Assembly: GCA_027366075.1 (NCBI GenBank)
Contig: DAHXLI010000028.1
Span: forward strand, 1 to 36,616
Length of the DNA: 36,616 bases
Direction: 5' to 3'
DNA from: Candidatus Parvarchaeota archaeon
GTDB taxonomy: Archaea > Nanobdellota > Nanobdellia > Parvarchaeales > Parvarchaeaceae
The position numbers and the translations under genes are program-made. The notes beneath the pieces were generated by a model. That model saw only the letters and a list, made by a program, of their open reading frames with translations. It was not told the DNA's origin and ran no database searches. Numbering within the stretch: the stretch's first letter is position 1; every line of letters begins with the position of its first letter. Positions 1 through 36,616 of the stretch are shown piece by piece.

Positions 1-657
1 ATAGGTAGCATAGACGCTATAAAGAAAATCGGAGCTACAAACGGTATAGAAATAGGAAAAACAAAGATAGGCGAACCTTCAAAAAACGATATAACGACCG
101 CAAGACTGAATAATAATGTAATATTATGCTTTAATGTACCAATCCAAAGACAAACAGAAATACTTGCGAAGTCAGAAGCCGTCACTATAATAAACACCAA
201 TTCTATATACGAACTTTTTGAAAGATATTCTACATTTATACAGGATGTAAACAAAAGACGTTTTGAAGCACGCACCGCCAATCTAAGACTCCCGGCAAAG
301 ATAGTTTTTATAAAAGGGGATATTTTCAGGAGGTCTTCGCCATGCGTATTCGGTGTCGAAGTCTTAGGTGGCGAAATAAGAGCCAACTACCCACTTATTA
401 AGAAAAATGGCGAAAGAATCGGATCAATAGTCGAGATACAAGAAGGCGACAAGAAAAAAGTAGACCGAGCAGTCAAGGGCGAAAAAGTCGCCATAAGCGT
501 CGACAATGCGGTGTATGAAAGGAACCTAAGGGGCGGGGACGTCTTATACACAGATTTAGAGATACAGGACATGATAAAATTCAATGATGTCATAGATCTG
601 TTTACACCAGACTATCAGGAAATACTAAAGGAGATCCAGAAAATAAAGAAAATTTAG
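1..657 (+). CDS. infB: translation initiation factor aIF5B (IF-2), C-terminal part; 5' end outside the window
   Basis: Frame 1 is open from base 1 to TAG at 655-657; it is absent from the ORF track because it has no start codon. The translation IGSIDAIKKIGATNGIEIGKTKIGEPSKNDITTA..VILCFNVPIQ..IINTNSIYELFE..GVEVLGGEIRANYPLIKKNGERIGSIVEIQ has the layout of aIF5B domains III-IV. Confidence 0.85.
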   Translation: MGSIDAIKKIGATNGIEIGKTKIGEPSKNDITTARLNNNVILCFNVPIQRQTEILAKSEAVTIINTNSIYELFERYSTFIQDVNKRRFEARTANLRLPAKIVFIKGDIFRRSSPCVFGVEVLGGEIRANYPLIKKNGERIGSIVEIQEGDKKKVDRAVKGEKVAISVDNAVYERNLRGGDVLYTDLEIQDMIKFNDVIDLFTPDYQEILKEIQKIKKI

Positions 658-1481
658 CCCCAATTCTTTAGTGCATCTTCGTAAAGCGACATGTTGTCAC
701 AAGGGAACCACTGCCCAGAATATATGAAGCCGTAAAGTTTTCCTCTCTGCGCAAGTTTTGTAAGTAGCTCGGAGCTAATGTTTGATTCTCCGTCCGGTAT
801 CAGGGAGATGGCTAGGGGGTTTAGAAGATATATGCCGGCGTTGACTAGATTTGAACGCTGCTCAGTCTTCGGTTTTTCTATAAAATTCACTACTTTGTCC
901 CCGTCCATCTCCACGACACCGAATTGTGAGATGTCTTTCCGAGTTGTGACCGCTATCGTTGCGAGCGCTTTTCTTTTTTTGTGAAATTCGTACATTTTAG
1001 ACAGATCAAAATCGAACAAGTTGTCACCGTTTATAACGAATGAATCACTTTTGAATAAATTTTGGGCAGCCTTCACTGCACCACCAGTGCCAAGAGCTTT
1101 GCTTTCTTCTATATATCGTATATTTACCCCAAATTTCTCCCCGTCTCCAAAATGATCTCTTATCTTATTGCCAAGATAACCGATAGACAAAACGATCTCG
1201 GTTACTTCAGCTTCTTTTAATTTGTTTATTATATGTTCTAGGATAGGCTTTCCTTTTATCGGAATCATCGCTTTTGGTAATTCGTAAGTTAGAGGTCTAA
1301 GCCTAGTGCCCTTTCCGCCAGCAAGCACGAATGCCATCGGCCTTTCTGCAGGCTTAAAGTGGTCTCTCAAGATGGTCTCTACAGCATTAGAACGATTAGT
1401 TATGTCCGTACCGTCTACAAGCTTATCTACCTCGCTAAGAATATTTGGAGTTAGAGTTATTGTTACGCGCGCTTTCTTCAT
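654..1481 (-). CDS. sugar-1-phosphate nucleotidyltransferase with an N-terminal ribbon-helix-helix (CopG-like) domain
   Basis: The N-terminus MKKARVTITLTPNILSEVDKLVDG..NRSNAVETILRDHF has an RHH pattern. It is followed by FVLAGGKGTRLRPLTYELPKAMIPIKGKPILEHII, the G-x-G-T-R-L signature of the RmlA/GlmU/ManC-type NTP-transferase fold. Confidence 0.85.
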   Translation of the reverse strand: MKKARVTITLTPNILSEVDKLVDGTDITNRSNAVETILRDHFKPAERPMAFVLAGGKGTRLRPLTYELPKAMIPIKGKPILEHIINKLKEAEVTEIVLSIGYLGNKIRDHFGDGEKFGVNIRYIEESKALGTGGAVKAAQNLFKSDSFVINGDNLFDFDLSKMYEFHKKRKALATIAVTTRKDISQFGVVEMDGDKVVNFIEKPKTEQRSNLVNAGIYLLNPLAISLIPDGESNISSELLTKLAQRGKLYGFIYSGQWFPCDNMSLYEDALKNWG

Positions 1482-1526
1482 ACAAAGTATGAATATATCA
1501 TACTATTTAAGGCTATCGTTTTTACA

Positions 1527-2669
1527 TCATCTTGTATCAAGTATGGTTTTTATGCCCCTGTCAAAATTCTTCAGAAAACTTTCGCTATCGTATCTAGGGG
1601 ATGCAATGGCCCCTTTTTTTAGTTTCAAATAAAGTTTCTTATCAACGATGCTGTCCAAAGCTTTCCCTATCTCTTTAGGGTCGGCATTTACAAGAAGGCC
1701 GTTTACGCCATTTTTTATAAATTCTTTAGGCCCGCCTTCGTCTACAGAAATGACCGGTTTGCCGTAACTCAGTGATTCTAGCGGCACAAGACCGGTGTCC
1801 TCGTTTATTGCAAGGAATATCGTTGCGTAGCAGTCTCTATAAAGCTCCTTAAGTTCTTCTTCTGATAAGTTCGTCTTTAAGATTATGTTCTTATCACTGC
1901 CCACGGCGGCTTCAAGCTCCCTAAAGTACTTTTTATCTTCTACAAAACCGCCAAGCACAAGTTTGAATCCACGTTTTGGCAGCTCAGACGCCCTAAAAGA
2001 GGCAACAGCTAGGTCCTGCCGCTTGTAGTTTATGAACCTACTGGGGTAGAATATAATCTTCTTATGAGTTACACTTCTGTGTACTTTCGAATAATCTGCA
2101 CACGGCCCTAGTTTTATTATGTCCGTAGCTTTGATAAGGTGGTAATCCAAGAGTCTGTTTCTTACTTCGTCACTTAAAACCATGGCGTATCTTATTTTTC
2201 TCCAAGCGCGTTTTTCTAGAAATCTATAAACATGAACCATCACGGGCAGAATCAAACGATACGTATAAGATTCATTTTTGTAATAATCATACATGCTATG
2301 CGCTGCACGAAGTGGAGTGTGCGTAAGTGCAATAGTCTTTTTGTGATGGTTTCTGAAGACCGCGAACTCCGTTATTCCCGCGGTCGATATTATAAAAGCG
2401 TCATATTTATCAAGGTCTTTTATTTCTGTAGCAAGAAGGTTACGGAATAATCTTAAACCTTTGGTAATAAAAGCGCCATCGCCCCGTTTCCCCACTTCAA
2501 ATATCTTGAAATTTTGAAGTTCTTTGAAAGTCTTTTCTTTTTGGTAAGAGAACGTGTATACGTCTATGTCATATTTCTTGTCCTTCAGCAAAGTCAATAC
2601 AACCCGCTCCGCCCCACCTTTGCTTTTTATCCAAGGCACCAATAGGGCAAGTCTTGGTTTTTTCACCAT
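1527..2669 (-). CDS. glycosyltransferase, GT-B fold (GT4-like)
   Basis: 380 aa. The C-terminal region EDTGLVPLESLSYGKPVISVDEGGPKEFIKNGVNGLLV matches the E-x7-E / GT1-GT4 donor-binding region. Confidence 0.85.
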   Translation of the reverse strand: MVKKPRLALLVPWIKSKGGAERVVLTLLKDKKYDIDVYTFSYQKEKTFKELQNFKIFEVGKRGDGAFITKGLRLFRNLLATEIKDLDKYDAFIISTAGITEFAVFRNHHKKTIALTHTPLRAAHSMYDYYKNESYTYRLILPVMVHVYRFLEKRAWRKIRYAMVLSDEVRNRLLDYHLIKATDIIKLGPCADYSKVHRSVTHKKIIFYPSRFINYKRQDLAVASFRASELPKRGFKLVLGGFVEDKKYFRELEAAVGSDKNIILKTNLSEEELKELYRDCYATIFLAINEDTGLVPLESLSYGKPVISVDEGGPKEFIKNGVNGLLVNADPKEIGKALDSIVDKKLYLKLKKGAIASPRYDSESFLKNFDRGIKTILDTR

Positions 2670-2707
2670 ATTATTATGATTTACACTTCGAAGTATTTAT
2701 AATCCAA

Positions 2708-3418
2708 TTATGTGTAGAAGCAAGAAGGTGCTACGACATTGCCCCCCGTCTGCGTTGAGAAGACGTCTATTATCGCTTCTGGGGGGATGGTATTATGTAG
2801 ATATAATTCTCCTGTCGCCGCGCCACAGTTTGAGGTAGGATAAACACCCGAAGCGCCAATCGTGCTGTTTATGTATGCGCCAGCCGAAGTAAACATAGTT
2901 ATGTTATATGCGGCGGGAAAAGCGATATATTTGTTGTTGAAGATAGTGAGGTTGTAACACAGATAACTCCCGCTGTAAGAGTAAGAATAATTTATGTAGG
3001 TAACTGGAGAATCAAAGCCTATTTCGACTATGCCAGTCTGGTTATACCTGGCGTACATGACATAATTCCCAGATGTCGCTGGCAGTACACCTTCAAGCTT
3101 TACTTCCGCCCGGCCTATTGAAGAATATTGCGGAGACGTGATTTTTATATAGTCACCACAGAAAAACGAGTTTAGCGTCTGTATCGTAGGAAAATCTATC
3201 GTAAAAGAAGTCTTTGAACCTATCCCTTCCGAAAATACATAGTTTGCCTGCTGCACTATTGAACTGGTTATAGTTGATAACTGGTCATTATTAGACTCGG
3301 TTGTATAACTGGAGTAATAAACCAGCACGTACGCGATAAATACGGCGATTATGCTAAGCGCAATGCCGGTAATAACGAGATATTCCGTAGCGAATTGCGC
3401 CTTTTTATTTATATGCAT
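2708..3418 (-). CDS. class III signal peptide (type IV pilin-like) protein
   Basis: The N-terminus MHINKKA-QFATEYLVITGIALSIIAVFIAYVLV shows a basic leader, A/G at -1, Q at +1, E at +5, then a hydrophobic helix. The body is rich in Ser/Thr/Tyr/Asn and has 4 Cys. Confidence 0.7.
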   Translation of the reverse strand: MHINKKAQFATEYLVITGIALSIIAVFIAYVLVYYSSYTTESNNDQLSTITSSIVQQANYVFSEGIGSKTSFTIDFPTIQTLNSFFCGDYIKITSPQYSSIGRAEVKLEGVLPATSGNYVMYARYNQTGIVEIGFDSPVTYINYSYSYSGSYLCYNLTIFNNKYIAFPAAYNITMFTSAGAYINSTIGASGVYPTSNCGAATGELYLHNTIPPEAIIDVFSTQTGGNVVAPSCFYT

Positions 3419-3484
3419 CTTATACTTACTAATCGCGGAGATTTAAGACTTAAGTTAATTAGAATAAGTCTTTTTCCTAGACAT

Positions 3485-4204
3485 ATGAAAGAAATAATAA
3501 AACCGGTGCACCTCCAGCTAAAAAAAGGCGACGTATCAAAATGCGTTTTAATAACCGGTGATCCAGCTCGCGTAGCCGAAATATCAACGTTGCTAGACGC
3601 CCCGAGATTAATAAACACTTACCGGTATTGCGTTTACACGGGAAAATATAAAGGAAAAACTGTAACTTTAGCATCTCACGGGATGGGTGCACCATCTATA
3701 GCTATCGCGGTCGAGGAGTTACACGCGCTTGGGGGAGAATCGTTCATCAGATTTGGAACTTGCGGAGGCCTGACTAAAGGACAGAAAAGAGGCGATTTAG
3801 TAATCCCAGATTCGGCGCATTTCCTGAAGGGAGGAACTATCGGAGAGTACATCGGTAATTCAAATAAACCCGAAAAACCAGATCGACGACTTGAAAGCCT
3901 TCTCTTAAAGAATGTAAATGAAAGTGGTATAGCGTATACAAATGGTCCGGTATTTTCAATTGACGCCTTTTACAAGGAGAAGGAGTCGATTTCTAGGTTT
4001 AAAGGCGTTAATTTTGCCGGGGTAGAGATGGAATGTGCCACGCTTTTCATGCTGGCAAGAGTGCGCAAGTTTAAAGCGGCCGCGCTCCTACTGGTAGTTG
4101 ATAATCCAAGATATAACATGCCTTTTTTGCCTATACAAACAATACGTGAGCTCGGCAAAGATTCAGCGTCATTAGTGCTTGATACCTTGGCCGGCTTTAA
4201 ATAG
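3485..4204 (+). CDS. nucleoside phosphorylase, PNP/UDP family 1 (uridine or purine nucleoside phosphorylase)
   Basis: Motifs ITGDPARVAEIS, SHGMGAPSIAIAVEEL, RFGTCGGL and VEMECATLF. I chose the start at ATG 3485 (MKEIIKPVHL) rather than the track start 3395, which overlaps the upstream divergent gene. Confidence 0.85.
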   Translation: MKEIIKPVHLQLKKGDVSKCVLITGDPARVAEISTLLDAPRLINTYRYCVYTGKYKGKTVTLASHGMGAPSIAIAVEELHALGGESFIRFGTCGGLTKGQKRGDLVIPDSAHFLKGGTIGEYIGNSNKPEKPDRRLESLLLKNVNESGIAYTNGPVFSIDAFYKEKESISRFKGVNFAGVEMECATLFMLARVRKFKAAALLLVVDNPRYNMPFLPIQTIRELGKDSASLVLDTLAGFK

Positions 4205-4232
4205 ATATTAATATAGCATTGCATAAAGATTT

Positions 4233-4694
4233 GTGAAACAAAATTCAAAGCTACATATTAAAAGCAAAAGAATTGTTACCGATTTAGACGGAATTTACTT
4301 GCTTTTTTTTGGGTGGGCAGTCTTGGTCGTATTAATGGCCGTAATCGATGCATTTACGGTCGATCCAAATCTCAGGATATCTGCGTGGCTTGTGCTTTTC
4401 TTTGCCAGCACAGTATTCAGCGTATGGCTGCTTCTTTTGTATCCCGGCCCTTATAGGGACAGAAAAATAACTGCGACTATCGCTACAGTCTTCTTATCAG
4501 GGCTTTTCCTGGGCCTTTATAACGCCGTATGGCAGATATGCATGGGCATAAAACAAAGTCTTAACGTTACCCCGGTGCCTCTTTATCCGTTTCCTTTTAC
4601 CGTCTACGCTCCAGAATGGTATGGTATGATAGCATTAGGTTTCATTTTTATAGGCTTTTCTCTGTATCTACTGCATCTAGAAAAGCACCGTTAA
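4233..4694 (+). CDS. hypothetical integral membrane protein (about 4 TM helices)
   Basis: GTG start. There are four long hydrophobic segments and no recognisable family. Confidence 0.5.
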   Translation: MKQNSKLHIKSKRIVTDLDGIYLLFFGWAVLVVLMAVIDAFTVDPNLRISAWLVLFFASTVFSVWLLLLYPGPYRDRKITATIATVFLSGLFLGLYNAVWQICMGIKQSLNVTPVPLYPFPFTVYAPEWYGMIALGFIFIGFSLYLLHLEKHR

Positions 4695-4762
4695 AAAGAG
4701 TACCGTTGCTGCTATATATAGGGAAGATTTACTAAAAATCGGCATTTTTGAAAAACGATAAC

Positions 4763-4770
4763 TTTATATA
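4763..4770 (+). promoter_or_regulatory. TATA-box-like element upstream of tfb
   Basis: tttatata lies about 40 nt upstream of ATG 4807. Two further TATA-like strings lie at 4712-4720 and 4791-4799. Confidence 0.35.
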
Positions 4771-4806
4771 CGCGTTTTAGTCAATATACCCTATATAAAT
4801 CTTACT

Positions 4807-5730
4807 ATGAAGGTAATTACAAGTAAATCAACCGCGAAATGCCCTTCGTGCGGCAGCGATTCGGTCTTTTATGATAAATCGACCGGTGAGTCGGTGTGCC
4901 AAAAATGCGGCTACGTTCTAGAGAGCGACATGATTGACTATGGTAGAGAATGGCGTTCGTTTGAAGATGAAAGAGACGAAGGCAAGGGAAGGATGGGCTC
5001 TCCTTTAAGTTATGCAAAGTACGATAAGGGTACTAGTACCGTAATAGGTAAAGCAAGCGAGTCCATAAAACTTTCGAATCAAAACAGGCGCACTTTCTAT
5101 AAACTAAGGAAATGGCAGCCAAGAATATCTACAGCATTCGAAAGAAACCTTAAGTTCGCACTTACAGAACTAAGACATGCAAGCAACAGGCTCCACGTCT
5201 CTAATGTTATACAGGAAGAGGCGGCTAAGATGTACCGAGAAGCCATAAGTCGCAGGCTTGTAAGGGGAAGATCCATGGAGAGCGTAATAGCTGGCGCATT
5301 ATACGCTGCTGCAAGGAAATACCAGCGGCCGATAACGCTTGATGAAATCTCCGAAACATTTAACGTCGAAAGAAAAGAGGTAGGAAAAGCCTACCGTCTA
5401 TTATGCAGGGAACTGGGGATAAAGATACTTCCCACATCTCCAAATGATTACATATACAAATTCGCAGCCGAGCTTAAGGTGTCTAATAAAACTGTAGCGG
5501 ACTCCGTAAAGCTCTTAAAAGAAGCAGAGGAGAAAGGGCTTACAAGCGGTAAAGGTCCTATGGGTATAGCGGCAGCGGTACTTTATGTAGCGACTTTGAT
5601 AAACAAGGAAAAAAAGACCCAACGTGATGCGGCGAAGGCGGCAGGTATAACCGAAGTAACAATAAGGAACCGCTACAAAGAACTTTATCAGGCACTAAAC
5701 TTAAGAGAAAGATTCAAGATAGAGGAATAG
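4807..5730 (+). CDS. tfb: transcription initiation factor TFB (TFIIB homologue)
   Basis: It has an N-terminal zinc ribbon CPSCGS..x..CQKCGYV. Two cyclin-like repeats follow, with RGRSMESVIAGALYAAAR and GKGPMGIAAAVLYVA, and the C-terminal TQRDAAKAAGITEVTIRNRYKEL. Confidence 0.95.
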   Translation: MKVITSKSTAKCPSCGSDSVFYDKSTGESVCQKCGYVLESDMIDYGREWRSFEDERDEGKGRMGSPLSYAKYDKGTSTVIGKASESIKLSNQNRRTFYKLRKWQPRISTAFERNLKFALTELRHASNRLHVSNVIQEEAAKMYREAISRRLVRGRSMESVIAGALYAAARKYQRPITLDEISETFNVERKEVGKAYRLLCRELGIKILPTSPNDYIYKFAAELKVSNKTVADSVKLLKEAEEKGLTSGKGPMGIAAAVLYVATLINKEKKTQRDAAKAAGITEVTIRNRYKELYQALNLRERFKIEE

Positions 5731-5734
5731 CCGC

Positions 5735-6250
5735 ATGAAAGACGTCAACTCGAGGCTAGAGATAATTCTGAGCGCTTACAACTCACACAGAAAAGTGGTC
5801 GATTACAGCGCACACATAGACCAAGTGACAAAAACCCAGACGAATTGCCAAGAATGCAAAAGGGTCTCGGGCGAGGTTATGAAAATGTACGCAGACAACG
5901 AACTGACAAATCCTTTGGACGCATTCCACGCAGCAATAATATTACATCACGGCATAGAAAACGAGTACGCCGTGGCAGCAAATGACCTTTGCAAATACGC
6001 AGTAGCTAGGCTCGGCGACAATCACAAAGATATCCGAAGCGCAAGGTGGCTTTATGCGGCCTCTTATGACAGGATGCTTGTTCACGATGGCAAGCTTCAA
6101 AAATTCGGCACACAATTCGTAAAGAACAAAGACGGCAAATTTGAACTGGCCACACCTATCGATTCAGCGACTACAGACGAAGAAAGGGCATGGTACGGAA
6201 TTCCGGCGATAGAAGAGACTCTAAAACGCTTATCCGAGTCATACAGCTGA
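5735..6250 (+). CDS. hypothetical protein
   Basis: 171-aa ORF starting 5 nt after tfb and ending 8 nt before trm1, so probably co-transcribed. No family recognised. Confidence 0.55.
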   Translation: MKDVNSRLEIILSAYNSHRKVVDYSAHIDQVTKTQTNCQECKRVSGEVMKMYADNELTNPLDAFHAAIILHHGIENEYAVAANDLCKYAVARLGDNHKDIRSARWLYAASYDRMLVHDGKLQKFGTQFVKNKDGKFELATPIDSATTDEERAWYGIPAIEETLKRLSESYS

Positions 6251-6257
6251 ATCCAGC

Positions 6258-7301
6258 ATGGAGCTGTTCAAGGAAGGGGCTATAAGCTTTTACGCCGAAA
6301 ACAAACAAACTAGGGATTCCGAGGTTTTCTTTAATCCCTCAAGGGATTTTGACAGGAGTCTAAACATTTTACTTTTCAAAGCACTCGACAGACACGATCT
6401 CACGGGGGTAGACCTATTCGGGGGAAGCGGGATTCGAAGCTTGAGGTTGGCCGCAGAGACCGACGCATTCAAGTCATTTAAAATAAATGACTTAAAGACG
6501 AGCAAAGTGATAAGGAAAAACGTGCTAAAAAACAAAAGCAAGATCCGAGCTAGAATAACGGTCACTTCATTCAACGCGTCGGACATTTATTCTATACAGG
6601 AAGGATATGATTACATCGATATAGACCCGTTCGGTTCGCCCGTAAGATACACGCTACAGGCAATGCCAAAGGTAAAGCGCGGCGGAATCATCGCTCTTAC
6701 AGCGACAGACACGGCCGCGCTTTATGGCAAAGCTAAAAAAGCATGCGCGTTAAAATATGGTTCAAGATCGTTAAAGACTAGTTATTTTAATGAAGTCGGT
6801 TTAAGGATACTAATAAAACGTGCAGAAGAAATAGCAAATCTTTATGAAAGGTCTGTTCACCCGCTGTTTTTTGATGTAAGGCGCCATTATATAAGGACTT
6901 ATCTTTGTGTCTCAAAGGCAAACATAACGAGAGATATAGGCTATATCTATCAATGTTCCAAATGTCCTAACAGAGTGCTGAAGTTCTCCGAAAAATGCTC
7001 ATTTTGCGCTTCGAAGAATATAGAGGTTGGGCCGTTATGGCTCGATAATCTTTTTGATAGGAAACTTGTAAGCAGAATGTTTGACATAGCTCAAGACGAA
7101 GACGCCAAAAAATATCTGGAGATGCTTAAGCAGGAAAAAGACAGCACATCATACTACACCACTACGGAGTTGGCGTCGTATTTAGGGGTGAGAGAGAAAA
7201 AGATAGGTTCGTTAGGCACAAGAACAGTCCTTAACGAAAAGGGTTTTAGATACGATAATGACTTTAAGAAACTGACGGAAGAGTATAAAAAATTAGAGTG
7301 A
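6258..7301 (+). CDS. trm1: tRNA (guanine26-N2)-dimethyltransferase Trm1
   Basis: VFFNPSRDFDRSL, DLFGGSGIRSLR (SAM site), IDIDPFGSP, and a Cys4 cluster CSKCPN..CSFCAS. Confidence 0.9.
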   Translation: MELFKEGAISFYAENKQTRDSEVFFNPSRDFDRSLNILLFKALDRHDLTGVDLFGGSGIRSLRLAAETDAFKSFKINDLKTSKVIRKNVLKNKSKIRARITVTSFNASDIYSIQEGYDYIDIDPFGSPVRYTLQAMPKVKRGGIIALTATDTAALYGKAKKACALKYGSRSLKTSYFNEVGLRILIKRAEEIANLYERSVHPLFFDVRRHYIRTYLCVSKANITRDIGYIYQCSKCPNRVLKFSEKCSFCASKNIEVGPLWLDNLFDRKLVSRMFDIAQDEDAKKYLEMLKQEKDSTSYYTTTELASYLGVREKKIGSLGTRTVLNEKGFRYDNDFKKLTEEYKKLE

Positions 7302-7547
7302 TTTAACATCCTTCGTTATCGCTTGTCCCGGCAGGCCGCGTCTAAACCTTGCAACTACTCGCCCATTGTCGCCGTGGGCCCTTGTTATCACTCCTTTTAT
7401 GGAAGTCTTCGAAAAGGTTACTTCTACCTTTTTACCGATATAATTTTTAGCCTCTTCGCGATTTTTAACATTATCGATCCTTAGTACAGCTTGCTGCAAA
7501 TTCTGGGTCTTTCTCCCCCTTCTGAAAGAAACTACTTTTATTGACAT
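7293..7547 (-). CDS. rpl35ae: 50S ribosomal protein L35Ae
   Basis: 84 aa; ..YIGKKVEV..IKGVITRAHGDNGRVVARFRRGLPGQAI is the L35Ae signature. Confidence 0.9.
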   Translation of the reverse strand: MSIKVVSFRRGRKTQNLQQAVLRIDNVKNREEAKNYIGKKVEVTFSKTSIKGVITRAHGDNGRVVARFRRGLPGQAITKDVKSL

Positions 7548-7550
7548 ATT

Positions 7551-8639
7551 TTATTGTGGCACTGGCTTCATGTATTTATTATCAACATTTGAATCTGTAG
7601 GCCTTAATAAGTCTTTATCTATCGCTGGCTTCGGCAGTCCTTTCTTTTCTCTTAGCCGTTCTATTATGCTAAGAACCTTATCGACTACTTCTTTCGTCGC
7701 TTTCATCTTTCTTGAATATTCGTCACCGGTTATACTCTTAAGTTCGCCGTGGTCGATTTTCTTAAACCACTTTATTACGTCTTCCACCTTTTCTACATCC
7801 TCTTTTGTAAGGACTTTTTCCCTTTCGACGGCGACCGCTAAGAGGTCTTTTCCCACCTCTTTTGGCACCGGCGGCAGGTATCCATATTCCATTAGTAGCG
7901 CTTGCCCGGCGGCTACGACAGCATTATAAAGGTCGAGCGAAAGTTTATTTGTGAGCACATTTTCCGCAAGCATCAATAGCCCTTCGGCATTTTCAATGTT
8001 CGAGTCTATAGATTCTTTTGTCGGGATTATATTCCCAGTCTTGTAAAGCATCTGTATTGGGACGAAATAGCCGGTATCGTATACTGCTACGCCGTCTCTA
8101 AGAAGCGTCAGTATCACAGGGTTTGGCTTTATTATCGAAGCCCAAAATTCGGATAATGGGTATGCCTGTGCGTGTATCTTATCGGAGAAATCCCTTGCAA
8201 TCTCGGCCATCTTGGTAAAAAGTCTATCTTTTAATTGCTCCAAAGTGAATTTTTGTATGTCGGTGTCATCTACTATGAAGGCCACGTCTATGTCAGAAGT
8301 GCTAGTCATCCCAGTCTTCGTCTTTGAACTCCCAAATATTATTATAGCTTTTATATATTTCCTAAAAAGACTCAAAACCCTCAAAAAATATGATCTTATG
8401 CTGTTTGCATCTTTTGTAGGGAGCAGTTTATTCAAAACGTCAAAAGACAAACCAGCAAGCTGCCCTGGCGGTTCTATATGTTCCGTTTTTCCGTCTTCGC
8501 CCACTTCTAAGCCTACAAACGAACCCATATAATCTACTCTTTCATTTAATTCGTCTATTTTAGCGGACAGTGCATCTATCGTAGAAAAAAGTCTATTAAG
8601 CGCTGCCTCGACGGGGTTTACATTTTCAGTTTGATGCAT
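7551..8639 (-). CDS. nucleotidyltransferase-domain protein (pol-beta/MNT superfamily) with an N-terminal coiled coil
   Basis: IIIFGSSKTKTGMTSTSDIDVAFIV is the G-S..D-x-D minimal NTase motif. A helical C-terminal half follows. Confidence 0.65.
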   Translation of the reverse strand: MHQTENVNPVEAALNRLFSTIDALSAKIDELNERVDYMGSFVGLEVGEDGKTEHIEPPGQLAGLSFDVLNKLLPTKDANSIRSYFLRVLSLFRKYIKAIIIFGSSKTKTGMTSTSDIDVAFIVDDTDIQKFTLEQLKDRLFTKMAEIARDFSDKIHAQAYPLSEFWASIIKPNPVILTLLRDGVAVYDTGYFVPIQMLYKTGNIIPTKESIDSNIENAEGLLMLAENVLTNKLSLDLYNAVVAAGQALLMEYGYLPPVPKEVGKDLLAVAVEREKVLTKEDVEKVEDVIKWFKKIDHGELKSITGDEYSRKMKATKEVVDKVLSIIERLREKKGLPKPAIDKDLLRPTDSNVDNKYMKPVPQ

Positions 8640-8738
8640 AGTTTACCTCCAAAAGTTATCAATCTATTTATTTAACTCTATATTTATAATCGCTTATAAA
8701 CATTTCAAAATGATTTTAATTAAATAGGTTTTTAGCAG

Positions 8739-8746
8739 TTTATATA
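8739..8746 (+). promoter_or_regulatory. TATA box for the 8771 gene (near-leaderless spacing)
   Basis: tttatata is centred about 28 nt upstream of ATG 8771, in an AT-rich divergent intergenic region. Confidence 0.4.
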
Positions 8747-8770
8747 TATCTCCTCATCAAATAAGATAAT

Positions 8771-10486
8771 ATGAATATAACCGAGATTGTAAGATACCAA
8801 AAAATGATAGCCGCAGCCAGTCCAAAAGTCGCAAAAAGCTGGGTAGACGAACTAAAGACAAGGGCGTGCGGACTTAATACCCGTTATCGCGGATCGATAT
8901 CTGAGTTAAAATACGCCAATAAAATCTATAAACCTGACATAAACCTACTTGGAAACCAAAATGGCTTTTTTCTTTCGATCGATATAGAAAACGCATATCA
9001 ATTCCAGTCAGAATATAATGGGGTACATCAGGAATTAAAGGCACTTGGTTATGCCGAAAATCTAAAAACGGCCGAATCAGTAGATCCCGCGGCTCTTTCT
9101 AACCTCATGACGATGGCCTTTGAGAAAAGAAAAGCGCTTGAAGATAGGGCGATGCAACTCTTAGGAAGCGTTAACACGGTTGTAAAATCGATAATATCCA
9201 TAACGTACGAGTTAAAAGAGTTGGACAGGAATTATTCTTTTTATAAACTGGCAGAATCAAGCGACCTCCAAAAGAAGGCGGCCTCAGAACTTGCCTTAAA
9301 AAGGATCTTTATCGATAATGTAGATGCAAGGAAAGGGGGTGCAAGCTTAAGCGCGTTATCAAGGGCGCCAACGCAGGGGCAAGGTGGCGCAGGCTTTATA
9401 GATTTAATATCCGTCTTCTATTCCGTAAAGAGTCTAAAAGACACAGAAGCCCTGCAGAGAAATGAACAGTATAAGAATATAATAAAGAACAGGTACGTAG
9501 AATACGAAGAGTGGAAAAAAATAAACAAGGCGGACCTCAGCAACAGGAGAGAAATGCTCCTCCAATATCTAAAGAGCCAGGCCGCGGCATATGAGATGTA
9601 TAAAAATTGGGCCGTAGAATCATTAAGCATTTTAAATAGGATAAACATGAAAGGCGTTACAAACGCTAGCGATTACATGAATGCCGCTAAAAGACCGGAC
9701 ATAATGGAAACGTCAGAATTTTCGGTGGAAGTAATGGCAGCAAAATCGATGTATGTGCGAGAATATGAAGTGGAATATCAAAGGGCATTTGGAACAAAGG
9801 GACCAGAACTGCCATCTAAAGTAACTCCATTAGGTAAGCTCCTTACAGAGGGACCAAAAGAGGGGAGTAGGTCGTTCTTACATACCAGTTTGAGAAAACA
9901 TGGCCCAAAAGTCGTTGCAGCGTTAGAGGCATCGTTCAGCTTCACAGAGAAGCAGTTCTTTCCTAAAGGCGTTCCTCAAGACAGGGCGCAATACATGGGC
10001 ACACTGGGTATTAAAATAAAACCTTATTGCTTTACGCTTGATGAATGGTATCTTTTCAAGAAAGCTTTAGAAACCTACATAAACAAGACCGTTTTCCAAA
10101 ACCTAGACCAAGTATCAGTATCTTCGCTGAACGTGATAAAGAAGGATCTCGATAAATACATTGCAGAGGCTGAAAAGAAAGACGAAAAAGAAAAGCCAAA
10201 ATCAAATTACGCGCTTTTCGATATCTATCAAGCTTTCAAGGACGATCTTGTTGGCATAAACAAATCCATGTCTTTCGTCGCAGGCGCAGGCGAAAAAAGA
10301 GCGTTTGACCCAAATATTTATGAAATAGAGGTAAGTCATAGGATGTTCAACAGGTTCAGAACCAAAGATGCGGTAGCAGTGGGTCTTTTTAGATCAAATG
10401 CGGATGCTTCATTGATATATGAAGAATTCAAAAGAAGAAAAAAATTATTGAATCCACTTTCAACATTTGATAACCAGTTGTTTTGA
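8771..10486 (+). CDS. hypothetical 571-aa soluble, largely helical/coiled-coil protein (no recognisable family)
   Basis: Long uninterrupted ORF with its own TATA element. It has no TM segment, no Walker motif and no signal peptide. Confidence 0.7.
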   Translation: MNITEIVRYQKMIAAASPKVAKSWVDELKTRACGLNTRYRGSISELKYANKIYKPDINLLGNQNGFFLSIDIENAYQFQSEYNGVHQELKALGYAENLKTAESVDPAALSNLMTMAFEKRKALEDRAMQLLGSVNTVVKSIISITYELKELDRNYSFYKLAESSDLQKKAASELALKRIFIDNVDARKGGASLSALSRAPTQGQGGAGFIDLISVFYSVKSLKDTEALQRNEQYKNIIKNRYVEYEEWKKINKADLSNRREMLLQYLKSQAAAYEMYKNWAVESLSILNRINMKGVTNASDYMNAAKRPDIMETSEFSVEVMAAKSMYVREYEVEYQRAFGTKGPELPSKVTPLGKLLTEGPKEGSRSFLHTSLRKHGPKVVAALEASFSFTEKQFFPKGVPQDRAQYMGTLGIKIKPYCFTLDEWYLFKKALETYINKTVFQNLDQVSVSSLNVIKKDLDKYIAEAEKKDEKEKPKSNYALFDIYQAFKDDLVGINKSMSFVAGAGEKRAFDPNIYEIEVSHRMFNRFRTKDAVAVGLFRSNADASLIYEEFKRRKKLLNPLSTFDNQLF

Positions 10487-10489
10487 CCT

Positions 10490-10663
10490 ATGGCGAATAG
10501 AAAAGGAGAGATGCCAATAACAGAGATCATAGCGATAGTCATTGCGATAATAGTGCTTCTTATCGGGGTAGTAATAGCACTTTATTTCAGTAGCGGGGGG
10601 TCAAGCCTTGGGGATTCAATATTCAAAACCCTTTCCTTTAGCTGGCTTTTCGGCAATGGATAA
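10490..10663 (+). CDS. 57-aa single-TM mini-protein with a class III-like N-terminus (mini-1)
   Basis: Not in the ORF track. The ATG lies 3 nt after the stop of the 571-aa gene. Sequence: MANRKGEMPITEIIAIVIAIIVLLIGVVIALYFSSGGSSLGDSIFKTLSFSWLFGNG. Confidence 0.55.
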   Translation: MANRKGEMPITEIIAIVIAIIVLLIGVVIALYFSSGGSSLGDSIFKTLSFSWLFGNG

Positions 10664-10829
10664 AAAAGCATCGATTCAAAGTAGCACATTCCTTTACATA
10701 ATCCTTCTGATAATAGTGATTTTACTGATAATAATCTTCCTAGAATTTTTCTCGCCGTATAAAATAACGAACCTTTTCGATTCGTTTATAAATTCAGGGA
10801 ATAATATAAACGGTAACAATTATGCTTAA
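10656..10829 (+). CDS. 57-aa single-TM mini-protein (mini-2)
   Basis: ATG 10656 overlaps the mini-1 stop by 8 nt (ATGGATAA). Sequence: MDKKASIQSSTFLYIILLIIVILLIIIFLEFFSPYKITNLFDSFINSGNNINGNNYA. The track start 10608 is probably an upstream extension. Confidence 0.5.
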   Translation: MDKKASIQSSTFLYIILLIIVILLIIIFLEFFSPYKITNLFDSFINSGNNINGNNYA

Positions 10830-10965
10830 TAAAAAAGGAGTTACTGATTATATCTTGCTTCTCATAATCATAATAGTAATATCGGTAGTGCTCGTGATAT
10901 TTTATTTGGTGGTGTACGGAAGCGCACCCGGCATATTCCCAAAGATTCCAAACCCATTCGGATAA
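10822..10965 (+). CDS. 47-aa single-TM mini-protein with a class III-like N-terminus (mini-3)
   Basis: Not in the ORF track. The ATG overlaps the mini-2 stop by 8 nt (ATGCTTAA). Sequence: MLNKKGVTDYILLLIIIIVISVVLVIFYLVVYGSAPGIFPKIPNPFG. Confidence 0.55.
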   Translation: MLNKKGVTDYILLLIIIIVISVVLVIFYLVVYGSAPGIFPKIPNPFG

Positions 10966-10969
10966 CGAT

Positions 10970-11158
10970 ATGTCAAGACTTAATAAAAAGGGGATTACCG
11001 AGGCAACGATATACTATATAATAGCAATAGCGCTGGGCATAACCGTTGTGGTAGTTTACATACTATTGGTAGGGCCGGGTACGATAGTAACCTACATATC
11101 CAACTTTTTCGGAGGGTTCTTGCACCTGGTTACCGGCGGATTAAGCACTAACGGTTGA
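10970..11158 (+). CDS. 62-aa single-TM mini-protein with a class III-like N-terminus (mini-4)
   Basis: Sequence: MSRLNKKGITEATIYYIIAIALGITVVVVYILLVGPGTIVTYISNFFGGFLHLVTGGLSTNG. It starts 4 nt after the mini-3 stop. Confidence 0.6.
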   Translation: MSRLNKKGITEATIYYIIAIALGITVVVVYILLVGPGTIVTYISNFFGGFLHLVTGGLSTNG

Positions 11159-11206
11159 AATAAAATATAATAAACTTATATTCAGTGAATAAGATAATAA
11201 TTAGAT

Positions 11207-11776
11207 ATGATAACTTACAGCGAGTTCACCCGCATAAGGAGACTGGAGCAGGAAGAGAGGACGCTTACAAAATTGACTAACGAAACCATTGAAGAGATGA
11301 AAGAGTATATCGCGATCAATAAAAAATCTCTAGAAGAAGCAAAGAAAATGGACGACCAGAAGAGGGCCGAGGAAATATCTACCCAGATAAAGAATGCTAT
11401 AAACGCGTTTGACCAGATAATAACGGCTAGGATGGGAAAAATTGCGACGATGACTATACAAGGAACTAATCTAGATCAGGCAAGGAGCAACCTTACCTCT
11501 GAGGAACTTATACTCTTTGACAACATGCTGAAGCTGGTCAACGAGCACAAGGGTAAACTGGTAAGGGAAATAAAAGAAATCCCACCAAGAGAGCTACAAA
11601 AGATAGAGCCAGAAGAGAATACAAATAAGATAGTAATAAAGATAACAGCAGATGTCCCCCGGTTTGTGTGGAAAAATAATAAGACCTACGGGCCTTTCTC
11701 TTTTCCAAACGTAATAGAGATAGACAGAGACGTAGCTAACATCCTTATAAAGGGCGGAAAAGCAATAGGTGTCTGA
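11207..11776 (+). CDS. GINS complex subunit, Gins51 (Gins15)-like
   Basis: The helical N-terminal domain begins ITYSEFTRIRRLEQEERTLTKL..IEEMKEYI. The C-terminal IVIKITADVPRFVWKNNKTYGPFSFPNVIEIDRDVANILIKGGKA matches the archaeal Gins51 B-domain pattern. Its stop overlaps the hef start (TGATG). Confidence 0.65.
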   Translation: MITYSEFTRIRRLEQEERTLTKLTNETIEEMKEYIAINKKSLEEAKKMDDQKRAEEISTQIKNAINAFDQIITARMGKIATMTIQGTNLDQARSNLTSEELILFDNMLKLVNEHKGKLVREIKEIPPRELQKIEPEENTNKIVIKITADVPRFVWKNNKTYGPFSFPNVIEIDRDVANILIKGGKAIGV

Positions 11777-13230
11777 TGTCCATCAGAAAAGGAAAAATAG
11801 AAGAGCGAGAGTATCAAAAAAACATCTTTGAAAATGCGAAGAATTCCAACACGCTCGTCGTTCTTCCCACCGGTCTAGGTAAAACTGTAATAAGCGTGTT
11901 AGTAGTAGATTACAGATTAAGCAAGTACAAAGATTCTATGGCACTTTTTTTGGCGCCCACAAAACCGCTAGTAAGCCAACATTATAAGACGTTCTCGGCT
12001 TTAATGGACGTTAAGCTTGGTATGACGAGTGGCGAGACTAAAAAAGCCGACAGGCAAAACGTATACGAAACGTCCAGGTTGATTTTTGCGACGCCGCAGA
12101 CCGTGGAAAATGACATAGAGAACGGAAATATAGATTTTTCAGATTTTAGCCTGCTTATAGTAGATGAGGCACATCACACGGTTGGAAATTACGCTTATGT
12201 AAAGATAGCAAAGGAATACATGATGAAATCGGCACACCCGCTTATACTCGGCTTGACCGCGTCTCCAGCTTCGGATCAGGAAAAAATAAATCTAATCTGT
12301 AGAAACCTAAGCATAGCCAACGTCGAGATAAGAGGAGAAGACGACCCAGACGTGGCGCCGTATGTAAAGTCAAAAACCATAGAAGAAATAAGGCTGGAAT
12401 TGCCCAATGAAATCTTGGAGATAATCTCTTATCTAAAGATATTCATACAAGAGCAGGTAGTCGCGCTTCAGCATGTAGGGTTGCTAAAAGACGCCGCGCT
12501 TAACAGGATAAATCGAAGGACAATACTTATGCTCCAGAAAAGTTTACAAGCGCGAATGTTCTCCGGGAATAGAAATTTCTACACAATAAGGGGCATAATA
12601 ATAACGTCAAAACTTTTGAAATTATACCACGCACTGAACCTTATCTCTACCCAGAGCGTAGGAGCTTTCAATAGATTCATCCAAAAAATAATAAATGAAG
12701 GCACGTCAAAGACGGATAAAGAGCTGGCAAAGGCGGAACAGATAAGATGGCTATTCGAAAAATCACAGAAGATATTAGATAGCGGAGTGGAGCACCCAAA
12801 GCTGAAAGAGCTAAGCAAGATACTTTCCGATTCTTTTTCTTCGGAGCAGAAAGCCATAATATTCACGCAATACAGGGACACCGTAGATGTCATATACGAC
12901 ACCGTACGGCGCAATGAAGGCGTAAGACCTGTCAAATTCATAGGACAGGGAAAGAGCGGCCTTTCTCAGAAGAAACAGATTGAAATAATAAAAGACTTTG
13001 AGGCAGGGGTTTACAATGTGCTCGTTTCGACTAGTGTAAGCGAGGAGGGGATGTCGATAAAGGGCGCGGACCTGGCAATATTTTATGAGACAGTGCCGAG
13101 CGGAATAAGGTCGATACAGCGAAGAGGCCGCGTAGGCAGGTTTAACGCGGGAAAGATATTCATACTTATAACAGAAGGTACAAACGATGAAGGATATTAT
13201 TGGGTGTCAAAAGAAAAGAGAGTAAGATGA
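11776..13230 (+). CDS. hef: Hef/FANCM-type SF2 helicase (helicase part only; probable frameshifted C-terminal tail to 13304)
   Basis: REYQKNIF..TLVVLPTGLGKT (motif I), IVDEAHHTVGNYAY (motif II), GLTASP, VLVSTSVSEEGM, PSGIRSIQRRGRVGR (motif VI), then EGYYW. Confidence 0.9.
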   Translation: MSIRKGKIEEREYQKNIFENAKNSNTLVVLPTGLGKTVISVLVVDYRLSKYKDSMALFLAPTKPLVSQHYKTFSALMDVKLGMTSGETKKADRQNVYETSRLIFATPQTVENDIENGNIDFSDFSLLIVDEAHHTVGNYAYVKIAKEYMMKSAHPLILGLTASPASDQEKINLICRNLSIANVEIRGEDDPDVAPYVKSKTIEEIRLELPNEILEIISYLKIFIQEQVVALQHVGLLKDAALNRINRRTILMLQKSLQARMFSGNRNFYTIRGIIITSKLLKLYHALNLISTQSVGAFNRFIQKIINEGTSKTDKELAKAEQIRWLFEKSQKILDSGVEHPKLKELSKILSDSFSSEQKAIIFTQYRDTVDVIYDTVRRNEGVRPVKFIGQGKSGLSQKKQIEIIKDFEAGVYNVLVSTSVSEEGMSIKGADLAIFYETVPSGIRSIQRRGRVGRFNAGKIFILITEGTNDEGYYWVSKEKRVR

Positions 13231-13305
13231 AAAAACTTATAAAAAATATAAAAGCTAACCCGAATACCCTGAAAAATGACGGTACTTTAAACCCGTTTGT
13301 TTGAT

Positions 13306-13776
13306 TTAGCCGCACGGAAGAAGAATGTCTGATGCGCCACCGGGAGAATAAAAGAAACCGTCTATGGCGGTGTTAGAACCGCTAGTGTTGCAGGTGTATA
13401 AGTAATATTTTTGAGTACTCCCTTTCGTTACAGTTATATTGGTATTGATGTCGCTTTCTCCAGCCACATAACTTTGTATTTTTCCAGTTATGTTACTATA
13501 CAAGGTATAAGTCAGCCCCGGGCTCCCATCTGACACGTATAACTCGTATGTGCACGATGCGCTGGAACTTGTAGTAAAATTATTTATTAAGGTCAGGCCG
13601 CAAACGGCTGGCTGCGTATTGAGCTTTGGCACAGTTTTTCCCAAGTCAAAAAGGGAAAAATGAAACACGTTGCTTAAAATTACGAATGCTATCACTAAGA
13701 AAGACACTAATATTATTATCACTGCCACTTTCTCTACCGATGAACTCCCCTTTTTGTTTAAGACGTTACTGCGCAT
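13306..13776 (-). CDS. class III signal peptide (pilin-like) protein, last gene of the Cys-rich operon
   Basis: MRSNVLNKKG-SSSVEKVAVIIILVSFLVIAFVIL (E at +5 if cleaved after G). 4 Cys and several N-x-S/T sequons. It overlaps the upstream gene by 19 nt. Confidence 0.7.
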   Translation of the reverse strand: MRSNVLNKKGSSSVEKVAVIIILVSFLVIAFVILSNVFHFSLFDLGKTVPKLNTQPAVCGLTLINNFTTSSSASCTYELYVSDGSPGLTYTLYSNITGKIQSYVAGESDINTNITVTKGSTQKYYLYTCNTSGSNTAIDGFFYSPGGASDILLPCG

Positions 13777-15245
13777 ACATACATCTGATTTCTCCCTAAA
13801 AGATTAGGTGCTGTTCCAGCTAGCTGGCTGAAGTAATCTTCAAGGGAAGTCACGCACCCCTGCAACCCACTCGTAGTGTAGAGAGCAGTTGTAATAGCCT
13901 TTGTGGCCGAAGTGTCTACATATTGGTTGCAAAGCGTGTTACTTTGGCACCGGCCGTAAAGATACCCCACCGCCCCGGCCCCAGCTAATGTAACTATACT
14001 AGGATTACCAGTTAAGGCAGGAGTGCCTATTGCAGCGCCGTAAACCGCTAACGCTTCTGAACATTGGTACTCTATCCCCGTGGTCGGGTAATTGTTAAGC
14101 CAAGTTTGTTGAAAACATTCTGGTGGCATGGAGACGGTAGCGGGAGGAAGCGCGCTATTAGCGAAACTATTCAGATAAACGACGTACAGCTCCGCGTTGT
14201 TTATGCTAATATTCGAATATACACCGACATTTTCCGACTGTCCGCTAGTCTTATTTTTGTAACTGTACAGGAGATTTACGCCCGGCGCAAGATAATCAAA
14301 GTAGGAAACATTAACGACAGAGTTGTTATTTACAGGTTCGGTGAGAGTACACAGGTTAGGTGGCCTATAATCGCCGGTATTCGAATCGTATTGGACCGTG
14401 CAGTTTGTATAACCATACGGAGTCTGCGCACAAAAGTCATTAAAAGTCTGTGTACAGCTACCGACTTGGCCTGTCGAATTAGTGCAGCTAAGAGTGGCTT
14501 TGTTAAAGTAGCATCCCTGTGTAGGGTCACAAAGATACGCTGAAAGGTTATTTGCTGCGGTCGTCACAGCCGTGGTGCTGTTGAGAAATATATTTTGTAG
14601 GGCGTATCCAGCGCCCGTAGGGTTATAGCCTTGTTGGTATTCGCAGCTGAAGTAATCGTACGAAGGCGCAGTGCACTGGGTCGGAGTAGTCGTATCGCAG
14701 GAAAAGCCGTCTGGATTTGCAGCACTTTGATAATTAGCGCACGACTGTTCCGCGGTATGGTTTAGGCAACTTATCTGCTGTGACAAAGCGACGCTTTTTA
14801 GATACTGCGTAAGGTTGTAGAAGGTAAGATTTTTTTGATTGCCGAATGAAACGCCTATGACACTGCAAAGCGCTGGAGAATTATAGAGCACATCTAGGCC
14901 GGAATTCGCGCCGTACTGGTACCAGCAGGTACCGAGCGCATCGGCTACGCCGCTAAAAAGTTGACCTGTAGTAGAACTTGAGGTGTAAGTCTGCGTAGCC
15001 GGCGAGCAGCCTATCAAAGGTGGCGCGCCTACTAACGCCTGTATCGTAGTGGATATACAAAAGAATTTGCTTATACAAAGGTCGTTATAAAAGAAATTTG
15101 TGACCTGAGAACTGCCGTAACATGAAGTAGCGTTCGTAAATCCAAAACCGAAAAGCAGGAAATATGCGAAAACAAGCACTATCACAAAGATAAAGATGAC
15201 GAAAAGTATTATAAATACAAAATTCTCACCCGCGGTCTCAGCCAT
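13758..15245 (-). CDS. N-terminally anchored, cysteine-rich (24 Cys), sequon-dense extracytoplasmic protein; family unknown
   Basis: MAETAGENFVFIILFVIFIFVIVLVFAYFLLF is followed by a Cys/Asn/Thr/Ser/Tyr/Gly-rich body with many N-x-S/T sequons. Its N-terminal domain looks paralogous to that of 15282..16211. Confidence 0.75.
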   Translation of the reverse strand: MAETAGENFVFIILFVIFIFVIVLVFAYFLLFGFGFTNATSCYGSSQVTNFFYNDLCISKFFCISTTIQALVGAPPLIGCSPATQTYTSSSTTGQLFSGVADALGTCWYQYGANSGLDVLYNSPALCSVIGVSFGNQKNLTFYNLTQYLKSVALSQQISCLNHTAEQSCANYQSAANPDGFSCDTTTPTQCTAPSYDYFSCEYQQGYNPTGAGYALQNIFLNSTTAVTTAANNLSAYLCDPTQGCYFNKATLSCTNSTGQVGSCTQTFNDFCAQTPYGYTNCTVQYDSNTGDYRPPNLCTLTEPVNNNSVVNVSYFDYLAPGVNLLYSYKNKTSGQSENVGVYSNISINNAELYVVYLNSFANSALPPATVSMPPECFQQTWLNNYPTTGIEYQCSEALAVYGAAIGTPALTGNPSIVTLAGAGAVGYLYGRCQSNTLCNQYVDTSATKAITTALYTTSGLQGCVTSLEDYFSQLAGTAPNLLGRNQMYVCAVTS

Positions 15246-15281
15246 ACAGATTTTAAACGCTATTTAATATAAATAATGCTT

Positions 15282-16211
15282 TTAAACAGCCGTACTATTT
15301 GTTATGCATACAAATGCGCGGTCTTGGCTTAGGACCATTGTATTAAGCAATTTACCGCAGAAAGCAATTACAAAGTTCCCGCATGCGCCTATTACATTAT
15401 CTTCAGAGTTATACGTAAGTGATCTTGGGTTGCTCAAAGAGCTTATTGGCAAGTTTATAGCGCCCAGTTTCTGGTCCGTTGAATTATCATAATTGCAGGC
15501 GTTACCTACGTCTGGTTGGTTGAATTTTGACACATAGTCACATTGAGTATTAAAATTTAGGGTGCAATCGGTGCCGGAAAGCCCGCCCGAGGGATAACCG
15601 AAATAGTATATGACATAAGTGGAGCCGTTTAATACTTCTTCGGCAGGGTTCGTGTAATTCGCAAGCCCCCCCGTACCATTTGTTATAAAAGTTATCTGCA
15701 GAGGGCTTCCGGTATTCTGATAATTATTGTCTATATAATCTATGAGTTGGTTGTAAGTCGTGATCCCACTCCCGGCCCCACTATTAAGTATCTTGCCGGT
15801 ATAGCACTCGAATAGTTGGTTTAATCCAGAACTTACTATCGACGTGCCGGTATTGGCATTGGAACCCTGGAATAGATTGAAACAAGAAGCCGCCTTTGTA
15901 TAGAGTTGTTCAGCCAATGACGATGTATCCTGCGCGTTGACGTTGGAATTCTGGGTGCACGCGCCCTGGATCTGAGAAGCAGCGACTGGGTTGTTTACAT
16001 ATGACTGGCCCACCAGGGGTGCGACAAGGAAAGAGACCGGGAACAAAAATGTATCTACTACGTTGTATTCCACGAATGAAAAATAACATTTCGCGCCGAA
16101 ATCGGTAGCGCCTATCGAGGTCGCAAAGGATATGCTAAAAACGAAAAGCACTACGCCACCTATAACTATTATTATCAACGAGATAATCACCAAAAGTACG
16201 CCTTGTTCCAT
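15282..16211 (-). CDS. N-terminally anchored, cysteine-rich (10 Cys) extracytoplasmic protein; paralogue of 13758..15245
   Basis: MEQGVLLVIISLIIIVIGGVVLFVF is followed by ..AKCYFS..LVAPLVGQ..SCFNLFQGSNANTG.., compared with ..TSCYGS..ALVGAP..TCWYQYGANSG.. in the 495-aa protein. Confidence 0.75.
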   Translation of the reverse strand: MEQGVLLVIISLIIIVIGGVVLFVFSISFATSIGATDFGAKCYFSFVEYNVVDTFLFPVSFLVAPLVGQSYVNNPVAASQIQGACTQNSNVNAQDTSSLAEQLYTKAASCFNLFQGSNANTGTSIVSSGLNQLFECYTGKILNSGAGSGITTYNQLIDYIDNNYQNTGSPLQITFITNGTGGLANYTNPAEEVLNGSTYVIYYFGYPSGGLSGTDCTLNFNTQCDYVSKFNQPDVGNACNYDNSTDQKLGAINLPISSLSNPRSLTYNSEDNVIGACGNFVIAFCGKLLNTMVLSQDRAFVCITNSTAV

Positions 16212-16369
16212 TAAAGACCGCCGAACAAGCCCGAAAAGAAATTAAAAGGCGAACCGCTGTTTGAACTCGCATAATATAAAATCAATATTATAAGTATCGC
16301 TACTATTGCTGTAGCCATCACTATAATCATCCATATTATTCTCCATTCTACGCTTCCTTTAGTGTTCAT
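16211..16369 (-). CDS. 52-aa single-TM mini-protein (same family as 10490..11158)
   Basis: Not in the ORF track. Sequence: MNTKGSVEWRIIWMIIVMATAIVAILIILILYYASSNSGSPFNFFSGLFGGL. Its ATG lies 1 nt after the upstream stop, and its TAA overlaps the next ATG (TAATG at 16209-16213). Confidence 0.5.
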   Translation of the reverse strand: MNTKGSVEWRIIWMIIVMATAIVAILIILILYYASSNSGSPFNFFSGLFGGL

Positions 16370-16370
16370 A

Positions 16371-16883
16371 TCACTGGCCTATGCACGAGGAACAGAGTGG
16401 ACTGTCGCCCGTTATGCATGTAGGTATGCTAGTGTCGCAATTTTGTATGTCCGTGGCATTGTCGGCAACTATCGTGCTACTCTGGCAACTTTCGAGGGCA
16501 GCGGTATTTGAAGGACCTAAGATCTTGCAATTTTGCAATACGCTTGCCGGCGGATTTTGTATGCAGTTTTGAACGACAGAGTTACTGCCATGGCCGTTCG
16601 TCCAATAATCATAGTAACACCAGTTTGTTATACATGTCGTGTTTGCGGTAGCCTGATCATAACAAGCATTGGTAAGGTAACATCTAAAAAGCGGCGTCCC
16701 TTCCATTCTATTGGGCGTGCCGTATTCTGCCTGGGTAAACTGGTTCTCGAGGAGGTTATTGTTATTGCAGCCTATCGGGAACACTTCTGAAAAATTCTGA
16801 TAGAAGATGAAGAAGACCACAAGGGCCACTATGAGAGAGAAAAGCACTTCGTACCATATGAACTCTTCGGTGTTTCCAGCCAT
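16371..16883 (-). CDS. N-terminally anchored cysteine-rich (12 Cys) protein, first gene of the operon
   Basis: MAGNTEEFIWYEVLFSLIVALVVFFIFY is followed by a Cys/Asn/Thr/Gln-rich body (..NACYDQATANTTCITNWCYYDYW..). Confidence 0.7.
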   Translation of the reverse strand: MAGNTEEFIWYEVLFSLIVALVVFFIFYQNFSEVFPIGCNNNNLLENQFTQAEYGTPNRMEGTPLFRCYLTNACYDQATANTTCITNWCYYDYWTNGHGSNSVVQNCIQNPPASVLQNCKILGPSNTAALESCQSSTIVADNATDIQNCDTSIPTCITGDSPLCSSCIGQ

Positions 16884-16901
16884 GACTCTGATTGGTTTTA
16901 G

Positions 16902-16911
16902 TATAATTTAA
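16902..16911 (-). promoter_or_regulatory. TATA-like element for the 16883->13306 operon
   Basis: The minus strand reads cTTAAATTATAc, centred about 24 nt upstream of ATG 16883 (leaderless-type spacing). Confidence 0.35.
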
Positions 16912-16946
16912 GTTTTGATTTGGACGCAGGGACGTAAGGCGGAGGT

Positions 16947-17354
16947 CTACTTGATGGCCCTGTCGTGCAGAATCACTTCAAACCACTTATATTGGCCGTT
17001 TTCTACCAAGAAATAAGAACCGACCACATCCATGTTCTTATACGTTTTTTGAGTCCTCGTTTCCGCGATTTTTTGCTTGCTGACAGCGAGGTTGAAATAT
17101 ATACCCGTCTTGCTCGGTCTTCGCGCATGGACTGGCCTTGGCCTTCTGAAGCTCCCTTTCGCCACCCGTACCCTTACGATCACGTAGCCCGTCTTAGCCT
17201 TGTAACCGAGCATCTTTGCCCTGGTAAGCCTAGTAGGCCTTTCGACTCTTTCCAAGATAGAACCTTTTTCGGCGCTTAGAAGCAAAGCTTTCTTCGTGGC
17301 TTTATCCTTAAACATCAGTCTTTCGTTGTCTCTTATATACTTAAATGATCCCAT
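16947..17354 (-). CDS. rpl15e: 50S ribosomal protein L15e (short form, 135 aa)
   Basis: MGSFKYIRD..RVERPTRLTRAKMLGYKAKTGYVIVRVRVAKGSFRRPRP..RRPSK..YKWFEVIL is the L15e core signature. Confidence 0.85.
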   Translation of the reverse strand: MGSFKYIRDNERLMFKDKATKKALLLSAEKGSILERVERPTRLTRAKMLGYKAKTGYVIVRVRVAKGSFRRPRPVHARRPSKTGIYFNLAVSKQKIAETRTQKTYKNMDVVGSYFLVENGQYKWFEVILHDRAIK

Positions 17355-17412
17355 AGAGTTTAAGTATAAATCTTAGGATATAAATATCTTTTTGTCCTCT
17401 GTCGAAGACTGA

Positions 17413-17922
17413 TTATCCGCTGACCGCGCCCTCTATTTCTATCGCTTGTGGGAATAGAGGCGAAGACACGTTCGCGGGCTTATAGTAGATGTCTATCGAA
17501 GCCGTCCACGACGTCGGTAACGACAGCGTAAGATTGCATTCTGCGTAGCCTAGGTCCGGTATATACAGGTTTGGCAGGGCGGAACCAGGTACTTTGGTGC
17601 TATTTTCTATTGTGCTAACGCATTTGCCGGTCGAAAAACTCTGGTTTATGCCAGACGCTATAAAGTATATCTTGCTTATGTTTATGTTCTCGTTTAAGAT
17701 ATTTTGGAAACGAATATAATAGAATCCGGTCGCATTACAGCCGCTGCCGCAATATCCTTGTCCTGTGACTAACAGTCCCGTAAATCCTGAGTAGGTACTC
17801 GACGGCGCGGAAGAGAAGATATTAGGATAAAATATGAAAAGTATCGCCAAGGCGGCTGCGATTATTATGAATGCGATACTGTACCCTAAGAGCATTTCAA
17901 GCATGCTCTGTCCCTTAGCCAT
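17413..17922 (-). CDS. class III signal peptide protein (type IV pilin-like)
   Basis: MAKG-QSMLEMLLGYSIAFIIIAAALAILFIF shows K-G at -2/-1, Q at +1 and E at +5. 4 Cys and several sequons. Confidence 0.75.
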   Translation of the reverse strand: MAKGQSMLEMLLGYSIAFIIIAAALAILFIFYPNIFSSAPSSTYSGFTGLLVTGQGYCGSGCNATGFYYIRFQNILNENINISKIYFIASGINQSFSTGKCVSTIENSTKVPGSALPNLYIPDLGYAECNLTLSLPTSWTASIDIYYKPANVSSPLFPQAIEIEGAVSG

Positions 17923-17954
17923 AGAATACTTTTAAGATACGGATATTTAACGAT

Positions 17955-18026
17955 AGCCTTGGACGGGGATTGGACCCGTGACCCCCTGATTACGAGTCAG
18001 GTACTCTACCACTGAGCTACCAAGGC
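17955..18026 (-). tRNA. tRNA-Thr (anticodon CGU)
   Basis: I folded the cloverleaf by hand: acceptor GCCTTGG/CCAAGGC, anticodon stem CCTGA/TCAGG with loop CTCGTAA, T stem ACGGG/CCCGT. The T loop reads TCCAATC, which is non-canonical at position 55. No CCA is encoded. Confidence 0.8.
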
Positions 18027-18197
18027 TCACTTGAAATCTACAGGGCTACTGTTCACTGCCCTCAAGTATGAGCTTTCGCTTACTATATGTTTTTTAACAT
18101 CGACGGTCTTACCGCAGGAAAAGCATTTTATGGATTTAAGCGAACTGGTCCTTCTGTACTTGCCACAATTTGGACACCTTATTATGTAGCCGATCAT
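18027..18197 (-). CDS. 56-aa zinc-ribbon protein
   Basis: Not in the ORF track. Sequence: MIGYIIRCPNCGKYRRTSSLKSIKCFSCGKTVDVKKHIVSESSYLRAVNSSPVDFK (CxxC-x13-CxxC). Its ATG lies 1 nt after the minD stop, and its stop codon abuts the 5' end of tRNA-Thr. Confidence 0.55.
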   Translation of the reverse strand: MIGYIIRCPNCGKYRRTSSLKSIKCFSCGKTVDVKKHIVSESSYLRAVNSSPVDFK

Positions 18198-18198
18198 G

Positions 18199-18924
18199 TC
18201 ATCTCCAGCCGGTCAGATCTCTTGCAAGTTCCAAGAATGCTTTAGACGCCGGGCTTTTCGGGTTTTGCCAGACTATGGGTATCCCCTTTTTAAGAGCCTC
18301 GAATACGTTCATATCTTCCGGGATCTTCCAGACGTTTCTGGCTTCGACCACCCTACTTACTTCGCTATCGCTCATATGTCCGCTTATCTTTTTATTTACG
18401 CGGTTTAACACGATCCCTATCACCCCAACGCCAGCGGCAATGCTTTCTTCGTTGAGTTTCTTTGCCTCTATCATAGAAGCTATCTCTGGCATAGAAACAA
18501 TCAAAGTGGTGGCGTTCTTCATCATTTTTACGAAGTCTAATCCAGCAGAGGGCTTTGAATCCAGCACCACAAAGTCGTAGTCGTTGGTTATCCTGCCGAC
18601 ATGATGAAAAAGATTTATTATTTTGTATTGTGCATTTCCATCACCCTTGTTCTTGAAGACCCTAGACGGTAGTATGTGAAGATTTGGGTTTCCCGTCTTG
18701 TATATCGCTTCGTTTATCGGAACCCTTCCGTTTAATACGTCTTCGAGCGAGTTCTTGTAGCCTACGAAGCCGTAATATATAGCTACATGCGGAGTATCCA
18801 AGTTTGCGTCAATGATAAGCACCCGCTTTCCCATGGTCGCCAGAGCTGCAGCTAGGTTTACAGACACGGTAGTTTTACCGACCCCGCCCTTTGGGCTCAT
18901 CACGACTATTACGTTTGACGCCAT
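18199..18924 (-). CDS. minD: MinD/ParA-family P-loop ATPase
   Basis: The deviant Walker A VVMSPKGGVGKTTVSVNLAAALA is followed by VLIIDANLD and FVVLDSKPS. I prefer the ATG at 18924 to the TTG start in the track at 18942. Confidence 0.9.
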   Translation of the reverse strand: MASNVIVVMSPKGGVGKTTVSVNLAAALATMGKRVLIIDANLDTPHVAIYYGFVGYKNSLEDVLNGRVPINEAIYKTGNPNLHILPSRVFKNKGDGNAQYKIINLFHHVGRITNDYDFVVLDSKPSAGLDFVKMMKNATTLIVSMPEIASMIEAKKLNEESIAAGVGVIGIVLNRVNKKISGHMSDSEVSRVVEARNVWKIPEDMNVFEALKKGIPIVWQNPKSPASKAFLELARDLTGWR

Positions 18925-18988
18925 ACTATAACTTATACCCAAAGCAATAAAAATCTTGCTTAAATATATATCTGGCTTAGAAAACTAA

Positions 18989-19513
18989 ATGCAGCTAGAA
19001 ACGCAAAAATGCCACATTTGCGGTAGGGAATCCGAGTTTTATTCCGAATACCTGAAACAACCGCTCTGCAAGAAGCATCTGGAGCGGATGCTTACAAAAA
19101 GGATAAGAAGTGCTTTGATCTCAAAGGATTACAAGCAGAGAAAATTTAAATTGTCCCCAGACGGCTCAGACGCCTACAAAATGGAAAAATTCGTGTTTAG
19201 AGTGGATAAGAAGAGCGGCGTCCTGCTCACGAATCTTACCATGGAGGACTTCGCATTATCGGTATTGGATTATTTTTTGACCGGCAAAAAACCGAAGCAA
19301 AAGATAGGCGCCAAGACTTTTTTTAACCCGCTTTACACGACATCGAACGAAGAGATCACCGCTTTTCTTGAGTCCAAAGGCGAAAAGACGAAGCCAAAGA
19401 AGCTTACCAAAAGGCAGAGATACCTCACGGATTTTATGAAAGACATAGAGAAAAGACGTCCCGGCGGGATGCTTTCAATCGTTAAAATGGGGGAGAAAAT
19501 AGGGATAATCTGA
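18989..19513 (+). CDS. zinc-finger protein resembling a minimised NcsA/TtuA-type PP-loop ATPase without the PP-loop
   Basis: CHICGRESEFYSEYLKQPLCKKHLERMLTKRIRSAL resembles the N-terminal Zn finger plus helix of NcsA/TtuA. The expected SGGxDS position reads SPDGSD. The protein is only 174 aa. Confidence 0.5.
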   Translation: MQLETQKCHICGRESEFYSEYLKQPLCKKHLERMLTKRIRSALISKDYKQRKFKLSPDGSDAYKMEKFVFRVDKKSGVLLTNLTMEDFALSVLDYFLTGKKPKQKIGAKTFFNPLYTTSNEEITAFLESKGEKTKPKKLTKRQRYLTDFMKDIEKRRPGGMLSIVKMGEKIGII

Positions 19514-19514
19514 T

Positions 19515-19763
19515 TTATTTTATTCGTGTGTAATATTTTTTTTCGGTAAACCTTCCCCAACTGAATTTACCTTCTTCGGTCACTTTGCTCACTGAGATTT
19601 CGCCTTTCTTAAGCGCGAGATAAAGATAGTGATACACTAGGCGCTTCGAAATATTTTGGTGCGTGTCTTTTAGCAGGCCAAAGACCTGATAACCAGTTAA
19701 TTTTCTGTCGCTCAAAGAATTTATTATGTCGGAAAGCAGTTCCTCATTTATCTTTTTTACCAT
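19515..19763 (-). CDS. small winged-helix DNA-binding protein (putative regulator)
   Basis: 82 aa. LTGYQVFGLLKDTHQNISKRLVYHYLYLALKKGEISV has a wHTH-like pattern. It is the last gene of the secF operon string. Confidence 0.5.
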   Translation of the reverse strand: MVKKINEELLSDIINSLSDRKLTGYQVFGLLKDTHQNISKRLVYHYLYLALKKGEISVSKVTEEGKFSWGRFTEKKYYTRIK

Positions 19764-19768
19764 GTGAT

Positions 19769-20329
19769 CTATTGACAGGCCGGGGCGACGTCGTTTATTG
19801 ACATGCAGGCATACTGCAACAACTGCTGTTCAGCCGTCGGCTCACTATCAAAGCCCCCTATTTTATAGTATTGGGCGTACGCTCCGCCAATAAAGACAAA
19901 AGGGACTTTTCCTTGGGCCAGTGAAGCGAATACGCTTTCTGAGCCCGGCGGCGCCATAACATCGCTCGCGTTTGTATTGTAAGCGGTTATATTGAATGCA
20001 TAAGCGCAGAAGTATGAGCTGTAAAAAGTCCCATTAGCAGCGGACCCAGATATAGCGAACTTTGATGTCACGTTCGTGAAAGCACTTAGCTCGGTCGCGC
20101 AACTTTGGCAGTTATCCGCATAAAAGAATATCATCGTCGACTTATTGGCGGTGCAAAGGCTGGAGTTAGATACCGTCACGCCGGAGGCTATAGGGGATGT
20201 CTGCTTGAACGAGTAAAAACTATTTAACGAATCGATCTCATATAGAAGCACGAAACTCAGGATAGTAAACCCCACGAGTACTGCTATGTATACATACTTG
20301 TATTTTTTAAGAGACTTAACGCTGTGCAT
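19769..20329 (-). CDS. membrane-anchored thioredoxin-fold protein with a CxxC (CQSC) motif, DsbA/thiol-disulfide oxidoreductase-like
   Basis: It has an N-terminal anchor YVYIAVLVGFTILSFVLLY. MIFFYADNCQSCATEL is a beta1-CxxC-alpha1 arrangement, and GKVPFVFIGG is a cis-Pro loop-like element. Confidence 0.65.
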   Translation of the reverse strand: MHSVKSLKKYKYVYIAVLVGFTILSFVLLYEIDSLNSFYSFKQTSPIASGVTVSNSSLCTANKSTMIFFYADNCQSCATELSAFTNVTSKFAISGSAANGTFYSSYFCAYAFNITAYNTNASDVMAPPGSESVFASLAQGKVPFVFIGGAYAQYYKIGGFDSEPTAEQQLLQYACMSINDVAPACQ

Positions 20330-21245
20330 AAAATGAGATATTCAGAGTGTTTAGTTCGCTTTGCTTACACGAGTTACTGCTGTCGTTTATACAGATATTT
20401 GTCACGTCTGCGCCAAGCCCGGTATATATATTGTAATATGTTTGTGTAGCGAAGTTGCTGAGGCTTGATATCAGATTAAAGACGACCAGGGAACTATTGC
20501 ACGTGGCTCTCAGCGGATAATAATATATCTCGTACTGGAACGGGACAGGCAGATAAATCGGATCGGTTTCTACGGTACCGTTTTTTAGATCCAATATGTA
20601 TTCAGGTATTTGTTCCAGCTTTATCAGCGACTTTACCATTGAAGACTGGAGGCTTTCGTTCGTAGAGTTCAAAACGGATATATCATAGTATAAGGGCCCG
20701 AAGAAAGTAGAATTAGCTTCCGCCCCCGGGATGGATTTTACGGAATTATAAGCTCTATACAGTGTAGATGCCGTTGAGTTGTAAAGCGAGTAAGCCGTCG
20801 AATAATTCATAAATTTCATGGTAAAATTGTAGATGACGCCGGTTATGGTCGTACAGCCTGGTAAACCCGGGTCTATGACACATAAAGTGTACTTGCCGAC
20901 ATCAGTGGTTATGTTTGTGTATTCCTTGTATGCAGTAAAGTTCTCCAACGCCACCAACGGCGGTATGTTGTAGTAAGAGGGTTCTACGCCGTAATTGCAG
21001 TTTATAATCATCTCGTTATTGGCCGGCACCTGATAATAGGCTGAAAGCGAGGTGTTGCTATCGAAACCGTACTTGCCAAGAAAACCTAGTAGCGCAGCCT
21101 GGTTGGCTTGCACAACTCTGCCTACAGACTGGTTCGTGTTAGAGCCGGTAATTGTGTTAAAAGTCGGATAACTGTATATTATTACAGTAAACACGGCGGC
21201 GAATATAAGCACCGCCGCAAGCAGTGCGGTAGTGTTTCTATTCAT
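20316..21245 (-). CDS. N-terminally anchored, sequon-rich exported protein (6 Cys), family unknown
   Basis: The anchor MNRNTTALLAAVLIFAAVFTVIIY is followed by an Asn/Thr/Ser/Tyr-rich body with many N-x-S/T sequons. It overlaps both neighbouring genes. Confidence 0.65.
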   Translation of the reverse strand: MNRNTTALLAAVLIFAAVFTVIIYSYPTFNTITGSNTNQSVGRVVQANQAALLGFLGKYGFDSNTSLSAYYQVPANNEMIINCNYGVEPSYYNIPPLVALENFTAYKEYTNITTDVGKYTLCVIDPGLPGCTTITGVIYNFTMKFMNYSTAYSLYNSTASTLYRAYNSVKSIPGAEANSTFFGPLYYDISVLNSTNESLQSSMVKSLIKLEQIPEYILDLKNGTVETDPIYLPVPFQYEIYYYPLRATCNSSLVVFNLISSLSNFATQTYYNIYTGLGADVTNICINDSSNSCKQSELNTLNISFYAQR

Positions 21246-22036
21246 AACTTCTTCGTTTCGCGTATTTCTTTTGCCAGTAAGTCCGGGTTGATGGTCGCTA
21301 TTTTGATTTCTAATAAGTCATATGGGTTTGCTTTGCCGCCCAAAAACTTCAACTTAAAATGTCCCCCAGCATTTTGCGAGATTGCCCAGGTCGCTTCCTT
21401 CTCGTGGATGCCCGAGAGTTTTTTGACTACCCCGGCAAGGTCAAACAAAAGCATAGGATCGCATTGGCCGAACCCGATATGCCTTTTTGGGGCGACTACT
21501 ATCTCAAAATCAGATCTTGGCGCGAATGGGACGTAGACCAGGAAATTTTCCGTGCTGTAGATCTCTCTATTGCTGGCATTCTTCAAGGATTCGCATTCAA
21601 AGCAGCCTTTGGTTTCTTTTCGCGGGATCGGGAGCAACAATAGGTCGAAATACCCGTGCTCTTCCTGCGTTCTAGTTATCATCATATTCTGCCCAAGTTT
21701 GTATTTGTCAAGCGAATTTATCCGGTCCTCTAATATTGATAGGAGCTGTTCTATTTCCTCTACCGTGAAAGTCTTTGATTTGTTCTCGTGATTGTCGCTG
21801 TCTACGATGACTTCTTCGTATCCGTCCGCAAGCGAACTTTTAAAAAATTCACCGCTCAACTCGTATTTTGACGGCTGTACATCGTCTTTTATTTCGTACA
21901 CTTTTACGCGCCCGCGCATAAATGGCGCCGAAGCGATGTCGTTTCCTTTGCCCTTGCAAGCCTTGCACCCTTCCGACCTGTTTGTGATGAGCGTAAATGA
22001 AAGTGATTCTGGGTCCAGTCTAAACTCATTTACCAT
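21242..22036 (-). CDS. GalT-like (HIT superfamily) protein lacking the H-P-H-x-Q catalytic motif
   Basis: It is collinear with GalT: FRLDPESL..CKACKG, GYEEVIVDSDNH, CFEC, ENFLVYVPFAPRSDFEIVVAPKRH. At the active-site position it reads EEHGYFDLLLLP instead of the HPHxQ seen in 33531..34520. Confidence 0.7.
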   Translation of the reverse strand: MVNEFRLDPESLSFTLITNRSEGCKACKGKGNDIASAPFMRGRVKVYEIKDDVQPSKYELSGEFFKSSLADGYEEVIVDSDNHENKSKTFTVEEIEQLLSILEDRINSLDKYKLGQNMMITRTQEEHGYFDLLLLPIPRKETKGCFECESLKNASNREIYSTENFLVYVPFAPRSDFEIVVAPKRHIGFGQCDPMLLFDLAGVVKKLSGIHEKEATWAISQNAGGHFKLKFLGGKANPYDLLEIKIATINPDLLAKEIRETKKL

Positions 22037-22037
22037 A

Positions 22038-23621
22038 CTAAGCCGTCCCTTTTATTTTACCGATTATCTCGGCATAAGCCGGCCTTGTTATCAAAAGACC
22101 TATCAGCGAAGCGAGTATAGTCGTCAACGCGAAGCCGGTGAAAAGGCTCGCCGTGGAGAAAAGCAGCGGGAACATTATCGCGGCGAAAGAGAAGAACGAT
22201 ACAAATATTATGAAGAAAGCCCTTTTTACCCTTTTCTTGACCGCGGTATATTCCAATTGCGATGAACCCCGTATTATCTCATCGGTTATTATTATCTGGT
22301 CGTCGACAGATATACCTATGCTCGCTATGATCCCGGCTATGCTCGGGATGTCGAGGGTCCAGTGTATGAGTGCGGCCACGCCGATCACGACGACTATCTC
22401 GGCTACGCTCGTGGCCAATATGAGCGAGGAGATCCTGTAGTCTTTATATCGCAGGAAGACGACCAGAGCCACCGCTACGAAAGCGGCAAAAAGCAGGATA
22501 TATATCTCGCCTATGAACTGCGAGCCCGTAGTCGACGAGACCGACCGGATGGATATGACTTTTATCGGCGTAGGCAGGCTACCGCTTTCGAACACGGATT
22601 GCAGAGTTTTCATCTGTGTGAGGGCCTGCTGGTAGGATGAGGCGGACCCGCTTATGGTTATGGTCTGTGCCGCCTGCCCTTTAAGGTTAGAAGATATGGA
22701 CAAAGACGATATCTGCTTGCTATTTAGATAAAGCACTATCGGCTTGCTAAGATACGTCCCGCTTACCGAAAGGTTCTTAGTCGCGGCCGCAAAGTTTGCT
22801 GCGGCTTGCTTAGTCAGTTGGATCCCAAAGTTAAACGTGTACGAGCCGCTGCTCAACGTAGGCAGGGTTTCTCCGCCGTAAGGGCAGCTGGAAGTAAGAC
22901 ACACGGTCACTATGCCTTCGCTTTTATTTGTGCTATTGAATACTGTATAGTTGCCGATGGTAGCGTAGAATATCCCCTGGCTTTGTATCAGTGAAAGGGC
23001 CTGGCTCTCCCCGACGTTCGGCATGCTGATCTCTATGTAGGAGCCCTGCGAAAGTGTCTGTATCACGCTCACGGATATGCCGCTCAGCCCGAACGTGTTA
23101 AGCCGCGTCTGGAGTACGGTATCCAAATTGCTTATCACAGTGCTGTTCGCAGGCCGGGTCGAGTTCGGTACGACGGTTATCTGCGTGCCGCCGATTATGT
23201 CCAGGCCGTAGCTAAGCGAAGTCGAAGGCACGTCTTCCGTCTGTATAAAACTGGAATTTAGCGGGGCGGTTTTTGTGATCGGTATAGTGACGCTGGCCGT
23301 CGTGTAAATATATGGGAATAGTTCGTTTTCATAAGTTATGGTCAACGTGGCGTTTATCTTTGCCGTCTGATTGAGCGTAGAGTAAAATTGTTGCGCGCTG
23401 CCGATATGGACGCCGTTTATCGAAGTGATTATCGAACCGGTAGTCAGCGTAGTCGACCCTATCGCGCTTAAGTTGCCAAGGTAAGAATCCGTAGACAGGT
23501 AGATCACCTGGGCACCCGTCACATTAAGTATGTTGGGCTGTATCGCAAGGAAAGCCACGACTATCGCCAAAAGCATTATTATGACCCTCCAATCCTTTAA
23601 AAGCGACCCGACGTTGTTCAT
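22038..23621 (-). CDS. secD: protein-export membrane protein SecD
   Basis: One N-terminal TM, a large extracytoplasmic domain (..YGLDIIGGTQITV..), then a C-terminal 5-TM bundle with IGISVDDQIIITDEI. Confidence 0.85.
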   Translation of the reverse strand: MNNVGSLLKDWRVIIMLLAIVVAFLAIQPNILNVTGAQVIYLSTDSYLGNLSAIGSTTLTTGSIITSINGVHIGSAQQFYSTLNQTAKINATLTITYENELFPYIYTTASVTIPITKTAPLNSSFIQTEDVPSTSLSYGLDIIGGTQITVVPNSTRPANSTVISNLDTVLQTRLNTFGLSGISVSVIQTLSQGSYIEISMPNVGESQALSLIQSQGIFYATIGNYTVFNSTNKSEGIVTVCLTSSCPYGGETLPTLSSGSYTFNFGIQLTKQAAANFAAATKNLSVSGTYLSKPIVLYLNSKQISSLSISSNLKGQAAQTITISGSASSYQQALTQMKTLQSVFESGSLPTPIKVISIRSVSSTTGSQFIGEIYILLFAAFVAVALVVFLRYKDYRISSLILATSVAEIVVVIGVAALIHWTLDIPSIAGIIASIGISVDDQIIITDEIIRGSSQLEYTAVKKRVKRAFFIIFVSFFSFAAIMFPLLFSTASLFTGFALTTILASLIGLLITRPAYAEIIGKIKGTA

Positions 23622-24568
23622 ACGATTTTAGCCGGCCCGGTCTTTGGGGCTTCTTCCTCCTCGTAGCCTATCCCCGAAAGCTGGACGGAGCCGTTGAGTA
23701 TCCATACGGTGAAGTCGTCGAATATGACTCCGAATATCAGTATTATCGCTATATTCTGGATAGTCGTGTTGGTGGTGCCGAAGAAAAGCACTATGAAGGT
23801 TATCAACGCGGCGGCGTCCATAGTAAGCGAAGTCTTTATGGTGTGGATAAGCCTGTATTTCATGCTGGCTTCACTCCTTTTTAAAATGTTCGTAGCCAGG
23901 ATTATATTCCTGTCAGCGGAGTAACCCATTATCATCAGTATGCCGGCTATCGAAGCCAGGGAGAAGCTTATACCGAGGATATCGAGCACGCCTACGACGT
24001 TTATTATGTCACTGACTATGCTGATGACGTTTGAAAAGGCCTGCGAAGGGTTCCTGAAATAGAAAAGCGATACTACGGCGACGAGGACGAAGGCTACCCC
24101 CAAAAGCATAAGCGAATCGTACAATGAGCCCTGGGCCAGTTGTGAGCTAACGTAGTCTACGTTCGAGTTTGCGGCCGTCATCTTTATTCCGAAGGCGGTG
24201 GCCACGGCGTTCGTTAGGGCGGTAGCGTTGACCTTTATCCCGGCCGTCATTGAATATCCCGCTATAGCGTTAGAGAACTGCGAGTGAAGCACGGATATCG
24301 ATACTGGCGTGCCCAGCGCCGAAGAAAGATTGGCTGCGAGAAGATTCGGAGATATGCTGATGTTTGTATTCAGCGTAAGCGATATCCCGCCCGCCAACGA
24401 TATGTCCTCGTTTACGAGTTCACCGTGCACATGGTAATAGTAACCGATAGAAGCGGCGAAAAAGATTATAAAAGCGATAGGTATAAAGACCATTTTTTTA
24501 TAGTTTTTTAGATAATAGCCGACTACCCTGTCCATAGTCCCGTTAAGGGTTTTTCTTATTCCTTGCAT
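23618..24568 (-). CDS. secF: protein-export membrane protein SecF
   Basis: TM1, a periplasmic-type domain (ISLAGGISLTL), then a 5-TM bundle with IMGYSADRNIILATNILK. ATGA overlap with secD. Confidence 0.85.
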   Translation of the reverse strand: MQGIRKTLNGTMDRVVGYYLKNYKKMVFIPIAFIIFFAASIGYYYHVHGELVNEDISLAGGISLTLNTNISISPNLLAANLSSALGTPVSISVLHSQFSNAIAGYSMTAGIKVNATALTNAVATAFGIKMTAANSNVDYVSSQLAQGSLYDSLMLLGVAFVLVAVVSLFYFRNPSQAFSNVISIVSDIINVVGVLDILGISFSLASIAGILMIMGYSADRNIILATNILKRSEASMKYRLIHTIKTSLTMDAAALITFIVLFFGTTNTTIQNIAIILIFGVIFDDFTVWILNGSVQLSGIGYEEEEAPKTGPAKIV

Positions 24569-24632
24569 AAACGTCTATAAATCCGATGTTTTTCTGATAT
24601 TAAAAAGTTTTAAAGGCTCGGTATAAACCGCC

Positions 24633-25427
24633 TTAAATCTGCGCCAGAGTGCTTACATTATAAAGTTTTTCGAGCTCCGGCAAGCCGAGGCTCCTTATTT
24701 TTCTGTATGCGGCGGTCACTATGGATTTCAACGGCTCCTTGTAATCGTTTCTTATGCTGTACCCCGGGGTAAGGCTGTCGAGCATCATCGAGTTCATTTC
24801 CTGCGGGCAGTATTCATACACGTTTCCCCTTAGGACGTACATGTTGTGGGCTTTTACTTCGCTGCTTTTGGAAATGCCATTGAATCTCCTTTTGAATTCG
24901 TCTGTAAGGTACCGCGTAACGCCGTCATCGAGGCCGCTTGCGTTCATCGCCAGGGAGAACCTCACCTCATCGACATCGTTTAATATCGGGTTTAGCTGCT
25001 TGTTGCGGTATATTTCCTCTACCTTCTTAGTCTTCATCGAGATACTTTCCAAACGCTCCCAGAATTCTACCATGTTTATAGTCTCGACTTCTATCAACTC
25101 ACAGACCCTCTTATTCCCTTCTCTGTAGACGACTGCGACGTCTACCGGCCAGTTTGAGATCCTTTGGCTGCTGGTGCGCCGCCTTTCCAATTTCTTCATG
25201 GCTTTCTTGTTTAGTCTCTTCTTGCCGCTCAGCTTGTATAGCGTCTGCGGGCCGACATATTTTAACGGGAGCTCCATTTCCACGCATTCTACTTCTTTGG
25301 TCTTTTCTATGTAAGTGAAAACGGACAGCTGCATAAGCTTGTGTTTTAATGCCGCGCCGCCGTTCGAGCTGACTAAGTCATCTGAAAGCAGTTCTTCAAG
25401 GTTCGCTTCTTTGCAGCTAGGGGACAT
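24633..25427 (-). CDS. hypothetical protein (possible degenerate PD-(D/E)xK-like core)
   Basis: 264-aa ORF. WPVDVAVVYREGNKRVCELIEVET resembles a D..(E/D)-x-K nuclease core, but with E in place of K. Confidence 0.5.
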   Translation of the reverse strand: MSPSCKEANLEELLSDDLVSSNGGAALKHKLMQLSVFTYIEKTKEVECVEMELPLKYVGPQTLYKLSGKKRLNKKAMKKLERRRTSSQRISNWPVDVAVVYREGNKRVCELIEVETINMVEFWERLESISMKTKKVEEIYRNKQLNPILNDVDEVRFSLAMNASGLDDGVTRYLTDEFKRRFNGISKSSEVKAHNMYVLRGNVYEYCPQEMNSMMLDSLTPGYSIRNDYKEPLKSIVTAAYRKIRSLGLPELEKLYNVSTLAQI

Positions 25428-25491
25428 AAACGATCTACCAACAATACTAAATTATGTTTCATATTAATACTATGCTTTTTTAGAATATTCT

Positions 25492-26163
25492 ATGCGTGGG
25501 CAATTCTCCATAGAATTCGTGATAGACGTAAGCTTTGTGCTCATAATCGTGGCATTCCTTATAGTCTTCTTCGCGTCTTTCATAAACACAAATTCGGCCG
25601 CCGTAAGCATGAATAACATATGCGATCAGATATCGCAGGGCATAAACGGCGTCTCGTCTTCCGGCGGGCTTTCTTCGATACAATACGTTTCCCTGACCAA
25701 CGGCACCGCGCGGCAGACCTACAATGTAACGGTATCAGACGGGATAGTAATAATATACCTGCTAAATTCAAATGGCAGATCGTCCGCTTTGATAGCCAAT
25801 ACGAATGTGGTATCGTGCGGCGCGGATACGAGAGCGACTGCAAACGAGACTTTCGGGTTTTCCAACCTCGCGATATACGAGAATTCAAGCAACATAGAAC
25901 TTGCGTATCTATACGGAAATTACTCGGGAAACAGCGCCTATCCTTTGAGCATACGCGGAGGCGGGTTTTCCGGCAACGCAAGCCTTTATCTTGTGTACTC
26001 GAACGGCACCTCGTCCCTGCTTAATGGCACCGAGCCGGGCAAAGGTTTCAGTTATGACAGCATAGCCCTGATACAGACGCTGCCTGCCGGGAGCTATCAG
26101 TTCTACGCGGAAGAAGGACTAGACGGCTCCATACACGTATCCTTGCCGTTTTCTAAAACGTGA
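25492..26163 (+). CDS. class III signal peptide (pilin-like) protein
   Basis: MRG-QFSIEFVIDVSFVLIIVAFLIVFFASFI shows R-G, Q at +1 and E at +5. The body is sequon-rich and has 2 Cys. Confidence 0.75.
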   Translation: MRGQFSIEFVIDVSFVLIIVAFLIVFFASFINTNSAAVSMNNICDQISQGINGVSSSGGLSSIQYVSLTNGTARQTYNVTVSDGIVIIYLLNSNGRSSALIANTNVVSCGADTRATANETFGFSNLAIYENSSNIELAYLYGNYSGNSAYPLSIRGGGFSGNASLYLVYSNGTSSLLNGTEPGKGFSYDSIALIQTLPAGSYQFYAEEGLDGSIHVSLPFSKT

Positions 26164-26206
26164 AGTTTACCCGCTGATTGCAACAGCCCGTTTTTAAAAC
26201 ATAGTC

Positions 26207-26216
26207 TTTAAATATA
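26207..26216 (+). promoter_or_regulatory. TATA box for the pilin gene at 26237
   Basis: tttaaatata is centred about 26 nt upstream of ATG 26237 (leaderless-type spacing). Confidence 0.4.
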
Positions 26217-26236
26217 CTGAAAATAATAACATATCT

Positions 26237-26698
26237 ATGAAAACAAAAGCACAGTCAGCTTTAGAATACATGATGACCTATGGCTGGGCCATATTAATCA
26301 TCGTAATCGTAGCTGCTGTCCTGTATTCGTTGGGTATTTTTAGCCCGTCGAGTAGCGTAGGCACGACTGCAACTGGTTTTTCGCCGTTCACGGTCTTAGC
26401 ACAGACCTGTACACCGCATTACCTTGCATTCCAGTTAGGCAACAACGCGGGGGTTACCGTGACTCTCAAAAATGTGTTTTTAACAACATCTAGTGGGATA
26501 ACGGCATCTACTGCTATACTTGCCGACACCAGTTCCGTTGTAACGGGCGGATCTACAACTGTAAACTTTAGCAGTGGTGAAGCTTGTGTATCGGGCGCGC
26601 GCTATAGTGCAAGTATAACCGTAGCGTACACAGAAAGCAACAATTTGGGTTTGCAGACGCTTAATGCGAGTGGAACACTATCAGGATCAGCAAGCTAA
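26237..26698 (+). CDS. archaeal type IV pilin (class III signal peptide, DUF361-like); candidate major pilin
   Basis: MKTKA-QSALEYMMTYGWAILIIVIVAAVLYSLGIF. The body is short and Thr/Ser/Gly/Ala-rich with 2 Cys. It has its own TATA element and a downstream hairpin plus T-tract. Confidence 0.8.
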   Translation: MKTKAQSALEYMMTYGWAILIIVIVAAVLYSLGIFSPSSSVGTTATGFSPFTVLAQTCTPHYLAFQLGNNAGVTVTLKNVFLTTSSGITASTAILADTSSVVTGGSTTVNFSSGEACVSGARYSASITVAYTESNNLGLQTLNASGTLSGSAS

Positions 26699-26715
26699 AT
26701 AAAATTTGATTTTTT

Positions 26716-26745
26716 AGCCTTCGTTTTGAAGGCGCTTTCTTTTTA
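26716..26745 (+). terminator. hairpin plus T-rich tract downstream of the pilin gene
   Basis: Stem agccttc / gaaggc(g) with loop gtttt (26716-26733), followed by ctttcttttt. Confidence 0.35.
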
Positions 26746-26780
26746 AGTATTATTTATACTTTGATCTGGCTGATCAATAA

Positions 26781-26984
26781 ATGCCCGAGTTAAATCTAAA
26801 GTGCCCCAAATGCGGTTCAAGTTTCTCCTATAAATTCATCCCTTGGATGAATAAATTAGGCAGCCACATAACGACAAAGGACGGGAAGAAACTGCTGCCA
26901 GACGTACAGTTTTTAGGCAGGAAAAGACTTTTAAGGTGCCCAGTCTGCAGGAAGACTTCCCTTTACGATGTGCATTCAGTTTAA
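26781..26984 (+). CDS. 67-aa zinc-ribbon protein, hypothetical
   Basis: CPKCGS...x43...CPVCRK. Confidence 0.45.
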   Translation: MPELNLKCPKCGSSFSYKFIPWMNKLGSHITTKDGKKLLPDVQFLGRKRLLRCPVCRKTSLYDVHSV

Positions 26985-27001
26985 AGGAAAACCCCATTCT
27001 G

Positions 27002-27823
27002 TTAGAAATAAGAACGTGAACTAGACTGTACGACTTCTCCCGCCAAAGGCGAAACGGCTCCGAATGGGTTAGTCCTCTTCATATGATAAGCGGGAGCCTT
27101 CACGGCCCGCCTCTCGTCGAAAGTCCATCCGTATCCTTTCTTAAGCGAGCCTCCCGCGGGCATCTCGTCATAGACGGTCGACCTATCCACAAGAAACCTC
27201 TTTGCCGTATCAGAAAGCGCATCATCGATACTCAAAGAATGGGGCAAAGCGCCTTACCTTTTCGTTCGGGCCCCTGCACTTCTTCGCCTTTTTGTCCAGT
27301 GAGCCTTCGTCTTCTAACATTTGGAAAGCCCTCTCGCCCAGCCTCTCTCCACTCGCTTATGCAATTATTAAGAACGTTACTTCACGAAATACTTTTTGAT
27401 TCCCTATTTTGGTGTCGGTTTACTTCTGTGGAGAGCTATAATTCTACGGTAAACAACGGCTTTAAGCTAAGTGAAGTTTCTGCCGATAAAGCGTATTCGT
27501 CTAGGAAAAATCTTGAGATTGTAAATAATTTCGGCGGAACGGCTTGCGTTCCTTTTAAAAGTAATTCTACTAGAGATAGTCGAGGCTCTTACTTATAGTA
27601 CAAAATGTACCATTATTTCCAAATGAACAAAGGGGAGTTTATGGAGCATTACCATCTTAGGTCTAATGTCGAAAGCGCATCCAGAGCGATAAAGAATAGG
27701 ATGGTAGAGGCTCTGAAAAGCAGGACTAAGGCGGCACAGGCCAACGAGTTATTGCTAAAGCTGATCTGTTATAATATTACGATTTTGATACAGCAGACGA
27801 ATGAATTAGGAATTAGATTTTAA
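27002..27823. mobile_element. degraded IS remnant (IS4/IS5-type DDE transposase fragments)
   Basis: The plus strand carries the C-terminal third of a DDE transposase. The minus strand (27002-27400) carries broken, frame-shifted pieces that may derive from an N-terminal region. I identified no intact transposase and no terminal inverted repeats. Confidence 0.6.
27449..27823 (+). pseudogene. DDE transposase C-terminal fragment with an in-frame TAG
   Basis: ..SADKAYSSRKNLEIV..VPFKSNS..GSYL*YKMYHYF..HYHLRSNVESASRAIKNRM..NELLLKLICYNI carries the Y-x2-R-x3-E-x6-K signature. The two track ORFs (27083..27598 and 27605..27823) are in the same frame and are separated by TAG 27596-27598. Confidence 0.7.
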
Positions 27824-27824
27824 T

Positions 27825-28550
27825 TTATGGAATTATTGGCGTTATTATATAGTCTGTATAGAGAATGTTATTATTTTGAGGTACGCATCTCTGATGTATT
27901 TGCATATTTTTATTATTGAAATAGGAGATAATTACTTTCTCTAAGTTTTCAGCCGTGTCTGTTAATACGTTAACAACAGTATTTGGAGGAAGTCCTACTG
28001 ATAAAATCTTTTGATGTTGAACATAGCCCTGCAGTATTCCGCTTGCCAGATGTGCAGAAAAGTTTCCGTGATGCCTTATGTTTTTATTTATGTAATCCAG
28101 TTCATGTTTTGTAAGAAGACCTAACTGTAAAACTTTATTACTCATATAATCCCATCTCCATAACCAGTTGTTTATTTCTGACTTAGATAAGGTTATGTTA
28201 TTAGATATAAAAATATTATTTATTAAATCCCACCACTGTTGCGTTTTACCTTCGCTTATCTTATGAGAATCGAACGAATTAAGACTAGAAAATTGACTAT
28301 TGCATGCATTACAAGATATTGAAATAACATCGCTTATTCTTCTTGATACCAAGGCAACATAAATTGCGGAATCAATTGCATTTCTACACATTACTAAAGA
28401 CGAAAATAATTGATTATTATCTAAATCATTTGCAGATTCTCTAAATGCTGTTATTGATGCATTAAAAAGAGAATAGAATGGTAGGGTTCCCAACTTACTC
28501 TGTAAAGAACTAATAGTCCTTGCGGATATACTAGATCCTGGTGCTTGCAT
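27825..28550 (-). CDS. DUF4145 / HEPN-related domain protein with an internal C-x2-C..H insert
   Basis: SSLVMCRNAIDSAIYVAL and ELDYINKNIRHHGNFSAHL fit the two conserved helices of DUF4145 (..cR.alE.. and ..iR..GN.aaH). The insert reads CNACNSQFSSLNSFDSHK. GC is about 28-32% on hand-counted lines. Confidence 0.5.
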   Translation of the reverse strand: MQAPGSSISARTISSLQSKLGTLPFYSLFNASITAFRESANDLDNNQLFSSLVMCRNAIDSAIYVALVSRRISDVISISCNACNSQFSSLNSFDSHKISEGKTQQWWDLINNIFISNNITLSKSEINNWLWRWDYMSNKVLQLGLLTKHELDYINKNIRHHGNFSAHLASGILQGYVQHQKILSVGLPPNTVVNVLTDTAENLEKVIISYFNNKNMQIHQRCVPQNNNILYTDYIITPIIP

Positions 28551-28709
28551 TTTATAATAATCTCGTAGCTAAATATATGTTTATAAAGTCTTTAAAATGT
28601 TTACAAAGTAACCTTATTCATCTACTTAATAAACAAAGCCGTGCGGCACGACTTTGCTAATAAACTTGATTCTGCTAATAAAATCGGAAAATCGTGGATT
28701 AAATAATTG

Positions 28710-29420
28710 TTAATCGGGATACTGAAGTTTCTTTTTATATTCGTCCATAGTATCGAACTCTTCGTCTTTTACAACGTCGCCATCATTATCTATGTCTATC
28801 TGTTTATAGACGCCCCCAAGCTCCACGAAGAAACGCCAAACGCCCGCTTCCTTTAGAAACTTAAACTCATCCAGTTTCATAAGGTGCTCGTTTGAGACAG
28901 CAAGGTATTTTAACATTATTTTTCTCGCCTTTAGCGAATTGAATTTTGGCCGGTAAATGCCTTTAGTTCCGCTATAATATTTGTTCTGAACCAAAACGAC
29001 CGGCTTTTGTTCGATTGAACGTTCCCTTATAACCCTAAGGAACGCTTCACTCTCTGAATTTTGGCCGTATATGTCAAAGTCCTGGTTGCCGGAGGTGTGC
29101 ACCCTATAACGTTTTATTCTCGTCGTAAAAGCAAGGGCAATAACGATTGCGCCACAAATCGCGACTATTTCACCTTTGTAAAGGAGAAAGTCGATTATGC
29201 CGAGTATAAGGGTAATGACTCCCGCAGCGAATAACGGTTTGAGTAGGGTGCCGTCAAAATTTATAGCAGTTATATGCTGATAGCCGACTTCGCTAAAACC
29301 TCCCTGCCCCAGCCGTATCAGTCTTTTGTTCGTAGCGTAGTAGTTTTTGTAAGATGCCTCTATGTCTTCGTCATCGTCCAGATATTCTTTTAATCTTTTA
29401 GGCAGGCTTCTCTCTTTCAT
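28710..29420 (-). CDS. hypothetical membrane protein (2 central TM helices; N-terminal region with a bacterial-PH-like YYATNKRLIRL motif)
   Basis: 236-aa ORF starting 14 nt downstream of the tRNA-Glu 3' end on the same strand. Confidence 0.55.
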   Translation of the reverse strand: MKERSLPKRLKEYLDDDEDIEASYKNYYATNKRLIRLGQGGFSEVGYQHITAINFDGTLLKPLFAAGVITLILGIIDFLLYKGEIVAICGAIVIALAFTTRIKRYRVHTSGNQDFDIYGQNSESEAFLRVIRERSIEQKPVVLVQNKYYSGTKGIYRPKFNSLKARKIMLKYLAVSNEHLMKLDEFKFLKEAGVWRFFVELGGVYKQIDIDNDGDVVKDEEFDTMDEYKKKLQYPD

Positions 29421-29433
29421 ATTGGCTAAAATT

Positions 29434-29506
29434 TACCCCGACCGGGATTCGAACCCGGGTCGCCGCCTTGAAAGGGCGAAGTCCTTGGCCGCTAGACTAT
29501 CGGGGC
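29434..29506 (-). tRNA. tRNA-Glu (anticodon UUC)
   Basis: I folded the cloverleaf by hand: acceptor GCCCCGA/TCGGGGT (G1-U72 wobble), anticodon stem TCGCC/GGCGG with loop CTTTCAA, T arm CCGGG-TTCGAAT-CCCGG. Confidence 0.85.
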
Positions 29507-29612
29507 ATACAACTCTATACTATTTTGTTTTTATAAAAGCTTGTCAGTAGTTATTGAAATATAAAAGCGTATTATGCCAAATTAAAATACTATGAGATGA
29601 TTTAAACACCAT

Positions 29613-30773
29613 ATGCCGAACATAACCTTCTATTTCGAAGTGCACCAGCCTTTTAGGCTTAAACGGATATTTTCATTTGAAAATGGCGACGACTTTATAG
29701 ACGTGGAAAGAAATAGGGAAATTTTCAATAAAGTAAGCGACAAGTGTTATATGCCTGCGACTAAAGTTCTTAAAGACATAGTAAAAGAATATCCCGAGTT
29801 CAAGATGAGCTTTTCGCTTACCGGGACGTTTTTAGAACAAGCGGAAACGTTTAGACCAGACGTCATGACCGCTTTCCAAGACCTAGTCGATACAGGAAAC
29901 GTGGAACTTCTTAGCGAAACCTATTACCACTCTTTGGCTTTTCTAATACGCAAGGAAGAATTCTTAGCCCAGATAAAGAAACATTCAGAAGCCATAAAAA
30001 AATATTTCCGTAAGAAAGCGGCGGTATTCAGAAACACCGAAGCCATGTATTCAAACGAGATAGCCGACATCGCCGGCAGGCTCGGTTATAAAGGCATAAT
30101 CGCCGAGGGCTGGGAAAAGTCATTGGGGTGGAGATCGTCAAATTATGTTTACTCCCCGCCATCTAATAATATATCGGTCCTATTGCGAAATTACAGGCTT
30201 AGCGACGACATCGCCTTTAGGTTTTCTTCCAGAAACTGGAAAGAATGGCCGTTGACCGCGGAAAAATATGCCGATTGGATATCTCACAACGAAGGCGATA
30301 CGGTAAATCTTTTTATGGATTATGAGACTTTTGGGGAGCACCAGTGGAGCGAAACCGGCATATTTGATTTTCTTAGGCGCCTGCCGGGCGAACTGATAAA
30401 AAACGGCGTAGGATTTAATACCGTCAGTGATACGGCTTCCATAAAGCCAGTCGGAGTATTGGACGTGCCGGGGGTAATGTCGTGGGCCGACTTGGATAGG
30501 GACGTTTCAGCTTGGCTCGGCAATAAGATGCAAAATGCGGCGTTTGAGAAGCTTTCCTCGATGAGAGAGAGGGTCCTATCCACAAATAATGAGGATTTGA
30601 TAAGGAAGTGGAGGATTTTGCAGACCTCGGACAATTTTTATTATATGTGTACTAAATGGTTTGCGGACGGGGACATACACAAATATTTCAATGCCTATAA
30701 TTCGCCCTACACCGCGTATATAAATTATATGAATATATTATCTAATCTTGACAGGAGGCTCACAATTTCTTAA
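29613..30773 (+). CDS. glycoside hydrolase family 57 protein (alpha-amylase / glucan-processing enzyme)
   Basis: FYFEVHQPFRL, FSLTGTFLEQ, TEAMYSNE and LFMDYETFGEHQW are typical GH57 regions. Confidence 0.85.
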   Translation: MPNITFYFEVHQPFRLKRIFSFENGDDFIDVERNREIFNKVSDKCYMPATKVLKDIVKEYPEFKMSFSLTGTFLEQAETFRPDVMTAFQDLVDTGNVELLSETYYHSLAFLIRKEEFLAQIKKHSEAIKKYFRKKAAVFRNTEAMYSNEIADIAGRLGYKGIIAEGWEKSLGWRSSNYVYSPPSNNISVLLRNYRLSDDIAFRFSSRNWKEWPLTAEKYADWISHNEGDTVNLFMDYETFGEHQWSETGIFDFLRRLPGELIKNGVGFNTVSDTASIKPVGVLDVPGVMSWADLDRDVSAWLGNKMQNAAFEKLSSMRERVLSTNNEDLIRKWRILQTSDNFYYMCTKWFADGDIHKYFNAYNSPYTAYINYMNILSNLDRRLTIS

Positions 30774-32535
30774 GAGCCGAACCATATGCGGCGAGATATA
30801 TCGGCATGAATTTTTCCCAGCCAAAATTCTCGGCAAGTTTTCTCGCGGCGATCCTGTATCGGAATATGTCTTCTTTGCCGGTAAGCGCGAGTCTTAGCAT
30901 GTCTTCTGAGATCTTGGCTACAGCATCCTCTCTTCTTTGACCTATGAGTTTTTCTACAAATACCCCCTTTAATTCCGCCTTCATAAAGTTTATGCAATAT
31001 TCAGAAAAACCGGAATGGTCGGTCGTAAATGACACTGCCATGTGCGCCGCGGCTTCTAAAGGCGTGTAGCCGAACGGCTCATATTTTGAGAGGAAGAAAC
31101 TAGCCGTGGATAAAGTAAGCGCCTCATTATACGTTAAATTTAATAGTTCGTCGCCTACAGTAAGGAATTTAGGGTAGAAAATGACTTTTACCCTATTGTT
31201 GGCTCCATTTTCTAAATCGTTTTGCTTTAACTTGGTTATTATGGAATCATTGTCCTCGGGATAAGACAGGATCAATGGGCAGGCAGGGGGATTAGTAGGT
31301 TTTGGCCGCCTCAACTGTGAGACCTGCCGCCTGGCGTCATTTAATATCTTGCTATAAGCTTTGTCGAGGTTTGAGGCCAGGATGTTAGGGTCCGAGGACA
31401 CAAGCTGGTCAAAATTTTTAAGGTCTTCATCAAGCGATGATTTTATGCTGAGATAAGTCAGATAGTTCGCCACTATCTCATTCTTGACTCCCATAGTCCC
31501 CGTTGGCACAGCGATCAAGGCTATCACATAATTGTCATCGCCCAGCATCTTGTCTAATTTTCCCAGCGCGTCTATGAATAAGTCAAAGCCTTTGTCATAA
31601 AATTCGTATCGCCCGCCAGTAAAGAATACCGGCACGTCCTTACCATTGAAATCATAATAAGGGAGAAAATAAGAATTAAGAAAGCCGTTAAACTTCGTCT
31701 TTGCATTCAAGCGCATGTCATCAAGTTCGTCTTCATCTGGCAAGTTTATCAGGTCGATGCCGTTAGGCACGACGAAGTCAGCCTTCTTCCCAAGAACTAC
31801 TTCCGCCTCTTTTTTGACGATTTCGCTGACAACAGTAAATACCGTTGCGTTGGTCGCCCCGGCTTTTTCCGTAAAATGTTTTGCCGCGACTCCATATTTG
31901 TACGGCATAGAACTGTCAATCGCGAGATTGCCGTTAATCAATGTAAAAATGTCCCCTCCGGAATAAGAATAGGCTCGCCCAATCACCGTAGCGTGTATCG
32001 TAAAATTGGACGGCACGGCTGCGTTTTTCGATTTTAGATAAAGGACTGCGCCCGCAGAAAGCCATTCGTGTGCCTGGACTACTGTCTTCATGTTTATGTG
32101 CTTGCTCAATGCTTCTATGAATGCGCCGGCAGCGTAAGACCAGGCAAGTGGCTCATTGTAGTCGGACGGCGAATCCAAGGAATCTATGGCAAAAAGCCTC
32201 CAGAATTCGCCTTTTATCTCATTAACGTGCATCTCTTCGAACCCCTTTGCATCTATTAGAACGATATTTGCGTCATTTGCAGAGACCCATTTACCGAAGT
32301 AAATCTTTACGCCGTCCAATTTGAAATCGAGTATCGCGTCCTTTACGTACTGTGGCGGCGGAGACTCCATAAATTCAACCGCGGCCTGGCTCGGATTGTA
32401 AAAACCTATTGCAAGATAATTATCGCCAAAAGCTTCTTTTACGTAAGCGGATTTTGAAGTCAGTACAGTCCAGATTCCCCCGACCTTGTTCCCCGCTTCA
32501 AATGAAACTTCCGCTAGAAAGTAGTCCTGGGTCAT
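30760..32535 (-). CDS. glycogen synthase, GT3 (eukaryote-like) type
   Basis: The N-terminal FLAEVSFEAGNKVGGIWTVLTSKSAYV matches the E-x-(A/G)-NKVGGI-x-TV signature of GT3 glycogen synthases. 591 aa. Confidence 0.8.
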   Translation of the reverse strand: MTQDYFLAEVSFEAGNKVGGIWTVLTSKSAYVKEAFGDNYLAIGFYNPSQAAVEFMESPPPQYVKDAILDFKLDGVKIYFGKWVSANDANIVLIDAKGFEEMHVNEIKGEFWRLFAIDSLDSPSDYNEPLAWSYAAGAFIEALSKHINMKTVVQAHEWLSAGAVLYLKSKNAAVPSNFTIHATVIGRAYSYSGGDIFTLINGNLAIDSSMPYKYGVAAKHFTEKAGATNATVFTVVSEIVKKEAEVVLGKKADFVVPNGIDLINLPDEDELDDMRLNAKTKFNGFLNSYFLPYYDFNGKDVPVFFTGGRYEFYDKGFDLFIDALGKLDKMLGDDNYVIALIAVPTGTMGVKNEIVANYLTYLSIKSSLDEDLKNFDQLVSSDPNILASNLDKAYSKILNDARRQVSQLRRPKPTNPPACPLILSYPEDNDSIITKLKQNDLENGANNRVKVIFYPKFLTVGDELLNLTYNEALTLSTASFFLSKYEPFGYTPLEAAAHMAVSFTTDHSGFSEYCINFMKAELKGVFVEKLIGQRREDAVAKISEDMLRLALTGKEDIFRYRIAARKLAENFGWEKFMPIYLAAYGSALKKL

Positions 32536-32618
32536 CCAATGAGTAGCATATCCACGTATAAAAATTTAACCAAGTTTTTAGATAAAAGGATTTATTTAGG
32601 AAATTAGCATATACCTCT

Positions 32619-33539
32619 ATGGTCGAAAAGGTCATAATAATAGGTTCCGGCCCGTCTGGATATACAGCTGCGATATACGCCGTGAGAGACGGCCTTGCCC
32701 CGCTTCTTATACGCGGTTCACTGCCCGGCGGACAACTCATGCTTACTTCCGCCGTAGAAAATTATCCTGGATTTACTTCTATACTTGGGCCGGATCTTAT
32801 GGACGACTTTTACAAGCATGCAAACAATTTGGGGTGCAGGATATTGGACGAAGACGTAACAGAAGTAAACTTGCGCACTTATCCGTACAAAATACTCGCT
32901 GGAAAAAATGAATATAAAACTTATTCGATAATAATCGCGTCCGGCGCAAATGCGAAGTGGCTAGGCCTAGCGAACGAAACTAGGTTGTTAGGCAAGGGGA
33001 TTTCTGGATGTGCGGTATGCGATGGTGTGTTTTTCAAAAATAAGGACGTTATCGTCGTTGGAGGGGGAGACAGCGCCATGGAGGACGCAAGCTACCTTTC
33101 GAGACTAGTGAAAAGCGTTACCATAATCCATCGCAGGAAAACTTTCAGGGCAAGCAAAATAATGCAGGACAGAGTGTTATCCAATCCTAAAATAAAGATA
33201 ATCTGGGAAAGCGAAATCGTCGACATAATGGGAAAGGACCGAATATCTGGGGTAAAAATAAAAAACTTGGTAACGAATAACGAAAAAGATATGCCAATAG
33301 ATGGACTTTTTATAGCGATAGGGCATTCACCGAATACAGAACTTTTTAAAGGACAGTTGGATATGGACAAACAAGGCTATATAAAAACTCATGATTTTAC
33401 TAGCACCAGTAAGGAGGGAGTATTCGCTGCGGGTGACGTACAAGACACGATATACAAGCAGGCAGTTATCGCTGCGGGTTGGGGCTCTATGGCTGCAATA
33501 GACGCTAGAAAATTCTTAGCAGATAAAAAATTAATTTGA
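32619..33539 (+). CDS. trxB: thioredoxin reductase
   Basis: VIIIGSGPSGYTAAIYA (FAD site), the CAVCDG redox centre, VVGGGDSAMEDA (NADPH site) and GVFAAGDV. Confidence 0.95.
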   Translation: MVEKVIIIGSGPSGYTAAIYAVRDGLAPLLIRGSLPGGQLMLTSAVENYPGFTSILGPDLMDDFYKHANNLGCRILDEDVTEVNLRTYPYKILAGKNEYKTYSIIIASGANAKWLGLANETRLLGKGISGCAVCDGVFFKNKDVIVVGGGDSAMEDASYLSRLVKSVTIIHRRKTFRASKIMQDRVLSNPKIKIIWESEIVDIMGKDRISGVKIKNLVTNNEKDMPIDGLFIAIGHSPNTELFKGQLDMDKQGYIKTHDFTSTSKEGVFAAGDVQDTIYKQAVIAAGWGSMAAIDARKFLADKKLI

Positions 33540-34520
33540 TGAGGTAATAGATTTTCTGAATTCTTCGGCATAGTCTTCCGGTAGGATAATGTTCACAAAT
33601 ACGTTTTCGCCTAGTTCTATCCCGCCAAGCGTAGAAAGGCGGGGGTATATCTCTAAGTGCATGTGGAAGTCTGGATAATCCTTTATTTCGTGAATAACGA
33701 AATTATAAGCCTGGTTCCCATATATTTTTCTGTTTGTGAGCAGAACTGATCTTAGCGCGGAAACGAAATCCGTCTTCTCCGTGTCAGAAAGGTCGCCGAT
33801 GTAGTTAACGTGTCTCTTCGGTACAATCATAGACTCCGCTGCGGTGCGCGAACCAAAGGGCGCTACGGCAAAGAAACTATCGTTGTCCAGAAGAAGTCGT
33901 CCTCTTTCGGTTTCATATATCTTTTCATATAAGCAATCCCCATGGTTCTCCTTATAGTGCCTTGAAACGTCTGATTCTCTCTTTATAAGTCCGATTAGTA
34001 GCGGCCAAGCCATTATCTGGGTATGTGGATGCGCCAGACTAGCGCCCCCAACAGCGCCGTAATTCTTGAAAACCAGCACAGATTTTATGTAGCGTCTTTC
34101 ATAAAGGACTTCTTCTCGGTCTATAAGTGCATCGAGCCAGTCTTTTAATTTCTCCAAAGGCATGGCTTCAAAAATGTCTGTGTGTATCTGGCTGTCTATC
34201 AAGACTTCATTATACCCGTATCCTCCGACGCTTTTTAGAAGACCGTCTTTATCAGTCGTCTCACCAAACGGAGTGTTACCAGAAAGTTCTGGGTATTTGT
34301 TCTCTATAACTTTTACCTGCCATGGGTTCCCGTATCTTGCTATCTCGGAGGCCATAGAATCATTCGCAGGTTCAAATGGGCATTGAGATATACCAAATTG
34401 TCCTGTGCTCTCCTCCCGGATTTCTTCGGGCCTATTATGGCGCTTTGGGACCATTATAGAATAAAAGCCGCTTCGATAGTCTTCTCTTATTTCGCTCCCG
34501 AAAATATTTGCATCTTCCAT
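33531..34520 (-). CDS. galT: galactose-1-phosphate uridylyltransferase-type nucleotidyl transferase (GalT family, active-site motif present)
   Basis: GASLAHPHTQIMAWP carries the H-P-H-x-Q motif, followed by FFAVAPFGSRTAAESMIVPKRH. The N-terminal CPFC zinc motif is reduced to CPFE. Confidence 0.8.
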   Translation of the reverse strand: MEDANIFGSEIREDYRSGFYSIMVPKRHNRPEEIREESTGQFGISQCPFEPANDSMASEIARYGNPWQVKVIENKYPELSGNTPFGETTDKDGLLKSVGGYGYNEVLIDSQIHTDIFEAMPLEKLKDWLDALIDREEVLYERRYIKSVLVFKNYGAVGGASLAHPHTQIMAWPLLIGLIKRESDVSRHYKENHGDCLYEKIYETERGRLLLDNDSFFAVAPFGSRTAAESMIVPKRHVNYIGDLSDTEKTDFVSALRSVLLTNRKIYGNQAYNFVIHEIKDYPDFHMHLEIYPRLSTLGGIELGENVFVNIILPEDYAEEFRKSITSSN

Positions 34521-34708
34521 TAAAAATAGGTTATAAACGGATATATTCCTTTATAGGTGCCAATCAAATAAAGACCTTTCCCGCGCCAAAAAACTAGAAA
34601 ACGCGGTTTAAATTTATGTGGAGAAGCCTTTAGAAAACTTTAAATATTAAACTAATCTCTATAAATTGCATAAAGCAAGCAAATAATGAAATCTTAAAAG
34701 GGATTTTT

Positions 34709-34713
34709 GGAGG
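34709..34713 (+). promoter_or_regulatory. Shine-Dalgarno-like GGAGG upstream of the thermosome gene
   Basis: ggagg lies 6 nt upstream of ATG 34720. TATA-like strings lie at 34639-34648 and 34658-34667. Confidence 0.4.
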
Positions 34714-34719
34714 AAACAT

Positions 34720-36364
34720 ATGGCAGACGGAATACAACCAATTTTTATTTTACCGGAGGGATACACGCGTACTAGCGGTAAAGATGCACAGAGAAATAAC
34801 ATCGCCGCGGCAAAAGCTATAGCGAATACGGTAAAATCCACCCTTGGCCCAAGAGGGATGGACAAGATGCTCGTAGACAACATCGGGGACATAACGATTA
34901 CAAACGACGGCGTAACCGTGCTTAAGAACATGGAAGTCGAGAACCCAGTAGCAAAAATGATAGTCGAAGTTGCAAAAACCCAAGAGGAAGAGGTTGGCGA
35001 CGGTACTACTACCGCAGTCATAATAGCGGGAGAACTGCTTAAAAGTGCGGAAACGCTTCTCGACCAAAGCATACATCCTACTCTGATAGCCCGCGGCTAT
35101 AAGCTTGCGGCAAATGAGGCACAAAACGCGTTGGATAAGATGAGTATAAAACTCGATATAAACAATAAGGAAGACCTGATAAAAGTCGTAAAGACCGCTA
35201 CCATAGGTAAGAGTACAGGCGCAGACGAGCACATAGTGAACCTCATCGTTGACGCGATAAAGCACGTTAAGTCCGTAACCGGGGGAACAGCGGGTGTAGA
35301 TTTAGATGACATAAAGATAGAAAAGAAAGTGGGCGGGGGGCTGGAAGACTCTGAGCTTGTGAAAGGGGTTATAATCGACAAGGAAAAAGTCCATCCCGAT
35401 ATGCCAGACATCGTTAAAGACGCAAAAATAGCCCTAGTTAATATGGCATTGGAAATAGAGAAAACAAACGTAGACGCCCAGATAAGGATAGAGAAACCAG
35501 AACAGCTTGGCGCGTTCCTCGATGAAGAGGAAAGGATGCTAAAGGAGATGGTAAAAAAGGTAAAAGAATCGGGCGCAAACGTATTAGTATGCCAAAAAGG
35601 CATCGACGATACTGCGCAGCATTTCCTGGCAAAGTCAGGTATACTAGCTTTTAGAAGAGTATCAGAAAATGACATTAAGAAAATCGGAAAAGCGACAGGT
35701 GCAAAGACAGTTTCTTCTCTAGATGAATTAGAGAAAGAGAGCCTAGGCTCGGCAGGCCTGGTTAAGATAGAGAAACTTGCAGGCGAGACGCTCGCGTTCA
35801 TAGAAGAATGCAAAAAATCCAAAAGCAGTAACCATCCTGATAAGGGGCGGTACGGAACACGTTATTGACGAGGTCCAAAGGGCGATTGAAGATAGCCTTG
35901 GAGACCTTCGGGCGGTCATAGAAGACGGCGGCGCGATAGTCGCAGGCGGAGGTTCCTGCGAAATGGAAGTTTCAAGACATTTAAGAGAGTTCGGCAAGAA
36001 GCTAGAAGGAAGGGAGCAACTCGCAGTAAACGCATTTGCAGACTCGCTGGAGATAGTCGTAAAGACCTTGGCAGAAAATGCCGGACTGGACCCTATAGAC
36101 ATATTAGTCGACATAAGAGCTGCCCATCAAAAAGGCAGAGTATGGGCAGGCGTCAATCTATCAGATGTGTACAAGCCAGCAGTATCCGACATGGACAAAG
36201 AGGGTGTCATAGAGCCCCTTAGGACAAAGAAACAGGCAATAAAAAGCGCCAGCGAAGTCGCCGTGATGATATTAAGAATAGACGACATAATAGCCGCGGG
36301 CAAATCGGCAAATCAGCCGCCTCAAATGCCTGGCGGGATGGGCGGGCCAGGCGGTTACGAGTAA
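34720..36364 (+). CDS. ths: thermosome subunit (group II chaperonin), reading frame broken by one extra A in the run 35812-35817
   Basis: [48 protein letters not shown]. Homology continues in the +1 frame as [39 protein letters not shown].. through to the C-terminal GGMGG tail. Confidence 0.9.
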
Positions 36365-36367
36365 AAC

Positions 36368-36534
36368 ATGTCAGAAAATAGCCGGCCATTAGATTTATTA
36401 AATACAGCGAAAGGCAAAACTGTTCTCGTAGAGTTGAAAAATAGCCACGCGATAACCGGGAAACTAGTTGCATTTGACGTTCATATAAACGTAACACTTG
36501 AGAACGCCGAAGAAAAGAAGGACGGTGAAACTAT
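36368..36534 (+). CDS. Sm-like (LSm/SmAP) protein, N-terminal about 55 codons only; the 3' part is replaced by duplicated sequence
   Basis: RPLDLLNTAKGKTVLVELKNSHAITGKLVAFDVHINVTLENAEE..DGE is the Sm1 motif. The expected Sm2 motif (..IRG..) is absent because the sequence switches to a galT copy at 36535. Confidence 0.75.
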
Positions 36535-36591
36535 GAGAACAAATACCCAGAACTTTCTGGTAACACTCCGTTTGGTGAGACGACTGATAAA
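36535..36591 (+). repeat. 57-bp perfect inverted copy of 34248..34304 (interior of the galT CDS)
   Basis: Base-by-base comparison: gagaacaaatacccagaactttctggtaacactccgtttggtgagacgactgataaa equals the reverse complement of 34248-34304. Confidence 0.9.
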
Positions 36592-36616
36592 TCTAATGGC
36601 CGGCTATTTTCTGACA
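36587..36616 (+). repeat. 30-bp perfect inverted copy of 36369..36398 (start of the Sm gene); runs to the window edge
   Basis: ataaatctaatggccggctattttctgaca equals the reverse complement of tgtcagaaaatagccggccattagatttat. It shares a 5-nt junction overlap (ataaa) with the galT copy. Confidence 0.9.

Follow-up and report, generated by a model that had tools for sequence, protein, structure and literature searches.

The stretch of DNA analysed here, 36,616 nt of a Candidatus Parvarchaeota archaeon contig (DAHXLI010000028.1, assembly GCA_027366075.1) and called the window below, raises a question of partnership: does the gene for a 571-aa protein form a functional unit with the four very small membrane-protein genes (minis m1 to m4) packed behind it, as the initial annotation proposed, or do the minis belong to something else? 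The layout given in that annotation is exact, with reading frames of 571, 57, 57, 47, and 62 aa. A spacer of 3 nt (CCT) separates the 571-aa stop codon from m1, the m1/m2 and m2/m3 overlaps are both 8 nt (ATGGATAA and ATGCTTAA), and 4 nt lie between m3 and m4 (Table 1). An upstream TTG at 10608 is an alternative start for m2, giving 73 aa. The locus is chromosomal, as had been stated, and Rfam and tRNA scans of positions 8771 to 11158 found nothing.

Table 1. Features of the locus, numbered from the first nucleotide of the window; a slash marks the end of the head of a protein
Feature	Position	Strand	Description
Pol-beta/MNT-type nucleotidyltransferase	7551-8639		362 aa; divergent from the 571-aa gene; conserved neighbour
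TATA-like box TTTATATATA	8741-8750	+	About -30 to -21 from the 571-aa ATG
571-aa protein gene	8771-10486	+	Soluble, basic (pI 9.2), alpha-helical plus beta-sheet
m1	10490-10663	+	57 aa; MANRKG/EMPITE, TM helix, tail motif SFSWLFG; head [KR][GA][QE]
m2	10656-10829	+	57 aa from ATG; MDKKA/SIQSS, TM helix, F[ST]PYK[IF][ST]
m3	10822-10965	+	47 aa; MLNKKG/VTDY, TM helix, Pro-rich tail
m4	10970-11158	+	62 aa; MSRLNKKG/ITEA, TM helix, VGP, Gly/Phe-rich tail
GINS	11207-11776	+	Pfam Gins51_C; own conserved TATA-like box upstream
Hef-type helicase	11776-13230	+	Pfam ResIII/DEAD/Helicase_C
p156, pilin-like	13306-13776	-	Class III signal MRSNVLNKKG/SSSVEK, hydrophobic stretch, ~110-aa N-glycosylation-sequon-rich domain
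p495	13758-15245	-	N-terminally anchored, extracellular; Cys- and NxS/T-rich; conserved head MAET[AP]GE
p309	15282-16211	-	N-terminally anchored, extracellular; Cys- and NxS/T-rich; head ME[EQ]G/
m5	16211-16369	-	52 aa; MNTKG/SVEWR, TM helix, SGSPFNFFSGLFGGL
p170	16371-16883	-	N-terminally anchored; first gene of the minus-strand cluster
ParA/MinD-type ATPase	18199-18942		Sole such ATPase found in the search for assembly genes

The four minis are paralogous bitopic (single-pass) membrane proteins of 47 to 62 aa. Each has a head of three to eight residues that ends in [KR][GA] and is followed by a polar or acidic turn; after the heads (NRKG, KKA, NKKG, and NKKG) come about 20 to 22 hydrophobic residues and a Gly/Ser/Phe/Pro-rich tail. 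The basic heads, helices of about 22 residues, and Gly/Ser/Phe-rich tails first noted in this block were thus found as stated. The architecture of m5, on the opposite strand, matches that of m1 to m4, and pairwise profile similarity among the minis reached probabilities of 74 to 97%, values that are inflated by transmembrane composition.

Frames this short, hydrophobic, and Ile/Leu-rich are what AT-rich DNA tends to yield, and the minis have no family match in Pfam or NCBIfam; they might accordingly be read as chance, non-genic frames in an AT-rich spacer. The conservation data refute this explanation. Among the 31 informative Parvarchaeum-type loci, 26 keep the order, size, and sequence of m1 to m4, as do five further loci; order and length persist across genera, and the distinct tail motif of each mini is conserved. 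Median dN/dS is 0.03 for m1, 0.08 for m2, 0.09 for m3, and 0.05 for m4, with synonymous sites saturated. The m1 family comprises 41 clusters, in Parvarchaeota and Rehaiarchaeum, and a metagenome scan with an m1 profile recovered three extra loci, each in the standard arrangement. The minis had been expected to escape automated annotation, yet m1 is BJBARM5_0302 in ARMAN-5, and m1 to m4 plus the fifth mini are all called as genes in NCBI assembly GCA_023380585.1. A literature search on the ARMAN locus tags returned nothing. We conclude that m1 to m4 are almost certainly genuine, conserved genes of acid-mine Parvarchaeales.

The 571-aa gene has the TATA-like box with leaderless spacing that had been reported, and orthologous loci keep such a box at an equal distance from the ATG; it is probably the promoter of this gene, giving a leaderless or short-leader transcript. 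The protein itself gave only noise in Pfam and NCBIfam scans and zero matches to PDB sequences, in keeping with the initial failure to recognize a family, and a check for NTPase or metal motifs likewise found none. The term "orphan" does not hold. A homology search returned 49 homologues, 181 genomic relatives come from Parv-, Pace-, and Woesearchaeota MAGs, and the family amounts to 640 clusters at 50% identity, carried by about 180 GTDB species genomes. These counts place the 571-aa protein in a large and widespread DPANN-specific family. An AF2 model of the protein alone is confident (pLDDT 88.2, pTM 0.80) and has no PDB fold relative: Foldseek found no TM above 0.18, whether PDB and BFVD were searched with an initial model (pLDDT 74) or PDB with the improved one (pLDDT 88). 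One BFVD result, an "internal head protein" (E = 6e-4, TM 0.14), was discounted as noise from helical bundles. The product of 8771 to 10486 would be a cytoplasmic, nonenzymatic 65-kDa protein that combines long helical hairpins with a beta-sheet domain, and its family appears to sit in housekeeping contexts across DPANN. By description and distribution only, it resembles DPANN cluster cls.004340 (NEQ484, alpha-helical, housekeeping context), and it shares with clusters of that type a helix-rich, DPANN-restricted, widespread character and a housekeeping context (PMC6393860); the Pol-beta/MNT-type nucleotidyltransferase that is its conserved divergent neighbour is a further point of resemblance. 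A 126-sequence profile search for a link to NEQ484 returned only the earlier matches and no named Nanoarchaeum protein, and it did not reach Nanoarchaeum; a literature search on NEQ484 found only the 2019 table. The tie to the NEQ484/NEQ050 clusters, set by their descriptions, is a lead only.

Whether the 571-aa gene and the minis belong together is best judged from gene order. Under one explanation they form a single module, in which a cytoplasmic coiled-coil scaffold is made in a fixed ratio with its own small membrane partners through translational coupling. Three observations speak for it: m1 lies directly 3' of the 571-aa gene, 2 to 10 nt away, in 26 of 31 informative Parvarchaeum-type loci and five more; no TATA-like box occurs within the final 40 nt of the 571-aa gene, and the five genes are therefore probably cotranscribed in the window; and an intracellular coiled-coil protein is part of some archaeal pilus loci (PMC4858521). 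The wider distribution argues the other way. Minis are found in Parvarchaeales only, whereas the 571-aa family extends to Pace- and Woesearchaeota, and no small transmembrane ORFs lie beside the distant 571-aa homologues. These have other conserved neighbours instead (a TIM-barrel protein of ~600 aa, an "MGxF" coiled-coil protein, and an acidic protein were checked), homologues of which occur neither in the window nor at the Parvarchaeum loci. Each partner also occurs apart from the other: minis are missing from four Acidifodinimicrobium-type loci that carry the 571-aa gene, the Rehaiarchaeum minis have no 571-aa gene within 20 kb, and at one related locus, L010, an inversion has separated m1-m4-GINS-Hef as a block from the 571-aa gene. 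At another, L005, GINS-Hef stands in inverted orientation to the 571-aa gene, on a contig that stops short of the possible mini positions; the 571-aa gene and minis could have moved jointly there. Nor do the overlaps amount to evidence of function, because overlaps are the norm in these compact genomes; in Rehaiarchaeum, m4 is joined to GINS in the same manner, by 4 nt. With its case already weakened by family distribution and by the L010 and Rehaiarchaeum gene orders, the module is improbable, and the proposal of a functional unit is not supported.

The same two loci point to a different set of partners. In both Rehaiarchaeum and L010, the minis stand in a codirectional array, m5-p309-p495-p156-m1-m2-m3-m4-GINS-Hef, in which p156 is directly upstream of m1; the Rehaiarchaeum minis thus follow m5-p309-p495-p156. 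In the window, the corresponding genes lie in the minus-strand cluster p170-m5-p309-p495-p156 (13306 to 16883). GINS and Hef, which are housekeeping bystanders, stand between the minis and this cluster of ancestral partners. Members of this cluster are conserved: m5 identity is 49 to 87% across 20 loci and 47% to Rehaiarchaeum, and the Rehaiarchaeum cluster includes a p495 homologue that is 31% identical. A comparison of p495 with Pfam gave zero matches. Taken together, gene order indicates that the minis probably go with the surface-protein cluster and not with the 571-aa protein.

The nature of the minis then turns on their heads, which had been taken to fit a class III (prepilin-type) cleavage context. 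Under that criterion, position -1 is G/A (or S), position -2 is charged, and both precede a hydrophobic domain of ~20 residues near the N terminus (PMC4371748); the criterion describes m1 to m5, with the exception of 20 headless m4 orthologues. The [KR][GA] head is present in 28/28 orthologues of m1; m2 has G/A at -1 in 28/28 and K/R at -2 in 24/28, and m3 has G at -1 in 28/28 and K/R at -2 in 27/28. Every m5 orthologue has a K[GA] head, and the Rehaiarchaeum minis, at ~30% identity, retain the motif with three-residue leaders (MKG and MRG, and also MKA). Among m4 orthologues, the motif occurs in all eight that possess a head; the remaining 20 of 28 aligned sequences, mostly of ARMAN-4/5 type, start at ME[AS][IV]W[FY]Y, and no in-frame alternative start or basic head was found for them. 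Synonymous variation in the Gly, Lys, and Arg codons of the heads among orthologues shows that the heads are translated and that it is their amino acid sequence that is kept. It was also considered that the "KKG" heads might be Shine-Dalgarno sequences (AAAGGAG) preceding an internal start; this was rejected on the synonymous variation with residues kept, on KA and RA variants that are not Shine-Dalgarno-like, and, for m1, on the Leu that L010 has where the internal Met stands. The m1 internal Met after the head is otherwise conserved, and some gene callers begin there; because it is absent in L010, the m1 start is the upstream ATG.

Several comparisons link these heads to archaeal pilins. The m1 site, KG/Q or RA/Q, is identical to sites defined experimentally for Epd pilins, KGQ[VLI] and RAQI (PMC4371748, Table 1), and PibD is able to cut leaders of three to four residues (PMC4307647). 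Like the minis, Epd pilins (EpdE/MMP1685 and MMP1283 among them; class III signal, DUF361/PF04021) are very small, have a short leader ending in K/R-G/A with a hydrophobic helix next, and occur as several paralogues per genome, unlinked from ATPase and platform genes (PMC3875500, PMC4371748). The Epd pilins of Methanococcus maripaludis are 67- to 76-aa precursors with mature forms of 54 to 63 aa (PMC3875500), which removes the size contrast that had led the minis to be likened to bacterial Flp pilins rather than to archaeal ones. The minis differ from Epd in being shorter (41 to 54 aa if processed), in matching no PF04021 model, in lacking an N-glycosylation sequon in m1, m3, and m4 of the window, and in the leaderless m4 of most relatives. 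Neither do they have the +1 Gln and +5 Glu of the EppA type (DUF361): in m1, position +1 is Q or E and the Glu stands at +6; m2 to m5 have no +1 Gln and carry their acidic residue at +2/+3. Bacterial Flp/Tad (type IVc) pilins share a mature size of ~40 to 60 aa, one helix with a short tail, and tandem paralogues. The Flp motif G/xxxxEY, however, is absent from m1 to m5, and among the proteins of the cluster only p156 orthologues have it; the minis also give no Flp_Fap Pfam match, TadA/B/C/V genes are absent nearby, and the organisms are archaeal.

Other observations weigh against pilins and leave room for a different explanation, in which the minis remain uncleaved and act as N-in/C-out signal-anchor microproteins, small nonpilin accessory or stabilizing subunits that accompany p309 and p495 in a membrane/envelope complex such as an S-layer or adhesin anchor. 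PF04021 (Class_IIIsignal), PF07790 (Pilin_N), Flp, and other Pfam/NCBIfam models, including those for archaeal pilin or flagellin N termini, matched nothing in m1 to m5 at E ≤ 1. This profile test is low-powered in Parvarchaeales, because canonical-looking pilins in the window fail it as well (the best result, to PF04021, was E = 0.068 for a 236-aa protein). Genes for A24 peptidase, FlaI/PilB, and TadC/FlaJ are absent from the 36.6-kb window, unannotated ORFs included, and from 20-kb related loci; because linkage of pilin genes to those for the ATPase and platform is often lacking in archaea (PMC3875500), the absence of the latter two is compatible with pilin membership. Since the window holds four further canonical Q-x-x-x-E pilin-like genes, a prepilin peptidase would be expected in the genome. 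Charged +2/+3 residues and the m1 Pro at +3 are unusual for archaeal pilins, the p309 and p495 heads are acidic, most m4 orthologues are naturally headless, m2 lacks K/R at -2 in four loci, and the mini tails could not accommodate a pilin globular domain, a domain that is also missing in Flp and Epd pilins (PMC3875500). Against the signal-anchor explanation, a positive-inside anchor needs no invariant G/A after K/R, yet five paralogue families retain one down to ~30% identity, and p156 of the same cluster bears a textbook class III site, with orthologues in the ARMAN-4/5 clade reading KG/TSAVEY (E at +5, Y at +6). We consider uncleaved signal anchors rather unlikely. As for the class III heads, conservation of [KR][GA] at the protein level stands, and the pilin assignment is held back by the absence of peptidase, ATPase, and platform genes nearby and by the mostly headless m4. 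On this sequence evidence, the chances that the minis undergo prepilin-type processing and have a filament role are about even.

The explanation that we favour, and hold to be reasonably probable, is that pilin-like minis of a surface cluster were brought beside an unrelated 571-aa gene by rearrangement. Their ancestral partners would be p170, m5, p309, p495, and p156, now on the opposite strand beyond GINS-Hef, and in Parvarchaeum an inversion of the segment from m1 to Hef would have placed m1 3 to 10 nt behind the 571-aa gene, from whose promoter the minis are probably now transcribed. Retention of this 3- to 10-nt 571-aa/m1 spacing across the genus may mean that coexpression became useful. 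As class III signal (type IV pilin-like) proteins, the minis would be inserted N-in and cut after G/A by a PibD-type prepilin peptidase to give subunits of 41 to 54 aa. Along with p156, these may make up the core, or contribute minor components, of a surface structure resembling a type IV filament, whose exposed parts might then be p309 and p495, both large and rich in Cys and glycans.

For the 571-aa protein, these results suggest that function should not be read from neighbours in this genome; a confident predicted structure without a PDB relative makes its family a good structural and functional target. They also serve as a caution that overlapping start and stop codons in compact genomes do not establish a functional link. 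DPANN archaea depend on physical host contact, yet most of the machinery on their surface is "dark matter" that lacks annotation. In Parvarchaeales, nine conserved genes for proteins anchored at the N terminus are now defined as a cluster; they encode the five microproteins, the canonical pilin-like p156, and the larger p170, p309, and p495, two of these being large and Cys-/sequon-rich. More tentatively, and with the odds against it, m1 to m5 with p156, p309, and p495 might constitute an undescribed, Parvarchaeales-specific type IV-family filament or pseudopilus, whose five 41- to 54-aa subunits would be smaller than any characterized archaeal pilin, with m4 naturally leaderless in most species, and which could be a contact structure to Thermoplasmatales hosts. 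In m4, nature has set up an experiment on whether the leader is needed for a pilin-type subunit to function, and the nine genes together provide concrete candidates for a DPANN attachment apparatus.

The four small genes m1 to m4 behind the 571-aa ORF match the initial ORF map exactly in the window, spacers and overlaps included (see the table), and each product begins with a short basic head whose last residue is G or A, followed by a hydrophobic stretch of ~20 to 22 residues and a brief tail rich in Gly, Ser, Phe, and Pro. A total of 26 of 31 informative Parvarchaeum-type loci kept m1 to m4 behind the 571-aa gene in order and size (53 to 58, 56 to 63, 46 to 54, and 53 to 62 aa, respectively), and the layout recurred in five further loci. 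Median pairwise dN/dS was 0.03 for m1, 0.08 for m2, 0.09 for m3, and 0.05 for m4; between the window and the related locus L001, the minis had dN of 0.05 to 0.20 and dS of 1.1 to 2.2. The proposed small reading frames are thus both conserved in relatives and under coding constraint. Their profile-profile similarity to one another (probability 74 to 97%, a figure inflated by transmembrane composition) suggests that they are paralogues. At 90% identity, the m1 family fell into 41 clusters, every one of them from Parvarchaeota, with one more in Candidatus Rehaiarchaeum fermentans. Public records already carry annotated members (e.g., BJBARM5_0302), and in GCA_023380585.1 the four minis and a fifth are all called as genes by NCBI; contrary to the initial expectation, these genes are thus not missed by annotation pipelines.

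Features of the window discussed in the text
Feature	Coordinates	Strand	Remarks
Pilin-like gene	2708-3418	-	KKA↓QFATEY, canonical archaeal class III site
Nucleotidyltransferase	7551-8639	-	Pol-beta/MNT type, 362 aa, long C-terminal extension; divergent neighbor of 571-aa gene
TATA-like box	8741-8750	+	TTTATATATA, upstream of 571-aa gene
571-aa ORF	8771-10486	+	
m1	10490-10663	+	57 aa; 3-nt spacer behind 571-aa ORF; [KR][GA][QE]MPxTE ... SFSWL[FY]G
m2	10656-10829	+	57 aa counted from ATG; 8-nt overlap with m1, ATGGATAA; FLYII ... F[TS]PYK[FI][ST]
m3	10822-10965	+	47 aa; overlap with m2, ATGCTTAA; KG[VM][TE][DS][YF] ... P..P
m4	10970-11158	+	62 aa; 4-nt gap behind m3; E[AT].[IW][FY]Y ... [VAI]GP ... 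FF.G
p156	13306-13776	-	Partner gene of minis
p495	13758-15245	-	Partner gene of minis
p309	15282-16211	-	Partner gene of minis
m5	16211-16369	-	Fifth mini, 52 aa; MNTKG↓SVEWR, TM helix, SGSPFNFFSGLFGGL
p170	16371-16883	-	Partner gene of minis
Pilin-like gene	17413-17922	-	KG↓QSMLE, canonical archaeal class III site
Pilin-like gene	25492-26163	+	RG↓QFSIEF, canonical archaeal class III site
Pilin-like gene	26237-26698	+	KA↓QSALEY, canonical archaeal class III site
Motifs given for m1 to m4 are conserved signatures.

The TATA-like box is kept at about -30 to -21 upstream of orthologous 571-aa genes, as expected for the leaderless spacing initially proposed, and fits a promoter of the gene's own with a leaderless or short-leader mRNA. 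Since a TATA-like box is likewise conserved at this distance ahead of GINS, the gene after m4, the transcription unit in the window likely runs from the 571-aa gene through m4. The window has two perfect copies of an 11-mer, AATAAGATAAT (+ strand), touching the ATG of the 571-aa gene (8760-8770) and 8 nt ahead of the GINS ATG (11188-11198). With at most one mismatch, it has 4 matches in the window versus 1.95 expected; in ARMAN-4/5-type loci, similar sequence, ctaataagattt, is found ahead of the start codon of the 571-aa gene. The 11-mer may act as an initiator or mark the 5' end.

The initial annotation took the 571-aa protein for an orphan with mini-proteins of its own coupled to it; the ORF layout is confirmed, but neither orphan status nor such a coupling is supported. 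Three lines of gene-order evidence set the minis apart from the 571-aa gene. Among distant homologues, 0 of 42 analyzable Pace-/Woesearchaeota loci had small TM ORFs behind the gene. Neighbors there (L034 to L079) were a divergent ~123-aa protein with MG.F..F[KR]K and a C-terminal coiled coil (21 of 42 loci), GluRS (16 loci), a Lys-rich protein of ~292 aa, a downstream protein of acidic composition, and a ~604-aa protein with a xylose-isomerase-like TIM barrel (PF01261; 18 to 23 loci), which together may form a conserved module. In four Acidifodinimicrobium-type loci, the 571-aa gene is followed by an inverted Hef helicase gene, and no minis lie within 6 kb of it.

The remaining evidence involves a second set of genes. 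In the window, p170-m5-p309-p495-p156 form a head-to-tail cluster of N-terminally anchored proteins, convergent with Hef, in which m5 adjoins p309 (base 16211 is common to m5 and the p309 start codon) and p156, p309, and p495 have many Cys residues and sequons for N-glycosylation. Its genes are syntenic throughout Parvarchaeum, and the cluster is conserved in Rehaiarchaeum, a deeper-branching Parvarchaeales genus (Rao et al. 2023, PMC10134863). At locus L010, the m1-m4-GINS-Hef block is inverted as one unit and m1 lies 37 nt downstream of p156, co-directionally, giving the array m5-p309-p495-p156-m1-m2-m3-m4-GINS-Hef. Rehaiarchaeum has the same co-directional array, and its 20-kb locus with the minis contains no 571-aa homologue. 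Because m4/GINS and GINS/Hef overlap by 4 nt there too, gene overlaps in these genomes show compaction, not shared function. As a caveat, locus L005 (CAZYMW010000037.1) is rearranged further and reads p495(+), p156(+), Hef(-), GINS(-), and 571-aa gene (+), with GINS-Hef inverted relative to the 571-aa gene, at which the contig ends before minis could be seen. Parvarchaeales thus have a hot spot of rearrangement around GINS-Hef. The best account is that an inversion placed the gene of a DPANN-wide, putatively structural protein ahead of m1 to m4; these four, together with m5, would be the ultra-short pilin-like genes in a surface-protein cluster that is conserved in Parvarchaeales.

The m1 head contains AAAGGAG, which looks like a Shine-Dalgarno site serving a conserved internal Met, where some gene callers start. 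Against such a start, head Gly is encoded by GGA, GGT, GGC, or GGG and Lys/Arg codons vary across orthologues while the residues stay constant, KA and RA variants are not Shine-Dalgarno-like, and L010 m1 has Leu in place of the internal Met. The heads are thus translated and constrained as protein.

The initial class III (prepilin) reading of the heads has partial support. Their motif agrees with the rule for archaeal prepilin peptidase substrates, G/A/S at -1 and a charged -2 ahead of a hydrophobic domain (PMC4371748), and position -1 is always G or A in m1, m2, m3, m5, and every headed m4. Rehaiarchaeum keeps it in three-residue leaders (MKG, MRG, and MKA); leaders of 3 to 4 residues are cleaved by PibD (PMC4307647). 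The m1 sites, KG↓Q and RA↓Q, are the same as Epd pilin sites, and p156 orthologues of the ARMAN-4/5 clade carry a textbook class III site, KG↓TSAVEY. If processed, m1 to m5 would mature to 51, 52, 41, 54, and 47 aa; very small archaeal pilins are known, such as Methanococcus maripaludis MMP1685 with 62 aa in its mature form (PMC3875500). The window also has four other pilin-like genes with canonical class III sites (see the table), an unusual wealth of genes of the prepilin type. A ParA/MinD-family ATPase gene (18199-18942, -) lies just upstream of tRNA-Thr (17954-18027, -) and the pilin-like gene at 17413-17922; FleN/MinD/TadZ-type ATPases go with some archaeal and Tad pilus loci (PMC4858521).

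On the other side, pilin profile searches with the minis gave no match. None of the four canonical pilin-like genes reached the Pfam threshold (best PF04021, E = 0.068), and it is known that similarity searches do not detect DPANN pilins (PMC6393860). Neither the window nor related loci contained a gene for an A24 peptidase, FlaI, or TadC; in M. maripaludis, pilin genes lie dispersed and apart from those for the ATPase and platform (PMC3875500). The minis' acidic residue is at +2/+3, not +5, and m2 lacks K/R at -2 in four loci. In 20 of 28 aligned orthologues, mostly of ARMAN-4/5 type (L008, L011 to L016, L018 to L021, L023 to L025, L027 to L029, L032, and L033), m4 is headless: its first residues are ME[AS][IV]W[FY]Y, and it begins one residue past the predicted cleavage site of headed m4, with no alternative start found; a "pre-processed" subunit and a dispensable head would fit equally well. 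A class III, pilin-like identity is a plausible, as yet unproven, reading of the minis.

The 571-aa protein has homologues at 46 to 82% identity in Parvarchaeota MAGs (ARMAN-4/5, Parvarchaeum, and Acidifodinimicrobium) and weaker ones (26 to 37%, 460 to 520 aa) in other DPANN archaea. A scan of GTDB species genomes recovered 181 relatives, from MAGs of Parv-, Pace-, and Woesearchaeota and of "Nanoarchaeota," and a profile search covering 1.84 billion cluster representatives returned 640 clusters at E ≤ 1e-3, of which 206 reached E ≤ 1e-30. Far from being an orphan, the protein belongs to a large DPANN family. Pfam, NCBIfam, and PDB sequence searches gave no match, and no Walker, metal, or other catalytic motif was found in this protein (pI 9.2). 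A structural role is suggested by the residues conserved over 126 family members, as most of these are aromatic or aliphatic. A confident AlphaFold2 model from the 126-sequence alignment (pLDDT 88.2, pTM 0.80) predicts a small alpha/beta unit at the N-terminus, helical hairpins 50 to 60 residues long, a beta-sheet domain (314-422), a further long helix, and a C-terminus that is helical. No comparable PDB structure came up with Foldseek (best E = 0.064, TM ≤ 0.18); an earlier model had no match in PDB or BFVD. The divergent nucleotidyltransferase gene adjoins the 571-aa gene in many Parvarchaeum/Acidifodinimicrobium loci (present in L010, L017, L022, L026, L031, L085, and L086; absent in L005, L082, and L083). 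It may belong to the DPANN-specific family cls.004259, "MNT fused to HEPN in housekeeping context," listed by Makarova et al. (PMC6393860), whose DPANN families fit the 571-aa protein and this neighbor as candidates only. The 571-aa family merits attention in its own right, separately from the minis and their surface cluster.

What the first reader, a model, noticed from the sequence alone, without database searches (positions are those of the whole stretch)
13306..16883. Translationally coupled five-gene operon of cysteine-rich, sequon-dense anchored proteins ending in a pilin-like protein, with no recognisable family
Five same-strand ORFs are joined by coupling junctions. A TGA at 16371-16373 lies one nt before the ATG of a 52-aa ORF. 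There is a TAATG overlap at 16209-16213 and a 19-nt overlap at 13758-13776. The only gap is 36 nt (15246-15281). The 170-, 309- and 495-aa products each have one N-terminal hydrophobic helix followed by a Cys/Asn/Thr/Ser/Tyr/Gly-rich body with many N-x-S/T sequons. My hand counts give 12, 10, 24 and 4 Cys (the 4 are in the final 156-aa class III protein), all even, which is what disulfide-paired extracytoplasmic proteins would show. The 309- and 495-aa proteins share an N-terminal pattern (anchor, C-Y-x-S, LVG, C-[WF]-x2-[YF]-x-G-[AS]-N) and look paralogous. A canonical pilin (17413..17922) lies just upstream on the same strand. I do not recognise any of these bodies. A glycosylated, disulfide-stabilised surface, adhesion or pilus-associated complex is a reasonable hypothesis, and would be particularly interesting if the organism is a cell-attached small-genome archaeon.
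Basis: partly seen in the sequence, partly recalled or inferred. Interest (0 to 1): 0.8.

Follow-up and report, generated by a model that had tools for sequence, protein, structure and literature searches.

The report
Cysteine-rich pilus accessory genes, DPANN archaeon
These five genes from a tiny acid-mine symbiotic archaeon (Parvarchaeales) encode disulfide-rich surface proteins of unknown fold that, in distant relatives, sit directly behind the motor genes of a type IV pilus, so they are most likely the previously unrecognised structural or adhesive parts of that pilus.

Summary
All five minus-strand ORFs, their junctions and the Cys counts (12/0/10/24/4) are as described, and the genes are real. 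The set is syntenic in 30 species-level Parvarchaeales genomes, including ARMAN-4 and ARMAN-5. Cys residues are invariant, and some N-x-S/T sites are 94-100% conserved.

No Pfam, NCBIfam or PDB sequence match exists. A usable AlphaFold model of the 495-aa protein has no Foldseek match.

An exhaustive profile search finds only 30 relatives among 1.84 billion representatives. In five independent distant DPANN loci, homologs of the 170-, 309- and 495-aa proteins lie in the same order. They sit immediately downstream of a T2SSE (PilB/FlaI-type) ATPase and a polytopic PilC/TadC-like protein, and are followed by tiny and small prepilin-like genes. The cluster is therefore best read as the accessory/structural module of a DPANN-specific type IV pilus, detached from its motor genes in Parvarchaeales.

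- It is probably two coupled units (A-B-C and D-E), each with its own TATA-like box.
- The 309/495-aa paralogy is not statistically supported.
- Only the 52-aa and 156-aa products and the upstream pilin meet class III signal criteria.
- Sequon density in the 170- and 309-aa products is compositional.

Exact role (tip/priming adhesin complex or envelope anchor) is inferred, not shown.

The parts
16371..16883 (-). Gene A, 170 aa. It has an acidic N-terminus (MAGNTEEF), one N-terminal hydrophobic helix and a 12-Cys ectodomain with invariant ENQF and NRxEGT motifs. It is not a class III signal protein.
   Evidence: 12 Cys (10 invariant, 2 at 93%), and sequon N142 is 100% conserved. The class III rule is passed by only 3/28 members. 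The A profile hits the gene immediately after the platform gene in distant loci: L037 2e-22, L039 1e-11, L043 1.6e-14, L049 1e-19. The L043 homolog also has exactly 12 Cys.
16211..16369 (-). Gene B, 52 aa. It is a tiny class III-type protein (MNTKG|SVEWR followed by a TM helix and a short Ser/Gly/Phe tail). Its start lies 1 nt after the stop of A, and its stop overlaps the start of C (TAATG).
   Evidence: It is conserved in 29 loci, including the N-terminal KKG-SVEWR, which shows that the 52-aa start is correct and the 39-aa call in L001 is not. 29/29 members pass the class III rule, 27 of them with K/R at -2. It has the same design as the four tiny ORFs at 10490-11158.
15282..16211 (-). Gene C, 309 aa. 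Its N-terminus is MEQG followed by a hydrophobic helix, and it has a 10-Cys ectodomain.
   Evidence: 10/10 Cys are invariant, and sequons N178, N195 (100%) and N243 (94%) are conserved. The class III rule is passed only in an acidic 'EG' form, in 18/32 members. The C profile hits the gene preceding the D homolog in distant loci: L041 1.6e-10, L039 8e-10, L037 5.7e-8, L049 8e-9. The AF2 model is poor (pLDDT 45).
15262..15277 (-). TATA-like box (ATTATTTATATTAAAT) inside the 36-nt C-D spacer, about 17-32 nt upstream of the D start codon. It is a probable internal promoter giving a leaderless or short-leader D-E transcript.
   Evidence: An A/T-rich TATA-like element at the same distance is present in nearly all 31 orthologous spacers, which are always 29-71 nt long. 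Function is inferred.
13758..15245 (-). Gene D, 495 aa. Its N-terminus MAETAGE is invariant (G6, E7), followed by a hydrophobic helix. The 24-Cys ectodomain has an alpha/beta N-domain (about 39-170), a beta-rich domain (about 190-385) and a low-confidence Gly/Ala-rich region (397-460).
   Evidence: 28-32 homologs, all unnamed; 21 Cys invariant in A1; sequons N139, N144, N312 and N331 are 91-97% conserved. The AF2 model has mean pLDDT 71.7, with the core at about 80-89. There is no PDB or BFVD structural match and no PDB sequence match. Some family members carry true class III leaders: P0026 MANKKG|QETAGE, P0053 NKKG|E, P0051 KKKG|M, P0061-63 [KR]G|E.
13306..13776 (-). Gene E, 156 aa. It is a class III (prepilin-like) protein, ...NKKG|SSSVE..., with Glu at +5. 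Its start overlaps the end of D by 19 nt.
   Evidence: 29/30 members pass the class III rule with K/R at -2. The 19-nt overlap is conserved in 22/29 loci. Sequon N130 is 100% conserved. No Pfam pilin model is reached; only sub-threshold Flp1_like and N_methyl hits occur in 1-2 members. The fold was not tested.
13230..13253 (-). Oligo-T tract (TTTTATATTTTTTATAAGTTTTTT on the coding strand) 53-76 nt downstream of the E stop codon. It is a plausible archaeal terminator.
   Evidence: The sequence is read directly; function is inferred from general knowledge that archaeal termination occurs at oligo-T runs.
16901..16912 (-). TATA-like box (CTTAAATTATAC) about 18-29 nt upstream of the A start codon. 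It is the probable promoter of the A-B-C unit.
   Evidence: A conserved AAAAACAATTTAAAT/TTAAAT element lies at the same distance in most orthologous loci. Function is inferred.
17413..17922 (-). Gene U, 169 aa. It is a prepilin-like protein with the EppA-type signature MAKG|QSMLE (+1 Gln, +5 Glu). It is separated from A by the ribosomal protein L15e gene (16947-17354) and travels with the cluster.
   Evidence: it is syntenic in 24+ loci, and 23/25 members have K/R at -2 with +1 Q and +5 E. There is no Pfam hit in any member.
10490..11158 (+). Four tandem tiny ORFs (57, 57, 47 and 62 aa). Each has a [KR]KG/KKA motif, a TM helix and a short Gly/Ser/Phe tail. They are paralog-like to B and belong to the same system. 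In other Parvarchaeales they follow E directly on the same strand, and in distant loci they follow the D homolog.
   Evidence: all four pass the class III rule. In L002 they lie at 12022-12678 directly after E, and L004 and L042 show the same arrangement. The SFSWLF tail of the first one matches the tiny ORF after D in L037, L043 and L049.

Best explanation
The cluster is the extracytoplasmic accessory/structural module of a DPANN-specific type IV pilus (type IV filament) system. A, C and D are single-pass proteins with the N-terminus in the cytoplasm and the body outside. Their Cys-rich bodies are oxidised to disulfides and N-glycosylated outside the cell. B and E, the upstream protein U and the four tiny ORFs at 10490-11158 are class III (prepilin-type) proteins that a prepilin peptidase would process. 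In the ancestral arrangement, still seen in other DPANN lineages, the genes are co-transcribed with the assembly ATPase and the membrane platform. In acidophilic Parvarchaeales the module has been detached from the motor genes and is transcribed as two translationally coupled units, A-B-C and D-E.

The most likely working model is inferred by analogy to minor-pilin/PilY1 sets and has about 0.4 probability on its own. In it, A, C and D use their pilin-like N-terminal helices to assemble on the platform with B and E into a disulfide-stabilised priming/tip complex. The large D protein acts as the adhesin, and U or the tiny pilins polymerise underneath. This would give the symbiont a filament for attaching to its Thermoplasmatales host.

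Shown: the genes are real, conserved and syntenic; the module is linked to the motor genes in distant relatives; B, E and U carry class III motifs; no known family or fold matches. Inferred: topology, disulfides, glycosylation, complex formation, and position in the pilus.
For: 1. Reality and conservation. The set is syntenic in 30 Parvarchaeales species, with conserved junction geometry.
2. Extracytoplasmic character. Cys are invariant and even-numbered in A, C and D, and sequons are 94-100% conserved. K+R is 1.8-5.8% and N+S+T 28-31%, like SecD/F and the other exported proteins of the window and unlike its cytoplasmic proteins at 10-24% K+R. Distant neutral-pH homologs have K/R-rich N-terminal tips, consistent with an N-in orientation. 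A signal-anchored thioredoxin-like CxxC protein lies about 2 kb beyond U.
3. Pilus link. The A1 profile search found distant D homologs. Their loci L037, L041, L043/L044/L048 and L049, plus L039 truncated upstream, all read T2SSE ATPase (62-68 bits against Pfam's cutoff of 24.9), then a 670-688-aa protein with 6-8 TM helices and sub-threshold T2SSF hits, then an A homolog, a tiny ORF, a C homolog, a D homolog, tiny [KR]KG ORFs and KAQG|LP pilins.
4. Class III criteria from PMC4371748 are met by B (29/29), E (29/30) and U (24/25).
5. D-family leaders. P0026 has MANKKG|QETAGE where the others start MAETAGE, and P0053, P0051 and P0061-63 carry [KR]G| leaders.
6. Motor and peptidase in the order. 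A Peptidase_A24 gene lies 5 kb from the cluster in Acidifodinimicrobium (L004). VirB11 and TadC are reported as the only recognisable pilus genes in that genus (PMC7779479). pilA is reported in all Parvarchaeales (PMC10134863).
7. Makarova et al. 2016 could not identify cognate pilins for nanoarchaeal secretion ATPases (PMC4858521).
Against: - No ATPase, platform or prepilin peptidase gene lies in the 36.6-kb window or within 10 kb of the cluster in any Parvarchaeales locus, apart from the peptidase in L004. For this organism the link is therefore by homology to distant loci only.
- One distant D homolog (L045) has no motor genes nearby.
- A, C and D in the window fail the class III rule: there is no K/R at -2, and A has no conserved G/A/S. 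Their incorporation into a filament is conjecture.
- No pilin, adhesin or FlaF/G-like fold was detected for D. C could not be modelled, and A, B and E were not modelled.
- The platform assignment rests on sub-threshold T2SSF hits (20.3 and 16.4 bits against a cutoff of 25.2) plus topology.
- There are no expression, proteomic or imaging data.
Confidence: 0.7

Rival explanations
1. The system is the same type IV filament, but A, C and D are not in the filament. They stay in the membrane and form a disulfide-stabilised collar or anchor in the space between membrane and S-layer. This would fix the machine to the envelope or guide the pilus through the S-layer, as FlaF/FlaG do for the archaellum. 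Only B, E, U and the tiny proteins are filament subunits.
For: - A, C and D lack a canonical prepilin cleavage motif in the window and in most relatives, like the unprocessed monotopic FlaF/FlaG (PMC4425475, listed).
- A is the most conserved member (69% mean column identity) and always directly follows the platform gene, as expected for a machine component and not for a fast-evolving adhesin.
- Cryo-ET of another DPANN shows an unidentified barrel-like complex under the S-layer (PMC11329633).
Against: - Several D-family members do have bona fide [KR]G| leaders, which would release them from a fixed anchor role.
- No beta-sandwich FlaF/G-like match was found for D by Foldseek.
- No S-layer-binding feature could be tested.
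Confidence: 0.2
2. In Parvarchaeales the cluster has become an autonomous surface glycoprotein or adhesion complex that no longer depends on a pilus motor. The linkage to ATPase and platform genes in other DPANN is only historical.
For: - The module is physically detached from any motor gene in all about 30 Parvarchaeales loci examined.
- The N-terminal leaders of A, C and D have lost all basic residues.
- L045 shows a D homolog without adjacent motor genes.
Against: - The cluster keeps tight synteny with class III proteins (U, B, E and the tiny ORFs) across the order.
- VirB11, TadC and pilA are reported in these genomes.
- A prepilin peptidase lies nearby in L004.
- Dispersal of pilin genes away from the ATPase/TadC operon is common in archaea (PMC4858521).
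Confidence: 0.07
3. The machine is a type IV filament relative used for something other than adhesion. It could be a short pseudopilus for protein export (T2SS-like) or a DNA/substrate uptake device, with A, C and D as its extracellular gate or cargo-binding parts.
For: - The motor genes (T2SSE, T2SSF-like) are shared by pili, T2SS and competence systems.
- DPANN depend on imported host material (PMC10134863; PMC7779479).
- Many tiny pilin-like subunits of about 50 aa, little more than the N-terminal helix, are present.
Against: - No secretin, nuclease, DNA-binding or substrate-binding domain was detected in any product.
- Pili-like filaments are seen on ARMAN/DPANN cells (PMC5864196; PMC11329633).
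- Nothing specific points to export or uptake.
Confidence: 0.08

Closest known systems
Archaeal type IV pilus loci with minor-pilin sets (for example M. maripaludis Epd: EpdA-E with EpdJ/K/L and EppA; arCOG-based models of Makarova, Koonin and Albers 2016)
   Same: - In distant relatives the operon has a secretion ATPase, a polytopic platform and several small class III proteins.
- U carries the KG|Q...E(+5) signature typical of EppA substrates (KGQx).
- Very short pilins exist in both systems.
- Pilin genes are often dispersed away from the motor genes.
- Conserved Cys in T4P components have been noted for Thermoproteales systems.
   Different: - A, C and D have no detectable sequence or fold relation to any described pilin, minor pilin or arCOG-annotated component available to me.
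- They mostly lack the basic leader.
- They are exceptionally Cys-rich (up to 24-40 Cys).
- The A-(B)-C-D order directly after the platform gene is a fixed DPANN-specific signature.
- Pfam pilin and class III models do not reach even U or E.
Bacterial minor-pilin/PilY1 (or T2SS GspH-I-J-K) priming and tip complex
   Same: - Functionally analogous idea: an operon of several N-terminal-helix proteins plus one large non-pilin-like adhesin that initiates assembly and ends up at the tip.
- A conserved Glu lies near the start of the hydrophobic helix in A, C and D.
   Different: - No homology was found: no N_methyl/T2SS pseudopilin hit above threshold, and no PilY1 beta-propeller or vWA domain.
- This is an archaeal envelope without an outer membrane.
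- The role is inferred by analogy only.
FlaF/FlaG of the archaellum
   Same: Both are monotopic proteins with an archaellin-like hydrophobic N-terminus that is not cleaved. They are encoded with the motor genes, act outside the membrane and bind the S-layer (PMC4425475).
   Different: - No sequence match was found, and for D no structural match.
- A, C and D are much larger (C, D) and Cys-rich.
- The gene position is after the platform, not before FlaH/I/J.
DPANN 'dark-matter' T4P islands predicted by Makarova, Wolf and Koonin 2019 (PMC6393860, Fig. 2A)
   Same: The reasoning is the same: unannotated signal-peptide proteins next to FlaI/TadC in DPANN genomes are predicted to be divergent pilins.
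   Different: - That prediction is generic.
- This specific three-family Cys-rich module, its conservation from Parvarchaeales to Nanoarchaeota- and Aenigmarchaeota-labelled MAGs, and its detached state in ARMAN-type genomes are not described in the text I could read. Its supplementary cluster tables could not be checked.

Membership tests
Archaeal class III signal peptide (prepilin-like) proteins | G/A/S at -1 preceded by a charged residue at -2, within the first ~25 residues (criteria from PMC4371748) | tested here: met
   This applies to B, E and U only. B passes in 29/29 members (27 with K/R), E in 29/30 (K/R) and U in 24/25 (23 with K/R). In the window the sites are B KG|SVEWR, E KG|SSSVE and U KG|QSMLE.
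Archaeal class III signal peptide (prepilin-like) proteins | The same cleavage motif in the Cys-rich proteins A, C and D | tested here: not met
   A passes in 3/28 members. C passes in 18/32, only as an acidic 'EG', and the window copy has QG. In D only 1 of 32 has K/R at -2. However, D relatives P0026, P0051, P0053 and P0061-63 carry [KR]G| leaders.
Archaeal class III signal peptide (prepilin-like) proteins | A hydrophobic H-domain of about 20 residues immediately after the site | tested here: met
   All six proteins have a 15-residue window with mean Kyte-Doolittle hydropathy of at least 2.0 directly after the N-terminal tip.
Archaeal class III signal peptide (prepilin-like) proteins | +1 Gln and +5 Glu (EppA-type subset) | tested here: met
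   U: 23/25 members have +1 Q and +5 E. By the rule's first-site count, 12/30 E members have E/D at +5; read from the KG site, the alignment consensus is KG|xSxVE. B has Glu at +3.
Archaeal class III signal peptide (prepilin-like) proteins | Match to curated pilin or class III models (Pfam Class_IIIsignal, N_methyl, archaeal pilin families) | tested here: not met
   There is no hit above threshold for any member of the U or E alignments. Only Flp1_like (E = 0.0078, 2 members) and N_methyl (E = 0.028, 1 member) appear.
Archaeal class III signal peptide (prepilin-like) proteins | Actual cleavage by a PibD/FlaK/EppA-type A24 peptidase | not testable with these tools
   This needs top-down mass spectrometry or an in vitro assay. 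A Peptidase_A24 gene is present 5 kb from the cluster in L004, but none is in the window.
Type IV filament (T4P-like) gene cluster | Adjacent T2SSE/VirB11-family assembly ATPase | tested here: not met
   Not met in the window or in any Parvarchaeales locus within 10 kb. Met in the loci of distant A/C/D homologs: L037, L041, L043/44/48 and L049, with Pfam T2SSE at 62-68 bits against a cutoff of 24.9.
Type IV filament (T4P-like) gene cluster | Adjacent polytopic PilC/TadC/FlaJ (T2SSF) platform protein | tested here: inconclusive
   In the distant loci the 670-688-aa gene after the ATPase has 6-8 predicted TM segments, but its T2SSF hits are only sub-threshold (E = 5.7e-4 at 20.3 bits and E = 8.8e-3, against a cutoff of 25.2). 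It is absent from the window.
Type IV filament (T4P-like) gene cluster | Several co-located class III signal proteins | tested here: met
   Counting the convincing cases, the window holds 10 ORFs that pass the rule: B, E, U, four tiny ORFs, and 2708-3418, 25492-26163 and 26237-26698. Two more pass formally: 19769-20329 (the anchored thioredoxin-like protein) and 4233-4694 (a four-TM protein, likely a false positive). The distant loci have 5-8 such ORFs after the D homolog.
Bacterial minor pilins / PilY1 / T2SS pseudopilins | Sequence or fold homology (N_methyl motif, pseudopilin fold, PilY1 propeller/vWA) | tested here: not met
   There are no Pfam or NCBIfam hits. The D model has no PDB match (best E = 0.85, TM about 0.06). 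PDB profile searches for A, C, D, E and U are empty or non-significant.
S-layer or known archaeal surface protein families | Match to S-layer or surface domain models, or to solved structures | tested here: not met
   No Pfam, NCBIfam, PDB or BFVD match was found.
   hhalign gives 11% and 7.5% probability. For the ectodomain N-terminal regions alone, the local score is 12.9 against a shuffle null of 12.6 +/- 2.5, with 45 of 100 shuffles reaching the observed score. A similar order of secondary-structure elements and similar Cys spacing (C: 42/85/110/136; D: 42/80/107/127) remains an untested lead, because the C model is unreliable.

The most novel reading that the evidence does not exclude
A, C and D, three protein families of unknown fold restricted to a few DPANN lineages, form the host-contact organelle of these ectosymbionts. 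It would be a disulfide-locked, glycosylated complex assembled and extended by a type IV pilus motor. It would either cap the filament as the host-specific adhesin or build an envelope-spanning docking/gating structure like the unidentified barrel seen by cryo-ET under a DPANN S-layer. The Gly/Ala-rich, poorly ordered segment of D (residues 397-460) might engage the host envelope. If so, this would be the first molecular handle on how ARMAN-type archaea attach to, and possibly exchange material with, Thermoplasmatales.
Probability: 0.15. Interest if true: 0.85.

Novelty: new variant of a known kind. Interest (0 to 1): 0.6.

Why it matters
DPANN archaea are obligate symbionts, and how they attach to and feed on their hosts is largely unknown at the molecular level.
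- Genome papers on Parvarchaeota list only a VirB11 ATPase and TadC as recognisable interaction genes.
- The 2016 survey of archaeal type IV pili could not find cognate pilins for nanoarchaeal ATPases.
- This analysis assigns a conserved, previously hypothetical gene set to that machinery: three Cys-rich families plus several tiny and small prepilin-like proteins.
- It shows the ancestral operon architecture and explains why the set was missed in ARMAN-type genomes, where it is detached from the motor and shows no family hits.
- It gives concrete candidates (D as adhesin; A and C as core accessory parts) for proteomics, cryo-ET labelling and structure prediction in the few DPANN co-cultures that exist.

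Tried and rejected
- Known families. Pfam and NCBIfam scans of all six proteins returned only noise: Caudo_bapla_N E = 0.021, csmH repeat E = 0.026, and the like.
- PDB sequence profiles for A, C, D, E and U gave nothing significant. The 9loc Fc-receptor hit for E (E = 0.0065, no stretch passing on its own) was judged to be Ig-like or compositional noise.
- Foldseek of the D model against PDB and BFVD gave best E-values of 0.85 and 0.59 with TM below 0.1, so there is no match.
- The C309 AF2 model reached only pLDDT 45 (11-sequence alignment). I discarded it and did not use it for a fold search.
- The homolog search for E through the word index returned only 2 relatives, too few for a useful fold, so E's pilin fold remains untested.
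- C/D paralogy was rejected on statistics.
- The window's 571-aa protein (8771-10486) was tested as a possible platform or ATPase. It has no TM segments, no BLAST similarity to the distant loci's proteins and no family, so this was rejected.
- ATPase and platform homologs were searched for in all fetched Parvarchaeales loci and in the window; none were found.
- The metagenome scan for more distant D loci gave only 5 loci, of which 1 was really new.
- A viral or mobile-element origin is not supported. The context is housekeeping (TFB, GINS, Hef helicase, L15e, MinD, SecDF, thermosome) and syntenic across the order.
- The B profile does not detect the 40-47-aa ORFs between the A and C homologs in distant loci. 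They are positional equivalents only.
- The bacterial promoter/terminator scanner was not used, because it does not model archaeal promoters.

Full report
**1. What is in the sequence**

The five minus-strand ORFs exist exactly as described:

| Gene | Coordinates | Length |
|---|---|---|
| A | 16883..16371 | 170 aa |
| B | 16369..16211 | 52 aa |
| C | 16211..15282 | 309 aa |
| D | 15245..13758 | 495 aa |
| E | 13776..13306 | 156 aa |

- The junctions are correct. A's TGA is followed by one nt and then B's ATG. B and C share a TAATG overlap. D and E overlap by 19 nt. The C-D gap is 36 nt.
- Cys counts are 12/0/10/24/4, and sequon counts are 3/0/5/12/4.
- Each product starts with one strongly hydrophobic helix.
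- Upstream on the same strand lie ribosomal protein L15e (16947-17354; Pfam E = 1e-34) and a 169-aa protein, U (17413-17922), that begins MAKG|QSMLE.

The rest of the window is ordinary archaeal housekeeping DNA, with no pilus ATPase, platform or prepilin peptidase. It encodes TFB, GINS, a Hef-type helicase, MinD, SecD/SecF, glycogen enzymes and a thermosome.

**2. The genes are real and belong to Parvarchaeales**

- The 495-aa protein has 27 relatives in the indexed 5.8-billion-protein set. All are unnamed or "hypothetical" and come from Parvarchaeota/Acidifodinimicrobium MAGs.
- A scan of one genome per GTDB species found it in 30 genomes, all Parvarchaeales under various NCBI labels, including the original ARMAN-4 and ARMAN-5 scaffolds.
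- Orthologs of all six proteins lie in the order U - L15e - A - B - C - D - E in almost every locus.
- Cys residues are essentially invariant and even in number. A has 12 in 25/28 members, C has 10 in 31/32, and D has 24 in 29/32.
- At least one sequon per protein is 94-100% conserved: A N142; C N178/N195/N243; D N139/N144/N312/N331; E N130.
- Junction geometry is conserved. The A-B gap is 1 nt in 16/25 loci, B-C is -1 or 0 in 22/27, and D-E is a 19-nt overlap in 22/29.

**3. Corrections to the description**

(a) The C-D junction is never an overlap. It is a 29-71-nt spacer in all 29 loci and carries an A/T-rich TATA-like element about 25 nt before the ATG (window 15262-15277). A second conserved box (AAAAACAATTTAAAT; window CTTAAATTATAC at 16901-16912) precedes A. 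In L027 the U-A-B-C block and the D-E block are separated and inverted relative to each other. The Acidifodinimicrobium loci (L004/L030/L031) show no A or U hit, although L030's contig ends just upstream of B, so it is uninformative there. The cluster is therefore better described as two translationally coupled units, A-B-C and D-E.

(b) "Sequon-dense" is largely compositional. All exported proteins of this acidophile have K+R below 6% and N+S+T of 25-34%. A and C carry no more sequons than that composition predicts. What sets A, C and D apart is their Cys content of 3.2-7.1%.

(c) The proposed C/D paralogy is not supported. hhalign gives 11% and 7.5% probability. With the TM helix removed, the score equals a column-shuffle null: 12.9 against 12.6 +/- 2.5. 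Similar Cys spacing and a similar order of predicted secondary-structure elements remain a weak lead, because the C model is unreliable.

**4. No known family or fold**

- Pfam and NCBIfam give nothing for any product.
- Profile searches against all PDB sequences give nothing for A, C, D, E or U.
- The AlphaFold model of D is usable: mean pLDDT 71.7, with the core (residues 80-390) at about 80-89. It shows a TM helix, an alpha/beta N-domain, a beta-rich domain and a poorly ordered Gly/Ala-rich stretch at 397-460.
- That model has no Foldseek match in PDB (best E = 0.85) or BFVD (best E = 0.59).
- The model of C failed, with pLDDT 45.

**5. N-termini fall into two classes**

I used the published criteria: G/A/S at -1, a charged residue at -2, then a hydrophobic H-domain, with +1 Gln and +5 Glu for EppA-type substrates (PMC4371748). 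I applied them to every family member.

| Family | Members passing | Detail |
|---|---|---|
| U | 24/25 | 23 with K/R at -2, +1 Q and +5 E |
| B | 29/29 | 27 with K/R at -2 |
| E | 29/30 | all 29 with K/R at -2 |
| A | 3/28 | fails |
| C | 18/32 | only as an acidic "EG" |
| D | 17/32 | 15 of these at an inconsistent 'ES' site; only one member has K/R at -2 |

Only B and E, and U upstream, are therefore prepilin-like by rule. No Pfam pilin model reaches them.

The D family does show that its N-terminus is pilin-derived. P0026 begins MANKKG|QETAGE where all the others begin MAETAGE, and G6 and E7 are invariant in A1. Distant members also carry NKKG|E (P0053), KKKG|M (P0051) and MKG|L (P0049). 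Short relatives that match only the first ~150 residues of the D profile carry [KR]G|E (P0061-63). Most Parvarchaeales D proteins thus start at what is position +1 of a processed relative.

**6. The decisive evidence: context of distant homologs**

An exhaustive HMM search of 1.84 billion representatives with the D alignment found only 30 proteins. About a dozen are full-length distant relatives (E = 1e-20 to 1e-36) with ordinary, non-acidophile composition and 26-40 Cys. Source labels include "Nanoarchaeota archaeon", "Candidatus Aenigmarchaeota archaeon" and Rehaiarchaeum.

Their loci read as follows:

- L037, L041, L043/L044 and L049, with L048 close to L043 and L039 truncated upstream.
- First comes a T2SSE ATPase of 743-798 aa, scoring 62-68 bits against Pfam's cutoff of 24.9.
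- Next is a 670-688-aa protein with 6-8 TM segments and sub-threshold T2SSF hits.
- Next is a 136-160-aa protein that the A profile detects, at E = 2e-22, 1e-11, 1.6e-14 and 1e-19. The L041 copy is linked transitively.
- Next is a 40-47-aa ORF.
- Next is a 282-380-aa protein that the C profile detects, at E = 1.6e-10, 8e-10, 5.7e-8, 2e-6 and 8e-9.
- Next is the D homolog.
- Next come tiny [KR]KG ORFs, whose first member ends ...SFxWLF like the window ORF at 10490-10663.
- Last come "KAQG|LP" pilins.

One distant locus, L045, lacks motor genes.

A, C and D are therefore an old, order-conserved module of a DPANN type IV filament operon. In Parvarchaeales the module is detached: no ATPase or platform homolog lies within 10 kb in any locus. 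The order still has the motor and the peptidase, however:

- VirB11 and TadC are the only pilus genes annotated in Acidifodinimicrobium MAGs (PMC7779479).
- pilA-type pilins are reported in all Parvarchaeales (PMC10134863).
- A Peptidase_A24 gene lies 5 kb from the cluster in L004.

**7.

Four tandem tiny ORFs at 10490-11158 (+) have the same design as B. In other Parvarchaeales (L002, L004, L042) they follow E directly on the same strand. In the window they have ended up convergent to the cluster, beyond the GINS and helicase genes.

Three more ORFs carry class III N-termini:

- 2708-3418: KKA|QFATE
- 25492-26163: MRG|QFSIE
- 26237-26698: KTKA|QSALEYMMTYGW

A signal-anchored thioredoxin-fold protein with FFYADNCQSC lies at 19769-20329. 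It could supply extracytoplasmic disulfide chemistry.

**8. Mechanism**

Shown:
- a conserved, exported-type Cys-rich trio plus class III proteins;
- linkage to a T4P motor in distant relatives.

Inferred:
- A, C and D are inserted N-in/C-out, oxidised and N-glycosylated outside.
- Together with B and E they form a pilus-associated complex.

I favour a minor-pilin/adhesin-like priming or tip complex with D as the adhesin (about 0.4). An envelope anchor or collar in the manner of FlaF/FlaG is the main alternative (about 0.2). Both sit within an overall 0.7 confidence that this is a type IV filament module. Autonomous surface complex and export/uptake variants are minor rivals.

**9. Novelty**

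The general idea that unannotated signal-peptide proteins next to FlaI/TadC in DPANN are divergent pilins was stated generically in 2019 (PMC6393860). The 2016 survey explicitly failed to find cognate pilins for nanoarchaeal ATPases (PMC4858521). I found no paper describing these families.

This is therefore a new variant of a known kind: a type IV pilus system with three new, narrowly distributed Cys-rich component families of unknown fold. It is not a categorically new system. Interest is moderate to high, because it offers concrete candidates for the attachment apparatus of ARMAN-type symbionts.

Noticed in passing
window 10490-11158 (+): Four tandem, partly overlapping tiny ORFs (57, 57, 47 and 62 aa). 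Each has a [KR]KG or KKA motif, one TM helix and a short Gly/Ser/Phe tail, the same design as B52. They follow E directly in other Parvarchaeales and follow the D homolog in distant DPANN loci. The first has a conserved ...SFSWLF tail.
   Followed up: partly
window 2708-3418 (-), 25492-26163 (+), 26237-26698 (+): Three further prepilin-like genes: KKA|QFATEYLVITG (236 aa), MRG|QFSIEFVID (223 aa) and KTKA|QSALEYMMTYGWAILI (153 aa, the most canonical archaeal PilA-type N-terminus in the window). None reaches a Pfam pilin model.
   Followed up: partly
window 19769-20329 (-): A signal-anchored 186-aa protein with a thioredoxin-type active site (FFYADNCQSCATE; weak AhpC/TSA hit) and 6 sequons, next to SecD/SecF. 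It is a candidate extracytoplasmic thiol-disulfide oxidoreductase that could serve the Cys-rich proteins.
   Followed up: partly
window 20316-21245 (-): A 309-aa N-terminally anchored protein with the highest sequon density in the window (4.85 per 100 aa against 1.85 expected). It has no family hit and overlaps the start of the thioredoxin-like gene.
   Followed up: no
window 34720-36364 (+), break near 35850: The thermosome (Cpn60/TCP-1) gene is split into two ORFs by a frameshift, with the reading frame continuing in the +1 frame. The ortholog in L002 is intact (546 aa). This is probably an assembly or sequencing error, or a pseudogene.
   Followed up: partly
window 8771-10486 (+): A 571-aa soluble, K/R-rich protein with no family hit is conserved across Parvarchaeales immediately upstream of the four tiny ORFs (574-586 aa in L002, L004 and L005). 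It has no TM segment and is unrelated to the distant loci's ATPase or platform. Its function is unknown.
   Followed up: partly
window 16947-17354 (-) and 17954-18027 (-): The ribosomal protein L15e gene is wedged between the pilin-like gene U and gene A in nearly all Parvarchaeales, and a tRNA-Thr(CGU) lies just upstream of U. This is an odd but conserved mix of housekeeping and surface genes.
   Followed up: no
L027 (1907-3834 vs 8425-11027); L004/L031 (also L030, uninformative upstream of B): Natural 'experiments' exist. In L027 the U-A-B-C and D-E blocks are separated and inverted relative to each other. In the Acidifodinimicrobium loci A and U are missing locally, while B-C-D-E and the tiny ORFs remain, and a Peptidase_A24 gene lies at L004:16266-17096.
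   Followed up: partly
window 13758-15245 (-), D residues 397-460: This is a moderately hydrophobic Gly/Ala-rich segment (ALAVYGAAIGTPALTGNPSIVTLAGAGAVGYLYG...) that AlphaFold leaves at pLDDT 34-42. An equivalent hydrophobic segment exists in distant homologs. It could be an interface or a membrane-interacting region.
   Followed up: no
L041:537-3402, L043:1674-4248, L043:16626-18878: In the distant loci the ATPase is preceded by three paralogous ~170-200-aa membrane proteins and two divergently transcribed coiled-coil proteins. An S_layer_C-domain protein and glycosyltransferases lie a few kb downstream. These may be further parts of the same surface apparatus.
   Followed up: no
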